Shown here: piece after piece, positions 1 through 64,000 of the stretch
Numbering within the stretch: the first letter of the stretch is position 1
How the letters are laid out: each line of letters opens with the position of its first letter
Source: Candidatus Melainabacteria bacterium
GTDB lineage: Bacteria > Actinomycetota > Actinomycetes > Mycobacteriales > Pseudonocardiaceae
NCBI GenBank assembly: GCA_963780635.1
Contig: CAWACW010000002.1
Location: 24,667-88,666 of the forward strand
Direction of reading: 5' to 3'
DNA: 64,000 nt
Translations under genes and position numbers: made by a program
Notes under the pieces: model-generated
Databases searched by the model: none
What the model saw: only the letters and a program-made list of their open reading frames with translations
What the model was told of the DNA's origin: nothing

Positions 1-448
1 TGTCGTCGACGCCGCCGGTGTTGGCGCCCGCCGCATGGAAGGCCTCGCGCATGTCGCGGATGACCGGGGCAGGCAGCTCCCCCACCTCGAACCCGACGAG
101 GAACCCGGATCGGGTCAACCGTCGCACGGCATCGGCGAGTTGGTCGGTCACGCTGCGGTAGAACGTCGGCGGCACCTGCGCGGCGGTTCCGAACAGCCTG
201 CAGTCGGTGTCAGGCAGCACGAGCTGGACCCCGTCGCGGGAGCTGTGACGCCACGTCCACTGGGTGTCTGCGCCCACCAGGGCTTGCGCGATCGGGCCAT
301 GTTGGTCGACCGTGCCCGCGACCATCGCTGGGTCGTGGTCGGCGGAGAACCGCAGCGTCACCCGGGGCGCGTCGGGCTGCTCAGAAGTGACATCCGGCAG
401 CGCAGTGTGTGGGGTCCGGTCAACGCCAGGGGGTGCCGTCGTGATCAC
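1..448 (-). CDS. hypothetical protein, 5' part only (gene runs off the left edge)
   Basis: The minus frame opened by GTG at 448..446 stays open to position 1 with strongly G/C-ending codons (..VTLRFSADHDPAMVAGTVDQHGPIAQALVG..FLVGFEVGELPAPVIRDMREAFH..). It is absent from the ORF track only because no stop lies in the window. Confidence 0.4.
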   Translation of the reverse strand, partial: MITTAPPGVDRTPHTALPDVTSEQPDAPRVTLRFSADHDPAMVAGTVDQHGPIAQALVGADTQWTWRHSSRDGVQLVLPDTDCRLFGTAAQVPPTFYRSVTDQLADAVRRLTRSGFLVGFEVGELPAPVIRDMREAFHAAGANTGGVDD

Positions 449-2270
449 CTGCGGTCTCCGGACCGACTGGCCCGGTTGCGGGGTGAACATCGACTGGCGT
501 GGCCAGGTCTGAATCCATGGCGTCGGCCGTAGTGACGGACCCGCTCGGCAAGGCCGGCTGTGCGGTGGGCGCGCTGGTCTCGTGAAGGTCGACCCGTTCC
601 GCCTGGGCGGTGACGGTCGGGACCTGCTCGGCGTCCGCCGACGAGGTGAGGTAATCGCCGGGGCTGGCGAGGTTGGCCAGTTCGGCGACCCGCTCGACCA
701 GCTCCCAGGCTCGCGTGCCGTCAACGGTGCGGTCATTGACGAGCACCAGCCGCCGCTCGTGGTCGACCTGGATGTGGAACGGGTGGCGGCGCCGGGCGGG
801 GGGCAAGACCACGGCCTGGTAGCCCTGGGCGGCCAGCGCGTTGGCCGCCGCGGTGACCCACCACTCGGAGGTCGTCTCCCAGCCTTCCTCGGTCGCCGTG
901 TAGCTGCGGGCAGTCTCAGGGTTGGTACTAACCAGATCGCCGAATCGATGCCAGGCCTCGGGGTAGTGCCCGCCTGCGGCCTCGGTCCGCGCCAGCGCGA
1001 TGCGACCCTCGGTGACGGCCTCGCGGAACAGCCGCAGTTCGGCGGGGCTCAGTGGCGCGGCCTCGGGGATGGCCAGCCTCGTCCCCAGGTCGGCGGTGGG
1101 GAAGAGCGTGTCGGGCATGGGGTCCTTCGCCGCCGTGGCGCTCGGGTCATCCGGTCGGGTACGGCCGGGCAACTCACACAGGTAGGGCAGTCCGGCGATG
1201 TCGGCCGGCGACAACTCGGTCGTGGGTCGGTTGGCGAACAGCGAGGGCGCGCTGGGTTCGGCCGCGATCCGCCTAGACAGCCAGCGCACGCGCTCCCGCA
1301 CCGGCTGGTTCCCCTCCAGCCGCCACTGTTGGCCTGCTGCGGCGTCACCGTGTGCGTCACTGTCCTGGGCCCAGACGGTGTTGTCGTCGGTGGCATCGGC
1401 GATCAGGCCGCTACGGTCGGCGAGGCTGGTCAACTGCAGCCACCGGTGGTGCCACTGGTCGTCGGTGGTCTGGGCGTCTGCGGTGCGCAGCGCGGCGTCG
1501 CGGCCTCGCACCGCGTCGACGGTGGCTGTGGCCATGGCGAGGACGGCGTTGATCGCGCCCTGCCTGCTGCCGGTGGTCCACACCGGTGGGATGGCGATCA
1601 GCCGCCTGTCGTGGTCGACCTCGACGGCCCCCGTGGTCGAATTGAGCGCGATCAGCCCGGCCTGCGCGGCCACGTCCTGCACGGCACTCCACACCTCGTG
1701 GTCGTGGCGGTAGGTGCGGGCTGGTCCGTCGTGCCGCTGCAGTGTCCACGCGATCAGCGCGTCTGGATCGGTTGTGTCGGGCAGTGCGAGCGGCTCGCCG
1801 GCCATCGTTTCGGTGACCGTGGGCAGCCTGCCGTCGGTGAGCGCCTGGAGCAGGCGGGCGTCGGGGTCGCTGCCGGCGTCCTGGGCTGTGAGATCGGCGA
1901 GGGCTTGTTCGAGGGTGACGATCGCGTCGATCGGCCCACGCTGTGCGCCGATGGTGATGCTGTGATCGTCGGCGGGCCGTAATGCGTCCTTGCCGTCGGC
2001 GATGACCACGGAGCGGTCCAGGGCGCGGGCGTAGTCGATCAGCAGCCGCCACCGGTGTTCCAATTCGGGGCGGGTCAAGGGCATCAGGTCGGAGAATCGT
2101 TGGGTATGTGCCGGACTGTGGGCCATCGGGCCCAGCAGCCGCAGGCCGGCGAGGTCGAGGGTCGCGGCCTGGCTGGCGTCCTCGGCGGCGCTGTGGTCGG
2201 CGGGGGTCTGAGGGAGCGCCTGGGGTTCCACCGTCTGTTCGGCCGGGTTGACTACGGGTTCCCTGATCAC
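420..2270 (-). CDS. hypothetical protein (about 616 aa), conjugative-element cargo
   Basis: Credible part of ORF 420..2678. GTG at 2270..2268 overlaps a TGA (2269..2267) in another frame, a GTGA coupling signature. The tracked ORF upstream of this point is Arg/Gly/Pro shadow. No family recognised. Confidence 0.5.
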   Translation of the reverse strand: MIREPVVNPAEQTVEPQALPQTPADHSAAEDASQAATLDLAGLRLLGPMAHSPAHTQRFSDLMPLTRPELEHRWRLLIDYARALDRSVVIADGKDALRPADDHSITIGAQRGPIDAIVTLEQALADLTAQDAGSDPDARLLQALTDGRLPTVTETMAGEPLALPDTTDPDALIAWTLQRHDGPARTYRHDHEVWSAVQDVAAQAGLIALNSTTGAVEVDHDRRLIAIPPVWTTGSRQGAINAVLAMATATVDAVRGRDAALRTADAQTTDDQWHHRWLQLTSLADRSGLIADATDDNTVWAQDSDAHGDAAAGQQWRLEGNQPVRERVRWLSRRIAAEPSAPSLFANRPTTELSPADIAGLPYLCELPGRTRPDDPSATAAKDPMPDTLFPTADLGTRLAIPEAAPLSPAELRLFREAVTEGRIALARTEAAGGHYPEAWHRFGDLVSTNPETARSYTATEEGWETTSEWWVTAAANALAAQGYQAVVLPPARRRHPFHIQVDHERRLVLVNDRTVDGTRAWELVERVAELANLASPGDYLTSSADAEQVPTVTAQAERVDLHETSAPTAQPALPSGSVTTADAMDSDLATPVDVHPATGPVGPETAGDHDGTPWR

Positions 2271-4113
2271 CGGTTCGAGGGTGGCCGGTTGGTGGTGCTG
2301 CTTCCGCAGTCGCCAGTGGGTCCGCGGTGAGATCCGCGTCGCCGTCCTGCTCGGTCTGGATTCTGGTGATCGCATCGTTGAGCAGGTCGAGTAGCGAGTG
2401 CCAGGCGCGGTGCCGCTCGGGCCACCGGTCGTCGGCGTGGTCGCCGGTGATGTAATCGGGGTGCCACTGCTCGGGATGGGGCCACAGCTCGTGCGGCCGC
2501 TGCAACCACTGCCACGGCGGTTCGGGCAGGGTGTCGGCCCACGCGGTGATCTCGGCTCGCCTGCGATCGGTGCCGACCAATGCCGCCAGTTCCTCCCAGC
2601 GCAACATGCGCGCCGGGGTGCGGTCCCACCCCGACCGCTCGCCCCGCTCGTGCGCGCCCGCGCCCCACTCGTGCGCATCCTCGAATCGGAGACCGTCCTT
2701 GCTCACGCAGTACGCCCAGTCGCCACTCAGCCTCGGATTGCGGGTGTCGCGGTCGCCCCGGGATCGCAGGGCTAGGACGACTTCCAGTGCTTCGGGCACC
2801 GAATCCCGCAGGCAGATCAGGGCGTCGCGGCGGCGTTGTTGAGCGTCCCGGTAGGGCTCTGCGGGCGCCGCTGCACGGGCCCGTCGGGACGAGCGCGGGG
2901 CGCGGTCGGAGTCCGACACAGGGAACAGTGCCTGGCCGGGGTCCTGGGCGCCGTCGGCGTCGTGTTGTGGGGTGGCGGGCCCGGGGGTCGCCGCGGGTAG
3001 TTGCGTGGCCGATGCTTCGGTGGGAGTGGCCCGCAGGAGGGCGATCACGTCGTGGCGGGCGTCGTCGGCTCGGTGGCCGGCGATCCGCATCGCCGTCAGC
3101 ACGGCCTCGCGGATGCGGCCGGCGTGCGCGGGGTGCTCGATCCACTCGTCCGGTATGTCGATGGGGTCGGCATCATCGCGGCCCTGCACGGCCAGGTCAG
3201 CCCTGACCTGTCCGGCCGTGGCGGTGAATCGGATCTCGACCTCACCCCAGGTGAGGTGGTTGGCCCGGACGAGGTTGCGAATCTCGTCCGGGTGGTCGGC
3301 CGGGTTCTTGCCTTCGCGGGCGCAGCGTGCGAAGAAGGCCAGCGTGGTGTCGGTGGTCTGCTCGTTGAGCTGGGTGCTGATGACCGGGGCGGGGATCCGG
3401 AATTGAGGTCCGCGGTCGGTGACGGTGGTGGCGTAGGCGGTGCCGATCAGGTCCAGGGTGGTGGCCCGGTGGAACAACCTGCCTGCGGTCTCGACATCGG
3501 CGCTGGGTGCGGCGTCGGAATCCAGCCGATCCATCAGCAGTGTGCGCGCCTGGTCGTTCGCGCGCTCGCGGTGCGCGACCAACTGGTCAACCAGATCGGC
3601 CAGTTCCAGCACTTCCTCGACGCCGGGCAGTGTGTCCGGGGTCCGCAGTGTGCGCGTGTGGTGGTCGATCGTGGACGCGGCCAGGTCCGGCTGCGGGCTC
3701 CAGGTGTAAGTGGTGGCGGCCATGACGCGGCGCAGCTCGTCGCGCAGCCGCTCCAGGCCACGTTCGAAGCGGGACTGTGCATCCTGCCAGTTCAGTGCCA
3801 GCCTTCGCATCGCCTCCGGGTCATCGCCGGGGCGGATCCGGCCCTCAACCTGGGCGGCGACCACTTCGTCGGGAATCCGCAGGTGCGCCAGCTGCTCCAG
3901 CGTGTCCTCGGGCAGGTCGTGCAGGTCCAGCAGGACCGGCACATCGGCCAACCACAGGCGGGACACCGCGCTGTCGATCCGGTAAACCAGGCGATGCTGG
4001 AAGCGGCCGCGCCCGGCGCCCGGCCCATGGTCACCACGGGTGCGGGCCAGTGCCCACGCCGGCTGCCCGCCCTGCGGGGTGTCGACGGTGCGCGTGGTCC
4101 CACTCCCCTTCAT
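2267..4113 (-). CDS. hypothetical protein (about 610 aa); 3' end needs a frame change near 2300
   Basis: Credible middle of ORF 1411..4503 (..LVYRIDSAVSRLWLADVPVLLDLHDLPEDTLEQ.. to ..WHSLLDLLNDAITRIQTEQDGDADLTAD..). Downstream of about 2300 that frame becomes pure Arg/Pro shadow with no stop until 1411. The protein therefore either shifts to the frame stopping at 2267 or fuses to the 420..2270 gene. The ATG at 4113 overlaps the helicase 3' end. Confidence 0.45.
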
Positions 4114-6186
4114 CGGCGGCGAGCAACTCGGCGATCCCGTCACGGTCTTCGGCCCCCAGCAGCAGCAGGCCGTGGGCGTGGGAGTAGTGCACGGTGACTG
4201 GGGCGGGTACGGCCGCTGCTGCACTGGCTGCGGTCGGTTCGGCCGCGTCGTGAACGGCCGGTTCGCTGTCGCTGTCGTGTGCGGGCGCCTCCACGGTTGG
4301 CCTGGCAGTGTCCGGCTGCGGCGCGGAGGACACGGTGCTGGCTTCCTCGACGGTCTCCGCGTGAGCAGCCTGCGCCTGCTGGACGGCCGCGCCCGCCGTG
4401 CGCGACGACCCGGCCGCGAACTCGACGATCCACGCCAGCGACCCCAATTCCACGGCTCGCTTGGCGCGGGTGACGGTGACGTAGGCCAGCCGAATTTCCT
4501 CATCGGCGGGCAGCATCTCTTCGCCGCTGTCGGGGTCCTCGGTCGGGCCGTGGAAATCGTCGGCGATCCGCACGGCGTCCCACTCGCGGCCCTTGGCCTT
4601 GTGCGCGGTGGACACGACGAGCTCGGCGGCGCGCTGCGGATCGGTCACCTCCTCGTCGACCAGCCGCTTGGCCATCGCGATCAGGCCCTCGGGCCGGTGC
4701 TTGTCGATCAACCGGAGGAACATCCTCAGCGACGCCTCGTCGGGATGTTCGTCCACGTAGTCCTGGACGTCGTGCCAGGAGGCGAACATGCTTAGGTCGG
4801 GGTGGTTGGTCCGCAGGCCTTCCTGCAAGTTCTGAGCAGCCTTCGCGATCTTCTCGATCTCATCGCCGCCGCCCACCAGCGCGACGCGTTTCCCTTCGTC
4901 CATCGCCTCGATCACGGTTGCGACGGCGGCGGCGTTGGTCCGGCAGAGCACCGCGTCGGGGCGCTCCACAACGCCGATGTGGGTGTCGAGGCCGGGATTG
5001 CCTTCCAGTTCGAGGGGGGCGTACAGAAGGCTGAGGAACTTGTTGCCCAGCTCGGCCACCGCGGGGCCGAATCGCCACGACTGGGTCAATGGCAGCGTGA
5101 TGTCGGCAGGCCACGAGGTGAGGAAGTCACGGGCACCGGTGAATCCATAGATGGACTGGTACGTATCGCCGACGACGACGAGCTGGGCGTTCTGTTCTTG
5201 GACCAGGCGTGCCTGGACTTCGTTGACGTCCTGGACTTCGTCGAAGATGATCACGTCGCCGGGGATGGTGGGGTGACCCAGCGCCCAGATCTTGCGGTAG
5301 TCGTCGTGCGTGAACGGCAACCGCGCCACGTCGGCGGGGGCGGTTTTGTCGTCCCAGATCCGGCGGGCGTAATCCAGCACGAGGTCGTCCAACCCGCCGG
5401 GGTCCGCAGGCCCGTCGCCCGTAACGTGCGCCATGACCAGTTCGGGGGCGGCGCTTTCACGGAATTTCTTGACGGCTGCCAGGGCCATCGCGATCACCCG
5501 GACGACCTCGATGGGATCCTGCAGGGTGCCGTAGGTCAGTATGTCGTCTTCGCCGTGTCCCAGGCCTTCGGCGACCTGCTTGGGGTAGCCGTCGCCTGGC
5601 GCGACTGTGTCGAGCTTCGGGGCCGTAGCGCTTGCTCGATCGCAACGCCTGCCGGGCGAAGGCGTGCATGTGTCGGCGGTGACGTTGCGCGGGAAACTGG
5701 CTTTTGCTTCGTCGGCGATGGACCGGTTGAAGGCAATGTAGGTGATCTTCAAATCGGGCAGAGCGCGGCGAGCATGCGCATGGTGGAGGTTTTACCGGTT
5801 CCCGCGAGAGCACGCACGGCCACGCTCTGGCCCGCTGCGCAGGCGTCGAGGATCGCTTGCTGCTGTGGCGTTGGCGGGTAGGCGGGTGCCCGGGTCTGTT
5901 CGTCCAATCGGGACAGGAGCGCGCGGATCGCGTCAACGGCGTCGTCGCGGCGTGCCTTGTGCGGCCGTTCGTGTCGCCATATTTCCTGCTTGGGTTTCCA
6001 GTTGAATCCGTGGGCTTTCAGCGCCTCACGTAGTTCCTTGGGGTCGCGGCTGCGGTCGGTTCCGGACACCGTCGCGGACTTACCGACCTTCTCGACCTTG
6101 ATCCGGTTCGACCACGTGTCGGCTGCGCCGCCGGCCGTGGTGGCTGGCGAGGCGTGCTCGGCAGCCACCGAGGAAACGTCGGGCAC
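4031..6186 (-). pseudogene. UvrD/Rep-type superfamily-1 DNA helicase, split by a frameshift at about 5750 as assembled
   Basis: ORF 5749..6186 ends ..VRALAGTGKTSTMRMLAALCPI* (Walker A). ORF 4031..5752 continues LKITYIAFNRS.., IIFDEVQD (DExx), VVGDTYQSIYGFTGA and STAHKAKGREWDAV (UvrD_C-like). The junction lies in a TTT/AAA run at 5751-5753. Confidence 0.8.
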
Positions 6187-6710
6187 TGGGAGGGGTCGCC
6201 TGCCGGTTGCCCAGTTGGCGCTGCGCCGGGATCCGTCGCGCCCTGGAGAGGCTCGGCGGCTGGATCGGGCAAAGCGTCTGACTGGTCGGGCTGAGCCGCG
6301 TCGAAGGCTGGCAGATCGGCTGTTTCGGCGTCATAGCCGGCGGCGAGCGCCCGATGCTCCGCGGATGGAGCTCGACGATCACACCCGCCGTGCCCGGAAG
6401 GTGTTCGGGAACCCGGGTTTCTGCCCGGGTGAGGTGGAACTCGGCGTCCTGTTCGCGGTGCTGGCCCGCACCGCTGGATCGCGTAGTTGATATCGGTCTT
6501 TACGAAGCGCGCGTTGTGCGGGCCGGTGAACGTGTAGGACAGCAGCTGTGCCAGCCGGCGGGCCCCGTCGGGCACGCCCGTGGCCACGTCGAAGACCTGC
6601 GCTGGGACATCGCCGCGGTAGATCCCCAGGTGGCCCCCGGCGTGGCGCAGGTCGATTGGCTCCCCGGTGGCGGTGTAGGCGATCGGCTCTCCGGTAGCGG
6701 TGAGCGGCAC
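6018..6710 (-). CDS. hypothetical protein; only the 5' portion looks coding and it may be the true N-terminus of the helicase gene
   Basis: GTG at 6710 (MPLTATGEPIAYTATGEPIDLRHAGGHLGIYRGDVPAQVFDV..). Near 6190 the plausible reading (..AGDPSQ) jumps by one base into the frame of MPDVSSVAAEH.. at 6186. The rest of the tracked ORF is Arg/Pro shadow. Confidence 0.35.
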   Translation of the reverse strand: MPLTATGEPIAYTATGEPIDLRHAGGHLGIYRGDVPAQVFDVATGVPDGARRLAQLLSYTFTGPHNARFVKTDINYAIQRCGPAPRTGRRVPPHPGRNPGSRTPSGHGGCDRRAPSAEHRALAAGYDAETADLPAFDAAQPDQSDALPDPAAEPLQGATDPGAAPTGQPAGDPSQCPTFPRWLPSTPRQPPRPAAQPTRGRTGSRSRRSVSPRRCPEPTAAATPRNYVRR

Positions 6711-6980
6711 GATCAGTACGGGGACGTCTGGTACGGCGGGCTCGGCCAGGCAGGCGTAGTCCGCGCCGTCGACCCGGTGCTGCGCGAGGCTCAGGTCGTG
6801 ACGGCCTGCCAGCTGTTCTAGTTCGGCGACATTAACCGGGCTGGCGGGCTGATCGGCCTGTGTGTCGGTGGTGGTGGCCTCGCCCTCGGGCGGACGCCGT
6901 AGCGCCGGCTCGGTGTCCTGCCATGGAAGGGCCGATGCGTCGGGCTGTCGGGCACCGGTGGGCCCGGTGGGAGCGGCGCG

Positions 6981-9900
6981 TCAGCGCAGGCCGCGGATCA
7001 GGTGATCGCGGGCCAGCGCGGCCGTGGCCTCCGCGTTTCGGATCGCCTCGGTCAGCGCGCCCAGCGTCTCGGAGGCCTGCGCGTCAACCGAGGCGGGCAG
7101 TGGCAGCCAGGGCGGAGTGCTGCTGGCCGCTGTCGGGGGTGAGCTGTGCGTAGGCCCTGGTCGGTCGTCGGTGAGTGTGATGTGCAGGTTGTCGCAGACC
7201 ATCGGGCGGACCTGGTACGCCGGCCCAGGTCGTCCAGGTCGCCGTCGGCCGCCAGTTCGTCGCCGTTGCGCGCTATCAGGTGTGGGTCGGGACTGGCGGC
7301 GGCTTCAGCGATCCCGCGCCATGCGCCGGTTTCCTGTATCCGATCCAGCGCCCAGCCGGGCGGCCGGGCCGTGCAGGCCGGCTCGGACGACTTGCCGGGC
7401 CAGGCCGAGATGGGCGCCCGGGTCGCGGGCGTTGTCGGAGTTGAGGAGGCGTCGATGAGGTCGGTGGCAACGGCGGTGTTGGCCGCCTCGCGCGCGTCTT
7501 CCACGTGTGCGGCGAGAGTCTGCAGTTCGTCTGAGACGTCGTCGCCGGCGTCGGTGAGCACCACTGGCGATGTGGGTCGACTCCGCCCAGACCGGCGTGG
7601 TCACGGCGCTGGTGCTGCCAGCCGGCGTCGGCCAGCTCGCGGCGCAGCGCCGACCATTGCTCGTCAAGGTCGGTGCCCGCCAGCGCGTCTAGGACGGTCT
7701 GCCCGGCCTGTTCGCCGCCGCCCAGCGTTGGTGTGGCGTCTTTCGGCGGGGGCTGTAGTTCACGCGGTGTGTCCTCGTCATCGGCGAGCTGGACGGCGCG
7801 CCGGGCGGTGCCCAACGGGGCGAGTTGGCTGCGTCCTTTCCAGTCGGGTGTCCCGACTTCGCGCCACACGTCCAGGGCGGCGTGCATGCTGGGGCGTTGC
7901 TCGGCGCTGACCGGGCGGACGATCTCGGTGTACCAGCCGGCGAACCGGTTGGCCGCGGGCGAGGTGCATCCTCCCCGCCGGGCCAGGTCCACGGCTTCCT
8001 CGGTCAACGCCTCGAACTCGCGGCGGCGGGCTTCCTCGCGTTCGCGCCGTGCGATCGCTTCCGGGGAGTTGCTGTCCTCGTTGGGATCCCAGGTCTCGTC
8101 CTCCGGGCTGAGCTGCTCGATCAGTTCGTTGCGGCGGGCGACGACCTCGGCCAACCGTTGCACCCCGGTGAAGGGTGTGCCGATCGCCGCCTCCGCGGTG
8201 GCGATCTTCTCGTGCTCCTCGTGGATCTGCGCGCGGGTCCGATCGCCGGCGTCGGCAATGAGTTTGAGCTGGTTCTGCAGGCGGATCACCAGCCCGGTGC
8301 CACCGGGTAGGGCGTCGGCCAGGACGAAGCCGGCGGTGTTCTCCCGCGCGTCGGGGAAGGAGACGGTGAACCGATCCCGCGGATCCCGCAGCGGGTAGCA
8401 GGTCGCGTCGACCGTCAGTCCACCGATGACCCCGATCTGGTTGGTCAGGCCCTCCTTCGTGCGCGGCGCGGTCACCAACAGGGTGTGAAACTGCTCGCGC
8501 AGCGCCTCGGCGGCCTCGCTGCGTTTGGTGAACGTCCGCGACCCGACGTCCATGGTGAAGGTGTCGCCGTCGATGCTGACCAGCTGGCTGGCTGCCGCGT
8601 CTTGCCGCTCGGCCTGGGCCTGCAGCCGCGGGATACATTGCAGGCTGTGGGTGCGGGACAGTTTCAGGGCCTGCTGGCTGCGGCCGTGACTGGACTGCTG
8701 GCGGGTGAGGGTCTTGAGTTCCGCGTCGAGTTCCGCCTTCTCCTTGTAGCGCGGGTCCCCGGTGGCGGCGGCCATGACGTCGGCGAGGCTCTGTCCCTCG
8801 TCGTTGGGCAGTTCGCGTGAGCGTCCGGGTGGCTCTGGCGCGTACAGAGCGGAGAACATCGCCTGCTTCTGGGCGGTGATCTCCCACTTCTTGGCGTCCA
8901 TCGACGGGGCCAGCACGACCCGCTTCCAGAAGTACTCGCCGTTCTGGTTGCCCTGCCGTTTGACACGGCCGATCGCTTGGGCCGGGATGTCGGGTCGCCA
9001 CTGTCCGGTGATCTCGTAACCGCCGATCAGTCTGTCTTGGATGTTCAGCCCGGCGCCCATCTTCATGGTGGAGCCCAGCAGCACGGCCACGCCGCCTTCG
9101 CGGGCGCCGGAGAGCAGATCGGCCAGGCGTTGAGGCGATCTGCCTTCGTGGATGAACCGGATGAGTGCCTCGTTCATGCCGCGGGCGACCAGTCGCTCCC
9201 GCAGTTCGGTGTAGAAGTTCCAGTGCGGTGACGGCGTGGACTCGTCGCAGAACACGAGCAGGCATCCGCCGCGCACCGGGTGCTCGGTACCGTCGTCGCG
9301 GTAATAGACGTTGTCCTTGGCCAACAGATATTCGCGGTAGATGTCGTCGGCGACCTCATCGACCTTCTGTGGTTGGTCGGTCGTGATGCCCACGGTGCGC
9401 AGATCGGTGGCGGCCAGCTGGCCATCGTGGGAGATCCACAGGAAGTTGTCCGAGCCCTTCTCCGGTTTGCCGGTCAACTGTCGTTCGCGGCGGGCCAGAT
9501 CGAGTGTGAAGATGCTGGCTTGTTCGGAGGCAGACACCTCGATGATCTCGATGTTGCCATCGCGCAGGGCCGGCAATTTCAGGCCCAGTTCCGCCTGCAT
9601 CTTGACGTCGCTGGTCAACCGCAGCGACCACCACAGTTCGGGTTCGTTGATCGGGCGCCGGGTGCGGGTCTTGGTGCGCAGCTTGTTGCCTGGCGCCATC
9701 TCCATGTACTGGGCGACGGTGACGTAGGTGCGGGCCCACTCATCGAACCGGGGCATGCGGTGGCCCAGCCGCCGCTGCCACAAGTAGATCTCGGAGTATT
9801 TGCCGGTCCACGGGGTCGCGGTGGCCAGCACGGCGCGCGCCGTGCCGTGGGTGTCGTGCAGGTAGCCCAGCTTCATATCCAGGTCGATGGCCCGGTTGCT

Positions 9901-12900
9901 GCCAGGGATGACCAGGTCCTCGATCGCTGAGGGCACCAGGCCGTTCTTGTAGTTTTGTGCCTCGTCGACCACGATGAAGTCGAATCCGGCCTCGGTGAAC
10001 GACACGCCCTCGACGTCGCGCTCGATTGCGGCCAAGCGCCGTTCCAGTCGTTCGGTCGCTTTCTCCATGGCGGATTCGATGCGCTTGGTCATCGATTGGC
10101 TCATCGAGTCGGCGTGGGCTTCTTTCTCCGCCCGCAGGTCATCCAACTCGGCCTGCAGGAACCCCTTCTGGATTTCCGCGGGCAACGGGATGGACTGGAA
10201 CGACTCCTTGGTCATGATCACGGCGTCCCAGTCGCCGGTCGCGACGCGGGCGACGAACTCGGCGCGCCGGTGGCGGCCCTTCTGGTTCTCGGCCAGCTCA
10301 TCGCTGGTGCCGGTCAGCAGGCGGGCCCCGGGATAGGCCTGCAGCCATTCACGCTCGAACTGTTGAGCGATGGAATCGTTGGGGACGACGATCACGGGCT
10401 TGTCGGCCAGGCCGCGGCGGTGCCGCTCCATCACGCCGATGATCATTTCGAGGGTCTTGCCGGCGCCGACGTCGTGCACCAGGCCGGTTCCGCCCTGGTA
10501 GATGATCCGGGCGATGGCGATCTTCTGATGGTCGCGCAACGGCTTCGCGCCATCGACGCTGAACGTCGCCGACAAGCCCGGCAGCGATAGCTCGATCCTG
10601 GTGTAGTCGACCGGGATCTCGGCGTTGAACGCGTCGTTGTAGCGGCGCATCACCTCCTGCGCACGGTTGGTGTCTTCCCATACCCAGTCGGCGAACCGGT
10701 CGCTGATCTGGGCGGCCATGTCCGCGGCCTCAGCGGTGGCCTCGGGATCCAGTACAGCCTTCTCTTTGATCTCGCCATGGCTGTCGACGTACTCGACCTT
10801 CTTGAAGACCTCAATCGGAGAGCCGATGAGCAGACGCTCGGTCAGTTCGAAGGCGTCCAGCCCGCCGCCGGCCCAAATCTGCGTGGCGTTCAGGTCGATG
10901 GCTTCGGTCTGCTTCGATGCATCCGCTGACACCAGCCAGATTCCGGCCACGGACTCGACCTGCACGAACGGATCGGGCCGGGCGACGCCGGGTTGAGTGC
11001 GGTACTTTTCACCGCCGAGCAGTTCGTGGAGGAACTGCTCCACGAATTCCGGGCCGATCCATGAGCCCAGGCGCACCTCGATCTCGTCGGGCCCCTTGTC
11101 CTCGGGGATGACCGGCTCCAGCGCGGCGACGTTGGCCTCGTACTTGGGGTCCAGTTCGGCGGCCAGCCGGGCGGTGGCCAGCTTGTGTCGGACGTTGCCG
11201 GCCAGGTAGAACGGCGCCCACACGACCTCACCGGTCTCGGGGTCGTCGAACACGTGCCCGTCCAGTGCGGCCCGGGCCTCCTGCTCGCCGGGAAGGCCCA
11301 GCAGCCAGGCGATCTCACCCAGGTCGATGCGGGAGTGCTTGTCCAGACAGATCGAGAGGGCTTCTTCGGCACTGTCCGTGCCGCGGCGCGTGCGCGGCGG
11401 GTTGATCACACGTTGGGTGAAGATGTCGGCTTTGCGGGCGGTCTGGGTGGTCGGATCGAACTTCTCCAGCGCACGGGCGATGTTGCTGAACGGGTCATGG
11501 CGGAACCCGCCCTGGTCGGGGCGGATGATGACCGTCTGCTCCAGTCCGACCTCGGCGTAGTCGAAAGCCGGGTCGGTTGTGGGCGGGGCGGCGGAGATGG
11601 CGCCGAGGGCGGCAGCGATGCTCGCCATGGGTAGCCGCGGGTCGGGCATCTTGGCCTGCTGGAGCAGCCATACCGGGTCCTTGCCCTGCAGGCGCACCTC
11701 CAGCTCGGCCGTTTCCTGCCGGTCCAGGTCCCTCAGTCGGGCCGTGTCGGCCGTGATCTTCTTGACGGCCTTCGCTGCGGCAGACTTGTACGCGGTGGCG
11801 TGCGCCTTGACGATCCCGTTGAGGTGGCGGTGCAGCTGGTCTTGGCCCAGGCCCTTGGTCGCCAGGTCGGTGAAGTAGGCGCGGAGCATCGCTGGCGACG
11901 CCGGCGTCTTGTCGAAGTCGTGCCCGGCGCACCACTCCCCGAACAGATGCCAGGCCTGCCGCTTCTGCGAGCGCTCGGCGAACCGGTTGATCGGCCCGTA
12001 TTCGTGGACGTAGGCGTCGTAGACGCGATTGAGGTCGGCCCGCAGATGCCGGATCTCGTCGGTGTCATCGACGCAGGCTTGCTCGGCCTTGATCAGCGCC
12101 ATCGTGACGTCGCGCACGCCCAGCAGGGCGCGTAACTCGTCGGCCTGTTTGGTGGCCGGGGTGTATGACGCGTCTTCGTGGCCGTTGCGCCGGGTGAAGG
12201 TGCCGTCCTCGTGTGCGGTGAGGAATCCCTGAAAGCGGGCAGCCTCAGGGTCGACGACGTGGACGGTGGCGGCTGGGCGCGGGGTGGTGGCGGTGCGCTC
12301 GGTCATCACCATGTCGCGGGCCACCGCGTCATCGGCGATGCGGTGGACCGCCGCGGCGAACTCGACACCCAGGTTGTCCAGCTTTCCCCGGACCTCGAGT
12401 GTCTGGGCGCCGTGCATTCCTTGACCCAGGTGGTAATCGCCCAGCACGTTCTCGGGGTGGTCGCAGAAATACTGGTTGATCTCGACCATGCCCTCGGCGC
12501 CGGTGTCGGCAGTGCCCAGCACGATCGGCGCCGCCCGGTCCCAACTCTCGGGTGCCACCACCGTGTCGTCTGGTGCGGCGCCCTCAGGGCGGCGGCGCAG
12601 GATGAGCAGGTCGGTGACCGCCTCGGTACCGGCTGCTCGCCGGTGTGCCCCGGTCGGCAGCCGGATCGCGCCGACCAGGTCAGCCAGCTCGGCCATCTCC
12701 CGCCGGGCGGCCGGGTTGCGCGCGTCCATCGTGTAGCGCGAGGTCAGGACGGCGACCATGCCGCCGGGACGGGTCAGCCGGAGGGATTTGATGATGAAGT
12801 GGTTGTGCAGGGAGTGCCGGCCGGGGTTGTGCTTGGCGTCGTTGAGCACGACCTTGGCGAAGGGCACGTTGCCCACGGCGACATCGAAGCTGCCCTCGGC

Positions 12901-13745
12901 GGCTTCGATGTCGGTGAAGGACCCAGTGAGGACTCTGTGTTGCGGGTAGAGCGCCGCGGCGATCGCCGCGCTGATCGGCTCCCGTTCGACTCCGGTCAGG
13001 GACGCTTCGTCAGGGGCCAGGCCGAGGAAGTGGCCCGCGCCGCAACCGGGCTCCAGGACCTCACCGGCGCGAAAACCGAGCCGATGCAGACCGTCCCACA
13101 TGGACGCGGCCAGCATGGCGTCGGTGTAGTGGGTGTTGGTGGTCGAGCGGCGTGCCGCGGCGTACTGCTCGGCGGTCAGCAGGCGCCGCAACTGCGCCCG
13201 GTGCTCGGCGAAGCGATCCGCGAACTGCGCAGGCGGGGCGTCGTGCCCCGACCAGGCGACCAGCGCCTGAGCCTGGTCCGGGGACATCCGTGCCAGGACC
13301 GGCTTGATCTGCGCCCACAGCTGGTCGGCCTCGGCAGCGTCGAAGGCCAGTGTGTCGGGCGTGTCGAGGGCGTGGCGGGCTACGACGTCGCGCTCGGCCG
13401 AGTCGAGCAGGTCCTGTAGGCGCGCCCACTGGTCGACCACGTCGTGGTGGTCGAACAGTTGCGGGACCGCGCCCCATCCCGACCAGGCGGCCAGGACACG
13501 CTGTTCGTCGGCGGTGGGTGCCCGGCCAGGCCCAGAACCCAGCCGCGCTAACGCCGGTTCGGGTGAGCCGTCGGGTTGGGTGAGGTCGTCGGGGTGGCCG
13601 GCGGTGGCGTCGTCGGGAGTAGCGGGGTCGGTGTGCAGCTCGGCCAGGACGCGCAGTGCCGCGAGGTTGGCCTCGATGCGGGCACGTTGGCTGGCTGGCC
13701 CGAAGTCCTCCTGGCCTTGCGGTCGGAAGGGGGCTAGCTCGGCGA
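6981..13745 (-). CDS. Giant N6-adenine DNA methyltransferase / SNF2-family helicase fusion protein (tracked as ORF 7276..14082, 2268 aa); both termini are frame-disrupted as assembled
   Basis: Motifs VLEPGCGAGHFLG (SAM motif I), GNVPFA (NPPF-type motif IV), HDVGAGKTLEMI (Walker A), VVDEAQNYKN (DEAQ box) and GAGLNIQD..AIGRVKRQGN (helicase C motifs). The last roughly 190 codons continue in the frames of ORFs 7052..7564 and 6981..7202. Upstream of 13734 the tracked frame has poor GC3 and is overlapped by the TnpV-like ORF. Confidence 0.85.
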
Positions 13746-14078
13746 GCCCTCGGGCAGGTCGTACACCATCTCCCGCATCACCGCGGCCTCGATCGTTGTC
13801 TGGCTCAGGGTCAAAGCGTTGAGGTTGGCCAGGAAGTTCGTCGTCTGACCCGCGCCCGTCTCCCGCTCGTCCTGATTGCGCCGACGTTCGATCTCCGCCG
13901 CGATCTGGGCTCCCAGCTGGGTGAAGAACGTCTCCCGATCGCTGATCTGGCCGTAGTCGCTCGGCCGCTGGGTTTCCCAGTGCTTCTGGGCCAGTGCCCC
14001 GTAGTTGTTCATCGCGCTCACCCTGATGGCCTCCCTCGTCGTGGGGGTCATTGTTGCCGAACAGATCCTCTTGGTCAC
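13734..14078 (-). CDS. TnpV-like small protein, possibly the true N-terminal domain of the giant methylase/helicase
   Basis: ..MNNYGALAQKHWETQRPSDYGQISDRETFFTQLGAQIAAEIE.. resembles transposon TnpV proteins (recognition from memory). GC3 is high in this frame and low in the overlapping giant frame. SD GGGAGGA lies upstream of the GTG at 14078. One extra G in the GGG run at 13747-13749 would fuse ..MVYDLPEG to LAELAPFRPQG.. of the giant. Confidence 0.55.
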   Translation of the reverse strand: MTKRICSATMTPTTREAIRVSAMNNYGALAQKHWETQRPSDYGQISDRETFFTQLGAQIAAEIERRRNQDERETGAGQTTNFLANLNALTLSQTTIEAAVMREMVYDLPEGSPS

Positions 14079-14161
14079 TCACCTTGTCCTCCCGACGGGA
14101 TGAGCGTGTGTGGCGGTGCGAGCCCGGCTGCCGGGTCGGGACGAGCGAGTGGTCGCGGTAC

Positions 14162-14974
14162 TCACGGCTGGGCTCCCGTCCACACGGGCACCGCCGCGGC
14201 GGGCGTCGAGCCAGGCTGGGCGGCTTGGCCCAGCGGCTGGATCGCGTCGCTGTGGTGTTTGGGCGTGCAGTTGCAGAAGGGCCCGTAGGGGCTGGTCAGC
14301 GTGGCCAGGTGCGGGTCGAGGTGGTCGCGCAGGTAGACACTGAGCCAGGTCGCGGACTCCTCGCCGCTCAGCTCTGTGTAGGCCAGGTAGAGAGCCTGGA
14401 ATCGGTCGACGGCGTCGCGGTGTTCCCACCAGTGCTGACACCACCGCACTCCGCCGCCTTCCCCGGTCGTGGTGGTCTTGCGAACCAGCGAGGCGATGTG
14501 CTGTTCCACCCAGGCGTGCAGCACGCTCAGTGGCGGCGGCCCCGCGGGCGGGCCCGCCCCGTTGCCGGCACCGGCGGGGATGGCCACCGCGTGGATGCCT
14601 GCCAGCACCAGCTCGTCGCCGGGCGGCGGCTGCCCACCGGCGTACGGCCACGGCGCGGCGTCCGGTCCTGCACCCTCACCCGCGTCGGCGCCGATCTCGA
14701 GGATGCTCACGGTGCCGGCGTCGACGTCGCCCAGGTCGAGGGCATCCTGGCCATCCAGGTGGGACTGGCGTTGGGCCATCGCCGCGGCGAGCGCATCCGG
14801 ATCCGGGGCGAGCGTGGTGATCTCGTCGAGGGAGTCCTCCAGGACGTCCAACCCGGCGGTGTTGCGGTCGGTCGCATCCGAGAGGCGGCCCAGCCGCAAC
14901 GCCATCTCGAACAGCTCGGTTTCCACTGCCTCGATGCGTCGGTCCAGCGCGTCGCGCGGCTCGGGGGTGCTCAT
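14162..14974 (-). CDS. DUF4913 domain protein (T4SS-associated)
   Basis: C-terminal hallmark ..RWCQHWWEHRDAVDRFQALYLAYTELS..SVYLRDHLDPHLATLTSPYGPFCNC. The start overlaps the coupling-protein stop (ATGA at 14971-14974). This is the usual position next to VirD4-like genes in actinobacterial elements. Confidence 0.75.
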   Translation of the reverse strand: MSTPEPRDALDRRIEAVETELFEMALRLGRLSDATDRNTAGLDVLEDSLDEITTLAPDPDALAAAMAQRQSHLDGQDALDLGDVDAGTVSILEIGADAGEGAGPDAAPWPYAGGQPPPGDELVLAGIHAVAIPAGAGNGAGPPAGPPPLSVLHAWVEQHIASLVRKTTTTGEGGGVRWCQHWWEHRDAVDRFQALYLAYTELSGEESATWLSVYLRDHLDPHLATLTSPYGPFCNCTPKHHSDAIQPLGQAAQPGSTPAAAVPVWTGAQP

Positions 14975-16862
14975 CGGCCGCCTCCGGCCGGTTGGTCGGC
15001 GGGCCGCTGCGCGCGTTGGGCCAGCAGCGCGGCCGCGACCGGGTTGTCCGGGCCGAGGAAGCTGATGGCGGCCTGCTGCACCTCGTCGGTGGCTTGCTTG
15101 GCGTAGGTGGTGATCTGCTGTTGCTCGTCGTCGGCTTCGAGGTACCAGGGGTGCAGGTTCAACAGGGCCGGGCGGCGGCCGGAGGTGAACAACAGGGCGT
15201 TGGACTTGGGCATCGCGGCGATGTCGGCGGCCGTGAGGATCCGCTCCGTGCGTAGCGACCGCGACACCGACGGTCCACCGCTGGAGTGGGAGGTACTGGT
15301 CTCCTCGACCTTGTGCTCACCGATCAGCCGGGAAAGGTCTTCGGTGAAGTCGGCGTCCTGGACCCCGGCGCCGATCGTTTTGACGGTGGCGGCCGACCAC
15401 AGCGAATCGAAGCCCTCTCTGCCCCACACCGAGCGGCCCTGCTCACGCGACTGCAAGACGACGGTCACCATCAGACCGAGGCTGCCGAACCAGGAGAACC
15501 AGCCGGGCAGCTCGGGCAGACGGACGATGTTGGCCGCCTCATCCACGACAGGGTGAGCACCGGATCCAGCCGGCCACCCCGGGCGGAGGCGGCGCGCTGT
15601 GCGACCTCGATGATCTCGCCAACCAGTGCGGCCACCACCGGCCGGCCGCTGCCCTCCCCCTCGCGGGAGAGCAGGTACACGGTGGGGTGCGCATCGCCGA
15701 CGCCGGTGATCAGCTGCCACAGGCCCAGAGTCGGCACCGACGCCGGGTCGGCGGGTGGGTCCTCCCAGGTCGCCGGTGGGGTGACCCAGCGCAGCAGCGA
15801 TTCGGAGTCCAGGCACGCCAGCGCGGTGGAGACGCCCTCGAAGATGCCGCCCTTGGTCTCCGGGGGCAGTTCCAAGGTCGAGCGCAAGCTCGCGGCCTGC
15901 GCTCCGAACCCACTCCGTTCCAGGTAGATGGCCGGTTCGTCGGAGCGGGTGGCCACCCACAGCACCACGTCGCGCAGCGTCTTGCCCTCCGTCACAGCCG
16001 CGGCCAGCAGCAACTGCCGCAAACATTTCGCCGCGGCCGGGGTGAAGAACGGGTCCGCGCGGTCGGTGGTGCCGTTGCCGCCGCCCACCTCCCGCATGAA
16101 GTAGGAGGCCATCCGCGCGGCCGATTCGACGGTGTTCACCGTGGCCAACAGATCGACCCAGAACCCCTGGGGTTGGTAGGTGATCCGTTGTGGGTCGAAC
16201 AGCCACACCTGTCCGACCCGTGCGCGCAGGCCTGCGGTCAACACCCACACGTCGGGTTTGTTGCTGGTGGCCACGACCGGGCCGGGCGCGGCCAGGATGT
16301 CGGGCACGACCTTCGCTGACGTCTTGTTCGACCGGGGGCCGCAGATCACCAGCTCGACGTCCTCGAAGGACTTGAACACCGTCGCGCCGCTCACGTCGCC
16401 CAGCACCACGCCGATATCGCGAGCACTCAGGTCCCGCAGCCGCCTGCCCGCCAGCGAGGGGCGCAACCCAGGCGCACGTTGGGCCATGGCCCGGTGCTGC
16501 AGGTCGGCGAACGCCGCCCGGGACGTCATCGCCGCCCGCCCATCGTGAGGACGGCGCCGCCGCATGAACACGATCGTCAGAGTGATCGCGCCGCCGACCA
16601 CGACGACGATTTCGGCCAGCAGCACTACGTAGAACCAGACCGCCGACCCACTCGGCCCGATCAGGCCGCGCAACCCGCCGTCCTTGACCGCCCCGGCCGT
16701 GGCACCGAAGCCTGGTGCGGTGAACCCGCCGCCCGCCGCCGCGTGCGCGGCCGCCCACACCCCGGCGACACCCAGGAACACCAGCCCGAAGAACCCGGTG
16801 ATCAGCCACGGCAGGACCGGCATCGCGCCGCTGGCGTGTTGGCGATTGTTCGGGTAGCTCAT
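14971..16862 (-). pseudogene. Type IV coupling protein (VirD4/TraG/TraD family), frameshifted at about 15550 as assembled
   Basis: The N-part (ORF 15471..16862) has two TM helices and a P-loop (ICGPRSNKTSAK). The reading ..GGRLDPVLTL jumps one base into ORF 14971..16959 at VVDEAANIVRLPELP.. (Walker B), followed by ..MVTVVLQSREQG... The start overlaps the VirB4-like stop (ATGA). Confidence 0.9.
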
Positions 16863-18437
16863 GGCGAACCTGCCGGCACCGGGCGGCCGTTGTTGTGGAC
16901 GCGGTCGGCGGGCACGCCGGTGGTGCCAGCGGCCACGCCGGTCGGGTTGTCACCGGCATCGGTGCGGGCGCGCTGGAACGCGGCGTCGGTGTTGTACAGC
17001 TCCAACTCGGCGGCGTTGAGCTGCATGCGCACCGGCAACCCGGCCCGCTCCCCCGCCTTGATCAGGTACATGCCGCGGCCGGGATGGCGATGCCCGGGCA
17101 CCCAGGTGCCCGCGCTTTGCCAGGACGCGAGCATGGAGGCCTCGCGACTGGACAGGCTCACCGCCAGCGAGTCCAGCTCGGTCGCGGGCAGGCCGCCATA
17201 GACGTGGATGGCGCACCGGCTGGCGATGCCTTTGGCTTTGGCGCGGTCCTCGGCGGTGGGCAGCGCCTGCAAGTCGTCCATCGAATGCGTCAGGTAGACA
17301 CTCGCCACGCCCTTGTGCCTGTTCAGGCGAGTCATCCGGTCGGATCGTTCGACCAGGCCGGGCCCGGTACGCAGGGCCCGCCACGCCTCGTCCTGGACCC
17401 ACAGGATGTTGCGTCCGGCGCCGGCCTGGCGGGCCTCGATCATGCCCGAGCCCCAGGCCCACGAGCACAGCATCGCGGCGGCGACGACCTGGTCGGTCTC
17501 TTCGTCCAGCACGCTGAGGTCCAAGCTGGTCGCCGACGATCCGGGATCAAGCCGGGCGGTGGAGCGGCGGTCGAACAGGCCGCGCAACGGGCCGTCGCAC
17601 AACAAGTCCAGAGCGGCGAGGACCTCCCGCATCAGGTCGAAGTAGCGTTCCGGGCGGCCTTCCACCCGGGCGGCGTCCAGTAGCGCCTGCGGCGCCTGGT
17701 CGAGCACCGCGCGCACTTCGGGGATGGTGGGCTGGCCGTCGTCAGTGGCGTCGGTGGCGACGTCCAGCGCGCGGGAGACGAGGTTGCGTTCGGTCGCGGT
17801 GGGAGCCCGGTCCAGTTCCAGTAGCAGCAGGGATTCCAGCAGTGCGGTCTGGCGGGCCCGGATCGACTCGCGCAGCGCGTCGCGGGCCCGCCCGGCAGCG
17901 ACGGTGGCCAGCAAGTGGCCCAGTGGTCCGGGGTCCAAGGGGTTGATCGCGTCGAAGCCGCGCCCGATCTTGATCACGTTGCCGCCGAGCCGACGCGACC
18001 AGGGGCGAGTACTCGCCTTTGATGTCGGCTGGCACGAACAGCGTCCAGCCCATCGCGACCAGGCCGACGCCCAACCGTTTTGCGAACGCGCTTTTCCCGA
18101 CTCCTGGTTGGGCCTGGATCCACAGGCCCGTGTTCGTGGTCAACCCGCTGGTCAACCAGTCCCCAGGGTGCAGTCCCACGGGCTCGTGGGTGTGCAGGTC
18201 GTGTCCAATCGGGACACCGCGTACCCGTGAGCCGCTGCCGCCCACGAATGGGTACAGCCCGGCCAGTTGGCTGGTAGTGCCCTGCCAGAGCGTGGCCGAC
18301 CCGACGTGATGGTCGCGGCCGCCGCCGCGCACCGGCCAGCCGCGCGCCGGTGGCACGGGCCACGAGCGCAGCTCGGCCAGCGGGTCCTCGCGGGTGGGTT
18401 GGCCTTGCGCAGCGGCGTCGGACACCATCAGCGGCAC
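16859..18437 (-). pseudogene. VirB4-like conjugation ATPase, frameshifted at about 17985 as assembled
   Basis: ORF 17742..18437 carries ..GLYPFVGGSG..GVPIGHD.. and Walker A (QAQPGVGKSAFAK). ORF 16859..17977 carries ILWVQDEAWRAL (Walker B) and VYLTHSMDDL. The junction reads ..IKGEYSPLV / GGNVIKIGRG.. Confidence 0.85.
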
Positions 18438-18522
18438 CGAGGGCGTCGCGCTGGCCGGGGGCGCGTGCCGTGCAGCGCGCCGGCCTGCCGGCGCCGGGCG
18501 GTCCGGTCGAGCGGCGGCCGGG

Positions 18523-19302
18523 TCAACCGCGGCCGGGTCTGGGCGCCCGGTGCGGCGGGGTCGAAAAGAGGGTCATGCCGATCGCCCCAGGGCATTCACC
18601 GGGCCGCGCGTGGGGCGAGGGCGAGGCGGCGGCAGAGACCGGGCGTGCCGGGTCGCCACCGTGGCGCGAGGGCGGCCATGCGGCGCAGACGAACCACTGC
18701 ATCCCCCGCGGGGGCCAGTGCCGCCGCGTTGCTACCGATCGCAGCGCCCGCAGGAGGTCACGATCGATCGGCACGTCGACGTTGGCGGCCCACCAATGGC
18801 CCATGCCCTGCAGGTCGGCCGCCGTGGGAACCTGCTCACCGGCCGGGCCTCTCGCGGCCACAGCCGATTGGTCAGTGCCTCGACGGCGTAGATGGCCCAG
18901 GAACCCCGGGAACCGCTGCAGTGGCCTGCCGGCAGCCACCGTGATCAGCCGCCCGAGCGGGACATGGTGGCCAGCCGCATCAGTGATGATCAGATGCGCA
19001 TCGCGAGCCGCCACGAGCGGCATCAGGTCCAATGCGCCGTAGCCCGACCCCGAGGTATGCGGCGGGGCCAGTGACCGGTTGCCATGGGTACCCGCGAAGT
19101 TGTAGATATCCACCGATCCTCCTTCCGCGGCCGCGTCAGTCACCACGCGACCTTTCGAGCGGGGCCTGTTCCGGGTCAGTGCCGGGCGAGTGGGCCACCG
19201 CGCCGTCATCCAGTCGCGCCACCAGGTGCTGCCGTGGCGTGCCTGGCGCGCGGTGAGCCTGCGGCGTCTCGGGCGCGGCAACCTGGACTGTTGGTTACTC
19301 AT
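18523..19302 (-). CDS. hypothetical protein between the SCO6880-like and VirB4-like genes
   Basis: The ATG at 19302 overlaps the SCO6880-like stop (ATGA). GC3 is high through the frame. An internal GGAAGGAGGA plus GTG lies before VDIYNFAGTHGNRS..GYGALDLMPLVAARDAHLIITDAAGHHVPLGRLI... The tracked ORF upstream of 19302 is shadow. No family recognised. Confidence 0.4.
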   Translation of the reverse strand: MSNQQSRLPRPRRRRLTARQARHGSTWWRDWMTARWPTRPALTRNRPRSKGRVVTDAAAEGGSVDIYNFAGTHGNRSLAPPHTSGSGYGALDLMPLVAARDAHLIITDAAGHHVPLGRLITVAAGRPLQRFPGFLGHLRRRGTDQSAVAARGPAGEQVPTAADLQGMGHWWAANVDVPIDRDLLRALRSVATRRHWPPRGMQWFVCAAWPPSRHGGDPARPVSAAASPSPHARPGECPGAIGMTLFSTPPHRAPRPGRG

Positions 19303-20792
19303 CGCGCCCACCGGCCCCTCTTGGCCAGCTCGGGCGGGTAGATCCCGGCGCCGAGACTGGCGGCGAACCCGACGTGCTGCCATCCCCAGCACCGGCGCAG
19401 CCGCAATTTCGCATTGCGGGCCCGGGCTTCCACGTCGGCGACGGCGTCGGGCAGGATCCTCGGGTCGTCGACGGTGGTGGTCACGTACATCGCCCATAAC
19501 CCGACCCCGGCCCCGGCCGCTTCTTCGTCGGCTGCCTGGATGGCGCGGGCCTCGTCGGCGCGGTCGCGGGCAGTCTCGTCGATGCCCCGGCGGCGGCGCA
19601 GCTGGCGACGAAACGACGACCCGGACGCTTCCCGGGTGACCACGTCCCCGGCCCGATCGGCCGCATACGGTTGGTAGGTGATGGCGACGCGGCGGTGGTA
19701 TCGGCCCGGCGCGATCAGCGGCACCAGCACGTTGGAGGTGACGGCCTGGGCGGGCAGGCCGGCCATCGCCCACGAGACAGACCAGCCCGAGTCGTGCCAG
19801 AAGTGGTCGACCTGGGCCGTGGCCTGGACCGGTCCCGCATCGGCCCACGCCAGCAGATGTCCGGCCTCCGACAGGCGGGCCAGCTCGCCCCGCGCGCCCG
19901 GGTCGTACGCCGCCCGCAGCCAGTGCGTCCACTGCGCGGCGGTGGCCCGGCCCAGGGTGGCCACCCCGGACAGCGGCAGGTCGCCCTCCAGCCCGGCCAG
20001 GGCCCGGGATACTTCGGCGACCTGTTCGGCTTCGTCCTGCGGGGCGGGCCGGGCCCGCATGGGCTGGAAGGTCATGTTGACCCGGACACTGATGTCGGCC
20101 GTGGCGCCGCGGTGGGCTTCGGCCACCTGCGTCATCACCTCACGGGCGATCGCCGGCGCGTTCGGGTCCAGCCGGTCGGCGACGTAGTCGGCCAGCTCGG
20201 TGCCCGAGGACGGCGCGGATTCCACCACGATCGCGACCCAGTCGATCGTCGGCTCGAAACCCAGAGCGGCCTGCCAGGCGGCCCAGCTGCCGATCCACAG
20301 GTCGGTCTGGGACTGGTCGGCCAGTACGGTGCCCACCGGGGCGACCCGCACGCTCGCGGTCAATCGGCCGGTGCGCCGGTCCCACAACAACCCGTAGGGC
20401 TGGCCCAGACCGTCTTGGGTGGCCAACGGCACGATCGGGGCGAGCACGCCGGGCAACTCGTTGTGCCGCGGGTGCCGGGTGAACACGGAGGACTGCCAGT
20501 CGTTCCATCCTTTGCGGCGGGCGGTGCGGGTGCGCGTCCAGATCACCAGCGCGCCACCCAGTGACGTGCCGTGGGTGCGGTGCGGAATGAGCGTCAGCGC
20601 GGCGACGATCACGGCCGCGACGATCGCGACGGGCAGGATCACCAGCGGCAGGCCGAAGCTGGCCAGCACCACCCACACGGCCAGGGGCACGAACACGCAG
20701 CCGCCCATGACCGCGGTCTGTGCTTCGCTCAGGGCCCCGATACCGAAGCCCCGCCTCGGCCGCCAACCGCCGTACATGCGGGTCTCGCTCAT
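19299..20792 (-). CDS. SCO6880-family protein (T4SS component of actinobacterial conjugative elements)
   Basis: 497 aa. N-terminus MSETRMYGGWRPRRGFGIGAL is followed by two TM helices. The gene sits immediately upstream of the ATPase gene and downstream of the VirB6-like gene. Family recognised from memory of this N-terminal signature. Confidence 0.7.
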   Translation of the reverse strand: MSETRMYGGWRPRRGFGIGALSEAQTAVMGGCVFVPLAVWVVLASFGLPLVILPVAIVAAVIVAALTLIPHRTHGTSLGGALVIWTRTRTARRKGWNDWQSSVFTRHPRHNELPGVLAPIVPLATQDGLGQPYGLLWDRRTGRLTASVRVAPVGTVLADQSQTDLWIGSWAAWQAALGFEPTIDWVAIVVESAPSSGTELADYVADRLDPNAPAIAREVMTQVAEAHRGATADISVRVNMTFQPMRARPAPQDEAEQVAEVSRALAGLEGDLPLSGVATLGRATAAQWTHWLRAAYDPGARGELARLSEAGHLLAWADAGPVQATAQVDHFWHDSGWSVSWAMAGLPAQAVTSNVLVPLIAPGRYHRRVAITYQPYAADRAGDVVTREASGSSFRRQLRRRRGIDETARDRADEARAIQAADEEAAGAGVGLWAMYVTTTVDDPRILPDAVADVEARARNAKLRLRRCWGWQHVGFAASLGAGIYPPELAKRGRWAR

Positions 20793-22891
20793 GCCGCGCC
20801 TCCCGAGTCGCCGGATCCTTCGGTCATCGCCCCGGCGGCCGCGTCGGCGGCGTGGTTGACGCCCTGTGCGGCGATCTGGGCCCCGGCGACCGCGGCGCCG
20901 GCCGGGCCTGCCGCAGCCGCCGCCCCACCTCCGGCACCCGCGGCCGCGCCGCCCACGGTGGCTCCAGCGCCGCTCGTACCCGCGGTCGCGCTCTTGGCGG
21001 CGCCGCCCGCGGCACCGGCGCCGGCCATCGCGCCCTGCTCCGCGCCCGCAGCAGCTTGCGAAACGCCGCTGCCACCGTTCGCCTCGCCCGATCCAGTGCC
21101 GGGCGAGGACGTGTTCGTCGCGCTCCGCCCGCCGCCGGTCGAGGTGCTGCCGCTGCCCGGGCCATCGCCTCGGTGCGCGGAGGACACCGGCAGGGCGCCC
21201 GTGTCCTGGCCGGAGCGGCCACCGGCTGTCCCGTGCTGGTCCATGAAGCGGCCAAACGCCCCGGGCCCGCCCGAGCCCAGCAGCGACGCCGCGCCGGCCG
21301 CCGCCGCGACACCGCCTCCGCCGCCCCCGGCCGTGAGCCGCTGGCCGCCCCAGTCAAAGAACCGCAACATGGTTGGCATGGACAGGACGGCCAGCGCCAG
21401 CACGGCGAGTCCGACCAGAACGGTGGACAGGCTGCCGCCCTTACCGACGAGCGTGAACCCGATCGCATCCACGATCGCTGCGATCGGCTGATACAGCAGC
21501 AGTGTGAGCGACCAGCCCAAGATCTTGGGCAGCCATGGTTTCGTGCCCTCGTTGAGTTGCCCGGCCGCCGCGGTGGGAATCAACGCCAAGAGGATCACTA
21601 GGGCGCCCATGCGGAAGAAGCCCAGCACCCACTGCACCGCCGAGAGGAGGAACAGCGCGATCGCTAGGAAGAAGATCGCGCCGGTCTGGGCACCGACCAG
21701 ACCGATCATGGTGCCCGAGACGGAGTTGGTGAACCCGTCGATGCTCTGGTTGAGTACCTGGTCGGCCAACGCGATCCCGGCCTGATTGATCAAGACCGCG
21801 ATCGTCCCAGCCAGGGTCGTCCAGCCCACATAGGACAACAGGCCCATGCCCGTGCTCACCAGCGGGTCGAGCTTGCGCCGGTAGATCATCATCAGGCCCT
21901 GCCAGATCAGGCTGCCGGCGAGCAGGGCTAGCCCGACGTAACGCAGCTCGGATTGGATCTGGGCGATGGCCGGGCTTTGCAGGAGGGTGGTGTGATCCGC
22001 GGTGGTCCACCAGCTCATGGAGTCGGCCAGCATGGTGGTGGCGCCCTGCGTGATGGACTTGACCAAGTTCACGAACCAGCTGTCGGCCAGGCCGCTAGCC
22101 ACCTGGGAGGGCGACTTGACCACGGTCTTGGTCGCGCCCTGCCCGGTGTTCGGGTGGTCGTTGATCGCCTGGCCGCGCAGCTCGTCGACGCGCTTGACGT
22201 ACTCGTCGGAGAAGCTATCCCATGCAGCGCACTGGGTCTTCTGGGCGGCCGGGGCGACGGTGCAGGAGATGTAGAACCCGTCGCAGGGTGCGCGTTCGGC
22301 GCCGACGAACTTGTTGTATTCGGCTGAGGGCGGCTGGTTGGGGTCGGCCAGGTCGGTGCAGAAGTACTGCGACTGGTGGGTGGGGTCGATGCCGATGGGA
22401 AAGCCGAAGGGCTTCTGTGAGGGGTCGGCCCCGGCCCACTGGGTCATCTGGTCCACGCAGAACGAGCCGGTGGGCAGCATCGACGGGACCTGCTGGGCCA
22501 GCGTCTGGTATCCGGCGATGATCTCGTCGTAGAGCGGCTTATCCGCGGCCGGCGCGTGCGGGCCGAACGCGCTTGCCTGGAAGAAGGCCAGCAGCGCGGG
22601 TGTGTCGTCGGCGACGTTGTTGACCCAGATGCCCACGTCGCCGCCCTTGTTCCGGCAGGTGGGTGAAGTCATCCACGGGCTGTTGTTCCAGGCCGGTGAG
22701 TTGGGCACGTACTTGGCCAAGTTCGCGGGTAGGCCGGTCAGGCTGGTCACCGGTGCGGCCTGGGCGGTCGGGACCCACAGCAGTCCGAACAGGCCCAACA
22801 GCAGCGCCAGTGCCATGCCGCGGCTGGTCGCGGGTCGCCGCGGCCGCCGGGCGGCCGAAAGGTCGAGGCGGTGCGCGCGCGGGCGGATCAT
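20789..22891 (-). CDS. VirB6/TrbL-like polytopic membrane protein with secreted Cys-containing N-domain and Gly/Ala/Ser-rich C-terminal tail
   Basis: The ATG at 22891 (MIRPRAHRL..ALALLLGLFGLLWVPTAQA, a signal peptide) overlaps the stop of the small upstream ORF. There are at least 6 hydrophobic helices in the centre. The last roughly 200 aa are GGGGGGVAAAAGAA..-type low complexity. The tracked ORF start at 23065 is shadow. Confidence 0.7.
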   Translation of the reverse strand: MIRPRAHRLDLSAARRPRRPATSRGMALALLLGLFGLLWVPTAQAAPVTSLTGLPANLAKYVPNSPAWNNSPWMTSPTCRNKGGDVGIWVNNVADDTPALLAFFQASAFGPHAPAADKPLYDEIIAGYQTLAQQVPSMLPTGSFCVDQMTQWAGADPSQKPFGFPIGIDPTHQSQYFCTDLADPNQPPSAEYNKFVGAERAPCDGFYISCTVAPAAQKTQCAAWDSFSDEYVKRVDELRGQAINDHPNTGQGATKTVVKSPSQVASGLADSWFVNLVKSITQGATTMLADSMSWWTTADHTTLLQSPAIAQIQSELRYVGLALLAGSLIWQGLMMIYRRKLDPLVSTGMGLLSYVGWTTLAGTIAVLINQAGIALADQVLNQSIDGFTNSVSGTMIGLVGAQTGAIFFLAIALFLLSAVQWVLGFFRMGALVILLALIPTAAAGQLNEGTKPWLPKILGWSLTLLLYQPIAAIVDAIGFTLVGKGGSLSTVLVGLAVLALAVLSMPTMLRFFDWGGQRLTAGGGGGGVAAAAGAASLLGSGGPGAFGRFMDQHGTAGGRSGQDTGALPVSSAHRGDGPGSGSTSTGGGRSATNTSSPGTGSGEANGGSGVSQAAAGAEQGAMAGAGAAGGAAKSATAGTSGAGATVGGAAAGAGGGAAAAAGPAGAAVAGAQIAAQGVNHAADAAAGAMTEGSGDSGGAA

Positions 22892-23217
22892 TGGAGGAAG
22901 AACCCCACGATCGACGCCGAGCCCAGCACCATCGCCAGGCCGCCGACGACCCACGGAATGCCCACCGCGCCCTCGATCGCCAGGTTGTTCCGGTTGCGGC
23001 GGCCGATCGTCATCATGATCCCGATCGCGATGAGCATGGCCACGGCGCCGACCAGGCCGCCCCACTTCATCCAGGCCAACAGGGTGTTGGTGGCGGCGGT
23101 CAACTCGCCGGGGGGCGCGCTCGGGTCTGGGTTGGGGATCAGGGGGCCTGGACCTGCGGTCAGCCAGTAGTGAGCCGTTGTCAGGACGATGTGGACACTC
23201 ATCTGCATTTCCCCCAA
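22888..23217 (-). CDS. small two-helix membrane protein (pilin-like/DUF6112-type T4SS component)
   Basis: 109 aa with helices LVGAVAMLIAIGIMMTI and IPWVVGGLAMVLGSASIVGFF. The stop overlaps the downstream start (ATGA at 22888-22891). Confidence 0.55.
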   Translation of the reverse strand: MGEMQMSVHIVLTTAHYWLTAGPGPLIPNPDPSAPPGELTAATNTLLAWMKWGGLVGAVAMLIAIGIMMTIGRRNRNNLAIEGAVGIPWVVGGLAMVLGSASIVGFFLQ

Positions 23218-23239
23218 GAATGCTTGTGCGGCAACGCGG

Positions 23240-23896
23240 TCAGCCTCCCTGGCTGGCGCGGTAGATAGCTGTGGCGCGGCCGCTCCACGGCGGTGGCGAG
23301 GTGCGTGTGGGCGGGCCGGCGCGTGGGGCGATCCGCTGTGTGGGTGTCACTGGCGGGTGCGCCGAGCCCGGCGGCAGCGCCAGGGCCGCACTGGGTGCGG
23401 GCGGGTACATGGCCGCTAGCGCTTCAGGAAGCCGGGCAAAGGCATCGCTGATGTCCTTGGCCCTCTCGGGTAGGCGCAGACCGGGCGCCTCGTTCATCGC
23501 CGGCCATTCCTTGCGGTAGGCGATGTCGAACCGTGCGGTGATGTAGGGCTCGGCCTTGCGTAGGTGGGCGCGTGTCTCACCCGGTTCGACGGCCGCGGTG
23601 TGCATCACCACCAGAAGCGGCTTGACCGGACACAGCCGCAGCGCCAGACCGACCCGCGCCGCTGCGGTCACGGTGTTGGCGGTGATCAGGAAGTCCACCG
23701 CGCGCGTGTTGCGGCTGTGGGCGGGAAGGGCGTGGAGCCGGGCGAGTTCGTCGGCCAGCTGGATCAGGTCGCGCAGGTCCTGGATGGGTTGGGAAGGTAC
23801 GGCCAGCTGCAGGATGCGGATCCAGGTTGACGTGCCGACGCCGCCCGCGACACCGGCCACCAGCAATGGCGCCTGCGGTCGCTGCCCACCCGTCAC
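23240..23896 (-). CDS. hypothetical protein with degenerate ParA/MinD-like P-loop
   Basis: N-terminus ..PLLVAGVAGGVGTSTWI resembles KGGVGKT but lacks the lysine. It is the first gene of the minus-strand T4SS run. Confidence 0.45.
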   Translation of the reverse strand: MTGGQRPQAPLLVAGVAGGVGTSTWIRILQLAVPSQPIQDLRDLIQLADELARLHALPAHSRNTRAVDFLITANTVTAAARVGLALRLCPVKPLLVVMHTAAVEPGETRAHLRKAEPYITARFDIAYRKEWPAMNEAPGLRLPERAKDISDAFARLPEALAAMYPPAPSAALALPPGSAHPPVTPTQRIAPRAGPPTRTSPPPWSGRATAIYRASQGG

Positions 23897-24665
23897 CGTG
23901 CCTCCCCTGACACTGGCTGCGTGACGCCGTCCTTGACGTCGTCACCGCCGGCCCGGGTGGGCCAGACCGACGGTCGTTGTTCCCCATGGTTGGCCGGTCA
24001 GCGACCGGCGATTCGTGCTGGTGGCCGTCCCTATCCGGTGCGGCCGTGGAGGCTCTGGACGGGCCTGGCGTGGAACCGGTCACGGCAAACCGGCGGAGGC
24101 CTCCTTGCCGGGCCCGTCCAGATCGTGCCCCCGTTGTGCGGGCCCGGGATGGTCATGGCCGCGGCGGCGAGGTGTTGTCCTCGCGAGTGCACCCCCTGAT
24201 CCACTCGCGCACCTCCTTCCGGGTGATGACCCTCCGTGATCGAGATGATCAGATCAACGAAAGGGTCGCCGTCGTCCGCGTGGCCTGGTCGAGTCCGGAG
24301 ATCCCGCCGAAGACGACCGAATGACTACTTACCGTTACCGCGCCTCCCCCTTCTGGGGGCGTTTCAGGTCTACATCGTCGCTGACGGTAGCGCCAGCATT
24401 CGGCTTAACTGCTGTTACGTTATCACTCGAATGGACTAGTGGTAGTGGTTGCAATCATTACTTTCGGTTACTAACGTGGCACCGTCCAGCGTGAACGCCG
24501 CACGACCGACACGACCTTGGAGACGCGCAGCCCGATGCGCCCAGTGGCGCGACTGTCCAAGATGGTCCGACCATGGTGCAGTGGCCGCGTGGTCCATACC
24601 GGGAAGCCCCTGCGAGCAAGCGGGAACGGAAGTGCTCCGCCCCCGCGGATCGGCAAGAGTGTGCG

Positions 24666-27023
24666 ATGGTGCCCACCCATCAGAAGCAGGATTCGCAACC
24701 CGCGGCAGGACGGTTGCCTGCCGAGGTGACCACGTTCGTCGGTCGCCGAGCCGAACTGATCGCAACCAAGCGGGAACTGGCCACCACCCGGTTGCTGACG
24801 CTGACCGGCATCGGTGGCGTAGGTAAGACCCGCCTGGCGCTGCATCTGGCCGCCGAGATGCGCCGCAGCTTCGACGCGGTGTACCTGGTGTCGCTCGCTG
24901 CGCTGCGCGAACCGGGCCAGCTAGACCGCACCGTCGCCGAGGCGGTCAGCATCCGCTCCCTCGAACAGCCGTACGACGCGCTGGTCAGCTTCTTGTGGGG
25001 CCGACGCGCATTGCTGGTCCTGGACAACTGCGAGCACCTGGTGGAGTCGGTCGGAGCGCTGGTGGGACGCCTGTTGCCGCAGCTGGACGACCTGCACGTG
25101 GTGGCCACCAGCCGCACGCACCTCAACGTGGCCGGCGAACAACTGTTCCGGGTGCCGCCGTTGAGCGCGCCGCCCGCCGACACCGACGACCACACACCTG
25201 TCTCGCACTACCCGGCGATCCAGCTGATCACCGACCGGGCCCGGTCGGTCGGGGTCACCGTCACGGACGACATGCTGCCCAGCCTGGTCCAGCTCTGCCG
25301 GCGGCTGGATGGCATCCCACTGGCCCTGGAGCTGGCCGCGGTGCGGCTGAAAACCCTCGCCGTTCCCCAGATCCTGGCGCGCCTAGACGACCGGTTCCGA
25401 TTGCTGACCGGCGGGGATCCGCAGGCGCTGCCTGTCCACCACCAGACCCTGCGCGCCGCGGTGGAGTGGAGTTACGAGTTGTGCTCGCCAGCTGAACGCC
25501 GTGCCTGGTCGCGGCTGGCCGCATTCGCCGGCAGTTTCAACCTCGCCGCCGCCGAGGCCGTCTGCACCGGCGAGGGTATCGCCGCCGACGACGTGCTCGA
25601 CGTGGTGGAAGGCCTGGTGCGCCAGTCCATCCTGACCGTGCAGCGCGGCGACACCCAGGCGCGGTATGCGTTGATCGAGACACTGCGCCAGTTCGGCCAC
25701 GAACAGCTGCAGGCTCAGGACGACGCACCCGAGGTGCGCCGCCGCTACGTGCGCTACTACCAGGACATGGTCGCCGACGCGGCCGCCACCTGGTTCTCCC
25801 CCCGCGAGGTCGACCTGCTGGACACGCTGCGCCGCGAGCTGCCCAACATCCGCGCGGCCGCCACGACCCCCACTGGTGACGACCCGGCCGGGCACACCGC
25901 CGTGCTGACCACCGCCTTGGCCCTGGCCCGGGTCCGCTACTGGTGTTTCACCTACGCCACGGGCGAGGGCCGCAGGTGGCTGGAATGGGCCGCCGAGCAC
26001 GCCCCCGGCGCCTCGACCGATGAACTCCGCATGCAGGCGTGGGCCACGTCGGCCTTCCTGGCCGAGTGCCAAGGCGAGCACGACGACGCCGACCGCCTCC
26101 GCCAGCGTTACCTGGCGCTACTCCCCCGCCACCCCGACGGCGTTGGCGCGGCAGCAGTGGATTTCGTCGAGGGCGTGCGCCAACTACTGCGCAGCGCCAG
26201 TACCGATGCGCTGGACACCCTGCTGCGCGCCCGCGAGGAATTGTTGCGTTTCGACGCGGCGGGCGAGGCCCACATGGCCGACCTGTTCGCCGCCACGACC
26301 GCCGTGTTCCTCACCGACCACGCCACAGCGCAGCCGCTGGTGCAGCGCGTGGCGGCCGAGGCGGCCACGCGTGAGGCGCCCTGGGCGATGTCATGGGCCC
26401 GCTGGCTGGAAGGGCTGGCTGAGTTGCGGTTTGGAAACAAGACCCGCGCAGGGCGACTGCTGCGCGGGGCCCTGCATGCGCAGGAGCGCATCGGGGACGG
26501 ATGGGGCCCGCTGTGGACCGTCGAAGCGCTGTGCTGGTGGGCCGCCGAATCCGCCGAACCGGAGTACGCCGCCCTCCTGCGAGGCGCCGCCGACCAGCTT
26601 CGCGAAATCACCGGCAGCCCCACGATGTTCGACGGCCAACGGCCCTTCGCACTCATGCGCGACGCCGCCGAAGCCCAACTGCGCACCAGGATGACTCCCG
26701 CGGCGTTCGTCGGCGCCTACAACCGGGGCGCCCAACTGGATCGGGCGCGGATCGTGCATCTGGCCCTGGGTCAGCGGCCGCCACGATCCGCCGCACGCCG
26801 CCCCATACCGCCCGCCGTCGCGGCCCCGCCGCTGACGGCGCGGGAACTGCAGGTCGCTCGGGCGGTCTCCGAGGGTCTGTCCAACCCGCAGATTGCGGAC
26901 AAGCTGGGCATCAGCGAACGGACCGCGGAAACCCATGTCGGCAACATCCTCAGAAAGCTCGGCGTGCGCAACCGCACGCTGATCGGCACGTGGGTCATGC
27001 ACCTCGAGGGCAGTCGGATCTGA
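24666..27023 (+). CDS. LuxR-family transcriptional regulator with N-terminal STAND (NB-ARC/AAA) ATPase and TPR-like middle region
   Basis: TLTGIGGVGKTRLA (Walker A), LLVLDNCEHL (Walker B) and a C-terminal LTARELQVARAVSEGLSNPQIADKLGISERTAETHVGNILRKLGVRNR HTH. The ATG at 24666 is preferred over the tracked 24573 start. Confidence 0.85.
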   Translation: MVPTHQKQDSQPAAGRLPAEVTTFVGRRAELIATKRELATTRLLTLTGIGGVGKTRLALHLAAEMRRSFDAVYLVSLAALREPGQLDRTVAEAVSIRSLEQPYDALVSFLWGRRALLVLDNCEHLVESVGALVGRLLPQLDDLHVVATSRTHLNVAGEQLFRVPPLSAPPADTDDHTPVSHYPAIQLITDRARSVGVTVTDDMLPSLVQLCRRLDGIPLALELAAVRLKTLAVPQILARLDDRFRLLTGGDPQALPVHHQTLRAAVEWSYELCSPAERRAWSRLAAFAGSFNLAAAEAVCTGEGIAADDVLDVVEGLVRQSILTVQRGDTQARYALIETLRQFGHEQLQAQDDAPEVRRRYVRYYQDMVADAAATWFSPREVDLLDTLRRELPNIRAAATTPTGDDPAGHTAVLTTALALARVRYWCFTYATGEGRRWLEWAAEHAPGASTDELRMQAWATSAFLAECQGEHDDADRLRQRYLALLPRHPDGVGAAAVDFVEGVRQLLRSASTDALDTLLRAREELLRFDAAGEAHMADLFAATTAVFLTDHATAQPLVQRVAAEAATREAPWAMSWARWLEGLAELRFGNKTRAGRLLRGALHAQERIGDGWGPLWTVEALCWWAAESAEPEYAALLRGAADQLREITGSPTMFDGQRPFALMRDAAEAQLRTRMTPAAFVGAYNRGAQLDRARIVHLALGQRPPRSAARRPIPPAVAAPPLTARELQVARAVSEGLSNPQIADKLGISERTAETHVGNILRKLGVRNRTLIGTWVMHLEGSRI

Positions 27024-27937
27024 GCGCCTCGCGCGGCCCGCCCATACGCGGTGTCCGACCGGTACGGCTGCCCGGGCGCTCGCCGGTCGGCGAGGACAAC
27101 ACGAGAGCACTCATCTGGTGCCTGGGGTGACCATCCTGGCGTGCAGCCCTATCACGGGGCACGCATGACGCCACCGCGATGCCGAAGACGAACCGTGTGG
27201 CCCAGACGACGAGGGTCTAGGCGCCAGGGTATGGGGTCTGTGCCAGACTGTCCGACGTCGCCCACGCCTGTCTGCGCACAGACCCCAGTCCCCTTGGCGC
27301 GCCGCCGGTTGCGTTCCGCGCCCCTTTCACCACCACGCCGCACCAAGTGTGCAGAAATGTGACAGTAACGCGACGGTGACCGCGGCCCCCCTATCAAACT
27401 TCCGGGGACGATTTCAGTTTCCGCCGCCCGCCGCCTTCGCGGTATCCGGTGACACCCGTAGTTCACCCGTAAATCCGGGCTACGTAGGTGCGGATCGCAG
27501 CCGCCCCGAGTACTCTCACGCCGCCGCGCGGAAAGAATAGTCAGCCCAGCCGTGGCGTTCCAAGGGAATGATGCTGCTCTGGTTGCTACACGATGAGCCT
27601 GATCACGGCGACGGGCAGGCTGATGGGCCGCGCGGCGGACGCTGGCTCGGAAGGTGCCGGGGCGCCTGGGTTGTCGCCCGGTTCTGCATACGTGCCGTTG
27701 CTCTGGTGACCTGGCCCGGCATCGGTGCCCGAATCATCGGTGGGATCGTTGCCGGGTTCGGAGCTGGAGGGCTGGGTGTCGTCGAACAGTCCGCAGACCG
27801 TCCGTCGCCCGATTCACGTTGCAGAGTGACCACGCCATCGCTGGTATCCCCGGTCGCCAGCGTGGTGCGGGTGACGCGCAAATCGGGAAGTCGAAGGCCA
27901 AGTGCTGCGCGTGTCGGTCTGTGGTGGCGCTCCGGGT

Positions 27938-27970
27938 GGGTGCGGGCGGCTGCCAATACCGCCCGCACCC
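27938..27970 (-). terminator. perfect 12-bp GC-rich hairpin (GGGTGCGGGCGG-N9-CCGCCCGCACCC)
   Basis: Read directly from the sequence. It lies 23 nt downstream of a minus-strand stop at 27993-27995. There is no U-tract, as is common for actinobacterial hairpin terminators. Confidence 0.4.
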
Positions 27971-27992
27971 ATCCCCGGGGCGGGCTGTCGGG

Positions 27993-28784
27993 TCAGCCCA
28001 CGGCAGCCGCCGCGAGGGCGGCGGCGAAGCCTGCGTTGGGGGTGCCGACGCCGGTTTCGGGGTCCCAACCGGGAGCCGAGATCAGCGCCTGCTGGTGGGC
28101 GCCCAGATCGACAAGGAACGAGCCCTGCGCCGAGGCGCCCTGTACCGGCGCGAACGGGGTGGGTGCACACCCCGCCTGCCGGCGGTAACATCGGTGATCG
28201 CCGAGGAACCGACCTGATCAGCTGGCATGGCCTCCGAGGTACCGCCGATGGACTCCTCGACGAATCCGGCAGCGGTGGTCAACCCGATGGCCCTGCCGGT
28301 GAACGGATCAGCGGCGGCGGCGATGTCTGGGTGCTGGTCCCGCCATCAGGGTCCACGGGCCCACCCCGCAGCACTCGACGACGGGACCAGCTCGGCCGCA
28401 GCGCGACCGGCGGGCGCTGGGAAACCCACCACGCACGGCAGCTGCGACCTGTCCGGTGCCCCACGACGACGTCGGCGCGCGCAAGGGCCGCGCGTTTCGT
28501 GCACTCACCCAAGGTGAATCCGGGCGGGTTCGCTCACAGCACAGAGGAGAACACACGAGTCGAGTCGAACCAGGCCAACGCACCGAGGGACTGACTACAT
28601 CAGACATAGTCCGGCAGGGCGGATCAACGAGAGTTTGCAGCGGGGGTGGCACTGGTTCGCGGCCAGTGCTGCTCGCGCGTACGAGCTCACCGATCTGGGA
28701 TGCGAGCCGCACCGAGGGCGCGACGATGCACTCCTGCCGGTGCGAATCAGCGGCCGCGGTGACGTGGTGGATGTCGGCGCTCAC
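27993..28784 (-). pseudogene. disrupted ORF of unknown function (frameshift plus in-frame TGA)
   Basis: SD AAGGGGG plus GTG at 28784. Plausible pieces sit in three frames: ..VVGFPAPAGRAAAELVPSSSAAGWARGP*, ..DIAAAADPFTGRAIGLTTAAGFVEESIGGTSEAMPADQ.. and ..PFAPVQGASAQGSFLVDLGAHQQALISAPGWDPETGVGTPNAGFAAALAAAAVG*. Confidence 0.25.
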
Positions 28785-28994
28785 CTTGTGACCCCCTTGA
28801 GTTGAACCCTCGGCGGCCGACGTCCGTTCGACGTTCGACGCCGATCCGCGGTACTCGGTGACGGTCCTGGCCCTGGTCCGCTACCGACGGGACTTCTGCC
28901 GGCGCGCTCCGGCCCGTAGCCCGGTTCCGCGCCCGGTGTCGATCACACGGTCTGATGTGGACCCTTCGAACCGGTATTTGCACCCTAAGCCTCG

Positions 28995-29108
28995 AACTGA
29001 CGCTCTGTCACCAAACTGATGTTGCCGAGGCCATATTACACACTAATGGCCTAGTATCTAGCAACGGTCAGTAATTAACTGACGTTTCTCAGCGAACCGC
29101 AACTGATG
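28995..29108 (+). repeat. four direct copies of the octamer AACTGAYG in the AT-richest stretch of the window
   Basis: AACTGACG at 28995 and 29077, and AACTGATG at 29014 and 29101. Read directly. Confidence 0.8.
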
Positions 29109-29562
29109 TTGAGCTCGGTTTGGTGCTCGTGGTTCTGTTCTGCACTGACGCGTCCCAAGGTGCCGGACGCCTTGTTCCTTGTCTCAACGCGCGCAGGAGT
29201 GCAGGCAAGGTCGCCGGGGCTCGGGCCAGTGCGCAACGTTTGGTCGATCCCGCCAAGCAGCGTGCGTACATCTCCTTTTATATACTGTGGAACGGGCGTC
29301 GCTACCGGAAGTCGCAGGACTTGATCATGGTGATGTCCGGCGGGCTGACCTGGTCCGCGTCGAGGTTGATCACTCCCTGGGTGATGTCCAGGACCGCCAC
29401 ACGTGAGCACGACCACTGGGTGCTCGACGCGCTGATCGCCGACTATCTGGCTGGATGCAGCCACTGACCGAGCTACCCTGGCAGTCAGCCCTCCTCACCG
29501 AGGCACCTACGGGTGGTCCCCGACCGACGGGTCGGGGGCGTGAGGTGGCTACTCGGTGAGGT

Positions 29563-30801
29563 GTGGTGTTGATGGCGCAGCCAGAGCTGCCGCCTGCGGA
29601 GATCGGACGTCGCGTCCGAGCGATCCGCCGGCGACGCGGCTTGAGCCTGGAGGCCGCTGCCGGTCTGGCAGGCATGAGCAAGCCGTACCTGTCCATGCTG
29701 GAGAACGGCCAGCGCAGGTTCGAGCGGCGCGGCTTGATCGAGGACCTGGCGCGCGCACTTGGTTGCGCAGTAACAGATCTGACTGGACAGCCCTATCTGC
29801 CCGCCGATCGGGACTCGGCCGCGGCGCTGGGCACGCTGCCTGCGATCTCGGTTGCCCTCTATGACGCTGACCTCGACGAGCCGGTCGACGTGCCAGCACG
29901 CGAAGTCGCCGAGCTGGCCCGTTGGGCGTCCCGCGCGAACGAGGACACCGCGAACAGTCGGTTCGCGGCGGCCGGCGCCGATCTCGGCACGCTGCTAGCC
30001 GAGCTGCACGTCCACGCCGCCAGCAGCGACACCGATACCCGTCGCACCGCGCTCGCCGCGCTCGTCGAGGCGTGCTTCGTCGCCTCCGGCACCGCCCGGT
30101 CGTTGGGCAACTTCGACCTCGCGGTGCACGCCGCACGTCGTGCCGAGGATGCCGCCCGTCGGCTCGGCAACCCCGCGCTGATCGGGTTCGCTTCGATGAC
30201 AAGCACCAGCGCGCTGTCCCGCCTGGGCGCGCGACGCCGAGCCCAGCGCGTCGCCTCGACGTCGCTGGCCGTAGTGCAGGACGCCGACCCCACCGCAGAC
30301 GACACCGCGGCCGCCGAGGCCGCCGGCATGCTGCATCTGTCCTCGGCGCAGATGGCGGCGAAGGACGGCCGCGGTCAGGACGTCGACGATCACCTTGGCG
30401 CGGCCCGCGAACTGGCCGACCGGACCGGCGAATGCAACTCGCTGTGGTTCAGCTTCGGCCCGGCGAACGTTCGGGCGTGGTCACTGTCGACCGCCGTCGA
30501 GCTTGAGCGTGGGCCGGCGGCGGCTGAGCAGATCGAGCGCGAACCCGGCTACGACACCGGCCTGACTACCAGAGACCGGCGGAGCGCCCTGCACTTCGAC
30601 CTCGCCAGGGCGTGGGCGCAGGCGGGCGGCGACCGGGATACCTCGGCGCTGCGGCACCTGGACCTGGCCGACCGGATCGCACCCCAGCGGATCCGCCACG
30701 ACCCGCTCGCGCGGGAACTCGTGGCCGAGCTGGACAACCGCGCCAGGATGAGGGTGTGGGAACTCGATAGCCTGAAAGGGCGAATCGGCGGTACCGGTTA
30801 A
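29563..30801 (+). CDS. XRE-family HTH regulator with long helical/TPR-like C-terminal domain
   Basis: IGRRVRAIRRRRGLSLEAAAGLAGMSKPYLSMLENGQRRF is a Cro/C1-type HTH. The 412-aa architecture is shared with the ORFs at 41851 and 54281. Confidence 0.85.
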   Translation: MVLMAQPELPPAEIGRRVRAIRRRRGLSLEAAAGLAGMSKPYLSMLENGQRRFERRGLIEDLARALGCAVTDLTGQPYLPADRDSAAALGTLPAISVALYDADLDEPVDVPAREVAELARWASRANEDTANSRFAAAGADLGTLLAELHVHAASSDTDTRRTALAALVEACFVASGTARSLGNFDLAVHAARRAEDAARRLGNPALIGFASMTSTSALSRLGARRRAQRVASTSLAVVQDADPTADDTAAAEAAGMLHLSSAQMAAKDGRGQDVDDHLGAARELADRTGECNSLWFSFGPANVRAWSLSTAVELERGPAAAEQIEREPGYDTGLTTRDRRSALHFDLARAWAQAGGDRDTSALRHLDLADRIAPQRIRHDPLARELVAELDNRARMRVWELDSLKGRIGGTG

Positions 30802-31122
30802 CAGATTGTAAACGTCCGGGCCACTACGGCTCCTAATGTCCCTCACGTGTCGACCGATGATCGTTCCGAACCCGGCGCCCTGCCGTCCACCCTCCGCCGA
30901 CACGTAGGACGCCGCCGTAGGGCGATCAGCCGGCACCCCGGGTGCGGCGGGCGGAGACAGGGTGTTTCTACCCTCATCGTGCCCGGGGCTTTCCAAGTGC
31001 ACATCCACTTTGGCCGGTCGCAATCGCTAACGCTGGTTTGCGCTCACTACGTCCCGGTGGGACGCCCGAAATCTAGTTGCATCACGACCACCACGACGGC
31101 CAGGTGGAACCGAGGACCACAA

Positions 31123-31368
31123 GTGCGTCGTTGCCTCATCGCGCATCGCACCGAATGGATTCAGCTGGACCGGCGACCTCGCCTGGTACGGCTGCTCGAC
31201 GACGCTGGCGTTGCCTCTGATCCGGGTGACCTGCCGGCCGTCTGCATGCGACCGGTGTTGATGCCCTCCGAGAACGTAGCCATCAACCACGACCGCGACG
31301 GAACTCCGATTCGACAGCGGGATCTGATGAGCGCGCTCTCAAAATTGCTGGGAGTATTAGTTGAGTGA
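31123..31368 (+). CDS. small hypothetical protein (81 aa)
   Basis: GAGGA plus GTG at 31123. The stop overlaps the TTG start of the methyltransferase by 8 nt. Only this 3' part of tracked ORF 30847..31368 looks coding. Confidence 0.3.
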   Translation: MRRCLIAHRTEWIQLDRRPRLVRLLDDAGVASDPGDLPAVCMRPVLMPSENVAINHDRDGTPIRQRDLMSALSKLLGVLVE

Positions 31369-32179
31369 CGACCTTGAGGATAACCCGCGCTGGACGCACG
31401 ACGGCGATATGACTTCTCCGAGCGCATCGCGCGTCTACGACGCATACCTCGGTGGTGGTAAGAACTTTGCGACAGACCGCCTGTTTGCCGCGTCCATTCA
31501 GTCGATATTGCCGGATGTTGGGGAGCTGGCTATCGCGAACCGCCGATTTCTTACACGCGCCGTAGAATACGCCGTCGGATGCGGCATCACTCAGATTATC
31601 GATATCGGCGCGGGTATTCCGTCGAGTGGCTCTACTCATCTAGCCGCTCATCGCCTCAATTCCACGGTTCGCGTTCTTTATGCCGATCACGAGGCGGTCG
31701 CGATTGAAGCGTTGCGGGCGAGTGCGGGCGGCGACCCACGCATCGGGGTGGTGAGGGCCGACGTGCGCGATGTGGACCAACTGCTGGGTGATCCTGTGGC
31801 GACTGCTCTTTTGGACCTCTCCGCGCCTGTGGTGCTCGTCATGGGCCTCTTGCTGCACTTCATACCCAATTCTGACAATCCGGCTCGCCTGCTCGACCAG
31901 TATCGGCAGGCGGTTGCGCGCGGCAGTGTCCTGGTTATCAGCCACGACACTGCGGACGGGCGCGAGCCAGAAATGCTGCGAGTGGCGCAGGCATACGCGG
32001 ACGCGGGTTGCCCGGTTGTCCTGCGCAGTCACCCAGAACTGGTGGCGCTCCTCGATGGCTGGGACTTGAAAGAACCGGGTGTCGTCCATGCCCCACTCTG
32101 GCGCCCGAATGCTGATGACTCCAGCATGAGCGACCCGAAATCAGCATGCGTCTATGCAGCCGTGGCGGTAGCCCCATGA
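31361..32179 (+). CDS. SAM-dependent methyltransferase, DUF574/Methyltransf_19 family
   Basis: Family hallmark ..ASRVYDAYLGGGKNFATDR.. and SAM motif IIDIGAGIPS. 272 aa. Confidence 0.8.
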   Translation: MSDDLEDNPRWTHDGDMTSPSASRVYDAYLGGGKNFATDRLFAASIQSILPDVGELAIANRRFLTRAVEYAVGCGITQIIDIGAGIPSSGSTHLAAHRLNSTVRVLYADHEAVAIEALRASAGGDPRIGVVRADVRDVDQLLGDPVATALLDLSAPVVLVMGLLLHFIPNSDNPARLLDQYRQAVARGSVLVISHDTADGREPEMLRVAQAYADAGCPVVLRSHPELVALLDGWDLKEPGVVHAPLWRPNADDSSMSDPKSACVYAAVAVAP

Positions 32180-32427
32180 AGCCGCTGCAGTCATCCGCCT
32201 TGATGATCTCCGAGCCTAACCATGACCACGCTGCCCGGCTTAATGACGCTCCTGCGAGCCTGAGCCAGGTAGCCGCCCCATGCAGCTGGAAGCATTATTG
32301 CGTGTACTTGGGCAAGGCGTGTGCTGGCTGCGGTCGGGTGTTCGACTCCGGCGAACTACCGGTCGCAATCGGCCCGTCTCCCCGTGGCCAACCGACGCGA
32401 TATCGGTGCCAATCGTGTCCCAAGTAG
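32176..32427 (+). CDS. small zinc-ribbon-like protein (83 aa)
   Basis: The ATG at 32176 overlaps the methyltransferase stop (ATGA). Cys pairs CAGCGRVF..YRCQSC plus CSWKHYC. Confidence 0.45.
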   Translation: MKPLQSSALMISEPNHDHAARLNDAPASLSQVAAPCSWKHYCVYLGKACAGCGRVFDSGELPVAIGPSPRGQPTRYRCQSCPK

Positions 32428-32778
32428 AGATAGCCCTCTTTTCGACCGCTACTGGACGAGAAGCTGCCATACGCGATCAATGTCCCGATCCGATATGCAT
32501 CCCGCCACGAGTCGTTGGCAACCGTGAACACAACCTGGAGACGAACGTGCGCTACACCTGTTGTTGGTGTCGCGGCAGGCTTTTGTGCGTTTGGTGCAAC
32601 GGTTGGTGTTGTGCCAGCTGCTGGTGGAAGGGCATCTGCCAGTGCTGCGAGGGTGAGGGCACCATGTCATCGCCCTGCAGCCCGAACCACTTGCACGAAC
32701 AGGAAGTCGCAGAAAGCAGTGTGCGGAACGATCCTGGCCTAGAGCCGGCCACTTCGGTCGACCAACGACCGACGGGCG

Positions 32779-33371
32779 TGCGATCAGCTATCGGTGCCAT
32801 CGCACTCTGTCTGGTCGTCGCTGCCGCACTGACTGGATGCGCCACTACCACCACCGGTATAGCCACGCGCACTACAAGCGGGCGTCCGGCCGTCAGGCAA
32901 CTGGCGATACCGCACGCACCGAAGGTTGTCCGGCCTCTCGACCCGTCCGCCATGGTGTCCGCACCGTGCACCTCACTAACCACGACCGAACTTGTAACTC
33001 TGGACGTCACCCGGCCGATAAGCGTTGCCCACAGCGCAACTGCTGGTACCCGTTGCACCTGGACGGGTGATTCCGGTGGCAGCGTGGGAGTGTCCTGGAT
33101 CTCCGCCGACAGCAACGGACTGTCTGACCTGTACGCACAACAGTCGATTTACGGATACTGGCAACCGACCTCCGTTGCCGGCTATCCAGCCGTGTATGGC
33201 GATCCGTTGGGTGATCAACGACCACACGGCGAATGTGTGCTGAACGTCGGGGCCAACGATCATCTGCTCTTCTTCGTTCAGTACGAGCGGCCGCTCGAGC
33301 CCGCGAAGGGTTGTCCGCTGGCGGCCTCGGCGGCGGCGGACGTGATCGCCAATCTGAAGGCGACGGCATGA
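32779..33371 (+). CDS. DUF3558-family lipoprotein (copy 1); the frame is open upstream to 32280 and includes a Cys/Trp-rich segment
   Basis: GTG at 32779 gives the lipoprotein signal MRSAIGAIALCLVVAAALTGC. The mature part carries the DUF3558 Cys pattern (PCTSLT..CTW..ECVLNVG..GCP). Alternative starts are 32664 (ATG) and 32547 (GTG with GGAG). Confidence 0.7.
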
Positions 33372-34393
33372 CGGTGTCGACGAGCGACGACGCGCGGGCG
33401 GCGGTCACGTCGCGGGTGATCAGCCTGCGACCAAGTTGGGGTCCGATTCTGATCGGACTTGTCGTAGCGGTCGCGCCGCCAACTGGATGCGCCACCAGCG
33501 CCTCCGGTACAGCGACGCCGTCGGTGGCAGATCATCGCCAGGCACCACCACAAGCGCACAAAGTCCCGTCATCAGGACAAGCACCCAAAGTCCAGAAGCC
33601 ATTGGATCCGACCGCCATGGTTGGCTCCCCATGCACATCTCTGACCATGGCCAACGTTCGCAACATCGGCATCGGCAGTGCGATGGCGAAAACCGACAAG
33701 GACACTCTCGGAAGCGGCTGCACGTGGGCAGGCGAGAGCGACGGCATCCTGAACATCAACTGGGAAACCATCAACAAGCGCGGGCTCGGCGATCTGTACA
33801 GCAACCAGTCCTCTTTCGCCTACTGGATCTCGACGACTCTCGGTGGATATCCGGGCGTGTACGCGGATCCAACCAGCGATGAGCGAGCGGCTGGCGACTG
33901 CCTGCTGAACGTCGGAGTTAACGCCCGCCTGACGTTCTTCATTGAATACAGCGACCCCCTGGAGCCGGATCTTGGGTGCCAGACCGCGGCGACAGCGGCA
34001 GCTGACGTGATCACCAATCTGAAGGCCGCACGCGTGATGGCGTTGATGACACCGCAAGTGACCCGTGCGAACTTCCACACCCTGGCCAGACGGACGCGAG
34101 GCTTCGCGCTCGCGCAGCCCAGGGCGCACGACTTGTACGACTGCTATCAGGGCGTCAGGGCTCGGTCCCTATGGAAGTTGGCCAATGGCATCCAGTCCGG
34201 GTGGCGCACTGATGCTGCCGACGCTGCGGGTCCGAGGTTGCCTCCTCTCGCCGTGAACCTGTTTCGCTGCCGGAACAACTCGCCCAACCGTCCAAGATCT
34301 GATCTCGCTTCAGGTCGTGAGATTCCATACCGCGGTGACCGAGTTGGTCTCATCCTGCACATCCGATCGCAGTTCACTAGTGGAGCATCGTGA
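33368..34393 (+). CDS. DUF3558-family lipoprotein (copy 2); 3' end uncertain
   Basis: The ATG at 33368 overlaps the copy-1 stop (ATGA). Lipobox PPTGC, and the same Cys pattern (PCTSLT..CTW..DCLLNVG..GCQ). Homology to copy 1 ends at ..DVITNLKAA (about 34030), but the frame stays open to the TGA at 34391-34393, which overlaps the cvnA GTG. Confidence 0.65.
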   Translation: MTVSTSDDARAAVTSRVISLRPSWGPILIGLVVAVAPPTGCATSASGTATPSVADHRQAPPQAHKVPSSGQAPKVQKPLDPTAMVGSPCTSLTMANVRNIGIGSAMAKTDKDTLGSGCTWAGESDGILNINWETINKRGLGDLYSNQSSFAYWISTTLGGYPGVYADPTSDERAAGDCLLNVGVNARLTFFIEYSDPLEPDLGCQTAATAAADVITNLKAARVMALMTPQVTRANFHTLARRTRGFALAQPRAHDLYDCYQGVRARSLWKLANGIQSGWRTDAADAAGPRLPPLAVNLFRCRNNSPNRPRSDLASGREIPYRGDRVGLILHIRSQFTSGAS

Positions 34394-37038
34394 CGAAACA
34401 CGCCTCCGATCAGCCCCGGTCGCGCTGGAAGTTGCTCCGTCCCAACCAGGTCGTGTCGATCAAGAGGCGGGTCATCCGGGTCGCGCTCATCCCCGACACT
34501 GCGTTGATCCTGCTATGGGTTTTGGCGTTTCTGTATCTGGGCGGCACTGGCTTCTACGACCAGAAGGTGGCCAGCAGTGTGCGGGAGGTTTCGATCCCGG
34601 CTGTCACCGGGTTGTCGTCCGTAGAGACGGAAAGTCAGCTGAGCCAGGCGTACCTGGCCAACCGGCAGAGCGGCCTCCAGCGCTTGCTGTCGCAGCAGAA
34701 GCAGACCGACCGGGGGCTGTCCGCGATGCGGGCGGCCGCTGGTGACGCGTTGGCACATGCACCGCAGTCGATCGTGACCAGGATGGACACGCTGGTCGGC
34801 TACATTGACCAACTGCCCGACGTCCGCGGCCGCGTCGACGCCGGGATTGCCACAACGTCGGAGGTCGCGACGTTCTATGGCCAACTGCTGGACGCGGCGA
34901 CCGATCTGTTCGGCGATCAGGCCCGGGTTGTTCCAGACGCCTCCGTCGTGCCCGGAGCGATCGCTGCCACCGCCGTGTTCCACATCACTGACTTAGCCGC
35001 CCGAGCGGGCTCGTTGATCTCAGGTGCCCTGGCTGCGGGCAGACTCGACGAGGCCGACTACCTCGAGTTCGCCAACCTGGTCGGGGCCTACCACGCTCTG
35101 CTCAGCACGACCGCGCCGGACCTGCGGCCCGATGTCCAAATCAGTTACCGCACGCTCACCGGCACCGCAGCGTGGCGCGGCTTGGTCGCCGCAGAGGACG
35201 CGATCATCGTGCGCGGTCCGTGGTCGGGCGGAGTGCCGCCCGATCTGCCCGTCACTGCTGTGTCCTGGCAGAGCCTGACCGGCAGGGTCAACACCGCGCT
35301 GACCGACATGACGATCACCCAGGCCGACCAAGTCTCGGCGCAAGCCTTGTCCGACGGCAACCACCAGCTGATCGAACTGGGCATCGTATTGGCGGCCGCG
35401 CTGGTGGTGGTCGTCGGCTCGATCTGGTGGGCTCGGCGGCAGTCCACGCAGTTGGTGGACAGCGCACTGGTGACCCGGTTGGGCCATTTGCGCCAGGATG
35501 CCCAGGACCTGGTCGGCACACAGCTGCCCGCCATCGTCGAGCGGTTGCGCGCGGGCGAAGCGGTGGACATCGAGGACGAGCTGGGGAAACTGCGCTACGG
35601 CGCGGGTAACGGAGACGGCGAGGCCATTGAGGGCGATGAGATCGATCAGGTTGCCGTAGCCATTAATGACGTGCTTCGCCAGGCCGCTACGTCCGCTGCT
35701 GGCGAAGCGCAGTCCCGAAACGCGTTCCGCGTCGCGTTTCAGGGGATCGCGCGGCGCAACCTGCGTCCACTGTCCCAACTGCTCGCCTTGCTGGACAAGC
35801 TGGAGCACTCCGAGCAGGATCCCGAGTCACTCAAGCGGCTGTACGATCTGGACCACGAAGCGACCCGCGCCCGCCGCGGCGCTGAGAACCTGATCATCTT
35901 GTCCGGCGGCAGTCTGCACCAGCATCTGCCTGGGCCAATCCGGATACTGGCGATTCTGCGCTCTGCCATCTCCGAGACTAGCGACTACCGCCGTGTGAAG
36001 TTGACGGCGGTGCCCGATGTCGCCATCGCCCGGGACGCCGTGAAGGTCGTGATTCACCTGCTCGCGGAGTTGCTGGACAACGCGGCAACCTTCTCCCGGT
36101 CCCACGAGGTGCGAGTCAGCAGCAGGCAAGTGCCGAGCGGCATCATCATCGAAGTCGATGACTGCGGCGTCGGCATCAACCCCGAACGCATGCAACAAGT
36201 GAACGAGATGTTGGCCAACCCGCCCGAGGAGGACGTGACGGCCATCGGTGACGGGTCCCAGCTGGGATTCTGGGTGATCGCCTCGTTGATCAGGCGGTTC
36301 AGATTCAGGGTTCAGCTGCAGGACTCTCCCTACGGTGGCGTCCAGGCGGTAGTCCTCGTCCCCAACAAGCTGCTAGCCGGTACCAGCGCGCTCCCCGACG
36401 GGGCGGCGATCAAGGGCGTGGGCGGAGCTCACTGGGGCGCCCGCGCCCTCCCCGCGGCGGCACCAAGTGACTTGCACGAGCCGCCGACCGACGCCGACCC
36501 CGAGGCGACCAGCCAGATGCCGCCCATCGACACGCCGGAGGCGGCCGCGGTGGGCTCCCCTACCGCAGCCGATGCGCTGCCACGCCGGCAGCCGGGAATC
36601 CAGACCGGCAGGAATCCACACGGCAGCACGACGCAAGCCGGCCCGGCATCGCCGATAGCCCTCGCGGACGGCGGGACCAGCGGGCGGAACTGGCCCCCGG
36701 CTGAGAGCCAACGCCGGGACCCGGCTCACGCGCCGTCGGGGCCCGACGTGGTGGCGCCCAGCGGCACCCCTCGGTGGCCCACCGCCCACGAGGCGAATGA
36801 GCAGGCATCGGGCACGTTGCCTGCACTGCCGCGGCGATCACCCGGTACGCAACTGCACGACTCGCTCAGGGAGCAGCCAGCGGGTGAGCAGCGGATCGGC
36901 AGTGAGCGTGACGCAAGCGGATCCATGGCTCCAGTGGGCAGTCAGCTGTCGGCATTCCAACGCGGTTCGGTCGCCGGGCGCAGCGCCGGGGCAAACCACG
37001 AAGTTTTTCCGAGGACGAGGGCAGGCGAGGACGGATGA
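34390..37038 (+). CDS. cvnA: conservon sensor histidine-kinase-like protein CvnA (NIT/HAMP/HATPase)
   Basis: 882 aa with an N-terminal TM, a nitrate/nitrite-sensing-type region, a second TM, the N-box LLAELLDNAATFS, DDCGVGINPERM and a Pro-rich tail. It heads the cvnBCD genes. Confidence 0.88.
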   Translation: MTKHASDQPRSRWKLLRPNQVVSIKRRVIRVALIPDTALILLWVLAFLYLGGTGFYDQKVASSVREVSIPAVTGLSSVETESQLSQAYLANRQSGLQRLLSQQKQTDRGLSAMRAAAGDALAHAPQSIVTRMDTLVGYIDQLPDVRGRVDAGIATTSEVATFYGQLLDAATDLFGDQARVVPDASVVPGAIAATAVFHITDLAARAGSLISGALAAGRLDEADYLEFANLVGAYHALLSTTAPDLRPDVQISYRTLTGTAAWRGLVAAEDAIIVRGPWSGGVPPDLPVTAVSWQSLTGRVNTALTDMTITQADQVSAQALSDGNHQLIELGIVLAAALVVVVGSIWWARRQSTQLVDSALVTRLGHLRQDAQDLVGTQLPAIVERLRAGEAVDIEDELGKLRYGAGNGDGEAIEGDEIDQVAVAINDVLRQAATSAAGEAQSRNAFRVAFQGIARRNLRPLSQLLALLDKLEHSEQDPESLKRLYDLDHEATRARRGAENLIILSGGSLHQHLPGPIRILAILRSAISETSDYRRVKLTAVPDVAIARDAVKVVIHLLAELLDNAATFSRSHEVRVSSRQVPSGIIIEVDDCGVGINPERMQQVNEMLANPPEEDVTAIGDGSQLGFWVIASLIRRFRFRVQLQDSPYGGVQAVVLVPNKLLAGTSALPDGAAIKGVGGAHWGARALPAAAPSDLHEPPTDADPEATSQMPPIDTPEAAAVGSPTAADALPRRQPGIQTGRNPHGSTTQAGPASPIALADGGTSGRNWPPAESQRRDPAHAPSGPDVVAPSGTPRWPTAHEANEQASGTLPALPRRSPGTQLHDSLREQPAGEQRIGSERDASGSMAPVGSQLSAFQRGSVAGRSAGANHEVFPRTRAGEDG

Positions 37039-37466
37039 CAGACGGTGCCACTGCGGACGCGACCGTTGACTGGTTGCTCGACGACATGGTCAAGCAGGCC
37101 GCCGACATACGCCACGCGGCAGTGGTGTCCACCGACGGCATGACCGTCCTCCGGGCCGCGGAGCTGGCCCGCGACGACGCCGACCAACTTGCCGCGATCA
37201 CCAGCGGGATGCAAAGTCTCGCCAAACATGCAGGTCTGCACTTCGCCCAGGGCGCGGTCCGTCAGCTGTTCGTCGAGTTCGACCTGGGCTACCTCGTGGT
37301 GACCGCGGCAGGGTCAAACGCCTGCCTGGTGGTGCTGACCGAGCCGAAGGCCGAACTCGGCCAGATTGCCTACGACATGAACCGCATGGTGCAGCGAGTG
37401 GGCGAACATCTGGGCGTCGAAACGCGCGGCACGGCAGTCACCGCGCCGGACGGCCTGAGGGCGTAG
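37035..37466 (+). CDS. cvnB: roadblock/LC7 domain protein CvnB
   Basis: ..WLLDDMVKQAADIRHAAVVSTDGMTV..AAITSGMQSLA... ATGA overlap with cvnA. Confidence 0.88.
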   Translation: MTDGATADATVDWLLDDMVKQAADIRHAAVVSTDGMTVLRAAELARDDADQLAAITSGMQSLAKHAGLHFAQGAVRQLFVEFDLGYLVVTAAGSNACLVVLTEPKAELGQIAYDMNRMVQRVGEHLGVETRGTAVTAPDGLRA

Positions 37467-37470
37467 CCCG

Positions 37471-37839
37471 GTGCCCGGGCAGGAGAGGGGTTCAGACGCG
37501 GCGACCGATCGGTTGGTGCGTCCTTACTCGCTTGCCGGCGGGCGCACCAGCACCACCTACAGCGCACTGGATATCGCCACGCAGGTCATCCAATCCAGGA
37601 AGTTCTATGACCGGGCGGGCCTCGAGCCGGAGCACGATGCGATCATCGAGCTGTGTGAACAGCCGAGAGCGGTGGCCGAGGTGGCGTCCGCAATGGACAT
37701 GCCGTTGCTGCCAGCCAAAATCCTGCTGGAAGATCTGATCGACTGCGGGGCGCTCGAGGCGGGATCACGCGTGCAGGACACGTCGCCCGCGAACCTCGAG
37801 CTGATGGAGAAGATTCTCAAGCACTTGCGACAGCTGTAG
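37471..37839 (+). CDS. cvnC: DUF742 protein CvnC
   Basis: ..RLVRPYSLAGGRTSTTYSALDIATQV..AVAEVASAMDMPLLPAKILLEDLIDCG.., the typical DUF742 winged-helix-like sequence. Confidence 0.85.
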   Translation: MPGQERGSDAATDRLVRPYSLAGGRTSTTYSALDIATQVIQSRKFYDRAGLEPEHDAIIELCEQPRAVAEVASAMDMPLLPAKILLEDLIDCGALEAGSRVQDTSPANLELMEKILKHLRQL

Positions 37840-37850
37840 TCCAAAGGACG

Positions 37851-38423
37851 GTGCGTGTGATCCCTCAGCCGCTCAAGTTGGTGGTAGCCGGCGGCTTCGG
37901 CAGCGGTAAGACCACGCTGGTCGGCGCGGTGAGCGAAGTCCCGCCTCTGCGCACTGAGGAGGTGCTCACCGACGCCAGCGTCGGCGTCGACGACCTGTTT
38001 GGCATCGAGGATAAGTGGTGCACTACCGTCGCGCTGGACTTCGGTCGGATCACGATAGACCCGGAGCACGTCCTGTACCTGTTCGGCACCCCAGGACAGG
38101 ACAGATTCTGGTTCATGTGGGATGAGCTGGCCCGAGGCGCGCTGGGCGCGATCGTGCTGGTCGACACACGGCGGCTGGACAAGGGTTTCGCCGCCATCGA
38201 CTTCTTTGAGAACCGACGTATCCCTTTTGTCGTGGCGGTCAACCTGTTCGATGGCGAGTGCCTTTACAGCGTCACCGACGTCCGCGATGCGCTGCAGCTG
38301 GACGCGTCTGTCCCGATCGTGCGATGCGACGTGCGCCGAACCGAAGAGGCCAAGGTCGCACTGATCACCCTGGCCAACCTGGTGATCTCGCAGCTCAAGG
38401 CCGCCGCGACCAGCGACGGATGA
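37851..38423 (+). CDS. cvnD: small Ras/MglA-like GTPase CvnD (ATP/GTP-binding protein)
   Basis: KLVVAGGFGSGKTTLVGAVSE (P-loop), LFGTPGQDRF (DxxG) and VAVNLFD (NKxD-like). Confidence 0.9.
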   Translation: MRVIPQPLKLVVAGGFGSGKTTLVGAVSEVPPLRTEEVLTDASVGVDDLFGIEDKWCTTVALDFGRITIDPEHVLYLFGTPGQDRFWFMWDELARGALGAIVLVDTRRLDKGFAAIDFFENRRIPFVVAVNLFDGECLYSVTDVRDALQLDASVPIVRCDVRRTEEAKVALITLANLVISQLKAAATSDG

Positions 38424-38439
38424 CGGACCAGCCAGGTTT

Positions 38440-39813
38440 TCAGGTCAGCTGCTTCAGCCGCACCTTGAAGTGCCTCAATACTTTTGGCGCGTGCGTGATG
38501 CGATACCCCGGCACGCGTTCGGGGTGCTGGGCGATGCACGCGACGACGTCCGCCACGTACGCCAGGTGGCTCGCCGTGTAGACACGCCGCGGGATTGCCA
38601 GCCGAACGAGTTCCGCCGGTGCGGGGACGATCACCTCATGTTGTTCATTCAGTTGCGCCAGATACAGCGACCCCAGTTCACTACACCGGATCCCGCCATC
38701 CAGGTACAGCTGACACGCCAACGCGTGGCCCGGGAACCGGCCGGGTGGCAGGTGCGACAACAGCCGGCCCGCGTCGAGGTACACGGCGTGGATCCCGGTG
38801 GGCGCGACCGTGCTCACGCCCGCCTTGTTGATCATTTCGGCCAGCTGCGCGGTGGCGTTGGCGCGGGACCTCAGGTAATCGGGCTGCACAACTTCACGTA
38901 GGCCCTGTGCCAGACATTCCAGTTCATGCCCGGCCAAGCCACCGTAGGTTGTGAACCCCTCGGTGAGAATCAAGTCTTCCTCGCAGCGCTGGGCCAGGTC
39001 CGGGTCGCGCAGCCCGATGATCGCGCCTTCGGCCGACAGACCGTCCTTCTTCAGACTGGCCACGCAGCCATCCGCCAGCTGGAACGCTTCGGTGGCCACC
39101 TCCTGCGGGGTGCGGTCGGCGTAGCCGGACTCGCGTTGTATGACCAGCCACGCGTTTTCCGCAAATCGCGCCGCGTCAAGAAAGAACGACACACCATGCC
39201 GGCGACACAGGTCACCGGTGGCCCTGATGTTGGACATGGAGACGGGTTGACCGCCGCCCCCGTTGTTCGTGATCGTCAGTAGCACGAGACCGACCCGCGC
39301 CCCGTCCGGCCCCGACAGCAACTCTTCCAGGCCGGCCAGATCGATGTTGCCCTTGAACGGCTCCAGGCTGTCCAGGTCGGCCGCCTCGGGACAGGGCAGG
39401 TCACGTGCTTCGCAGCCGACGCGCTCCACGTTGCCCCGTGTGGTGTCGAAGTGCGTGTTGGACAGGCAGATCTGGCCGGGGCGCAGCAAGGCCGAGAACA
39501 GGATCCGTTCGGCGCCCCTGCCCTGGTGCACGGGCAGCACGTGCGGGTAGTGGGTCAGTTCCTGCACAGCATCGACGAAGCGGTACCACGAACGGGATCC
39601 CGCGTAGGACTCGTCAGCGAGGGAGGCAGCGGCGCGCTGCTGCACGGACACCGCACCCGTGCCGGAATCGGACAACAGGTCGATGGTCACCTTCTCGGAC
39701 CGCAGGCTGAAGACGTTGTAGTCGACCTCGGCCAACGCTTCCGCCCGTTGCGCTTCGGTCAGGATCGGGATCGGCTCGACGACACTGATGCGATACGGCT
39801 CGAACGGAGGCAT
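38440..39813 (-). CDS. tnaA: tryptophanase / beta-eliminating lyase (PLP-dependent)
   Basis: 457 aa. N-terminus FEPYRISVVEPIPILTEAQRAEAL, PLP-lysine motif ASLKKDGLS and C-terminal ..HFKVRL... Convergent with cvnD, 16 nt between stops. Confidence 0.88.
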   Translation of the reverse strand: MPPFEPYRISVVEPIPILTEAQRAEALAEVDYNVFSLRSEKVTIDLLSDSGTGAVSVQQRAAASLADESYAGSRSWYRFVDAVQELTHYPHVLPVHQGRGAERILFSALLRPGQICLSNTHFDTTRGNVERVGCEARDLPCPEAADLDSLEPFKGNIDLAGLEELLSGPDGARVGLVLLTITNNGGGGQPVSMSNIRATGDLCRRHGVSFFLDAARFAENAWLVIQRESGYADRTPQEVATEAFQLADGCVASLKKDGLSAEGAIIGLRDPDLAQRCEEDLILTEGFTTYGGLAGHELECLAQGLREVVQPDYLRSRANATAQLAEMINKAGVSTVAPTGIHAVYLDAGRLLSHLPPGRFPGHALACQLYLDGGIRCSELGSLYLAQLNEQHEVIVPAPAELVRLAIPRRVYTASHLAYVADVVACIAQHPERVPGYRITHAPKVLRHFKVRLKQLT

Positions 39814-39816
39814 GGC

Positions 39817-40935
39817 TCATCTTCCCAGCTGCGCGGGTATCCGCATAGGGCGGCGTGGCAACGAAGCCCGGTAAGCCTCGGAGGAAAGGTAGACGGTCGC
39901 TCCGGGCGCACCGTGAGCGGTCAACTTCACCGAAACGTGAGCGATCAACCCCACACCCGCCCGGAGCGGCCGCCTTGCCACAGCATCGATCGCCTCGTCG
40001 ATCACCGCCGTGTCGAGCCCGAAATGGTCCAGGACAGCGAGCACTCTTCGGCGTGCCTGCGCATCGTCGTCGACGTAGTCCCGGATCGGCAGATAGAGGC
40101 TGGACGTGCTCGGCCGGTCGGTATCGCCGGCGAGGAAGGTGTAGCCCGACATCGCCGGTCGTTTCGCCAACCGGCCTGCGCACCCGGTGAGCCGGAGTAG
40201 GTCGCGAACTCCCGTGTCATCGATGTCGGCGACAGCCCGTGCGGCACGGACGAGGGTCTCGCCGTCGGCGTCACGGTGTGCCACGTACAACTTGACTCGG
40301 GACTGCGGCCGAGCATGCAAATCCAGCGCGAAAAAGGAGAACCGGTCCAGCCGGTTGAGCTGGCCGGGCCGCACCCCGTGCGCCAGCGCGACGGCGTACG
40401 CGCGCTCCAGACCCAGACGCCGCAATGCCTCGGCTACCAGTTCGGGCGCACGCGCCCTTCCCTGCGCGTCAGGATTGAAATACACCTTCAGATCCGGCGA
40501 CTGTGCGCGCCGGAACACCATCGAAAACCACAGACCGAAGTCGCTGCGGAGCCGATCACCGAGTAGGACCTGCCGCGCCCGTTCGAAACGGTCGAGGGTC
40601 AGGTCGAAGCGTGTCGCGAGCGCGTCGACCAGGTTGAGCGCGGCCTGTAGGTTGGCCTGACGACTGGGACTGCCGGCTAACCGCTCGGCGAGAAGCCGCA
40701 GGGTTGGGGGGCCCGCTGCGTCGACCGCCACGGAAAACTCGACCGGTGTGTGATCGTCGGAGATGTCGGTCGGCCAGAGCGCAGGCTCACGCAGCGCACG
40801 CTCACCAATTGGATCGAGCAGCGCCCGCACACCATCCAACGGTGCTGTCGGGGGCAAACCGACTACCGCACAAAGCCGACGTAACTGCCCTTCAACGAGT
40901 TCGCCTAGTAAGCCCGCGCGACCGTGCATTGGCAA
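39817..40935 (-). CDS. DMATS-type aromatic (indole) prenyltransferase
   Basis: 372 aa with DISDDHTPVEFSV, DLKVYFNP, RVKLYV and SSLYLPIRDY, which are repeated strand motifs of the tryptophan dimethylallyltransferase fold. It sits 3 nt upstream of tnaA, as in the iptA-tnaA pair of Streptomyces sp. SN-593. Confidence 0.78.
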   Translation of the reverse strand: MPMHGRAGLLGELVEGQLRRLCAVVGLPPTAPLDGVRALLDPIGERALREPALWPTDISDDHTPVEFSVAVDAAGPPTLRLLAERLAGSPSRQANLQAALNLVDALATRFDLTLDRFERARQVLLGDRLRSDFGLWFSMVFRRAQSPDLKVYFNPDAQGRARAPELVAEALRRLGLERAYAVALAHGVRPGQLNRLDRFSFFALDLHARPQSRVKLYVAHRDADGETLVRAARAVADIDDTGVRDLLRLTGCAGRLAKRPAMSGYTFLAGDTDRPSTSSLYLPIRDYVDDDAQARRRVLAVLDHFGLDTAVIDEAIDAVARRPLRAGVGLIAHVSVKLTAHGAPGATVYLSSEAYRASLPRRPMRIPAQLGR

Positions 40936-40947
40936 CTCCGATCTCAG

Positions 40948-41322
40948 CTAGCCAGAAGTCTCCCACGCCATGCCCGGGTGCCGGTAGAATCCAACGAAGC
41001 CAACAGGTTCCGGTACCGCCAAGTTGATGATCTGCACTCCTGGATGCGGTAACCCGTAGCAGCCGTCCGAGCGATAAGGCCCAGCAACTGGCGGCCATGC
41101 GCAAACCTTCGTCTCGATGTCATATCCATTGGCCTTCGCAGGATCGTGGGTAGGCCGACCTGCGACCTGCCCAGGGCCGAACGGTCGAGTGGTGGGCTCG
41201 TCCGGCGGCCGAACGGCACGGTAGTGGCGCAGCGCGCCGTCGACGGACATGATCCGGGCTTGCACGACACGGCGCAGGACACTCCGGCGTGGTGTGCGCA
41301 TCTGGTCGAGGTCCTGCGTCAT
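40948..41322 (-). CDS. hypothetical protein (124 aa), first large ORF of the prenyl-indole operon
   Basis: ATG at 41322 with AGGAG upstream. Ends 12 nt before the prenyltransferase start. ..GYDIETKVCAWPPVAGPYRSDGCYGLPHPGVQIINLAVPEPVGFVGFYRHPG... It is the only credible part of the 669-aa tracked ORF 40948..42957. Confidence 0.5.
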   Translation of the reverse strand: MTQDLDQMRTPRRSVLRRVVQARIMSVDGALRHYRAVRPPDEPTTRPFGPGQVAGRPTHDPAKANGYDIETKVCAWPPVAGPYRSDGCYGLPHPGVQIINLAVPEPVGFVGFYRHPGMAWETSG

Positions 41323-41483
41323 CGCCTGCTCCTGGAGCGGGGTCCGGCGATGCGCAGGACATGGCCGTGGGTGCACACGTAGCACCGGTCGACCACCGTG
41401 TAGAGGTTGCATGTGTGGTCGCCGACGGGGAAGGTCAGGACCGGGCGGCCAGTCGACGCCGCAGGCGCGGTCGCCGCGGTCAT
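41319..41483 (-). CDS. small Cys/His-containing ORF (54 aa) translationally coupled to the 124-aa ORF
   Basis: AAGGGGG plus ATG at 41483. MTAATAPAASTGRPVLTFPVGDHTCNLYTVVDRCYVCTHGHVLRIAGPRSRSRR. The TGA overlaps the downstream ATG (ATGA). It falls below the ORF-track length cut-off. Confidence 0.35.
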   Translation of the reverse strand: MTAATAPAASTGRPVLTFPVGDHTCNLYTVVDRCYVCTHGHVLRIAGPRSRSRR

Positions 41484-41600
41484 CGCGCATCAACCCCCTT
41501 GCAGTCCAAGGACATCGCTGGCCTGGGCGGGCTTGTCCAGCCCGGCGATGCCGACGGGGATGGAACCCAGTGACCCGACCGATTTCGGAGGGTTTGAGCC

Positions 41601-41850
41601 GGGCCACCGGGGGCTGGCACGGCACCGTTGGTCGACCGCTCAATGGCCGAATCGGCTCGTCGGGATGATCGTGCAGGTGCCATGCCGTCGACCTTGCACG
41701 TTCCCGACCCTGCGCGATAGGGAGGATCCCGGGGATGTCAAGGGGATACTTAGGGGAGGATTGGAAGCCTCCCCATCCCACGCCGAGTAGTGGCGTGCGC
41801 ACTTTCCGTGCCACGATGAGCTGGTCAGATAACTGTGGAAAGGCAGCAGG
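41601..41850 (+). repeat. copy A of a roughly 250-bp duplicated non-coding element
   Basis: Aligns base-for-base with 51601..51847 in the same orientation. Shared blocks are CTGGCACGGCACCGTYGGTCGACCGCTC, TCGTCGGGATGATCG, GGGAGGAT and GGGATGTCAAGGGGATACTT-GGGGAG-ATTG-AAGCCTCCCC. Copy A ends exactly at the XRE ATG (41851). Confidence 0.9.
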
Positions 41851-43167
41851 ATGGTCACAGCCAATGATCAGCTTCGGCTGGCACGAGAGCGGACCGAATC
41901 GCCCTCCCAGCCGGGTACATGCCTGTCCCGCCCGGAGCTTGCGCAGCTGGTCAACTCCTATGTCGAGGACCATCACCCCGACCACCATGTCAATCTGGAC
42001 GCTAACTACATCGGCAAGCTCGAACGCGGCGTAATCCGCTGGCCGACCGATGACTACCGGGAGGCGTTGCGGTCGATCTTGGGAGTGTCCAGCGACGCCG
42101 CGTTGGGATTCACCAACAAACGCCGCGTGGTGGTAGAGGTGGTGGACGTGGATCGCAAAAAGTTCCTGCGCACCGCCGCACTCGGCGTTGGTGCGGTCGC
42201 TCTCGCGCCGGTCGCGGCGATGCTGCAGGGCGCTGAACCGACCCCGATTCCGGCCCGTGTCGGCGCTACGGAGATCGGCCAGATCCGCACTGCCGCACGG
42301 GTGTTCGCAGGTTGGGACCACAGTTACGGTGGTGGTCTCGCACGCGAGGCTGTGCTCGCGCAGCTGCAGTGGTCGGCTGGCCTGTTGGACGCGACCTGTC
42401 CGGCCCGGCTTCGCGGGCAGCTCTACAGCGCGGTGGGCTACCTCGCCCACACCTGTGGGTTCAACTCGTTCGACGCCTATGCCCATACCGACGCCCGCAA
42501 CACTTTCCGGTTCGCCTTTGCCTGCGCTGAAGAGGCCGACGATTGGCACCTGCGCGCCAAGGTGCTCTCCTCGATGGCCCGGCACGAGATCTGGACAGGC
42601 CACCCTGACGATGGCCTGACGCTGACGGAGCATGCGCTGGTGCGCGCCGACCGGCTGACCGCCACCGAACGCGCCATGCTGCACACCGCGCATGCACGCG
42701 CCCTGGCCAAGATGAATCGGGTCCGCGAGACATTGATCGCGGTCGGCACCGCCGACGACCAGTTCGCCCGTGCCAACCCAACCAACGATCCGCCGTGGAT
42801 GGTCTACTACGACGCTGCGCAGCACCACGGCGACACCGGTCACGCCCTGTTCGATCTGGCGATCCGCGGCCGGGCGGCGGGCGAGGCGGGCACGCGGTTG
42901 GCCGCGGCGGTCGCCGGGCATACCAATGCGTTCGCCCGCTCTCGGGCGATCTCGCAAACCAAGCTGGCGTCGCTGATGATGGCCACCGGTGACCCTCTCG
43001 AAGCCGTCACGATCGGCACTGCCGCACTCGAGGCGGCCGGCGCCATTCGGTCCCGCCGCGCCGCCGAGGACCTACGCGAACTGGCCCGCCACGCTGGCCG
43101 CCACTCGACGGTCCGCGAGGCCATCGCCCTGCGCCGCCGCATCACCGACCTGGTCCTCGCCCCGTGA
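41851..43167 (+). CDS. XRE-family HTH regulator with TPR-like C-terminal domain
   Basis: ..LSRPELAQLVNSYV..DANYIGKLERGVIRWP.. HTH. 438 aa. Divergent from the prenyl-indole operon. Confidence 0.82.
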   Translation: MVTANDQLRLARERTESPSQPGTCLSRPELAQLVNSYVEDHHPDHHVNLDANYIGKLERGVIRWPTDDYREALRSILGVSSDAALGFTNKRRVVVEVVDVDRKKFLRTAALGVGAVALAPVAAMLQGAEPTPIPARVGATEIGQIRTAARVFAGWDHSYGGGLAREAVLAQLQWSAGLLDATCPARLRGQLYSAVGYLAHTCGFNSFDAYAHTDARNTFRFAFACAEEADDWHLRAKVLSSMARHEIWTGHPDDGLTLTEHALVRADRLTATERAMLHTAHARALAKMNRVRETLIAVGTADDQFARANPTNDPPWMVYYDAAQHHGDTGHALFDLAIRGRAAGEAGTRLAAAVAGHTNAFARSRAISQTKLASLMMATGDPLEAVTIGTAALEAAGAIRSRRAAEDLRELARHAGRHSTVREAIALRRRITDLVLAP

Positions 43168-44078
43168 GCGTGCCACCGACCGAGCCATCCGCTGGGCAGT
43201 TGGACATCGGCACGAGCACGGTGCTGGCCGAGGCGTGTGCACAGGCTGGGCTGGATTTTCGTGGCGCCAAGCCGATCCGGCTCGGGGAGAACGCCATCGT
43301 CGGCCTGCCCGGCGGCATCGTGGTCCGCATAGCCCGACCTGGCCAGTTTGCCGCCGCCTCCCGCGAGGTCCAGATAGCCCGCTGGCTGGCCGAGCAGGGT
43401 GTGCCCGCCGTGCGTGTCGTCGAGGGCATCACGCAACCCGTCCACACGCTCGGGCGAGCGGTGACGTTCTGGCACGAGCTGCCGCCTCACGAACACGCCA
43501 CCCCAGCCCAGGTCGCCGACGCCTTGCGCCGGCTGCACGAGTTGCCGGTCCCGACCGGGTTCACCCTCGGACCGCTGGCGCCGTTCGTGCGGCTGGCCGA
43601 GCGCATCGAGGCCGCTACCACAGTGCCAGATGAGGACCGGACCTGGCTGCACCGGCACCTGAGCGCGCTGCAGGGTCGCTACGCAGAGCTGCCCGCCGGT
43701 CGGCCGCATCGCGTGATCCACGGCGACGCCTGGGTGGGCAACCTCGCGGCGACCGCCGACGGCCTCATCTGGCTGGACCTGGAACGCTGCGCGATCGGTC
43801 CACCCGAATGGGACTTGATCAACACCACCCTGCGCTACACCAGCTTCGCCTGGATCAGCGCCCGGGAGTACCGCGAATTCGGCCGCGGCTACGGCTACGA
43901 CGTCACCAACTGGCCCGGCTTCGCCCTGCTGCGCGACATCCGCGAACTGCGCATGACCTGCTACACCGCCCAGCACGCGGCCGAGAACCCGGCCGCCCAG
44001 ACGGAAGCACTGCTGCGGGTCGCTTGCCTGCGGGGTGAGCGCGGCCCCAGGCCGTGGCAGTGGACTCCCGCACCGTGA
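43164..44078 (+). CDS. aminoglycoside-phosphotransferase (APH)-fold kinase family protein
   Basis: RVIHGDAWVGNL (catalytic HGD..N) and LIWLDLERC (metal-binding D). The GTG at 43164 overlaps the XRE stop (GTGA). Confidence 0.82.
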   Translation: MSVPPTEPSAGQLDIGTSTVLAEACAQAGLDFRGAKPIRLGENAIVGLPGGIVVRIARPGQFAAASREVQIARWLAEQGVPAVRVVEGITQPVHTLGRAVTFWHELPPHEHATPAQVADALRRLHELPVPTGFTLGPLAPFVRLAERIEAATTVPDEDRTWLHRHLSALQGRYAELPAGRPHRVIHGDAWVGNLAATADGLIWLDLERCAIGPPEWDLINTTLRYTSFAWISAREYREFGRGYGYDVTNWPGFALLRDIRELRMTCYTAQHAAENPAAQTEALLRVACLRGERGPRPWQWTPAP

Positions 44079-44501
44079 CCGCACCGCGAACGTCCGCTCA
44101 CGGCCTTTGATCGATGGGCGCCTGGTCGCCGGCAGTATCAGATCGTCTCGCGCGCTTACGCGAACGCCACGCGCAAAGAAAGTGCTCGGCCTGGATGGCG
44201 AGTTCCCTGAACACGGCTAACGCCGATTCGCGTCGTTCCTGGGAAGTCCAGGCGAGCGCCAACTTCCGCGCGGCGCGTCGGTCACAGGAGACCATCAGGC
44301 GCCCTATCGCGAAGGACAACCCATCCGCACGTCTTACGACCACGTGGGCGGAGGGCTGCCAGCAGCCATCCAGACGAATGCGCAATCTTGGTCAGGTCCG
44401 ACAGCGCGCTCACGGGGGTTGCTGATCGTGGCCCACATCTGCAGCGATCGGACGCACTGGACACGGTCGCCGCGTCCCGCGGACTAAAGCAACCCCGCCA
44501 A

Positions 44502-44541
44502 CAGTGGCGGTACACCAACGTGTGCTGGTGTACCGCCACTG
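44502..44541 (-). terminator. perfect 16-bp hairpin (CAGTGGCGGTACACCA-N8-TGGTGTACCGCCACTG) downstream of the lanthipeptide operon
   Basis: Read directly. It lies about 110 nt after the methyltransferase stop (44649) on the minus strand. Confidence 0.5.
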
Positions 44542-44648
44542 TCTGGGCCGGCAGGGCCCAATTCGCCTTGTTGGTCCACGGTGAGCTGTCCAACGAGAGC
44601 TGCGACCTCCGCACTTCCTCCGTGTGACTGTTCAGCGCAGGGTTCTGA

Positions 44649-46745
44649 TCACCAGGTGATGGTTACGTGGGTGTGCGGTCGAACGATGTGGCTGGGCGAG
44701 GAGATTTGGCCATCGTGTGTGTCGATGTGTTGGGCGCGGATGGTGGGCTGGCTCGGGCGTTCCCGGTCCCAGCGGTGCAGGAGTTCGCCGACTTGGGCGG
44801 CGAGCCTCTCGCTGTCGGGTCCGTGCGCGACGACGCCCAGCTCGCTCACGCCGTCACCCTGGTCGCGCATAGCAAGGTAGGCCAGGGTGACGCCCTCGTA
44901 TATCGTCGCACCCGCCCAGCGCAGTGCGGGATCGACGAGACCGCTGTTGCGGGCCACGGGCCCGACGGACAGGCGGCCGAAGCTGCCGCTGCCGGTGGTC
45001 AGCAGCCACAGGTCGAGGTGCTCGGCCGGTTCGTCGTCGCGGATCTGGATGCCTGTCCACCGTGCGTGCGCCTCATAGGTGAGCGCGCGGCTGAGGACGG
45101 CTTCGTCGGGTGTGTCCTGCGCGTCGACGTGCAGGACCACGTCGTCGGTGAGTTGCACGAACTCTTCGTCGTGTTCAGTCGAGCCGCGCATGGGGACGAA
45201 GCCGCAGACGAGCGCTGAGTCACTGATCATCGAGTCTGGCTGGTCGACGTCGAATGCGATGGCTCGGGTGAGACCGCTGCCGTGCAGGCGCAGTGGCACG
45301 ACGATGCGGCCTCCGACGGCGAGTTGGTCCCACCAGGCGGCCGCGATGTCCCATGCCCCCGCGGTGATGATGAGCCTGTCGTAGGGTGCTCGGTCGGAGT
45401 GTCCCAGTGCGCCGTCGCCGCAGATCACCTCGACCTGCCTGTATCCGGCCGCAGCCAGTCCGCGGCGGGCGCCGGCGGCCAGGTCGTCATCAAGTTCGAT
45501 GGTGACGACGTTGCCGATGGCGCCGGTCAACTCCGCCAGCAGGGCGGCGTTGATGCCGGTCGCCGCGCCGATCTCCAGGATTCGGTGACCAGGCCGGACG
45601 CCGAGTTGTTCGAGCATCTCGGCCACGAGATTGGGGCTGGACGCTGAGGAGAGCGCCGTCCCGTTGTCCGCGCGCTTGGTCACGACTGGTTTGGGTGCGT
45701 ATGCGATGGAGGGGTCAACGCCGGGCAGAAACAGATGCCGCGGCACGGTGCGGAACGCACGCTCGACCTCAGGGGTGCGGAACGTGCCACGGCCACGGAT
45801 GTGGTCGGCGAGAGCCGTCCGAAGTGCCTGCGGATCGGGGGTCGTCGTGTCCATGGTCTGGGTAGTCACCGTTCTTACTGTAGGGGTCTGGGGATGGGCC
45901 GAGCGGCTTACCGACCCGATCGTGGATGTGTCGTGGCGGTGGAAAACCACTTGGCTGGCGGCAGTGGCCAGGAGGTATTGGTGTGTGGCCGAAACGCCCA
46001 AGCGGTTGAACGCGAACATCAGATGATGGACCAGCACGGCCCGCATTCCGCGTGTGAGGTCACCCCGGCGATACAACTCGGTGAGCGTGTTGCCGGCCCT
46101 GTCGAAGGAGGCGGGCCAGGCGGGCGCGGCGCGAAGCGGGCTGCCATCGGCATCGTCAGCGGCCGTGATGAGTCGCTGCACGGCCGCCACCAGTTGCGGC
46201 GATGGCACAACCTGCACGTCCTGTGCCCGGTGCGCGGCGAGTCGGGCCCAGGCGTCGCCCTGCTCGTACCAGTCCAGTCCGGCAGCACGCAGGAGCCGGG
46301 TGCCCAGGATCAGGCCGAGTTCGCGACGCTGATCCGGATGGTCCTCGGCCAGGTGGCGCAGGACATGGCGGCTGTCAGCGTGGAAGAGCGCGTGGGCAAT
46401 GTTCGTCGCCGCGGATCCGCCGAAGGCATAGATCTCGGGTTCATAGATGAGCGCGGCGTGGCGCTGGATTGCGCCTTGTGCCACGAGCGCCGCCGTCATC
46501 CTGCCCACGAACTCGGTTGCCCTCGCATCCCCGTCCTCCGTGGAACGGAACCGTACCCGCCACGATTTTCCTTTCCGGACGAACCACCAGCCGGCGATGG
46601 ATCCGTCGCTTTCCGCTTCGGTCACCAGAGGCCGCAGGCCCGTCACGGCCATGTGTTCGGCGGAGCGCCAGTCCTCACACCACAGGTCCACCTGCCGCCA
46701 CCGGGTCGGGGTGATGTGCCGGGTCGGGGTGATCTGCTCGGACAT
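44649..46745 (-). CDS. FxLD-system methyltransferase: SpaB_C-like domain fused to protein-L-isoaspartate(D-aspartate) O-methyltransferase
   Basis: The N-terminus AGWWFVRKGKSWRVRFRS matches the thiopeptide/lantibiotic-dehydratase C-terminal-type motif. The centre carries the PIMT SAM motif RILEIGAATGINAALLAEL and ..YDRLIITAGAWDI... 698 aa. Architecture matches TIGR04364-type proteins. Confidence 0.88.
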   Translation of the reverse strand: MSEQITPTRHITPTRWRQVDLWCEDWRSAEHMAVTGLRPLVTEAESDGSIAGWWFVRKGKSWRVRFRSTEDGDARATEFVGRMTAALVAQGAIQRHAALIYEPEIYAFGGSAATNIAHALFHADSRHVLRHLAEDHPDQRRELGLILGTRLLRAAGLDWYEQGDAWARLAAHRAQDVQVVPSPQLVAAVQRLITAADDADGSPLRAAPAWPASFDRAGNTLTELYRRGDLTRGMRAVLVHHLMFAFNRLGVSATHQYLLATAASQVVFHRHDTSTIGSVSRSAHPQTPTVRTVTTQTMDTTTPDPQALRTALADHIRGRGTFRTPEVERAFRTVPRHLFLPGVDPSIAYAPKPVVTKRADNGTALSSASSPNLVAEMLEQLGVRPGHRILEIGAATGINAALLAELTGAIGNVVTIELDDDLAAGARRGLAAAGYRQVEVICGDGALGHSDRAPYDRLIITAGAWDIAAAWWDQLAVGGRIVVPLRLHGSGLTRAIAFDVDQPDSMISDSALVCGFVPMRGSTEHDEEFVQLTDDVVLHVDAQDTPDEAVLSRALTYEAHARWTGIQIRDDEPAEHLDLWLLTTGSGSFGRLSVGPVARNSGLVDPALRWAGATIYEGVTLAYLAMRDQGDGVSELGVVAHGPDSERLAAQVGELLHRWDRERPSQPTIRAQHIDTHDGQISSPSHIVRPHTHVTITW

Positions 46746-46773
46746 GACAGTGTCTCTTCCTCCTGGTAATCGG

Positions 46774-48036
46774 TCAGTTCAGCAACAGGCAGGTCTGCCA
46801 GCCGGTTGTTCCAGCGGCGATGCTGTGCAGGGCGAGGGCCATGCCGGCGCCGCCGTCGATCAGTCCCGACGTGTCCGCGGACAGCGGATCCTCGGCGTGT
46901 TCCAGCAGCCTGTCGAGTAGGGGGGGCAGGTGCAGCCCGACAGTCGGTGCGCGGGCGTCACTGGCGACGGACCAGGTGGTCACGAGCAGCCCTGCCCAGC
47001 CGTGACACAGGCTGCGGTCGATGATGCTGCCCAGTTGACCCGGGTCAGCCAGACACCGCGCGAGGGCGTCTTCCGCGGCCTGCTGGCGGGTGTGGTCGTG
47101 CAGCGCCAGAGCGGCCAGTTGTTGAGCACGTGCCAGGCCGGGAGTGCCGTAGCACCAGGATGGCCGCCCTGGTCCGGTGTGGACCGGCCGGCCGGTGAGC
47201 AGCTCGCTGCCACCTATGTATTTGGGCCACGACGGCCCGGCCGGTGAGTCCTGGCGCCAGGTGTCCAACCAGGCACAGATCGCTTCGACGGCGCCGGTGT
47301 GACCGTCGACGGTGATGCCGTGGCGCAGCGCGAGGGCCAGCAGGGCCAACGGTCCGGCGATGCCATGGGCCATGCCGAAGTTGGCGTGCCCGCCACGGAA
47401 CCGGAGACACGTTCGCCGCGACGGGGCCTCAGCACTCCACCAACCCGGAGCGTGGCGCCCGGCCTCGTCATCGGCGCACACCGGTGACGTGAGATGCACC
47501 AGGTACTCCAGGATCCGGCCCATCAACTCGCCGTGCGGATCACGGTGCAACAGATGCGCGCCCAGCCCGGTGAGGCCACGGACCAGATCGAATTCGGACA
47601 GTTCCGGTCGCGCCCGGGCATTGATCCGCGCATGAGCAGCGTCCACGCGTCGGTGGCCGAGTTCCGTGACCGCGGAGTCGAGGTGCGTCCGCGCCCGGCG
47701 GTAGCGCTGCGGAACGGCGAGTGTGAGGGCGAAGGCGACCGCGGGCGCGCCGAACCACAGGCCGGCGCCTCGGCCGGCGCTGAGATCCTCGGCAGTCGCA
47801 CGGGTCAGCCACGCGTGCACGCGCTCCTGGCTGCCGTGCCCGTCGCGGGCGCGGACACCGTGCAGGACGGCGATGCCGGCCGCTCCGCTGGACAACGACT
47901 GGTGTCGCCAGCGGCGGCTGCTCAAGCCGCGATCGTCGGATGGTTGTAGCGGTGGTGGCGATGCCAGCGCATCGCTGATCCGGGCCGACATCGCCTCAGC
48001 GACGTGCAGGCGGCGTCCGTCGTGCAGGCTCGTCAC
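46774..48036 (-). CDS. lanC: lanthionine synthetase C-family cyclase (LanC)
   Basis: NFGMAHGIAGP, SWCYGTPGLA and RSLCHGWAGLL, the zinc-ligand Cys/His motifs of LanC. Start overlaps the lanB stop. Confidence 0.9.
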   Translation of the reverse strand: MTSLHDGRRLHVAEAMSARISDALASPPPLQPSDDRGLSSRRWRHQSLSSGAAGIAVLHGVRARDGHGSQERVHAWLTRATAEDLSAGRGAGLWFGAPAVAFALTLAVPQRYRRARTHLDSAVTELGHRRVDAAHARINARARPELSEFDLVRGLTGLGAHLLHRDPHGELMGRILEYLVHLTSPVCADDEAGRHAPGWWSAEAPSRRTCLRFRGGHANFGMAHGIAGPLALLALALRHGITVDGHTGAVEAICAWLDTWRQDSPAGPSWPKYIGGSELLTGRPVHTGPGRPSWCYGTPGLARAQQLAALALHDHTRQQAAEDALARCLADPGQLGSIIDRSLCHGWAGLLVTTWSVASDARAPTVGLHLPPLLDRLLEHAEDPLSADTSGLIDGGAGMALALHSIAAGTTGWQTCLLLN

Positions 48037-51000
48037 AGTTCTTCCTCGGCGGCTGCGGACCGCGCTTTCCAGGCCAGGGCGACCGCGCGGGCGACACGGT
48101 GGGACAGCGCTTCCTCGTCGGGGTCGATCCCGCGGGCGCGCACGTGGTGCATGTGCAGCAGCGATACCAGGACCGAGGACGGCGTGATGTGGCTGTTGTC
48201 GGCGCTAAGACACCCTGCATACTGAGTCGCGGCGTGGCGCCGCTGGGCCCAGGCGTGCGCGATCTGACCGCCGTTGGGCAGTGTCAACAAAGCGGGCGTA
48301 GCCGCGTTCACGTCGGCCAACTCGACGGCCTCACGGACCACAGTGCGGTCGCCTATCGGTGCGTGACCGGTGAGGTCGGCGTGCTCGAGCAGCCATCGCA
48401 TGCCCCGCGACCGGCTTCCGGTCATGGCGCAGGCCAGGTCCACCAGGCTGGCTGCGATGAGCGCCCGCGCAGACACCGCGCGCGTGTTCGCCTGGGCGAG
48501 GAGTTGGATGAGGACGGCAGTGGAGTCCGCAGCGAACAGTGCCTCGGCTGCGCCCATCGTCGCGCCGCTGCCGTACCGCGCGGTTTCCGGTCGGTAGGTG
48601 CTCAGCGTGAGGTCGCCGACCAGGCCACGCCGCCGCAGGTCGGCCGCCCACACCCCGACGCGGTTGGCGGCCTGCCCGTACTCGAGTAGGCCCTGCAGGC
48701 GTAGGCGCAGCTGCGGGGTCGGGGTCCGGTACCGCGCGAACCACCACATCGGTGGTTCGTCCCAGGTTGCGAGCAGGGTGGGCAGATGCTGGGTGAGGAT
48801 CGTGTCGACGATGTCGGGATGCCCGTAGACCTGGGCGTTGAGGACCGGTGATCCTGGCAGCGCGCCGTGCTCTGCCCCGACGATCGGCAGCGGCGCCGAG
48901 GTGGCCAGGACCGCGGGCGGTTGGGCCGGCGGTGCGGTCGCGGCCAGCGGAATGGTGATCTCGTGCGGGCGGCCGTCGAACCAGCCGTGGTCGGCGGCGG
49001 TGGGTGCCTCAGCCACGGTGAAGGCGCCGCCGAGCTTGTGCACGTGCTCGCGCAGCACCGCCAGATCCAGCGGGTCGTCCAGGTTCAAGCGCAGTCTGCG
49101 ATCCCCCGTGCCCACATACACCGCGGCCGGTAGGCCCAGACGATCCCGCAGCGCGCCCAGCGATGCTGTCCAGTCGCTGCGCGAGGCTGCTGGGCCCGGC
49201 AACCGGCCGGGCGATATCCGCCACCGAGCGGCGGCCAGGATGCTGCGGCCGTAGCGGACCCGGGGCCGGAACGGCAGGCAGTCGGCTGCGCCCCAGTCGA
49301 ACACCGACACGGCCGCGTTCGTCGCTCGCGGAATCTCGAACAGCACACGCGCGAGTGCGGGCATGGCGTGCCGCGCCGCGGCGTGGGTCAGAACCGGCTC
49401 CACAACGCGCCGCCGTGACAGGGACACCAGATACATCCGGTGGTGGTCGGCCGTGACCGCGAGATCACCGACCGGGATGCGGTCGTGCGTGTCGTGATGC
49501 TCGGCCACGGAGATCAGGTGGGGCAGCACTCGTGGTGCGTGCAGCACGTTCTGGGCGTGAGAGTTATGTGCAGGAAACGACAGTTGAGCGGGTATCGCGC
49601 CCTCGACCCCTACGGGCAGCTGCCGGTAGAGCCCGATCATACGCGCTCGATCGGCGTCGGGAAGAAGGTCGAGGAATCGACCGCTGGTGGCGATGGCCGT
49701 CGCGGCGATCCCGGTCACGGCGAGTGTGAACGCTCCCTGGGTCAGCGCCGACGTCGTGTGCGCTCGGACATCCACGCACAGGTCGATATGCGGAACCGGC
49801 CGCACCGAGGCGCCGTCACCAGCGGCCAGGCTGTCGATCATGTCCTCGTCGAGGACGACTTCCTGCGCGCCATCCACGGCCGCCTGCTGGGCGAGCGCCA
49901 GCAGGCGCTCATCGCGGCGCGGCAACCACGCCGTGGCGGCAGGGTCCGGCGGCTGTGCGTAGTGACGGGGAAACCCGAGGCCGGCCGTCGGATCGACGAG
50001 GTCGGTGACCGCGACGACGGCGTGGGGGCCATAGCGGTCCAGGAACCTTGTGTGAAAGTCGCGCCAGGCTGGATGACCGTGCGGATGCGGGGTCAGCCTG
50101 AGCAACGCGCCGGCCGCGGCCTCGGCTTCGATCGCCACCTGCGCGGGCAGCGCCGTCGTGCAGCCCAGCCGCAGATCGACCATCAACGGCTGCTCTACGG
50201 CGCCAGGCACGGCGCGCATCCGCGCGGCGACCGCGTGCCTGGCCCGTCCGTCGGCCCAACCCAATGCGGCGTCCGCTGCAAGCAGTTGTGTTCGGATCGC
50301 ACGGAGCTCGCCGACCAACAGTGCGACCTCCGGCGCTCCGATGGCGTCCACTGCGGGCAGCTGATCCACGACGTGGCCGAGCCCATCGGCGATCATCGAG
50401 GGAGGCCGCAGCGAGGTGATCAGTACGCCGTAGGCGATCAGTTCACGCAGCATGGCTTCGACCGCAGAACGTGGCGCGGTCGGGAACGCCGCCGCGATCT
50501 GGTCGATCAGGTCGGCGACGCGGATGGGTGACCGTGTGGCGCGCAGGACCACCTGGACCGCTCGGCTGTGCCGAACCGACACTTCGACCGTCGCCCCGGC
50601 GTGGGAGTCATCAGCGCGTGGTCCGCCGGGTACCACCACGCGGTCACCGCGCACGACCGCCAGGGTGTTCGACGTGACGGACAGATGGGGCCACAGTGTC
50701 GGACAGGCTTCCAACAGCGTGACCACCGCGGCAAGCCACGCCGCATCGGCTCGTGTCCGGGTCTGGTGATCGTCGGTCCATCGCACCGAGGTCTGGTGGC
50801 CGAAGCGCAGCGCCGCCACACCGGCGAAGGTCCCGAACGGTGTGGCCCGCCCGCGCAGCCGTACCAGGTACCGGGCAGCTGACATGACCATGCGCCGCGC
50901 CTGCCCAGGGCTCGGACGCGGGTCCTCCCCCATCGCCTCGACGCGGGCGGCCAGTGTTGGGCTGGCGATGGCGACGGCCTGGGCAAGCGACGGCTGTGAC

Positions 51001-51164
51001 CACACCTGGGCAAGCCATCCGCACAACGCGTCGCCGTCCATGCCGAGGTTGTTGCCGACGTTGATGCCGACGCTCAGGTCGGGCCACGGCACGGAATCCG
51101 CCTCGCCGGCATACGTGCTGGCACGCAGCAGCGCCGCGTCAATGTGCCGATACTGGCGCGCCAC
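48033..51164 (-). CDS. lanB: class I lanthipeptide dehydratase (LanB)
   Basis: 1043 aa. An N-terminal Lant_dehydr_N-like region is followed by the C-terminal elimination domain with MWWFARYRTPTPQLRLRL. Confidence 0.9.
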   Translation of the reverse strand: MARQYRHIDAALLRASTYAGEADSVPWPDLSVGINVGNNLGMDGDALCGWLAQVWSQPSLAQAVAIASPTLAARVEAMGEDPRPSPGQARRMVMSAARYLVRLRGRATPFGTFAGVAALRFGHQTSVRWTDDHQTRTRADAAWLAAVVTLLEACPTLWPHLSVTSNTLAVVRGDRVVVPGGPRADDSHAGATVEVSVRHSRAVQVVLRATRSPIRVADLIDQIAAAFPTAPRSAVEAMLRELIAYGVLITSLRPPSMIADGLGHVVDQLPAVDAIGAPEVALLVGELRAIRTQLLAADAALGWADGRARHAVAARMRAVPGAVEQPLMVDLRLGCTTALPAQVAIEAEAAAGALLRLTPHPHGHPAWRDFHTRFLDRYGPHAVVAVTDLVDPTAGLGFPRHYAQPPDPAATAWLPRRDERLLALAQQAAVDGAQEVVLDEDMIDSLAAGDGASVRPVPHIDLCVDVRAHTTSALTQGAFTLAVTGIAATAIATSGRFLDLLPDADRARMIGLYRQLPVGVEGAIPAQLSFPAHNSHAQNVLHAPRVLPHLISVAEHHDTHDRIPVGDLAVTADHHRMYLVSLSRRRVVEPVLTHAAARHAMPALARVLFEIPRATNAAVSVFDWGAADCLPFRPRVRYGRSILAAARWRISPGRLPGPAASRSDWTASLGALRDRLGLPAAVYVGTGDRRLRLNLDDPLDLAVLREHVHKLGGAFTVAEAPTAADHGWFDGRPHEITIPLAATAPPAQPPAVLATSAPLPIVGAEHGALPGSPVLNAQVYGHPDIVDTILTQHLPTLLATWDEPPMWWFARYRTPTPQLRLRLQGLLEYGQAANRVGVWAADLRRRGLVGDLTLSTYRPETARYGSGATMGAAEALFAADSTAVLIQLLAQANTRAVSARALIAASLVDLACAMTGSRSRGMRWLLEHADLTGHAPIGDRTVVREAVELADVNAATPALLTLPNGGQIAHAWAQRRHAATQYAGCLSADNSHITPSSVLVSLLHMHHVRARGIDPDEEALSHRVARAVALAWKARSAAAEEEL

Positions 51165-51256
51165 GACTGTGCCCCCGTCCTACGAAATCGTTGTGCCGTT
51201 AGGGAAAACCGGTGCCCGGTCCAGCCGGCCTCGTAGTGGGACCGGGCACCGGCGAC

Positions 51257-51388
51257 TCAGCAGTCCCCGTCTTTCCGCGTGTCGCATCCGTCGTCGGTGC
51301 TACTCAGCAACGCGGCGTCGGGCCGTGCAGCAGCGACGATCGTGACGTCGAGGTCAAGTTCGCCGTCGGCAACGTGAGGGTTATCCAT
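51257..51388 (-). CDS. lanA: FxLD-family lanthipeptide precursor (43 aa)
   Basis: MDNPHVADGELDLDVTIVAAARPDAALLSSTDDGCDTRKDGDC. AGGAGG lies 6 nt upstream of the ATG at 51388. The leader has LDLDV in place of FxLDV. The C-terminal part has 2 Ser, 2 Thr, 2 Cys and several Asp. It lies 92 nt upstream of lanB. Confidence 0.8.
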   Translation of the reverse strand: MDNPHVADGELDLDVTIVAAARPDAALLSSTDDGCDTRKDGDC

Positions 51389-51600
51389 GGTTGTCCTCCT
51401 GTCGATCTCTCCCGGTTCCCCATTGGCCCGGGCAGTTCTGCGGTCGAAATCCCCGTGCGTCCGCGGCACCGGCACCTTCCCGTACAGGCCGACCGTGACG
51501 GCAATCAAGCCGAGATCGCTCGCCGCGGCGGCGTACGGCTGCGGTGCGCGTAACCGTGCTGGGCACGCAAGCGCTACGTCGTACGGCGCTGGGGCGTGTC

Positions 51601-51847
51601 GGCCACTGGGACTGGCACGGCACCGTCGGTCGACCGCTCGATGGCCGATCCGGGTCGTCGGGATGATCGCGTTGGTGCCACGCCATCGACAATGCACGCT
51701 CACGGCCCGGCGCGGAAGGGAGGATTCAAGGGATGTCAAGGGGATACTTCGGGGAGAATTGCAAGCCTCCCCTTCCGGCGCCGAGCAGCGGCATCTCCAC
51801 GATGTGCGTCCGGATGGCCTGGTCAGACGCCTGCGGAAAACGGCGTC
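51601..51847 (+). repeat. copy B of the roughly 250-bp duplicated element
   Basis: See copy A. It lies 212 nt upstream (minus-strand sense) of the lanA start. No XRE gene follows it. Confidence 0.9.
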
Positions 51848-51932
51848 CGCCACCGTCACCGGGCCCGGCCGGACTCACCCGTGCCGAGATCAGGTACTCA
51901 CGCGCCAGCCGGAGCAGCAGCGTCGGCGAGTC

Positions 51933-51972
51933 GTGGCGGTGGACGCGCCCGCGCGGGCGCGTCCACCGCCAC
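51933..51972. repeat. perfect 40-bp palindrome GTGGCGGTGGACGCGCCCGC|GCGGGCGCGTCCACCGCCAC
   Basis: Read directly. The two halves are exact reverse complements with no loop. Confidence 0.9.
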
Positions 51973-52135
51973 GAATACTGCACGACCAAATACTGGCTAC
52001 TTGACGGTCTTCGTCCCGCAGCCCACCGTCCGAGCGCCCGCGGTCGACCCCGCACCGACCCCGCTCGTGACAGAGTCTGCCACACCGCCGTCCCCCGACG
52101 TGGTCACCGAGCCGGTTAGCGCGCCGGGTGGGAAA

Positions 52136-52338
52136 GTGACCGTGCGCGCGGAGAAGCGGACGCTCACCCTGTCTAATCTGGAAAGGTGCTGTACCCGGCC
52201 GACGGGTTCACCAAGGGCGAGGTGATCCGCTACTACAGCCTCATCGCGCCGGTGCTACTCCCCCAATTGAAAGGTCGACCGGTCACCACGATCCGCTACC
52301 CGGACGGTGTGGATGGCCAGCAGTACTTCGAGAAAACG
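52136..52338 (+). pseudogene. N-terminal fragment of a LigD-type NHEJ polymerase/primase domain, frameshifted and truncated
   Basis: VTVRAEKRTLTLSNLE(K)VLYPADGFTKGEVIRYYSLIAPVLLPQLKGRPVTTIRYPDGVDGQQYFEKT. The frame breaks in the AAA run at 52182-52184. Similarity stops after FEKT. Confidence 0.65.
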
Positions 52339-52435
52339 ATCTCCTGTCGGGCGGCCTGCTCCGCGTCCTGGCCGGGGTCGCCGACTGGGCCGGCTGGCCA
52401 TAGATGGCGGCTGCACAACCGTGCTCGGTCGGCCA

Positions 52436-52639
52436 TCACGCGACCCAGCGTGCTGGTAGCAGGCAATCGGTCTTCTCCCATTCGCCACACCGCAGCATCG
52501 GGCGCTCCCATATCCAGCTGCCGCCGATCTCCGGGATCTCGGTGCAGGTACCTGTGCGTCGGTCCCATGTCCTCACCACACGAAGCCCGCAAGCGGTGTT
52601 CACGTCCGGGAACACGTGCTCCGCCATCACCGGCCTCAC
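52436..52639 (-). CDS. small Cys/Trp-containing ORF (67 aa) overlapping the CPBP stop
   Basis: ..MAEHVFPDVNTACGLRVVRTWDRRTGTCTEIPEIGGSWIWERPMLRCGEWEKTDCLLPARWVA. About 78% GC3 by hand count. Start overlaps the CPBP stop codon. Confidence 0.3.
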   Translation of the reverse strand: MRPVMAEHVFPDVNTACGLRVVRTWDRRTGTCTEIPEIGGSWIWERPMLRCGEWEKTDCLLPARWVA

Positions 52640-53577
52640 GCACGGCTATCTGCGGGGCGTTGAGTGGCGAAAGGCGGGCCTTGCCGACGGCGTTTGCGGA
52701 TCTGGTCACCCGGCCGCACTGGTTTCGTCACGACCCAGCCCCCCACGACAGCCCACACCAGGACCGCCAGGCCAAAATCGACAATGCCGCCCCACACCAA
52801 GCTCAGTGACACGCTGATGACATCGAACAACGCATGCGCCACAATCAGTGGTATGAGCGCGCCACTCCGGCGATAGACGTAAGGAAGAAGGAGTGCCAAC
52901 GGAACGATGTCCGGAATCACCTCGAAACCCTGGTACAGGTGATACCCAACGCGCAACGCCGCCAAAATGCCAATCGACCACCACCCGTACCGTCCGAGCT
53001 GGCGACCACGCCCAAGGGGGATGTAGTCCAACAAACGCGCACACACACCGAGAAGTAGTGTTTCCTCACTGATCGCCGTCAACGACGACGTCACGATCAC
53101 CAGCCATGCCGGCGGATCGGACGAAAGGAATGCCGGTGCTGTGCCGACTAACCCTGGGAGCCTTGTCGCCAGAACTTTGAGTACATACAGGCCGATGACG
53201 ACTATCACTGCTGGGCCCTGAAAGTAGGTGCCCGCGGTTCGTACGTGACCAGTCCAGCGCAGCGCCGGCCGCAGCCCCACAGCGCGCGCCCCGTCCGCAC
53301 CAGCAAGACACCCCAGCCCCACGACCCCGAGCAGAGCGTTCAACACGTAGCTGCGGATGGCGGACGCGTCCTCGGCCGCGTGCGTCGTGCCGGTTGTTGG
53401 TGCGGAACCGTGAAGAAGAGCCGCCCACGAACTCGTCGTGATACGCCACAGAAGATACAATGCGCACACGGCGGCCGCACCTCTGAGCAACCACCGCCAC
53501 CATCCGGAAGCGGGTGGGCTGTATCGAGGTCGCAGACGTGGTTTACTGGCCATGGTTCGCTTTCGTCGACTCGGCAA
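52636..53577 (-). CDS. CPBP-family intramembrane glutamic endopeptidase (CAAX protease/Abi-type, bacteriocin-immunity-like)
   Basis: Polytopic protein with motifs AISEETLLLG (EExxxR-like), GYHLYQG and IVAHALFD (HxxxD). Confidence 0.78.
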   Translation of the reverse strand: MPSRRKRTMASKPRLRPRYSPPASGWWRWLLRGAAAVCALYLLWRITTSSWAALLHGSAPTTGTTHAAEDASAIRSYVLNALLGVVGLGCLAGADGARAVGLRPALRWTGHVRTAGTYFQGPAVIVVIGLYVLKVLATRLPGLVGTAPAFLSSDPPAWLVIVTSSLTAISEETLLLGVCARLLDYIPLGRGRQLGRYGWWSIGILAALRVGYHLYQGFEVIPDIVPLALLLPYVYRRSGALIPLIVAHALFDVISVSLSLVWGGIVDFGLAVLVWAVVGGWVVTKPVRPGDQIRKRRRQGPPFATQRPADSRA

Positions 53578-53583
53578 TGGGAT

Positions 53584-53715
53584 CTAAAGAACGAAGTTGG
53601 TAACGACCCACAGAACGCAGACCATCAAACACACGATGACCGCACGGACCGACACCACGACTGCCCCGCGGTAGTGCGGCGTACCGAACGGCCGACGTTG
53701 CAATGTTCTAGACAT
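53584..53715 (-). CDS. 43-aa single-helix membrane peptide upstream of the CPBP gene
   Basis: MSRTLQRRPFGTPHYRGAVVVSVRAVIVCLMVCVLWVVTNFVL. Ends 6 nt before the CPBP start. Below the ORF-track cut-off. Confidence 0.3.
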   Translation of the reverse strand: MSRTLQRRPFGTPHYRGAVVVSVRAVIVCLMVCVLWVVTNFVL

Positions 53716-54280
53716 GACTCGCTTTTCACAGTTTCACCAAGGTCAGCGCCGGTAAGGGCGTGCGTGCGCCCACGGCCCAGCTACACGCATAGCTTCGCGA
53801 TTTACTCTCGGCCGCCAGCCACCAGCGCGGGGGCGAGGAGAGATCCTCCGCATTTATTCGTGAACGCCACAATTCGCCGTGGGTGACAAGGGATGGACGT
53901 GAGCCTCGCCGCAGGATGAAGAACCGTCGTAGCAGCGCGCGGCCGCAACACCACACATTTGCCCAACGCTCGCGGTGCCGACGGGTGGGCGGCCCACCCC
54001 TCTGAGCGGAGGGCGACCGTAGCCGGTCCGCCGCGGATACACCATCGTTGCACAGCGTCGTGATTCCGCCTCCAAGGTCGAGGCGCCAACCATCCTGCGT
54101 TCTCCTTCATGCCGCACGTCATCCCCAGCCGGGCGACCTGATAGTGGCGTACACGCGACCGCGGCGGAAGATCAAACCGTCGTACATTTCCGTACGTCTA
54201 TGGACATGCACATGTACGTCCCACGCACACGGAGCTGGCTCTACACTCGCGCAAAACGCGACCGGAAAGGGGCCGACCAG

Positions 54281-55597
54281 GTGCCGCCCAACGAACGGCT
54301 GCGAGCGGTACGAATGCAAGCTGGGATGAGTCGGACCGAACTCGCGGCGGCGGCCACCGAGTGGCTACAGAGGCGTGCCGGTGGAGGGTCCCATCGCTGT
54401 CCGCGTCGGCTGGAAGAACACTCGGTCGGGCGGTACGAGCGCGGCAATGTGGGCTCCCCTCACCTGCTGGTGTTAGCCGCTCTCCGCCACGTCCTCAAGG
54501 TCACTACGGACGCCGAACTGGGCTTTCCCGGCAATGCCGAAGCGACCGGCGCCAACACCGGCGTCGAACCGCGATCGACGATCGCCGCCACGGATCTCCT
54601 CGCTGCCGCGGCCGCGTCGACCCGGTACCTCCCCGCCGCAGAGCACACCAATATCGGCGACCTCAGCATCGAGCAATTGCACACGGAAGTGCGGCGCGTA
54701 GCCAGCAGCTACCTCAAACAGCCGGCGCCGCAACTGTTCATCCGCACCATCCAGCTGCGAGACCATGCATTCGAACTACTCGCCGGGCGCCAGCCACCCC
54801 GCCGCGCCCGCGACCTGTACGCTGCCGCCGGCTGGGCCCTGACGATGCTGGCCTGGATGTCCGTGGACCTGGGCAGCCCGGACGCCGCCGACGATCACCT
54901 TCGCGTCGCCCTGGCGTGCGCGCGCAACGCGGAGGTGCCGAACCTAGCGGCTTGGGTCCGCGCGACCCAGCACACGGCGGCCTATTGGCGCCGGGATTTC
55001 CGTGGAGCCGCCGCCTACGCCAACGCAGGTTCGCAGGAACCCGGTGTCACCGGCACCGCCGCCACCTTCCTGGCCAGCGCCCACGCCGTTGATCTCGCGC
55101 GACTAGGCCAGCACAACGAAGCGCGCTGCGCCCTTGACCGGGCCCACCGCCTTGCCGACGACGCAGAGCTGAGAGCCGACGAAATGGGCGGGCCACTGAC
55201 CTGCACGCCGGCCCGAGCCGCGTCGCTGTGGTCGGACGCCTACCTCGTCCTCGGCGACGCCGCCAGCGCCTTGTCTGCGGCAAAGGCGGCGGTCGACGGA
55301 CTCCAGGCCGCCTCACCCGACGTGCGGAATGTCGGCAGCCTGCGGATGTCATGGGTTCAGGTCGCCAAGGCACATCTGGTCGACGACGCCCTGGACGGTG
55401 CAGCGCAGGCACTCGCGTCGGTCCTGGCCACCCCGCCAGCTCACCGTGTAGGCCCACTACGACACCGCACGGCAGAAATCAAAGCCATGCTGTCCGGCTC
55501 CACCCGGACCGCCGCGCCAGCCATGGACATCATCGCCGCGATTGACGACTTCAACTCCGACCAACCGACTCACGCAAACCCCAGGGACGAGGCATGA
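54281..55597 (+). CDS. XRE-family HTH regulator with TPR-like C-terminal domain
   Basis: GTG at 54281 (VPPNERLRAVRMQAGMSRTELAAAA..SVGRYERG..). Same architecture as the ORFs at 29563 and 41851. The tracked 54200 start is less likely. Confidence 0.8.
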   Translation: MPPNERLRAVRMQAGMSRTELAAAATEWLQRRAGGGSHRCPRRLEEHSVGRYERGNVGSPHLLVLAALRHVLKVTTDAELGFPGNAEATGANTGVEPRSTIAATDLLAAAAASTRYLPAAEHTNIGDLSIEQLHTEVRRVASSYLKQPAPQLFIRTIQLRDHAFELLAGRQPPRRARDLYAAAGWALTMLAWMSVDLGSPDAADDHLRVALACARNAEVPNLAAWVRATQHTAAYWRRDFRGAAAYANAGSQEPGVTGTAATFLASAHAVDLARLGQHNEARCALDRAHRLADDAELRADEMGGPLTCTPARAASLWSDAYLVLGDAASALSAAKAAVDGLQAASPDVRNVGSLRMSWVQVAKAHLVDDALDGAAQALASVLATPPAHRVGPLRHRTAEIKAMLSGSTRTAAPAMDIIAAIDDFNSDQPTHANPRDEA

Positions 55598-56239
55598 CTG
55601 ACCTTGCGCCCATGCGAGACCACTGGTGGTGGCGCCCCGGCTGGCGGCGGGGCCGCAGCTTCTTACACCTGGCACGTGACGTTCCGCGATCAACCCGAGG
55701 TCGTCCGCTTAGCGATCGACTACGCCCCCGACCTCCGCGACCGACCACCGTTGCAGCCCATACCCACGCAGTGGCTGCACCTGACCATGCAGGGCATCGG
55801 CTTCACCGACGAGGTCGACAAGCGCGACCTGGATCGGATCATTCGGGCCGCGCAGCGACGCTGTGCCCTCCTACGGTCAGTCACAGTCACCCTCGGGCCT
55901 GCAGCCCTGGACCCCGAGGGCGTCTACCTGCCGGTGCTGCCCGTCGCGCCACTCGACGCTATCCGCCACACCATCCGCCTCGCGATCGCAGATGCGGTCG
56001 GCGACGATCAGGTACCCGAGTCAGCGGAGGGCTGGCGTCCGCACGTGTCGCTCGCGTACTCGGGTGACAACGGACCCGCAGAACCTATCGCCGCCGCGCT
56101 GGCAGCACACGAGCCGAGTTCTGCATCCGTCACTGTCACCCTCGCCGCGGTTTCCCTCGTTCGACTCAACCGGGACCAGCACATGTACATGTGGGAGGAC
56201 GTAGCCGCCGCTCATCTGGCAGCGTCGTCAACACGATAG
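55594..56239 (+). pseudogene. 2H-phosphoesterase (2'-5' RNA ligase/LigT-like) family protein, frameshifted at about 55663 as assembled
   Basis: The ATG at 55594 overlaps the XRE stop (ATGA). MTDLAPMRDHWWWRPGWRRGRSF / YTWHVTF.. is broken by one extra T in TTCTTAC. Two HxT/S motifs are present: WLHLTMQG and RPHVSLAY. Confidence 0.72.
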
Positions 56240-56246
56240 GGCTCAG

Positions 56247-56468
56247 ATGGCCGATCTCGGTCGACGCTCCGGCCCCAGCCAACGCCAGATAGGCGTTGCA
56301 CGGGCGTTGTGTGTGGCTGCCCGGGACAACATCCAGATCCACGGGGCGCTCGGCTTCACGTGGGAGCACGATGCGCACCTCTACTACCGCCGTTCCATCG
56401 CCGACGACCTGTTGCTCGGCGACGCCGCGTGGCACCGCGACCGGCTCGGTGCCCTGCTCGGTGTCTGA
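56247..56468 (+). pseudogene. acyl-CoA dehydrogenase C-terminal fragment
   Basis: ..ARDNIQIHGALGFTWEHDAHLYYRRSIADDLLLGD.. matches only the ACAD C-terminal helix bundle. Confidence 0.55.
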
Positions 56469-56493
56469 CCGGCACCGCACGGAAGGACCGGAC

Positions 56494-57473
56494 ATGACAT
56501 CACCCGACGACGACCCGGCGGCGTTCCGGGAATACGTACGCGAAGAGCTGGCTCGGCGGCTGCGTCCGCGAACCGAGGGCGCGGCGCCCCACCTGTACGG
56601 CATCCGCGACGACGATACGCAGCGGCTCGCCGGGCGTGAGTTCCTGCTCGCGTTCGCCGACCTCGGATGGGCGACCCCACACTGGCCCGCCAGCCACGGC
56701 GGCGCCGGCTTCAGCCCCGCGCAGGCGAGCATCATCGGTCAGGAACTCGCGGCGTTCGACGTGCCGGACCTGTACCCGTACGACGTCGGGCTGCGCATGG
56801 TCGCATCAGTGCTGTTCAAGCACGGCACACCGGAACAGCGGCAACGCTGGCTGACGCCGATCAGGCTGGGCGCACAGGTGTGGTGCCAGCTCTTCTCCGA
56901 GCCGGAGGCAGGTTCGGATCTCGCGTCGCGTCGCGTGGCGCGTCGCGTCGCGTCGCGTCGCGTCGCGTCGCGTCGCGTCGCGTCGCTGCGCGTCGCTGCG
57001 CTGCGCTGCGGTGCGGTGCGGACCGGAAACGGCTGGCGACTGTCCGGACGCAAGACGTGGTCGAGCAGGGCAACATACGCCCAGTGGGGACTGTTGTTGG
57101 CACGCAGCGATCCCGAGGCCGAGCGCCACCATGGCATCACAGCCTTCGCCGTCCCGATGTCGGCAGCGGGCGTCACGGTGTCGCCCATCAAGCAGATGAA
57201 CGGCGACGAACACTTCGCCGAGGTGCGACGATGGCCCGCGGCCAGACACCGGGCCCGGAGGGATCGGGCTCGAAGCTGCGCACGGCCGCGGCCATGCGCC
57301 GTGTCGCCGACGTGGCCCTGCGCGTGGTCGGTCCCGCCGCCCTCACCGACGACACCTTCTGGACGGCGCTCGCACTGACGACGCCCTCGATGTCGGTACG
57401 TGGAGGCACCGACCAGATCCAGATGAACATCATCGGTGAGCGGGTACTGGGCCTTCCCCGCGAACCACGATGA
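56494..57473 (+). pseudogene. acyl-CoA dehydrogenase with in-frame microsatellite insertion, frameshift and internal deletion
   Basis: GGAAGGA plus ATG at 56494. ..QLFSEPEAGSDLAS[repeat-encoded RRVARRVASRRVASRRVASLRVAALRCGAV]RTGNGWRLSGRKTWSS... After ..NGDEHFAEV the frame breaks (about 57230). The C-terminus ..SMSVRGGTDQIQMNIIGERVLGLPREPR resumes in another frame with roughly 100 aa missing. Confidence 0.7.
56921..57021. repeat. GCGTCG hexanucleotide microsatellite (about 10 units) degenerating into GCTGCG/GGTGCG units
   Basis: Read directly: ..tcgcgtcgcgtcgcgtggcgcgtcgcgtcgcgtcgcgtcgcgtcgcgtcgcgtcgcgtcgcgtcgctgcgcgtcgctgcgctgcgctgcggtgcggtgcgg.. Confidence 0.9.
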
Positions 57474-57651
57474 CCAACTCGGCCAGCATTCCTGGCCAAT
57501 GCCCATGCTTCGCCCAATCGATGCGGTCCGAATCTCCAGTTGAGCGATCTCGACCCGTGCCCCCGCGGGCAGACGGCGGAGATGTGGGACGTCGCGCCAC
57601 ATCGCCTTGGTACGGATTGCCTGTCTGAGTTCAGTAGGCCGCCTGCGCGGC

Positions 57652-58236
57652 ATGGATGCCTTTTCGACGGAGACGAGACCAACTGCGATGACGTACTACC
57701 CCGACAGCTACGGGCGGCTCGCGATCCATGAGATCGCCGACGTCACGCTCTATGGTCGTGTCAACCCGAGCTGGCCCTACTGTGACGGTACGATCCGCCC
57801 CCCTCGAGTCGTCGTGCAGGATGGTGTCGTGCCAGACAGTGAGTCGACGCCGACCTACGACGCTGCGTTTGACGAGCTCGCGGGCGTGCTGCTCGAGGAG
57901 TCGTATGTACTGGCAATCCATGAACACGATGGCACCGTCGAGTTCTCTCTCGACGCAGTGTTGACGCCCAGCCATCCGGCCTATCGCCCGCCCGCACCCG
58001 ATGAGCAGTACTACTATCGGCGCGGCCAGCTTGTCATTGTGGGCGCCGAGCGGCCTCGGCTCCGTCACAGTGATGCGCGGCCCGCGACCGATGCAACAGG
58101 CGAGGAAGACTTCGGCAACATCGACTCTCTGTATCCAGTTGATTCAAACGGCCGTGACAGGTGGGCCATGGAGGGCGACTGGGGTGAGCTCGAAGTGGTC
58201 GAACCGCTGATCAGGTTTGTGGTGCTAGACACCTGA
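57652..58236 (+). CDS. hypothetical protein
   Basis: ORF 57607..58236. ATG at 57652 or 57688 (MTYYPDSYGRLAIHEIADVTLYG..). Balanced composition. No family recognised. Confidence 0.45.
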   Translation: MDAFSTETRPTAMTYYPDSYGRLAIHEIADVTLYGRVNPSWPYCDGTIRPPRVVVQDGVVPDSESTPTYDAAFDELAGVLLEESYVLAIHEHDGTVEFSLDAVLTPSHPAYRPPAPDEQYYYRRGQLVIVGAERPRLRHSDARPATDATGEEDFGNIDSLYPVDSNGRDRWAMEGDWGELEVVEPLIRFVVLDT

Positions 58237-58283
58237 GTTCGAATGACGCTCTCGACCATGGGCCACCCGCGCCGCCCATGGGG

Positions 58284-59228
58284 TCACGAGTCGGGTGCGA
58301 CGTCTTGCGGGGTGAGGTCCGGACGTAGGCGCTGCACCTGGGGCCGTATGCGGCTGGTGAAGGCCAGGACCGCACCTTCGGCGCGGACTTCCACCACCAG
58401 CGTCTGGCGGACCGCACGGTATTCCGTCCAGCGAGGGGTGCCGAAGAGGCCTGTGGAGATCCTCTTGGGTGGGCCGTCGATGACCGTGAGGTGTTCTGCT
58501 GCCTGCGCCCGCAGTAGGGGCGGCAGAGCGTGGGACAGGCCGATCCGGCGCAGTCCGCCGGGTGTGTCGGGGCGGGCGAGCACCAGTTCCAGCGGCCGTT
58601 GCGGGTCTCCGGTGACGCCGATGACCACCGCCTCGACCACCACGGTGTAGCGGACCTTCACCCAGTCCCGGCCGCGCCCCGGCTGGTAGGGCCCGTCGAG
58701 TCGCTTGATCAGGACACCCTCGATGCCGACGGCCGCGGCGTGGGGCTGCATCCACGCGGCCAAGGCCTTGGCGCGGTCGGTCGTGCTGGGCATCAGCTGC
58801 AGCGGTGGCCGGACGCCCTCCATCAGCTTTGCCAGCCGGGCACGGCGATCCCGGTAGGGCCTGCCGCGGTGGTCGTGTCGACCAGCGGCCAGCAGGTCGA
58901 ATGCGACGAAATAGACCACCACGCCGCTGGCATTCCGGGTGTGGGGGCTGCCAGCCAGCGCACCAAAGTCCAGGCGGCCCTCGCGGGTGGCGACGATTTC
59001 GCCGTCGAGGACCACGTCGCCCACGGTCTGTCCAGCGGTGATCAGCTCAGGAAACCGGCCGGCGAGGTCGTGGCCTTGGCGGGACTGCAGCACGCCCTGC
59101 CGGCTGAACAAAAGGCCGCGCCACCCGTCGAATTTCGGCTCATAGGCCGCCGGGTACCGTGCGGCGCTCGGCACCTGCTTCTCCGCGCGAGCCAGCGCCA
59201 GCTCCACCGGCGAGTGCAACACGGCCAT
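58284..59228 (-). CDS. ATP-dependent DNA ligase (LigC / LigD ligase-domain type)
   Basis: YEPKFDGWRG (motif I KxDG), VLDGEIV (III), IEGVLIKR (IV) and RDWVKVR (V). 314 aa. Confidence 0.85.
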   Translation of the reverse strand: MAVLHSPVELALARAEKQVPSAARYPAAYEPKFDGWRGLLFSRQGVLQSRQGHDLAGRFPELITAGQTVGDVVLDGEIVATREGRLDFGALAGSPHTRNASGVVVYFVAFDLLAAGRHDHRGRPYRDRRARLAKLMEGVRPPLQLMPSTTDRAKALAAWMQPHAAAVGIEGVLIKRLDGPYQPGRGRDWVKVRYTVVVEAVVIGVTGDPQRPLELVLARPDTPGGLRRIGLSHALPPLLRAQAAEHLTVIDGPPKRISTGLFGTPRWTEYRAVRQTLVVEVRAEGAVLAFTSRIRPQVQRLRPDLTPQDVAPDS

Positions 59229-59493
59229 GGCGTGGTTCTCGCGTTACCCGGCGAACGGGCGGGTTCGGATCGGGCGGCGCGCGGCACCCGCGCCGCCACC
59301 GGTCCCGGACTGTCTCACCAGGACATCATCGCCCTAATTGTGCTGGTCAGCTCGCTGAAACGGCCTGCACCTCCACGTGGGGCGGGCCAGTCCACCTGAC
59401 CGGACACGTCGGCGCACACAAAACCATCGGTTCTCCCGCCTGGCCGCGGATGTTGGTGTCGAGCGGCTACCGCGAACGGGCACGAAGGCGTAG

Positions 59494-59700
59494 CACTGGC
59501 AGGGCACCGCGCTCGGGGCGGACGACCGCCTGACCGTGCTCCTGGCCGGCGACGGCGGCTTCATGCAGTGCGCGGCCGAACTCGCGACGGCCGCGCGACA
59601 CCGCATCCCGCTGCTGGTGTTGCTGCTCAACGACGCCGCCTACGGCATGGAATACCGCAAGCTCACCGACTTCGGCGACGACCTGGATTCAGTGGGAACT
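59494..59700 (+). pseudogene. fragment of a thiamine-diphosphate enzyme (acetolactate-synthase-like TPP-binding domain)
   Basis: ..LTVLLAGDGGFMQCAAELATAARHRIPLLVLLLNDAAYGMEYRKL.. is the GDG-X24-N(D/N) TPP motif. It is preceded by an in-frame TAG at 59491 and followed by unrelated lower-GC sequence. Confidence 0.5.
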
Positions 59701-60343
59701 GAAGTTATCGTGCTAAATCTTAGAGATGGCGTGATGGCACAACTGGCGCGCAGACTCCGCCATGGCGCTGCTGACGTGTGGACGCCGGGCGCCGGCCTGG
59801 GGCACCACGCCGCGAGGGTGCGGTCCGCGGCTCTCGACGGTTCCTGCGCGCCGGCGCGGATCGCGGCCGTCACAGACTATTCGCAGGACCGCCTGGGTAC
59901 CTACACGTCCTGCTGGCCAACGGTCTCATGATTCGGTCGCGCTCCACCGTGACCGCGGTCGGCTCGCTGGAGCGCACGGCGACGGTCCTCGGCGTCACAG
60001 ACCTGCGCGCGATCCGGCGAAGAGACCCGGCATCGAACGCGAAGCCTTTTCATGGTGGCTGTCCGAACAGGAATGGCGCGCGCGGCCCGGCAAACAACGC
60101 GGCACACGGTGGGCTTTACGGGCCACCGTGCAGGAGCAGACCAGCTGACAATCGGGATACACGGAGTCGGGCCGCGATCCAGGTACGGCCGGTTCCCCGT
60201 GCGAGCGACAGACGGCGAGGAGCACGACCACGTGCCGCGGTTCCTGCTACGTCACTTCACCGACGAGCGGGAGGGCAGCTCGCGGTACACCGTACCGACA
60301 GTGACGAGCAACAAACGAAAGATCCCAGCCCTGCGGTACCTAG

Positions 60344-60577
60344 TCAGGCCGCTTGGCTAGATAGGACACCGATGATCGAAGCGGTGAGAACGCGATAGCG
60401 TCTGCCGACCTTGATCACTCTTACCGGGAACTCGCCCCGACTAACCAAGTCGTACGAGTGACTGCGACTAAGGCCGAAGACAGCACCCGCTGTGGGAACG
60501 TCAACCGTCGCCGGCCACCCCTGAATCTCGGTCAGCGTGGGCGGCAACCGGGCGGACTCAGACCGCTCAATCGACAT
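60344..60577 (-). CDS. excisionase/MerR-superfamily HTH DNA-binding protein (Xis-like)
   Basis: 77 aa. ..TVDVPTAGAVFGLSRSHSYDLVSRGEFPVRVIKVGRRYRVLTASI.. is typical of actinobacterial Xis/AlpA-like proteins. Confidence 0.65.
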   Translation of the reverse strand: MSIERSESARLPPTLTEIQGWPATVDVPTAGAVFGLSRSHSYDLVSRGEFPVRVIKVGRRYRVLTASIIGVLSSQAA

Positions 60578-60903
60578 GGCGAGTCCCTACGTTCAGTATC
60601 CGATCGTCGGAGCGATAACGAGCGGCGCTCAGACTGCCTGCGTTACACCGAGCACCAGCCGCCCCGGTCCACGCGCCCAGTGCTGCATCATCACAGGGCC
60701 CGACGGTTGCTGCCGTGCCCATACCGGCCTTAACAATCGGTCGCCGCAACGGACCGGTCGCGCTACACGTGCGTCCCGGGCAGTCGGCGAGCATCCTTCC
60801 CCCAATAGTCATGTCCTCTAGGATACACCTAAGTCATTGGCCAGTCACTAGCGAGACGGACAGGGGTCCGAGTACTCCTTGGCACCAGACCAAGGGGAGG
60901 AGG

Positions 60904-61560
60904 ATGCCTGTGCCGATACCGTCATCAGTGTTGCGGCGCCAGCGACCTGATCCGTATCGTCCGAGTGTGCCTCGCGTGCCAAAGAACTTCCGGATCGACT
61001 CGGTGGCCATCGAGCCGGTCCCGCCGAAGGGCTACTTGGCGACAGGTCCAGACAGCGCCATACCATCTCGCTTTGAGGCGCATTTCGCCCTCGGCCTTCC
61101 CGAGGCGAGCGTCACGATTGAGGTTTTTGTGCACCCGGACCTTGGGCCGGTCGTGCTCGATATCGCGATTCGGACGAAGGCGGATGCACCGATCACCACA
61201 TCCCTGCTCCGACAGATCCTCGTCGACCAACTGTTGCAACGGGCAGTGCGAGAGGCCACTGTACCTGCCGCCGTGCGGGCGGAATGGCTCGAATCCCTGC
61301 CTGCTCCCTTCCGGGACGCGGCCCAGTCGACCGACACTTCGCGCGAACCGACCCTGACAGCCGAGGAGCGCACGCGCAACCGGTTCGATGACGATGCGCG
61401 GATAGCGGCGCAGCTTTATCAAGAGGCCGTGGTAGCGGGGCGCCGAGGACCCACATTGGCAGTGGCGCAGGCGATGAACCGCTCCAGAGCACAAGCGGCT
61501 CGCTACATTCGTCGAGCGCGTCAACTCAACTTGCTACCTCAGCCCGAGTCAACCGTGTAG
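60904..61560 (+). CDS. hypothetical protein (218 aa)
   Basis: GGAGGAGG plus ATG at 60904. The C-terminal ..MNRSRAQAARYIRRARQLNLL.. looks HTH-like. The tracked ORF upstream of 60904 is unconvincing. Confidence 0.45.
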   Translation: MPVPIPSSVLRRQRPDPYRPSVPRVPKNFRIDSVAIEPVPPKGYLATGPDSAIPSRFEAHFALGLPEASVTIEVFVHPDLGPVVLDIAIRTKADAPITTSLLRQILVDQLLQRAVREATVPAAVRAEWLESLPAPFRDAAQSTDTSREPTLTAEERTRNRFDDDARIAAQLYQEAVVAGRRGPTLAVAQAMNRSRAQAARYIRRARQLNLLPQPESTV

Positions 61561-61703
61561 TACTGAGTACTGAGCAAGACTCTCTGCCCTGACCGCACAT
61601 CGATCGAGCATGGATGTATCGGCCGTGACCTGCATGTTTATCGCTGTCCGCACGTGCAGCGGAGCCAACCTCACGAACGGTACGACGGCGTGACCGCCAG
61701 TTG

Positions 61704-62327
61704 TCAGTGCCAGCCCGGTCCTTCCAGGCGCGGCCCAGCGATCACTTGTCCGGTCGCAGTGTCCACAACGAGTGCCGCCGGAGATTCGCCCAACAGCTCA
61801 CCGGTGCAATGGATGCCGTCGGCGTCTACGCGCACGACTCGTAGGTCATCGACTGCAAGGCGCGGAGAGCGCCAGGCGATACCCGCCGGTCCGATCGCCA
61901 CGATGTCCATGAACCTGATCAGCAGAACTAACGGCGGGTCGGCCACGGGCACGACCTGCGCAACCTGGTCGTGCACGATGACCGCACCGTCCTGCGGCGC
62001 GTCAACGCGCGCCAGATAGACCTGACCATCCGCCACGACGCACATCTGTGCGGGCGCCGGCCCTGCGAAAACACCTTCCACACCACCCAACCCGCCCGCG
62101 GGGAACATGCCAACCCACCCTGGTGCGCCCGCCTGGCTCACACGCACGACCAGCGGTGCGCCCCACCGCGACACGAACTCGCCCGCCACATGACCTTCAC
62201 GGTCGAACGAGAACACCGGGCAATGCCAGTCACCATCGGACGGGAACTCTGGGTCGACCTCGACGCTATAGACAGCCTCGAAGCCGAGGCTCTGAAACTT
62301 CCGGACATCGCCACCGCGCATAGCCAC
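61704..62327 (-). CDS. hypothetical protein (207 aa) downstream of dnaE2
   Basis: Intact ORF with balanced composition. Starts 20 nt after the dnaE2 stop. No family recognised. Confidence 0.45.
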   Translation of the reverse strand: MAMRGGDVRKFQSLGFEAVYSVEVDPEFPSDGDWHCPVFSFDREGHVAGEFVSRWGAPLVVRVSQAGAPGWVGMFPAGGLGGVEGVFAGPAPAQMCVVADGQVYLARVDAPQDGAVIVHDQVAQVVPVADPPLVLLIRFMDIVAIGPAGIAWRSPRLAVDDLRVVRVDADGIHCTGELLGESPAALVVDTATGQVIAGPRLEGPGWH

Positions 62328-62346
62328 ATCCTGCCGATGCTGGCGG

Positions 62347-64000
62347 TCAGCGGAAATCGCGGGACTTGCCGATCGCGCGTACGTCCAACGCCGCGACCTG
62401 GTCGGCGTCCAGGTTGAGCACGCCGTGCTCGTTGCGCAGGATGCCCCGCACCAGCACGCCGAGGGCGGCGCGCCAGGTCTGCCGGTAGCGGTCCCAGCAC
62501 CCGGCGGAGACGATCACGTTCAGCATCCCGGTTTCGTCTTCCAGGTTGATGAAGGTGACCCCGCCGGCGGTGGGTGGGCGTTGCCGGTGGGTGATCGCTC
62601 CGCCGACCAGGACCCGGGTACCCGACTCGATCGCGGCCAGCTCGCCCAGCGGCCGCGCGCCCTCCTTCGTGAGGTGATCGCGCAGCGGCTGGATCGGGTG
62701 CGTGGTCGGCGACATGCCCGTCGCCCACACGTCCGCGGCCAGCAGTTCCCACGCGCTCATCCCGGGCAAGGCCGGCGCTGGGGCGACCACCGCAGTGCCG
62801 GGCAGCGCGTCGGGGCGTTGCCGGGCAGCGGCGCCGGCTGTCCACAGTGCCTGGCGGCGGTCCTGGCCCAGCGAGGTGAACGCGCCGGCGGTGGCCAGCG
62901 CGGCGAGCTGGTCCTCGCGCAGCCCGCACCGCTCGACCAGCTCGACCTGATCCCGGAATGGCCCGCCGGTGGTGCGGGCGGTGACGATCCGCTGCGCAGT
63001 CTCTTCGTCGATCAGCCGCACCCCGGCGAGCCCGATCCGCACGGCCTGGCCGCCGGTGGAGTCGGGGTCGGGTTCGAGGTCGGCGTGCACGTTGCTGGCG
63101 TGCAGGTCCACCCCACACACCGCGACGCCGTGGCGGCGGGCGTCGGCGACCAGCGACTGGGGGGAGTAGAAGCCCATCGGCTGGGCGCGTAGCAGTCCCG
63201 CGCACAACGCCGCCGGGTAGTAGTACTTGAGCCAGGCGCTGGAGAACACCAGGTGCGCGAACGCCAGCGCGTGGGACATCGGGAAGCCGTAGCCGGAGAA
63301 CGCCTGGATCTGGGTGAAGATCGTGTCCGCGACCTCGCCGGTGATCCCGTTGGCGGCCATCCCGTCATACAGCCGGCCGCGCAGCCGCTGCATCTTCTCC
63401 TGCGAGCGTTTGGAGCCCATCGCGCGGCGCAGCTGGTCGGCCTCGGCCGCGGTGAACTCGGCGGTGTCCATGGCCAGCTGCATCACCTGTTCCTGAAACA
63501 GCGGCACCCCGAGGGTGCGATCCAGCGCGCCGGCCATCAGCGGGTGCGGATGCCGCCACGCTTCGCCGTTGCGGCGCGCGAGGTAGGGGTGCACGCTGCC
63601 GCCCTGGATCGGGCCGGGCCTAATCAGCGCGACCTGCACCGCCAGGTCCCACAGGGTGCGCGGCCGCAGCCGGGGCAGGGTGCCCATCTGGGCGCGGCTT
63701 TCCACCTGGAACACCCCGACCGTGTCCGCCGCGCACAGCATGTCGTACACGTGGGCATCGGCCAGGTCCAGGTGCGCGAGGTCGACGGTGACGTCGTGGT
63801 GGGCGGCGACCAGGTCGACCGCGTAGTGCACCGCCGAGAGCATGCCCAGCCCGAGCAGGTCGAACTTGACCAACCCGACGGTGGCGCAGTCGTCCTTGTC
63901 CCACTGCAGCACGGTCCGGCCGGGCATGCGGCGCCCATTCCACCGGGCACACCTCGCTGACCGGCCGATCCGAGAGCACCATGCCGCCGGAGTGGATCCC
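62347..64000 (-). CDS. dnaE2: error-prone DNA polymerase DnaE2 (ImuC), 3' part; gene continues beyond the window; frameshift at about 63930 as assembled
   Basis: ..VLQWDKDDCATVGLVKFDLLGLGMLS..VFQVESRAQM..ALIRPGPIQGG..FQEQVMQ.. and the DnaE2-type C-terminus ..THRQRPPTAGGVTFINLEDETGMLNVIV..SRDFR. The upstream reading ..HSGGMVLSDRPVSEVCPVEWA sits in another frame, consistent with one extra base in GCGCCGC at about 63928-63934. Confidence 0.88.
   Translation of the reverse strand, partial: GSTPAAWCSRIGRSARCARWNGRRMPGRTVLQWDKDDCATVGLVKFDLLGLGMLSAVHYAVDLVAAHHDVTVDLAHLDLADAHVYDMLCAADTVGVFQVESRAQMGTLPRLRPRTLWDLAVQVALIRPGPIQGGSVHPYLARRNGEAWRHPHPLMAGALDRTLGVPLFQEQVMQLAMDTAEFTAAEADQLRRAMGSKRSQEKMQRLRGRLYDGMAANGITGEVADTIFTQIQAFSGYGFPMSHALAFAHLVFSSAWLKYYYPAALCAGLLRAQPMGFYSPQSLVADARRHGVAVCGVDLHASNVHADLEPDPDSTGGQAVRIGLAGVRLIDEETAQRIVTARTTGGPFRDQVELVERCGLREDQLAALATAGAFTSLGQDRRQALWTAGAAARQRPDALPGTAVVAPAPALPGMSAWELLAADVWATGMSPTTHPIQPLRDHLTKEGARPLGELAAIESGTRVLVGGAITHRQRPPTAGGVTFINLEDETGMLNVIVSAGCWDRYRQTWRAALGVLVRGILRNEHGVLNLDADQVAALDVRAIGKSRDFR

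Follow-up and report, generated by a model that had tools for sequence, protein, structure and literature searches.

In this study, we analyzed a Cys/Trp-rich reading frame that lies ahead of a DUF3558 lipoprotein gene in a window of 64,000 nucleotides (the whole stretch of DNA under analysis), and sequence comparison suggested that the segment is probably a stretch of spacer or leader DNA, specific to the lineage and low in GC3, whose frame is conceptual and unselected. Under this interpretation, an untranslated spacer or 5' leader of about 350 nt between orf83 and the lipoprotein gene (DUF3558a) would contain the 117-nt stretch, within a recently assembled gene array of low GC3, and DUF3558a would start at GTG 32778 and yield a prolipoprotein of 197 residues whose signal peptide and lipobox are normal. 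The dinucleotide TG would stand in a fixed three-base phase, giving TGN codons (Cys/Trp) in one register and NTG codons (Leu/Val) one base on; the near-absence of A from the stretch would keep the frame free of stops, and the open Cys frame would be in register with the lipoprotein gene by happenstance. We infer that the stretch is not translated into a functional domain. By analogy with 49 shadow cases in the same genome, the TG phasing may be what remains of a Leu/Val-rich coding sequence, short or decayed, in the frame one base on.

Among the options that the initial annotation had placed side by side, non-coding sequence that mimics a motif is the one favoured here, given that conservation was lacking and that relatives start at the signal peptide. 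The practical outcome is a corrected gene model for DUF3558a. The case also carries a caution for scans of high-GC actinomycete genomes: Cys/Trp frames with CxxC motifs arise by the dozens per genome as off-register readings of TG-phased sequence, and because they are this frequent, conservation or expression data are required before domains are called. The features of the region are listed below.

32176 to 32427, plus strand: orf83, encoding a small protein of zinc-ribbon-like type (CxxC...CxxC), the final clear gene ahead of the gap
32428 to 32777, plus strand: gap from orf83 to DUF3558a, 350 nt, read as spacer or 5' leader
32537 to 32540, plus strand: GGAG, Shine-Dalgarno-like as read from the sequence, 6 nt before GTG 32547
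32547 to 32663, plus strand: Cys/Trp-rich conceptual frame, 39 codons with 11 Cys, 5 Trp and 16 TGN codons
32557 to 32579, plus strand: weak terminator-like hairpin, 8 pairs including 4 G-C, followed by CTTTTGTGCG
32561 to 32656, plus strand: alternative frame one base on, TTG...TGA, 31 codons, (M)LVSRQAFVRLVQRLVLCQLLVEGHLPVLRG, Leu/Val-rich with NTG codons
32664 to 32666, plus strand: in-frame ATG with GAGGG before it at 32655-32659, start of the public gene call (235 aa)
32778 to 33371, plus strand: DUF3558a lipoprotein gene, Pfam PF12079 (E = 2.9e-20), 197 aa from GTG 32778
33368 to 34012, plus strand: second DUF3558 copy (DUF3558b), Pfam PF12079 (E = 1.6e-18)

Sequence and Composition of the Cys/Trp-Rich Frame

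Translation of 32547-32663 on the plus strand (117 nt) gave VRYTCCWCRGRLLCVWCNGWCCASCWWKGICQCCEGEGT, which opens with GTG at 32547-32549 and holds 11 Cys, as the initial annotation had it; its count of 6 Trp was one too many. The four CxxC units were likewise recovered (C5-C8, C14-C17, C22-C25, and C31-C34), comprising two CxxCxG, one CxxCxxxG and one full CxxCxGxG, with xG after three of the four, and in the translation they recur about every 9 residues. Three Cys-Cys pairs (residues 5-6, 21-22, and 33-34) and one Trp-Trp pair were present, and residues 1-39 contained no His. The GGAG said to precede the GTG does so, at a distance of 6 nt rather than 8. The frame runs on into the DUF3558 gene as described, the first stop being that of the gene end at 33371, and of the later candidate starts ATG 32664 was given correctly while 32779 was off by one, the codon being GTG 32778. 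The octamer GCTGGTGG at 32620-32627 inside the segment is the E. coli Chi sequence, which has no known meaning in actinomycetes, and its occurrence here is probably a coincidence.

The assembly (7.5 Mb in 25 contigs, 90.6% complete) has a GC content of 69.7%. GC by codon position was 0.71/0.49/0.92 in the high-GC3 training ORFs of the genome and 0.36/0.72/0.77 in the Cys frame, the first position being the odd one, and the third positions of the Cys frame contained no A. The low GC3 that had been ascribed to the segment holds in comparison with the high-GC3 training ORFs of the genome (0.92), but not with the neighbouring genes, for which GC3 was 0.66 (methyltransferase), 0.69 (orf83), 0.66 (DUF3558a), and 0.72 (DUF3558b) against 0.77 in the segment. 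Similarly, the T-ending codons described as unusual for this genome are not so for the locus, with a share of 0.23 in the segment compared with 0.23 in the methyltransferase gene, 0.19 in orf83, and 0.18 in DUF3558a. Cys and Trp made up 28 and 13% of the segment, respectively, vs. 0.76 and 1.46% in the ORFs of the genome. Between 32664 and 32777, the lipoprotein frame had the best codon score of the six (-0.28, equal to that of real neighbour genes), a result from 38 codons only that points against a spacer. Codon-usage scoring does not discriminate here, since GC3 is atypical (about 0.66) throughout the locus.

Motif and TG-Phase Statistics

Shuffling the residues of the segment (11 Cys in 39) produced a mean of 2.7 CxxC units against the 4 observed (P = 0.24); four CxxC are what the Cys density leads one to expect. 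In such shuffles, one full CxxCxGxG had P = 0.035 and three CxxCxG had P = 0.002, the latter for a pattern that was chosen post hoc. At the nucleotide level, the TG dinucleotides of the segment were distributed 16/2/2 over the three phases (16/20 in one codon phase), and at least 11 Cys in a stop-free frame arose in only about 1e-4 of dinucleotide-preserving shuffles of the segment. The period-3 TG structure is real and non-random, and plain non-coding DNA does not explain it. The periodicity is silent, however, on which register matters, if any.

A six-frame scan of the genome returned about 470 stop-free windows of 39 codons with at least 11 Cys, and 56 loci had a stop-free window of that length with at least 10 Cys together with at least 3 Trp. 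At 49 of the 55 loci other than the present one, a long Leu/Val-rich ORF (164 to 1,133 codons, GC3 0.79-1.0) lay one base on; the other six were antisense to a long ORF with high GC3. Off-frame readings rich in Cys and Trp are commonplace in this genome. The present segment resembles these shadow frames of Leu/Val-rich genes in its phased TG, its Cys/Trp/Arg-rich peptide and its run of about 40 codons free of stops. It differs in that the frame one base on, which reads LLLVSRQAFVRLVQRLVLCQLLVEGHLPVLRG, is open for 42 codons only, and in that the Cys/Trp frame shares the register of the lipoprotein gene and possesses a start codon with a Shine-Dalgarno sequence. It is the sole one of the 56 loci with no long ORF in another frame, which points against the preferred reading as an unselected frame in spacer DNA. 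The most Cys-rich open windows of the genome, on contig C11 near 660,380 (MACCC...) and contig C13 near 67,573 (KPCGC...), both outside the window, read as regular repeats and may be real repeat proteins or shadows of repeats.

Homology Searches

The homology query was the 78-residue N-terminal stretch up to the signal peptide. Conservation of the Cys spacing, which the initial annotation had proposed to examine by tblastn, was not borne out: the search of 200 genomes of the family yielded no relative and chance-level matches only, many of them interrupted by internal stops, as was the best one (E = 4.4e-4 per genome). Homologous loci lack the Cys pattern, which largely agrees with the outcome that the initial annotation expected were its motif reading wrong; no true ortholog of the locus was found. 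Among 5.8 billion clustered proteins, the sole match was the window's own 235-aa product, and phmmer against 1.84 billion representatives gave 0 matches at E <= 0.001. No relative was found in genome and metagenome contigs searched with back-translated patterns including WCCASCWW, and no match in the plasmid collection. Pfam, NCBIfam, and PDB gave no significant match (best PDB E = 0.85). The 274-aa frame had no zinc-finger or DnaJ match in Pfam at E <= 0.1, and the gap peptides in all six frames matched no Pfam family of any kind at E <= 1. AlphaFold2 run from the single sequence returned a pLDDT of 34 throughout, the genuine DUF3558 domain included.

Translation Start of DUF3558a

DUF3558a scored 73.4 bits against PF12079, above the gathering cut-off of 34.1. 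Read from GTG 32778, the protein starts with MRSAIGAIALCLVVAAALTG, directly followed by the C of the lipobox LTGC at 32829-32840, and it carries a lipoprotein signal and lipobox with no extra N-terminal domain. Its nearest relative in the 5.8 billion proteins is a paralog in the same genome (contig 13, 62% identity, 197 aa); the remaining relatives in the protein collection share at most 56% identity and are mostly 197-214 aa long. A length of 197 aa equals that of the paralog and is the commonest among the database relatives. The 13 genus-level homologs with a readable 5' end, paralog included, displayed a short basic n-region, a hydrophobic core, and a lipobox Cys. We aligned 13 database relatives, namely the in-genome paralog and 12 others, and 0/13 covered residues 1-77 of the long frame, all beginning 1-10 residues before the hydrophobic core, while the lipobox Cys, residue 98 of the long frame, was invariant. 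At two database loci, DUF3558 and the gene ahead of it (171 or 182 aa) share 4 nt, start over stop, and an extension would find no space there. As judged from these alignments, the signal peptide is the start in all DUF3558 relatives examined, and the start of DUF3558a is most likely GTG 32778 (197 aa), neither the public ATG 32664 nor GTG 32547. The poor Shine-Dalgarno sequence read ahead of GTG 32778 counts against this picture of an untranslated gap.

The second copy is 47% identical to the first, and its start overlaps the DUF3558a stop (ATGA). DUF3558 (PF12079) lipoproteins are known from ESX/type VII-associated cassettes, and the downstream gene here is a clear member of this family. The usual context is translationally coupled, with a protein of 170-182 aa, DUF3558 (197-199 aa), a PPE-like protein and, in one case, EspG; of the two database loci mentioned above, at least one has a PPE-like gene after DUF3558, and that one also has EspG. 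The same cassette surrounds the in-genome paralog and its genus orthologs. Such a context fits a report that, in M. abscessus, DUF3558 genes and ESX substrates are co-expressed (PMC13491425). For the upstream 170-182-aa cassette protein, the records of the two database loci list no Pfam family; the protein ends in ...HLTE.QW.RLA.G (L019 809-2767; L010; L071; L072). The present locus differs from the cassette in having two DUF3558 copies between a methyltransferase/zinc-ribbon pair and a conservon, and an unusual 350-nt gap ahead of the first copy.

Gene Array and Origin of the Gap

The neighbours of the segment are an XRE-type HTH gene, a methyltransferase gene, orf83, the second DUF3558 copy, and cvnA to cvnD. 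The ATG of orf83 overlaps the methyltransferase stop (ATGA). We regard orf83 as a real gene: its homologs, about 50% identical and found in one genome of the same genus, each adjoin an XRE-type HTH regulator gene. No Pfam family matched orf83, and its hit to the NCBIfam model ECs_2282_CxxC was weak (E = 0.11, below cut-off); it may represent an as yet unnamed family of small zinc ribbons associated with HTH regulators. Immediately next to one orf83 homolog (L055 1-1370; G008:C33) lies a CRISPR-like array, in which a 36-nt repeat, GTGATTCCGGCCGACAAGGCCGGACTCCATTGAGGC, occurs in at least 18 copies at a spacing of 71-79 nt, with one spacer duplicated exactly.

The methyltransferase gene, orf83, and the two DUF3558 copies (31361-34012) form a block of low GC3 (0.66-0.72) directly upstream of the conservon, whose cvnA lies at 34390-37038 and has orthologs of 56-74% identity in three genomes of the same genus. 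In the upstream stretches examined, the three genomes carry unrelated genes, with no methyltransferase, orf83, or DUF3558, and the block looks like a lineage-specific insertion. The junctions of the array at 32176 and 33368 are tight overlaps, among which an untranslated gap of 350 nt stands out, a point against reading it as a spacer.

Several other origins of the gap sequence were considered and rejected. First, a structured RNA or riboswitch found no backing, with 0 Rfam matches at E <= 1 over 31500-33500 on both strands, and the fold of 32520-32680 was no better than that of shuffles (z = -0.22 on one strand, +0.69 on the other); the scan for terminator-like hairpins found 1 vs. 0.5 expected in shuffles. 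Second, a tandem or trinucleotide-repeat origin was dismissed, as Tandem Repeats Finder reported nothing at score 30 and the internal repeats of the segment amount to a single weak 16-nt pair, 39 nt apart; nor is the gap a copy of a repeat or mobile element, having no second copy in the genome. Third, a minus-strand gene in the Ala/Pro/Thr-rich frame was rejected on its GC3 of 0.36 and the lack of a start upstream of 32531, and the 78-aa minus-strand ORF at 32295-32531 ends short of the segment and is antisense to orf83, which has homologs. Finally, relics of known genes were sought. For a paralogous gene, the pieces of all six frames were compared with the genome by tblastn, and no match fell below E = 0.019; the same search with no composition correction gave low-complexity noise only. 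For the 170-182-aa gene that usually abuts DUF3558, neither the profile nor tblastn scored above noise. A truncated orf83 tail was also rejected, since the homologs end 15-26 residues past the second CxxC and nothing is missing.

Alternative Interpretations

The alternative that survives best, though we judge it unlikely from the sequence comparisons above, is a real lineage-specific N-terminal extension, in which translation would start at GTG 32547 and give a protein of 274 residues. Its first 40 residues or so would form two Cys4 metal sites (C5/C8/C14/C17 and C22/C25/C31/C34) in the cytoplasm, and the old signal peptide would serve as a membrane anchor, or cleavage at the lipobox would set the Cys-rich part free. 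Were the zinc-finger reading true, the locus would join an orphan module for metal binding to a lipoprotein of type VII association and offer a clean case of a domain born de novo. In its favour, GTG 32547 is the first canonical in-frame start past orf83 and its GGAG is well placed, and the whole gap is open in this frame (P about 0.02 in shuffles), both of which also count against an untranslated spacer. The regular CxxC spacing, the threefold CxxCxG with its post hoc P value, and the in-frame GC3 of 0.77 with A-free third positions are further points for an extension, as are the best codon score of this frame over 32664-32777, the public gene call that already takes the protein back to ATG 32664, and the weak Shine-Dalgarno sequence at 32778 in an array that is otherwise tightly joined. 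Against it, none of the collections searched held a homolog, all DUF3558 relatives examined lack the extension, no zinc-finger or DnaJ_CXXCXGXG family of Pfam matched, and the Trp content and first-position GC are unlike those of the real proteins of the genome. Moreover, a net-acidic segment of 77 residues ahead of a lipoprotein signal peptide is atypical for Sec/Lsp signals.

Comparison with known systems bears on the same alternative. The initial annotation had suggested a DnaJ-like cytoplasmic zinc finger fused to DUF3558, which found no support, as no profile or sequence relative was obtained and the DUF3558 relatives examined have no N-terminal extension. The DnaJ Cys-rich domain (PF00684) has four CxxCxGxG units and two zinc centres; the likeness lies in the four CxxC of the segment, three of them with xG, whereas only one is a full CxxCxGxG, no profile match was obtained, and there is no J domain, DUF3558 being the sole domain in the frame. 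In E. coli DnaJ the four units extend across about 57 residues, from Cys144 to Cys200, and here they fall within 34 residues of a segment with 13% Trp. The anti-sigma-like topology that had been put forward fared no better. ZAS anti-sigma factors have a cytoplasmic HxxxCxxC, one transmembrane helix and an outer domain, an arrangement that the protein would resemble in its hypothetical topology if started at 32547. The Cys segment, however, has no His for the ZAS motif and no anti-sigma domain match was found; what would be the transmembrane helix is the signal peptide of a lipoprotein, lipobox included. Among the genes read from 29.5 to 38.4 kb, which are part of the ORFs of the region, no sigma factor gene was seen and no ECF sigma gene is adjacent.

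A newly born orphan module, rich in Cys and Trp, is quite unlikely in our estimation. It would be a double-Cys4 metal or redox tail of about 40 residues, or else would be carried by a long, cleaved signal peptide, and the lipoprotein would have gained it by capturing the upstream frame in a recently assembled array. If true, a bacterial domain would here have arisen de novo in a way that can be dated, which is rare.

It is also improbable that the translated product is a small Leu/Val-rich ORF in the neighbouring frame, of which the Cys/Trp frame would be the off-register shadow. Such an ORF would account for the TG phase, it would place the locus with the 49 of 55 other Cys/Trp-rich windows that are shadows of this very type, and its GC profile over the codon positions (0.76/0.34/0.74) is shaped as is usual for coding sequence; the predicted 31-aa product is amphipathic or hydrophobic. 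The opening from stop to stop, on the other hand, is just 42 codons, there is no ATG and no Shine-Dalgarno sequence near the TTG or GTG starts, and five codons are TTG, which is rare in the genome (7 per 1000). A-initial codons number 0/33 vs. about 17% as estimated from the amino-acid frequencies of the genome, and neither Pfam nor NCBIfam contained a family match.

We give little credence to a translated regulatory leader, in which the speed of the ribosome over 11 Cys and 5 Trp codons would sense Cys or Trp and set downstream expression. Polycysteine leaderless short ORFs have been described in mycobacteria upstream of operons for cysteine metabolism (Canestrari et al., bioRxiv 10.1101/834739), and the present locus, also in an actinobacterium, shares with them runs of Cys codons ahead of an operon. 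In mycobacteria a pair of adjacent Cys codons is enough (bioRxiv 10.1101/834739), a number reached here by the three Cys-Cys pairs, to which the Trp-Trp pair may be added. The predicted fold also pairs the Shine-Dalgarno sequence and ATG at 32664, but as a fold it does not exceed shuffles (z = -0.22). Unlike those short ORFs, the frame lacks its own stop and continues into the lipoprotein gene, so that it is not a separate short ORF; for want of a stop, the separate mini-protein once proposed for this frame is likewise impossible. A TANNNT-like -10 box at leaderless distance is absent and a Shine-Dalgarno sequence is present instead, the downstream genes encode DUF3558 lipoproteins and a conservon rather than Cys or Trp metabolism, and there is no conservation.

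Least probable of all, and very hard to credit, is a small secreted peptide encoded by the 75-codon ORF of the third plus-strand frame (TTG 32515 to TAG 32742), whose translation does resemble a signal peptide, TWRRTCATPVVGVAAGFCAFGATVGVVPAAGGRASASAA (RR n-region, Gly/Val/Ala hydrophobic core, then ASA), but which has a segment GC3 (0.34) far lower than that of even the local genes, no homolog in the 200 family genomes and no match in Pfam or NCBIfam. The product of 32515-32742 on the plus strand resembles a twin-arginine or Sec signal peptide (TWRRT..VVGVAAGFCAFGATVGVV..ASA), and the ORF is probably another shadow frame.

What the first reader, a model, noticed from the sequence alone, without database searches (positions are those of the whole stretch)
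41601..41850. A roughly 250-bp element is duplicated in direct orientation upstream of both minus-strand biosynthetic operons
41601..41850 and 51601..51847 align without large gaps. Identity is roughly 75-85% by eye and was not computed. Copy A fills the divergent gap between the XRE gene (ATG at 41851) and the small-ORF/DMATS/tnaA operon, whose first start at 41483 is 117 nt away. Copy B lies 212 nt upstream of the lanthipeptide precursor start (51388) and has no XRE partner. Shared substructure includes a near-inverted pair GGCACGGCACC ... GGTGCC(A/-)(T/C)GCC flanked by GTCGAC sites. It also includes a conserved GGGAGGAT-N5-6-ATG and a hairpin GGGGAG(G/A)ATTG(G/C)AAGCCTCCCC. I do not recognise it as any known riboswitch, leader or IS end. 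It could be a shared operator/promoter cassette placing two unrelated metabolite operons under one regulator, a structured 5' RNA, or the footprint of a segmental duplication.
Basis: seen in the sequence. Interest (0 to 1): 0.72.

Follow-up and report, generated by a model that had tools for sequence, protein, structure and literature searches.

The report
Duplicated regulator control region before lanthipeptide operon
The 240-bp repeat is the two-way promoter and probable binding-site region of a conserved regulator gene, and a second copy without the regulator gene sits in front of a lanthipeptide operon, probably putting two biosynthetic operons under one regulator; a tidy but fairly ordinary case of regulatory DNA being copied.

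Summary
The repeat is real. Window 41610-41841 and 51608-51839 match over 232 nt at 79.3% identity with no gaps (E about 1e-58), and there are exactly two copies in the 64 kb.

Copy A is the native divergent control region of an NsdA-family XRE/TPR regulator gene (41851-43167) and its APH-like kinase partner. A 45-bp core is conserved about 80 nt upstream of orthologues of this regulator. The core consists of GGGGAKG repeats, a 22-bp palindrome GGGGAGGnTTGCAAnCCTCCCC and an invariant TTGAC. It is present in all 21 related sequences examined from Pseudonocardiaceae genomes and metagenome contigs (about 18 independent loci), and only one hit per genome was found.

Copy B is the only copy found that has no regulator gene next to it. 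It keeps the core and the side facing the minus strand. It has decayed on the regulator-facing side: it differs at 13 of 47 otherwise invariant positions there against 5 of 104 elsewhere (p = 1.6e-4), and it has lost the extended -10-like motif.

In several related genera this regulator pair lies divergent from methyltransferase-type class I lanthipeptide operons. Copy B therefore probably keeps that regulatory link in trans.

No Rfam match, no covariation and no conserved plus-strand ORF support an RNA or peptide reading. Protein binding and promoter activity are inferred, not shown.

The parts
41601..41850 (.). Copy A: the native divergent control region between the p54 operon (minus strand) and the NsdA-family XRE gene (plus strand). 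The ungapped repeat is 41610-41841.
   Evidence: Both flanks are orthologous to L004/L005/L023.
51599..51848 (.). Copy B: the copy with no regulator gene beside it, 212 nt upstream of lanA. The ungapped repeat is 51608-51839.
   Evidence: No XRE remnant. Flanks have no homologue in any fetched locus.
41731..41774 (.). Conserved core of copy A: GGGGATGTCAA and GGGGATACTTA repeats followed by the 22-bp palindrome GGGGAGGATTGGAAGCCTCCCC (41753-41774). Candidate operator array.
   Evidence: Present in all 21 related sequences examined. 31 columns are invariant in the 20-row alignment. Dyad symmetry was counted. The profile also hits itself on the reverse strand.
51729..51772 (.). Conserved core of copy B, with the palindrome GGGGAGAATTGCAAGCCTCCCC at 51751-51772. 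It has 3 mismatches to copy A in 44 nt.
   Evidence: (72.1 bits, E = 1.9e-21).
41736..41741 (-). TTGACA on the minus strand, a -35-like hexamer facing the minus-strand operon. The copy B equivalent is 51734-51739.
   Evidence: TTGAC is invariant in all 20 aligned sequences and in L026 and L027. Promoter function is inferred. The consensus scan found no canonical promoter.
41809..41817 (+). Extended -10-like motif TG-C-CACGAT for the XRE gene. In copy B (51807-51815) it reads CG-T-CCGGAT, so both the TG and the A at hexamer position 2 are lost.
   Evidence: The TG and the hexamer A2 and T6 are kept in all 19 XRE-linked rows of the alignment and are lost only in copy B. Coordinates.
41480..41683 (-). 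Leader or upstream ORF of the minus-strand transcript. Its start codon lies inside the repeat. The first ~28 codons (MAPxRS..IERS..PAPGGP) are shared with copy B, L004, L005 and L023.
   Evidence: The start-codon column is conserved in all lineages. The reading frame is not conserved beyond ~30 codons.
51574..51681 (-). Copy B counterpart of the leader ORF (GTG start, 35 codons). It diverges where the repeat ends.
41851..43167 (+). NsdA-family XRE-HTH/TPR-like regulator, the candidate binder of the core.
   Evidence: NCBIfam NF053720 at 283 bits (cut-off 75). Homologues are named XRE family in their sources. The AlphaFold2 model shows an HTH, a linker and a TPR-like domain, pLDDT 85.8.
43164..44078 (+). 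APH-like phosphotransferase whose start overlaps the end of the regulator gene. It is a conserved partner of the regulator.
   Evidence: Pfam PF01636. It follows the XRE orthologue in every locus that extends far enough to show it.
38440..41483 (-). Operon downstream of copy A: p54 (41319-41483), a truncated p112 (about 41191-41322), DMATS-like (39817-40935) and tryptophanase-like (38440-39813).
44649..51388 (-). Operon downstream of copy B, a class I lanthipeptide cluster: lanA (51257-51388), lanB (48033-51164), lanC (46774-48036) and an elimination-domain/FxLD-system methyltransferase fusion (44649-46745).
   Evidence: Pfam. NCBIfam TIGR04364 at 474 bits. Precursor peptide read.

Best explanation
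The repeat is a bidirectional promoter-operator cassette.

Copy A is the native intergenic control region of a conserved two-gene unit, an NsdA-family XRE-HTH/TPR regulator plus an APH-like kinase, together with the operon transcribed divergently from it. Its 45-bp core lies in the spacer between the two inferred promoters. The core has two direct GGGGAKG-type repeats about 11 bp apart, a 22-bp palindrome and an invariant TTGAC. It is most likely bound by a dimeric or oligomeric HTH protein, and the adjacent regulator is the obvious candidate. From that position the protein could control both divergent promoters.

Copy B is a 232-240-bp paralogue of this cassette. It comprises the core, the minus-facing promoter and the first ~95 nt of the minus-strand leader. 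It now sits in front of the lanthipeptide operon, so that operon and the p54/DMATS/tryptophanase operon would answer to the same regulator. Its regulator-facing promoter has nothing to drive and has decayed.

Shown: the duplication, the conservation of the core and its linkage to the regulator gene, and the asymmetric decay of copy B.

Inferred: protein binding, which protein binds, promoter positions, and whether regulation is positive or negative.
For: 1. Duplication. 232 nt, 79.3% identity, ungapped, E about 1e-58, with only two copies in the window.

2. Linkage to the regulator gene. The core pattern hit 13 Pseudonocardiaceae genomes, once each, plus 2 metagenome contigs. Wherever the held DNA reached far enough, it lay about 80 nt upstream of an XRE orthologue. 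The core is also present upstream of every XRE orthologue fetched through the protein: L001, L002, L004, L005, L023, L024, L025 and L026, with a variant form in L027.

3. Copy A is the native copy. Both of its flanks are orthologous to L004, L005 and L023.

4. Asymmetric constraint on copy B. A-B identity is 86.5% in the left part, 83.5% in the middle and 65.7% in the XRE-proximal part. At positions where the other four close relatives agree, B differs at 13 of 47 in the XRE-proximal third against 5 of 104 elsewhere (Fisher p = 1.6e-4). The four XRE-linked copies differ at 0-4 of about 35 in that third. The extended -10-like motif TGyNAsrAT keeps its key bases (TG, A2, T6) in all 19 XRE-linked rows and has lost them only in B.

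5. Dyad symmetry of the core. The seven outer pairs are Watson-Crick in 17-20 of 20 sequences, with one G-C to T-A double change in Lentzea. The T/A pair near the centre holds in 18 of 20.

6. Concerted change of the repeat units. In the distant Kibdelosporangium orthologue the units read GGGGCAGATTG and AGGGCAGATTG. This is what is expected of sites that evolve together with the protein that binds them.

7. The regulator belongs to a DNA-binding family. It matches NsdA family NF053720 at 283 bits against a cut-off of 75. NsdAsr binds promoter DNA in ChIP-seq and EMSA (PMC12243394).

8. An independent regulatory link. The same regulator/kinase pair lies directly divergent from PCMT-type class I lanthipeptide operons in Lentzea, Saccharothrix, Actinosynnema and Amycolatopsis.
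Against: - There are no binding, transcript or transcription-start data.
- The simple sigma-70 consensus scan finds no promoter in either copy. No convincing -10 follows the minus-strand TTGACA.
- The palindrome could equally be an RNA or DNA hairpin. The symmetry counts do not separate the two readings.
- The protein that binds could be some other regulator.
- Copy B's palindrome carries a G-to-A change at a nearly invariant position (GGGGAGA).
- The lanthipeptide operon here shares only 37-39% LanB identity with the operons that lie divergent from the regulator in other genera. The ancestral link is therefore at the level of cluster type, not orthology.
- The greater similarity of B to A in the left and middle parts could partly reflect gene conversion rather than selection.
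Confidence: 0.6

Rival explanations
1. Copy B is a dead scar of a rearrangement. For example, a tandem duplication or a recombination event separated the lanthipeptide cluster from the regulator's divergent promoter, the duplicated regulator gene was then deleted, and the remaining piece has no present function.
For: The DNA to the right of copy B looks decayed: a perfect 44-bp palindrome at 51931-51974 and a LigD primase-polymerase fragment. Joining the two copies end to end would recreate the arrangement 'lanthipeptide operon <- control region -> regulator' seen in other genera. Copy A's own operon has also been rearranged, with p112 truncated at about 41189.
Against: Decay is strongly uneven. 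The core and the minus-facing 165 nt of B are as conserved as in copies that still have the regulator gene (5 of 104 deviations). Only the regulator-facing third has drifted (13 of 47; p = 1.6e-4). The core of B still scores 72 bits against the family profile, compared with 78 for A. Neutral decay at the 34% seen in the right third would not leave 3 mismatches in 44 nt.
Confidence: 0.15
2. The element encodes a structured cis-acting RNA: a leader, an attenuator or a riboswitch-like element on the minus-strand transcripts, or a 5' UTR or small RNA on the plus strand. The duplication copied this RNA device.
For: - There are two inverted repeats: 41616-41626 with 41676-41686, and 41753-41774.
- The Lentzea palindromes show a G-C to T-A double change.
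- The left 74-83 nt of the repeat lie downstream of the inferred minus-strand start and are well conserved between A and B (86.5%).
- A long conserved leader of about 200 nt precedes p54 in A, L004, L005 and L023.
- The minus strand of copy B folds with z = -1.9.
Against: - No Rfam family matches at gathering score, and nothing in the element matches at E <= 1.
- Folding z-scores are -0.9 to -1.9, which is not significant.
- RNAalifold on five leaders gives 0 compensatory pairs and a covariation penalty.
- The family-wide conserved core lies upstream of both inferred promoters.
- The left half is absent from most lineages that keep the core.
Confidence: 0.1
3. The repeat is conserved because it encodes a small protein, either the plus-strand ORF starting at 41735/51733 or the minus-strand upstream ORF starting at 41683/51681.
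For: Plus-strand ORFs of 99 and 128 codons start at a conserved ATG. The minus-strand ORF shares about 28 N-terminal codons across five sequences. Its three indels are 12, 12 and 3 nt. It ends in an ATGA overlap with the next gene in winA, L005 and L024.
Against: - The plus-strand ATG is AGG in Saccharothrix violaceirubra and ACG in Prauserella, and the frame is not kept.
- A-B mismatches show no codon periodicity (20:17:11).
- Pfam finds nothing.
- The frame of the minus-strand ORF differs between A/L005 and L004/L023 after about 30 codons, while the DNA stays conserved.
- A-B differences in its first 25 codons fall 4:2:4 over codon positions (read directly from the positions).
Confidence: 0.05
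4. The element is the end or remnant of a mobile element such as a MITE or an insertion sequence.
For: It occurs twice in direct orientation 9,998 bp apart, and the DNA beside copy B is decayed.
Against: Only one hit per genome was found in the 13 relatives, always at the same distance from the same gene. Neither terminal inverted repeats nor target-site duplications were seen on reading the ends, and no transposase gene lies beside it. Copy A's flanks are syntenic with relatives.
Confidence: 0.02

Closest known systems
NsdA/NsdB family regulators of Streptomyces (pleiotropic regulators of antibiotic production and differentiation)
   Same: The 41851 protein matches the NsdA-family model NF053720 at 283 bits against a cut-off of 75. 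It has an XRE-type N-terminal region plus a TPR-like domain. NsdAsr binds promoter DNA in ChIP-seq and EMSA and represses secondary metabolism (PMC12243394).
   Different: It is not the NsdA or NsdB equivalog (126 and 130 bits against cut-offs of 830 and 700). It is paired with an APH-like kinase and lies beside operons for ribosomally made, modified peptides (RiPPs). The NsdAsr paper contains no mention of a motif or a footprint. The 45-bp core found here is only a candidate binding site.
Operators shared by divergent promoters of cluster-situated regulators and repeated before several target operons (for example the ARE boxes of gamma-butyrolactone receptors or TetR-type operators; from general knowledge)
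   Same: A palindromic site of about 22 bp lies between divergent genes, one of which encodes the regulator. A further copy lies before another operon of the same biosynthetic region.
   Different: Here a whole block of about 240 bp was copied (operator, promoter and leader), not just a short box that arose by point mutation. The regulator family and the site sequence are unrelated to those systems.
RNPP-type HTH-TPR quorum-sensing regulators (PlcR/PapR, Rgg/SHP, Rap/Phr)
   Same: The architecture is an XRE-type HTH plus a TPR-like domain. There is a palindromic box upstream of the targets and a short ORF transcribed divergently from the regulator gene.
   Different: There is no sequence match to any solved structure. 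Foldseek gives only generic TPR similarity, with Rap proteins at TM about 0.41 among many unrelated TPR proteins. There is no evidence of a secreted peptide signal. Membership is not claimed.
Class I lanthipeptide clusters with a PCMT-type O-methyltransferase (FxLD system; OlvA-type)
   Same: The operon behind copy B has LanB, LanC and an elimination-domain/methyltransferase fusion (TIGR04364 at 474 bits). Walker et al. 2020 describe this kind of cluster as the most abundant class I type in Actinobacteria (PMC7268733).
   Different: This describes the cargo operon, not the repeat itself. As far as I could find, an association of these clusters with an NsdA-like regulator and kinase pair has not been described.

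Membership tests
Any described RNA family (Rfam 15: riboswitch, leader, small RNA) | Score at or above the family's gathering threshold against a covariance model | tested here: not met
   0 matches in the whole window at gathering score. Nothing inside either copy at E <= 1.
Structured cis-regulatory RNA (undescribed) | Compensatory base changes that support a consensus fold, and folding energy beyond shuffled controls | tested here: not met
   RNAalifold on five leaders gives 0 compensatory pairs and a covariation term of +3.48. z-scores are -0.9 to -1.9. There is one G-C to T-A change in the core palindrome, which fits a DNA site equally well. The sample is small, so this is a weak negative.
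Palindromic operator of an HTH regulator in a divergent promoter region | Dyad symmetry of the site | tested here: met
   The 22-bp site GGGGAGGnTTGCAAnCCTCCCC has outer pairs that are Watson-Crick in 17-20 of 20 sequences. The profile hits itself on the reverse strand.
Palindromic operator of an HTH regulator in a divergent promoter region | Conserved linkage and fixed distance to the regulator gene across genomes | tested here: met
   In every related locus whose held DNA reaches the gene, the core lies about 80 nt upstream of the XRE orthologue. Only one pattern hit was found per genome.
Palindromic operator of an HTH regulator in a divergent promoter region | Position relative to the promoters (between or overlapping the -35/-10 elements) | tested here: inconclusive
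   The conserved extended -10-like motif at 41809-41817 and the invariant minus-strand TTGAC at 41737-41741 would put the palindrome centre near -60 and -57. The consensus promoter scan found nothing and no start sites are known.
Palindromic operator of an HTH regulator in a divergent promoter region | Specific binding by the regulator protein | not testable with these tools
   Needs EMSA, DAP-seq or ChIP with the 41851 protein.
NsdA family TPR-like regulatory protein (the adjacent gene) | Score above the curated NCBIfam cut-off over the full length | tested here: met
   NF053720: 283 bits against a cut-off of 75, residues 24-430 matching model positions 11-432 of 432. The equivalog models for NsdA and NsdB themselves are not met (126 against 830; 130 against 700).
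Mobile element end / MITE | Multiple dispersed copies, terminal inverted repeats, target-site duplication | tested here: not met
   Only one hit per genome in 13 relatives, always beside the same gene. Copy A has syntenic flanks. Neither terminal inverted repeats nor target-site duplications were seen on reading the sequence.
Small protein-coding gene on the plus strand (ATG 41735) | Conserved start codon, conserved frame and codon-position bias | tested here: not met
   The start is AGG or ACG in two relatives. Mismatches fall 20:17:11 over the three phases. No Pfam hit.

The most novel reading that the evidence does not exclude
The 45-bp GGGGAKG array would be the first defined recognition element of an NsdA-family HTH-TPR regulator. 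The regulator, its kinase partner and the cassette would then be a portable controller that has been joined, at nearly the same breakpoint, to several different RiPP (ribosomally made, modified peptide) operons across Pseudonocardiaceae. These include FxLD lanthipeptide, radical-SAM/SPASM and a large B12-binding-domain protein operon. In this genome the cassette alone was copied to bring a second operon under control. The TPR domain or the kinase might sense a peptide product, giving RNPP-like autoinduction.
Probability: 0.2. Interest if true: 0.6.

Novelty: new member of a known kind. Interest (0 to 1): 0.35.

Why it matters
If the inference holds, it provides a concrete candidate DNA site for an NsdA-family regulator; the one NsdA study read here reports DNA binding but no motif. 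It also gives a clear natural example of a regulon growing by copying a whole promoter-operator block, and the decay of the unused side shows which parts matter.

On the practical side, it predicts that one regulator/kinase pair controls both a prenylated-indole-type operon and a methyltransferase-type lanthipeptide operon. That could help activate these usually silent clusters. The principle itself, a shared operator in front of several operons, is well known.

Tried and rejected
- Rfam at gathering score on the whole window and at E <= 1 on both copies gave nothing in the element.
- Single-sequence folding of both strands of both copies gave non-significant z-scores.
- RNAalifold on five minus-strand leaders found no covariation.
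- The sigma-70 promoter and terminator scan gave no hits in either region.
- The plus-strand small ORF (ATG 41735) was rejected because its start and frame are not conserved.
- tblastn for an XRE remnant beside copy B found none.
- blastn and tblastx of copy B's flanks against all fetched loci gave no real homology; the tblastx hits are high-GC noise.
- A search for a third copy, including upstream of the paralogous regulator at 54200, found none.
- The metagenome scan with the core pattern added only two loci, one of them identical to L004 over the region compared.
- phmmer of the regulator against PDB sequences gave no hit. Foldseek gave only generic TPR matches.
- Three calls to the count of structure pairs failed on string length or bracket balance. 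The pair counts were done in Python instead.
- The organism's name could not be recovered.
- A G-quadruplex reading of the G-runs was considered but not tested. Copy A has only three G-runs of three or more in the core, so I did not pursue it.

Full report
**Observation.** The repeat is real and well beyond chance.
- The repeat finder reports 41610-41841 against 51608-51839: 232 nt, 79% identity, ungapped. It is the only sizeable repeat in the 64-kb window.
- blastn gives 79.3% identity with E = 8e-59 and sharp ends on both sides.
- The window has 68% G+C. Protein matches place it in the Pseudonocardiaceae.

**Gene context**.
- Copy A lies between a minus-strand operon and a plus-strand gene pair.
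- The minus-strand operon holds a 54-aa protein (p54, 41319-41483), a truncated p112, a DMATS-like prenyltransferase (39817-40935) and a tryptophanase-like lyase (38440-39813).
- The plus-strand pair is an XRE-type regulator (41851-43167) and an APH-like phosphotransferase (43164-44078) whose start overlaps the regulator's end.
- The regulator matches the NCBIfam NsdA-family model at 283 bits against a cut-off of 75. It does not reach the NsdA or NsdB equivalog cut-offs.
- An AlphaFold2 model (pLDDT 85.8) shows an N-terminal helical HTH region, a disordered linker (residues 90-117) and a TPR-like solenoid. Foldseek returns only generic TPR proteins.
- Copy B lies 212 nt upstream of lanA. The operon behind it is lanA, lanB (48033-51164), lanC (46774-48036) and an elimination-domain/FxLD-system methyltransferase fusion (44649-46745; TIGR04364 at 474 bits).
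- This is the methyltransferase-bearing class I lanthipeptide type that Walker et al. describe as the most abundant in Actinobacteria (PMC7268733).
- No XRE remnant lies beside copy B. To its right are a perfect 44-bp palindrome (51931-51974) and a LigD fragment.

**What the element is.**
- The regulator has orthologues at 59-83% identity across Pseudonocardiaceae.
- I fetched loci for several of them. I also scanned one genome per species with a pattern taken from the conserved core.
- That scan gave 13 true hits: six Saccharothrix, three Lentzea, two Actinosynnema, and one each of Prauserella, Pseudonocardia and Amycolatopsis. There was one hit per genome.
- Wherever the held DNA reached far enough, the hit lay about 80 nt upstream of an XRE orthologue followed by the APH gene.
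- The metagenome scan added two more loci, one of them identical to L004 over the region compared.
- The strict pattern undercounts. Amycolatopsis thermoflava carries the core with one changed base and was found only through the protein.
- In a 20-sequence alignment the invariant part is GGGA-GTCAAGGGGA-N3-T(T)-N-GGGGA, followed by the closing CCTCCCC. Further right lies a conserved GTG-y-N-A-s-r-A-T block.
- Copy A is therefore the native upstream region of this regulator gene. Its flanks are orthologous to L004, L005 and L023 on both sides: 72-78% over 420 nt on the left, and the XRE gene itself on the right.

**Anatomy of the core** (coordinates).
- Positions 41731-41774 hold two direct units about 11 bp apart, GGGGATGTCAA and GGGGATACTTA. 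In most genera these read GGGGAGGATTC.
- They are followed by a 22-bp palindrome at 41753-41774, consensus GGGGAGGnTTGCAAnCCTCCCC.
- The seven outer palindrome pairs are Watson-Crick in 17-20 of 20 sequences. Lentzea shows a G-C to T-A double change. A T/A pair close to the centre holds in 18 of 20.
- The minus strand carries an invariant TTGAC(A) at 41736-41741.
- On the plus strand, 41809-41817 reads TG-C-CACGAT. The TG and the hexamer's A2 and T6 are kept in all 19 copies linked to a regulator gene.
- This fits an extended -10 element and would put the XRE transcription start near 41824, with the Shine-Dalgarno sequence GGAAAGG at 41837-41843.
- The palindrome would then be centred near -60 from that start. 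It would be near -57 from a minus-strand start, if TTGACA is a -35 element.
- These promoter assignments are inferences. The consensus scan reports none, and I could not find a convincing minus-strand -10.
- In Kibdelosporangium (regulator 59% identical) the same position holds GGGGCAGATTG and AGGGCAGATTG. The repeat units have changed together there.

**The left half of the repeat (41610-41683).**
- It is shared only by copy A, copy B and the closest relatives L004, L005 and L023. L024 keeps a shorter piece.
- It begins at a minus-strand start codon whose alignment column is conserved in all lineages.
- In Lentzea, Saccharothrix and Actinosynnema that codon starts a DUF4254 gene. The gene heads the operon DUF4254-p120-p112-methyltransferase-lanA-lanB.
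- In the window's lineage the same codon starts a leader whose first ~28 codons are conserved (MAPxRS..IERS..PAPGGP). Its indels are 12, 12 and 3 nt.
- The frame is not conserved further on, even though the DNA stays conserved. A-B differences show no third-position bias.
- I leave open whether this is a translated upstream ORF or just a leader.
- RNAalifold gives no covariation for the inverted repeat at 41616-41626 and 41676-41686.

**Is copy B functional or a scar?**
- Identity between A and B is 86.5% in the left part, 83.5% in the middle and 65.7% in the XRE-proximal part.
- The orthologous pairs A-L004 and L004-L005 keep 79-84% in the XRE-proximal part.
- I then looked at positions where the other four close sequences agree. 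B deviates at 13 of 47 in the XRE-proximal third, but at only 5 of 104 in the remainder (Fisher p = 1.6e-4).
- In the core and the left part, B is no more deviant than A.
- B alone has lost the TG and the A2 of the -10-like motif.
- The core of B scores 72 bits against the family profile, compared with 78 for A.
- This is the pattern expected if B is still used toward the minus strand (lanA) and is no longer used toward the plus strand, where there is no gene to drive.
- In the constrained parts B is closer to A than A is to its orthologues. It therefore arose within this lineage, or has been homogenised with A.

**Why the lanthipeptide link is credible.**
- The same regulator/kinase pair lies directly divergent from methyltransferase-type class I lanthipeptide operons in Lentzea, Saccharothrix, Actinosynnema and Amycolatopsis thermoflava.
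- In other contigs it faces a radical-SAM/SPASM gene (L024), a p54 operon ending in a 721-aa protein with a weak B12-binding domain hit (L004, L005, L023), or other genes (L025, L027).
- In this window the lanthipeptide operon lies downstream of the regulator pair and converges on it, so it cannot share the native control region. Copy B supplies a second one.
- LanB is only 37-39% identical to those of the other genera. The link is therefore at the level of cluster type, not orthology.

**Rivals.**
- Structured RNA: no Rfam hit in the element even at E <= 1. Folding z-scores are unremarkable. There is no covariation. The core lies upstream of both inferred promoters.
- Plus-strand small ORF: the start codon and the frame are not conserved, and mismatches show no codon periodicity.
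- Mobile element: only one hit per genome was found in relatives, always beside the same gene.
- Dead scar: contradicted by the asymmetric decay, though not excluded.

**Verdict.**
The RNA reading is not supported.
- It is a new example of a known kind of arrangement, with a previously undescribed candidate site for an NsdA-family regulator.
- Binding, transcription starts and the direction of regulation remain to be shown.

Noticed in passing
window 51931-51974: A perfect 44-bp palindrome (TCGTGGCGGTGGACGCGCCCGCG / CGCGGGCGCGTCCACCGCCACGA) lies about 90 nt to the right of copy B. It is followed by a LigD primase-polymerase fragment at 52186-52809, of which only 45 residues match. This looks like a terminator or a recombination junction in decayed DNA.
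   Followed up: partly
window 41189-41322 and 38440-40935: The p112 gene that follows p54 in relatives is cut off after about 44 codons. Homology of copy A's left flank to L004, L005 and L023 stops at about 41189. The DMATS and tryptophanase genes therefore appear to have been grafted onto an older p54 operon.
   Followed up: partly
L001, L002, L009, L011, L014, L016, L017, L026 (divergent side of the XRE orthologue): The NsdA-like regulator and APH-like kinase pair lies divergent from a methyltransferase-type class I lanthipeptide operon in four genera. The usual order is DUF4254-p120-p112-PCMT-lanA-lanB; some loci hold only part of it or skip the first genes. In other contigs the pair faces a radical-SAM/SPASM gene (L024) or a p54 operon ending in a 721-aa protein with a weak B12-binding domain hit (L004).
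   Followed up: partly
window 54200-55597: A second NsdA-family paralogue (27% identical; NF053720 at 115 bits) is followed by an overlapping 157-aa ORF. The conserved core is absent upstream of it.
   Followed up: partly
window 34390-38423: A conservon-like operon: a NIT-domain histidine kinase (34390-37038), a Roadblock/LC7 protein (37035-37466), an unscanned ORF (37471-37839) and an ATP_bind_1 GTPase-like protein (37851-38423). It lies directly upstream of the tryptophanase gene.
   Followed up: no
L027 3900-3975 (Kibdelosporangium banguiense): In this distant orthologous locus the repeat units of the core read GGGGCAGATTG and AGGGCAGATTG instead of GGGGAGGATTC. TTGAC and the -10-like GACGAT are kept. 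The repeat units have changed together.
   Followed up: partly
window 41480-41683 (minus strand); L005, L024: The minus-strand upstream ORF ends in an ATGA overlap with the start of the next gene in winA (p54), L005 (p54 fusion) and L024 (radical-SAM gene, where the upstream ORF is only 12 codons). It does not do so in L004 or L023. Possible translational coupling; unexplained.
   Followed up: partly
window 41484-41609; L004, L005, L023: The roughly 125 nt between the repeat and the p54 start are conserved at the DNA level in relatives, including the block GACGGGGATGGAACCCAGTGACCCGACC. That block is read in different frames in different genomes. It may be a conserved leader element lying outside the duplicated part.
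   Followed up: no
window 44501-44542: An imperfect 42-nt palindrome (86%) lies between the converging ends of the APH gene and the methyltransferase fusion gene. It is probably a bidirectional terminator.
   Followed up: no

What the first reader, a model, noticed from the sequence alone, without database searches (positions are those of the whole stretch)
44649..51388. Minimal FxLD-type class I lanthipeptide cluster with no transporter, protease or regulator
The cluster is lanA (43 aa), lanB, lanC and a SpaB_C-PIMT fusion methyltransferase, closed by a 16-bp hairpin. This is the FxLD architecture (TIGR04363/TIGR04364). In the OlvA/OlvSA system the methyltransferase methylates an Asp, leading to an isoaspartate (beta-amino acid) in the mature peptide. 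No ABC exporter, leader peptidase or immunity gene lies inside the cluster. The nearest candidates are the CPBP protease trio 1.2 kb upstream and the duplicated regulatory element.
Basis: partly seen in the sequence, partly recalled or inferred. Interest (0 to 1): 0.6.

Follow-up and report, generated by a model that had tools for sequence, protein, structure and literature searches.

The report
Ordinary coi-type (lanthiphage-like) lanthipeptide operon
This is an intact four-gene operon for a small, two-ring, acidic lanthipeptide of a well-described actinobacterial family, and having no exporter or protease is normal for that family, whose tested members protect the producing cell against phages.

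Summary
Window 44649-51388 (minus strand) holds lanA (43 aa), lanB, lanC and a PF14028-PF01135 fusion gene. All catalytic motifs are intact. A conserved hairpin follows lanA and a strong terminator follows the last gene.

- The closest model is the coi cluster of S. coelicolor (lanthiphage_Sco), not olv. The fused N-terminal domain carries the syn-glutamyl-lyase signature (Lys58, with Ala107 where NisB has Arg826).
- Published work shows that this family usually lacks transporters and proteases and probably acts inside the cell against phages.
- No ABC ATPase or S8 protease lies on the contig. The CPBP gene is not conserved with the cluster.
- A regulator is not really missing. Ten of 12 related loci have an XRE-type gene just upstream of lanA, divergent from it in seven. 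Here only that gene's 232-nt upstream element remains beside lanA. The intact XRE-TPR gene sits 10 kb away behind the other copy.
- The two-Cys core (TDDGCDTxxxxDC) is a common subfamily, annotated in databases but uncharacterised. This member lacks LphF/CoiH.

Verdict: a new member of a known kind, of modest interest.

The parts
51257..51388 (-). lanA precursor, 43 aa. The leader carries LDLDV (Leu in place of the Phe of FxLD). The core ends ...LLSS-T31-D-D33-G-C35-D-T37-RKDGD-C43.
   Evidence: 37 database homologues have the same core pattern and several are named 'FxLD family lanthipeptide' by NCBI or JGI.
51208..51253 (-). Stem-loop of 15 pairs directly after the lanA stop, followed by UUUU. 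Probably an attenuator or mRNA stabiliser that sets the lanA:enzyme ratio.
   Evidence: -44 kcal/mol, z -2.2; a 14-22-bp stem at the same position in all 13 related loci checked, with unrelated sequences.
48033..51164 (-). lanB, a full-length class I dehydratase (glutamylation domain plus anti-type elimination domain).
   Evidence: Present: R102/R106/T108 (RxxxRxTPFG), Y812, R820/R822, E860, R863, H1004. MibB (5ehk) matches at E 2e-91.
46774..48036 (-). lanC cyclase.
   Evidence: H224 (AHG), C295 (WCYG) and C344-H345 (CHG) are conserved against NisC and 8byk. It is translationally coupled to lanB.
44649..46745 (-). Fusion of a syn-type glutamyl lyase (residues ~16-266) with a PIMT-like O-methyltransferase (306-698). 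Equivalent to LanSA of the coi type, also called LphDE.
   Evidence: Lyase part: K58, R63, R65, E104, A107. Methyltransferase part: SASSP 367-371, EIGAATG 391-397, GDG 443-445. TIGR04364 scores 474 bits.
44501..44542 (.). Terminator hairpin between the operon's end and the convergent APH gene.
51608..51839 (+). Copy B of a 232-nt element, 220 nt upstream of lanA, with no regulator gene behind it. Probably the operator/promoter region.
   Evidence: It is 79% identical to copy A, and the genome holds only these two copies.
41610..41841 (+). Copy A of the element, ending 9 nt before the ATG of the XRE-TPR gene.
41851..43167 (+). XRE-TPR-like gene (P0004), the candidate trans-acting regulator of the operon.
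   Evidence: homologues next to lanA in L007, L008 and L019. L006. XRE-type genes just upstream of lanA in L001-L007 and L009. P0004 itself has no Pfam hit.

Best explanation
This is an intact operon, lanA-lanB-lanC-(glutamyl lyase-methyltransferase), of the coi-type branch of the actinobacterial LanSA ('lanthimiditide') or 'lanthiphage' family.

Inferred pathway:
1. LanB glutamylates Ser/Thr of the 43-aa precursor using Glu-tRNA.
2. Glutamate is eliminated either by LanB's own anti-type lyase (giving Z-Dhb/Dha) or by the syn-type lyase fused to the methyltransferase (giving E-Dhb).
3. LanC closes two thioether rings, Thr31->Cys35 and Thr37->Cys43.
4. The PIMT-like domain then methylates the Asp of the TxDGC motif (Asp33). 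This gives an aspartimide that opens to isoAsp/Asp.

The hairpin after lanA keeps precursor mRNA in excess. The operon has no exporter or dedicated protease. By analogy with the tested family members, the product most likely stays in the cell and interferes with phage gene expression. Expression is probably set by an XRE-type regulator acting on the 232-nt element upstream of lanA.

What is shown: gene content, intact motifs, and the conservation patterns. What is inferred: ring topology, the methylation site, the lyase's target residue, the anti-phage role and the regulation.

I put the biosynthetic assignment at about 0.9 and the anti-phage role at about 0.5.
For: - Family hits are far above chance.
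- Catalytic motifs are intact in LanB, LanC and the methyltransferase.
- The fusion's lyase domain has Lys58 where anti-lyases have Tyr. It has R63/R65. It has Ala107 where NisB has Arg826. These are the features that define the syn-lyases CoiSA(ED) and SptBb (PMC9486935).
- Thr31, Cys35, Thr37 and Cys43 are invariant in the 37 database homologues and in the precursors read from 12 related loci. Asp33 is nearly so: it is Asn in three sequences. Ser29 and Ser30 vary.
- TxDGC is the published motif carrying the conserved Asp (PMC13001092).
- Only these four genes are syntenic across the 33 loci.
- No ABC ATPase or S8 protease lies on the contig.
- Published work: clusters with LphB/LphC/LphDE gave phage resistance in five of five systems tested. 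No activity was found in spent medium. Only 18% of such clusters lie near ABC transporters (bioRxiv 10.1101/2024.06.26.600839).
- The flanks of the 12 closest loci hold restriction-modification, DISARM-, BREX- and Hma-like genes, plus relaxases and recombinases.
- The window's left third is ICE-like.
- The cluster has no orthologue in the 11 same-genus genomes searched.
Against:
- This two-Cys core and the LphF-less architecture were not identifiably among the systems tested for phage defence.
- The Thr57 that CoiSA's lyase acts on in CoiA1 has no counterpart here, so the lyase's substrate is unknown.
- No complete known defence system was recognised in the window itself. There are only isolated mad2-like and GajB-like hits.
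- The canonical-His column of the lyase alignment is ambiguous, because a conserved His lies two columns away.
- P0004 has no significant Pfam HTH hit.
Confidence: 0.7

Rival explanations
1. The product is a secreted lanthipeptide (an antibiotic, or a morphogen like SapT). It would be exported by a transporter and trimmed by proteases encoded elsewhere in the genome.
For: - Most characterised class I lanthipeptides are secreted.
- The genome has 145 ABC ATPase hits and 15 S8 protease hits elsewhere.
- SapT also uses a syn-type glutamyl lyase (PMC9486935).
- The lanthiphage authors say they cannot fully rule out secretion.
Against: - No transporter or protease recurs next to the cluster in 12 close relatives.
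- The core is very acidic (charge about -3 to -4) and lacks a lipid II-binding motif.
- Tested family members showed no extracellular activity (bioRxiv 10.1101/2024.06.26.600839).
Confidence: 0.2
2. The cluster is a silent or decaying remnant that lost its adjacent regulator in a rearrangement and is no longer expressed or useful.
For: - Copy B of the control element is followed by a 44-bp perfect palindrome and a truncated LigD fragment instead of the XRE gene.
- The region 51.4-58 kb is full of low-GC3, fragmentary ORFs.
- The coi cluster of S. coelicolor is itself silent under standard conditions.
Against: - All four ORFs are uninterrupted, with GC3 of 0.81-0.83, typical for this genome.
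- All catalytic residues are intact.
- The ribosome-binding sites, translational coupling, attenuator and terminator are preserved.
- An intact XRE-TPR gene with the same upstream element lies 10 kb away.
Confidence: 0.07
3. The neighbouring CPBP/Abi protease unit (52436-53715) is the missing leader peptidase or immunity factor of this cluster.
For: CPBP/Abi proteins are known bacteriocin immunity or maturation factors. The gene lies 1.2 kb from lanA.
Against: - No homologue of the CPBP ORF occurs in any of the 33 related loci.
- It is separated from lanA by the rearrangement scar and a LigD fragment.
- Its codon usage is atypical: it was not picked by the GC3 filters.
- Four other PF02517 genes lie elsewhere in the genome.
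Confidence: 0.05

Closest known systems
coi cluster of Streptomyces coelicolor A3(2) (CoiA1/CoiB/CoiC/CoiSA/CoiH), also called lanthiphage_Sco (PMC9486935; bioRxiv 10.1101/2024.06.26.600839)
   Same: - A full-length LanB, a LanC, and a glutamyl lyase-PIMT fusion with the Lys signature of syn-lyases.
- An FxLD-type leader and a TDDGC first ring.
- No transporter or protease.
- An acidic core.
   Different: - The window has two Cys and two conserved Thr, so two rings (T31->C35, T37->C43). CoiA1 has three rings.
- The C-terminal Thr that CoiSA's lyase targets is absent.
- There is no CoiH/LphF gene in the window or the genome.
- There is one precursor gene instead of two.
- Coi-like loci (L018, L020) match the fusion at only 39% identity.
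olv cluster of Streptomyces olivaceus NRRL B-3009 (OlvA/OlvB/OlvC/OlvSA)
   Same: - A class I LanB and LanC plus a LanSA methyltransferase that converts the Asp of the first MeLan ring to aspartimide/isoAsp.
- A minimal cluster without protease or exporter.
   Different: OlvSA is a methyltransferase only. The window's enzyme carries an extra lyase domain, and OlvA has four rings and more Cys (PMC9486935).
Lanthiphage family (Shomar et al. 2024): LphB, LphC plus LphD/E/DE/F
   Same: - LphB, LphC and LphDE architecture.
- Found in actinobacteria.
- No ABC transporter.
- Relatives sit among defence and mobile-element genes.
- A conservon lies nearby, as with Cvn8 in S. coelicolor.
   Different: - The core is TxDxC-x7-C, not the majority motif TxDxCxxxCxxxC.
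- There is no LphF.
- Placement in the defining LanC clade and anti-phage activity were not tested here.
SapT system (SptBa/SptBb split dehydratase)
   Same: A syn-type glutamyl lyase with Lys in place of Tyr and a non-Arg residue at the NisB-R826 position.
   Different: In SapT the lyase is part of a split LanB and the product is a secreted morphogen. Here it is an extra domain beside a complete LanB.
Nisin-type class I clusters (NisABTCIPRK)
   Same: LanB and LanC chemistry, and a hairpin after the precursor gene.
   Different: Nisin clusters encode an exporter, a protease, immunity genes and a two-component regulator. LanC and LanB here are only distantly similar to NisC and NisB (E 1e-9 and 3e-16).

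Membership tests
FxLD lanthipeptide system (TIGR04363 / TIGR04364) | Methyltransferase matches TIGR04364 above its curated cut-off. | tested here: met
   474 bits against a cut-off of 320, covering the full length of the model.
FxLD lanthipeptide system (TIGR04363 / TIGR04364) | Precursor matches TIGR04363 above its cut-off and has the FxLD leader motif. | tested here: inconclusive
   27.6 bits against a cut-off of 30 (E 2e-6). The motif reads LDLD. Homologues with 64-85% identity and the same LDLD leader are named 'FxLD family lanthipeptide' by NCBI and JGI.
Class I lanthipeptide synthetase pair | LanB has intact glutamylation and elimination residues. | tested here: met
   R102, R106, T108, D140; Y812, R820, R822, E860, R863, H1004. 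The NisB numbering equivalents come from my own knowledge and from PMC9486935.
Class I lanthipeptide synthetase pair | LanC has its zinc ligands (Cys-Cys-His) and its catalytic His. | tested here: met
   C295, C344, H345, H224.
coi-type cluster (lyase-methyltransferase fusion) | PF14028 and PF01135 lie in one polypeptide, beside a full-length LanB. | tested here: met
coi-type cluster (lyase-methyltransferase fusion) | Syn-lyase signature: Lys replaces the Tyr of anti-lyases, a non-Arg residue sits at the NisB-R826 position, and the RxR pair is kept. | tested here: met
   K58, A107, R63/R65. The canonical-His column is Val, but a conserved His two columns later leaves that point ambiguous.
coi-type cluster (lyase-methyltransferase fusion) | CoiH/LphF gene lies downstream of the fusion. 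| tested here: not met
   - tblastn with four LphF homologues against the window: best E 0.7.
- No match in the own genome, which is 90.6% complete.
- hhalign against the XRE-TPR proteins: probability 0.2%.
- LphF is present in L002, L007, L008, L012, L017-L020.
coi-type cluster (lyase-methyltransferase fusion) | Three-ring core with T..C, T..C and C..T spacing (TxDxCxxxCxxxC). | tested here: not met
   the core is TDDGC-DTRKDGD-C, with only two Cys.
Lanthimiditide (LanSA substrate) | Conserved Asp in a TxDGC core motif. | tested here: met
   T31-D32-D33-G34-C35. The motif is described in PMC13001092. Asp33 is Asn in three relatives (L002 and L009, P0010), and P0007 has Asn where the others have Gly34.
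Lanthimiditide (LanSA substrate) | Methylation, aspartimide or isoAsp actually forms. | not testable with these tools
   Needs mass spectrometry of the co-expressed product.
Lanthiphage (Shomar et al. 2024) | LphB and LphC plus an LphD/E/DE accessory enzyme. | tested here: met
Lanthiphage (Shomar et al. 2024) | LanC falls in the 'defensive' LanC clade. | not tested
   Indirect evidence only. LanC is 47-66% identical to the LanCs of loci with LphDE/LphE, against E 1e-9 to NisC. No reference tree was available.
Lanthiphage (Shomar et al. 2024) | Confers phage resistance. | not testable with these tools
   Needs plaque assays.
Lanthiphage (Shomar et al. 2024) | Located in a defence island or mobile element. 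| tested here: inconclusive
   - The window has an ICE-like block at 0.4-24 kb and isolated mad2-like and GajB-like hits, but no complete system.
- Relatives' flanks hold restriction-modification, DISARM-, BREX- and Hma-like genes plus relaxases.

The most novel reading that the evidence does not exclude
The two-ring, LphF-less 'TDDGCDTxxxxDC' subfamily is biochemically distinct from coi. The Thr that CoiSA's syn-lyase targets does not exist here. The retained syn-lyase must therefore act on Thr31 or Thr37, placing a rare D-allo-L-MeLan in a different ring. In addition, the operon would be co-regulated in trans with the prenylated-indole operon, through the duplicated 232-nt element and one XRE-TPR protein.
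Probability: 0.3. Interest if true: 0.45.

Novelty: new member of a known kind. Interest (0 to 1): 0.25.

Why it matters
It adds one more, rather distant, member to the largest uncharacterised group of actinobacterial class I lanthipeptides. The closest genomic relative of its fusion protein is 72% identical. The group has recently been linked to intracellular phage defence. The useful points are modest.
- The two-Cys core subfamily is widespread but has not been studied experimentally. It would show what the extra syn-type lyase does when its known target residue is absent.
- The comparison shows that an XRE-type gene just upstream of lanA is the most recurrent neighbour of this subfamily. 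This gives a handle for activating these usually silent clusters.
- The missing exporter, protease and regulator is not a discovery. It is the documented norm for the family.

Tried and rejected
- LphF/CoiH: searched in the window by tblastn, in the whole genome and by profile-profile comparison with the XRE-TPR proteins. Not found.
- CPBP 'trio' as protease or immunity factor: rejected. There is only one PF02517 domain and no homologue in related loci.
- Conservon cvnABCD (34390-38423) as the regulator, by analogy with Cvn8. This is attractive: there are 6 conservons in 7.5 Mb, so by my estimate about a 2% chance of one lying this close. I downgraded it because the conservon abuts the tryptophanase/prenyltransferase operon. 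Only one related locus (L026) has a conservon.
- Rfam scan of the whole window: no match, so the 232-nt element is not a known RNA family.
- The 232-nt element has no sequence counterpart in related loci.
- Literature search for the core sequence (TDDGCDT and variants): no paper found.
- Acedo et al. 2019 (PMC6812601) is not held. Facts about olv are taken from PMC9486935 and PMC13001092.
- The promoter consensus scan found nothing, as expected for a high-GC actinomycete.
- No structure prediction was run. The sequence evidence was sufficient.
Full report
**Observation.** The minus strand of window 44649-51388 carries four tightly packed genes.
- lanA (51388..51257) encodes MDNPHVADGELDLDVTIVAAARPDAALLSSTDDGCDTRKDGDC and is preceded by AGGAGG.
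- lanB (51164..48033, 1043 aa) matches PF04738 (E 5e-204) and PF14028 (E 1e-38).
- lanC (48036..46774, 420 aa) matches PF05147 (E 8e-35). Its GTG start overlaps the lanB stop.
- The last gene (46745..44649, 698 aa) combines PF14028 (residues 16-266) with the FxLD-system methyltransferase TIGR04364 (306-698; 474 bits, cut-off 320).
- The precursor scores 27.6 bits on TIGR04363, just under the 30-bit cut-off.
- The closing hairpin exists at 44501-44542, with 17 Watson-Crick pairs and z -4.8.

**Are the enzymes intact?** Yes.
- LanB keeps the RxxxRxTPFG motif (R102, R106, T108) and D140.
- Its elimination domain keeps Y812, R820/R822, E860, R863 and H1004.
- LanC keeps H224, C295 and C344-H345, aligned to NisC and 8byk.
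- The methyltransferase keeps the PIMT substrate and SAM motifs: SASSP, EIGAATG, GDG and PYDRLIITAG, aligned to 1dl5 and 1jg1.
- GC3 is 0.81-0.83, like other genes of this genome.

**What the fused domain is.** Sarksian and van der Donk (PMC9486935) showed that S. coelicolor CoiSA is a glutamyl lyase-methyltransferase fusion. Its lyase performs syn-elimination, giving E-Dhb and then D-allo-L-MeLan. It is recognisable by three features:
- a Lys (K46) where anti-lyases have Tyr;
- a retained RxR pair;
- a hydrophobic residue at the NisB-R826 position.

I aligned 23 LanB elimination domains and 23 accessory lyase domains from related loci with the two window domains. The window fusion reads FVRK58...R63xR65 and PE104IYA107FGG. 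The window LanB reads FARY812...R820xR822 and PE860TAR863YG. The fusion therefore carries the syn-lyase signature, and LanB is a canonical anti-lyase. The canonical-His column is Val in the fusion, but a conserved His lies two columns away, so that single point is ambiguous. The closest characterised system is thus coi, not olv, whose OlvSA has no lyase domain.

**The precursor.**
- A database search found 37 homologues. All read ...LDLDV.IV..GP.AAALLSSTDDGCDTxxxxDC or a close variant. Several are named 'FxLD family lanthipeptide' by NCBI or JGI. They come from Streptomyces, Kitasatospora, Actinacidiphila and Pseudonocardiaceae.
- Genomic loci add Micromonospora, Salinispora and Actinoallomurus.
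- Leu in place of the name-giving Phe is the norm for most of this subfamily. The Micromonospora, Salinispora and some Pseudonocardiales loci keep Phe (FELD, FDLD).
- Thr31, Cys35, Thr37 and Cys43 are invariant. Ser29 and Ser30 are not. Two rings (31->35 and 37->43) are therefore the likely topology (inference).
- T31-D-D33-G-C35 fits the TxDGC motif in which the conserved Asp is methylated (PMC13001092).
- In three relatives position 33 is Asn-Gly (L002 and L009; P0010). Asn-Gly also forms a succinimide readily (established chemistry), which fits that site being the functional one (inference).
- The core differs from the majority lanthiphage motif TxDxCxxxCxxxC. It lacks the C-terminal Thr on which CoiSA's lyase acts in CoiA1. 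The target of the syn-lyase here is therefore unknown.

**Is the minimal architecture unusual?** No.
- Only the four genes are syntenic across the 33 related loci.
- No ABC ATPase (145 hits in the genome) and no S8 protease (15 hits) lies on the contig.
- Among 75 flanking ORFs of the 12 closest loci, no transporter or protease family recurs.
- The literature says the same. Coi and olv encode no protease (PMC9486935).
- Shomar et al. (bioRxiv 10.1101/2024.06.26.600839) define more than 2000 'lanthiphage' clusters (LphB, LphC plus LphD/E/DE/F). Only 18% of them lie near ABC transporters, against 63% for other class I clusters.
- In that study, five of five systems tested gave phage resistance. 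No activity was found in spent medium and phage adsorption was unaffected. Phage late transcription was altered, and escaper phages carried mutations in a phage GNAT gene.

The window cluster has the LphB/LphC/LphDE content. It lacks LphF/CoiH, which follows the fusion in L002, L007, L008, L012 and L017-L020. LphF is absent from the window, from the genome, and from L001, L003-L006, L009 and L011.

**Context.**
- The flanks of the 12 closest loci contain type I and type II restriction-modification genes and DISARM-, BREX-, Hma- and Dpd-like proteins. They also contain relaxases, serine recombinases and a Tn3 transposase.
- The window's first 24 kb looks like a conjugative element. It holds a coupling protein, DUF4913, a 2268-aa methylase-helicase and a UvrD-like helicase.
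- No complete known defence system was recognised in the window.
- None of the 11 same-genus genomes searched has an orthologue. Their best match is 43% identical, while the closest loci are Pseudonocardiaceae MAGs at 67-72%.
- The cluster is single-copy in its genome.

All of this fits an accessory, horizontally mobile trait.

**Regulation.**
- A stable stem-loop follows lanA directly (51208-51253, then UUUU). A 14-22-bp stem sits at the same place in all 13 related loci examined, although the sequences are unrelated. This is a conserved structural feature, most likely an attenuator or stabiliser.
- In related loci the gene just upstream of lanA is an XRE-type regulator. It is HTH_31-DUF5753 in L001, L004, L005 and L009. 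It is HTH-TPR in L002, L003, L006 and L007. P0004 homologues occupy that place in L008 and L019. The gene is divergent from lanA in seven of these ten loci.
- In the window this position holds only a 232-nt element (51608-51839). The element is 79% identical to a second copy (41610-41841) that ends 9 nt before the ATG of an intact XRE-TPR-like gene (41851-43167). These are the only two copies in the genome.
- Copy B is followed by a 44-bp perfect palindrome and a truncated LigD fragment.
- I read this as a rearrangement that separated the regulator gene from its operator region. The operon would then be controlled in trans (inference).
- A complete conservon, cvnABCD, lies 6 kb away. It recalls Cvn8, which represses the coi cluster (bioRxiv 10.1101/2025.07.03.663114).

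**CPBP unit.** Only one PF02517 domain is present. It has no counterpart in any related locus. I reject it as part of the system.

**Verdict.** This is an intact but ordinary member of the coi-type LanSA/lanthiphage family. It belongs to a widespread, database-annotated but experimentally unstudied two-ring subfamily and lacks LphF. Novelty: a new member of a known kind.

Noticed in passing
window 420-23900 (- strand): An ICE- or plasmid-like block. It holds a UvrD-like helicase (4031-5752; GajB-like PADLOC hits), a 2268-aa methyltransferase + ResIII helicase protein (7276-14082; mad2-like hit), DUF4913 (14162-14974), a T4SS coupling protein (15471-16862) and several large ORFs with no family hit.
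   Followed up: partly
window 24573-27023 (+): An 816-aa STAND-type regulator (NB-ARC/AAA plus a C-terminal LuxR/GerE HTH).
   Followed up: no
window 34390-41483: A complete conservon cvnABCD (NIT+HATPase, Roadblock, DUF742, ATP_bind_1), convergent with a tryptophanase (38440-39813) and DMATS-type prenyltransferase (39817-40935) operon. The genome has 6 DUF742 loci.
   Followed up: partly
window 51931-51974 and 52186-52809: A 44-bp perfect palindrome with no loop, followed by an ORF that matches only the first 45 positions of the LigD primase-polymerase domain. It looks like a rearrangement scar between lanA's control region and the CPBP gene.
   Followed up: partly
window 56924-57008: A 10-nt tandem repeat (CGCGTCGCGT-like) inside an acyl-CoA dehydrogenase-like ORF (56296-57378), giving a RRVASRRVAS... 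run. The ORF looks degraded.
   Followed up: no
L021-L026, L028, L030 (LanB elimination domains): In loci with four-Cys, olv-like cores, LanB's own elimination domain has lost the RxR pair (for example YLAVYL). A separate stand-alone lyase with the syn-type Lys signature is encoded nearby. Elimination may have been handed over entirely to the accessory lyase there.
   Followed up: no
L001, L003-L006 (fusion lyase domain): These Streptomyces/Actinacidiphila fusions have Arg (ETRRFGG / ETYRFGG) at the NisB-R826 position while keeping the syn-type Lys. This mixed signature differs from the window's Ala107.
   Followed up: no
L009 9974-12042: In the closest MAG the lyase and methyltransferase parts appear as two overlapping ORFs (9974-10828 and ~10768-12042). 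This could be a real split (LphD + LphE) or an assembly frameshift.
   Followed up: no
L026 346-2522: A second example of a conservon (CvnA-, CvnB- and CvnD-like matches) within 4 kb of a LanSA-type lanthipeptide cluster, in Streptomyces pratens.
   Followed up: no
window 29563-30801, 41851-43167, 54200-55597: Three paralogous XRE-TPR-like genes in one window (20-26% identical to one another). Two of them are each followed on the same strand by an enzyme gene: an APH-fold kinase at 43164-44078 and a likely 2'-5' RNA ligase-superfamily gene at 55604-56239.
   Followed up: partly
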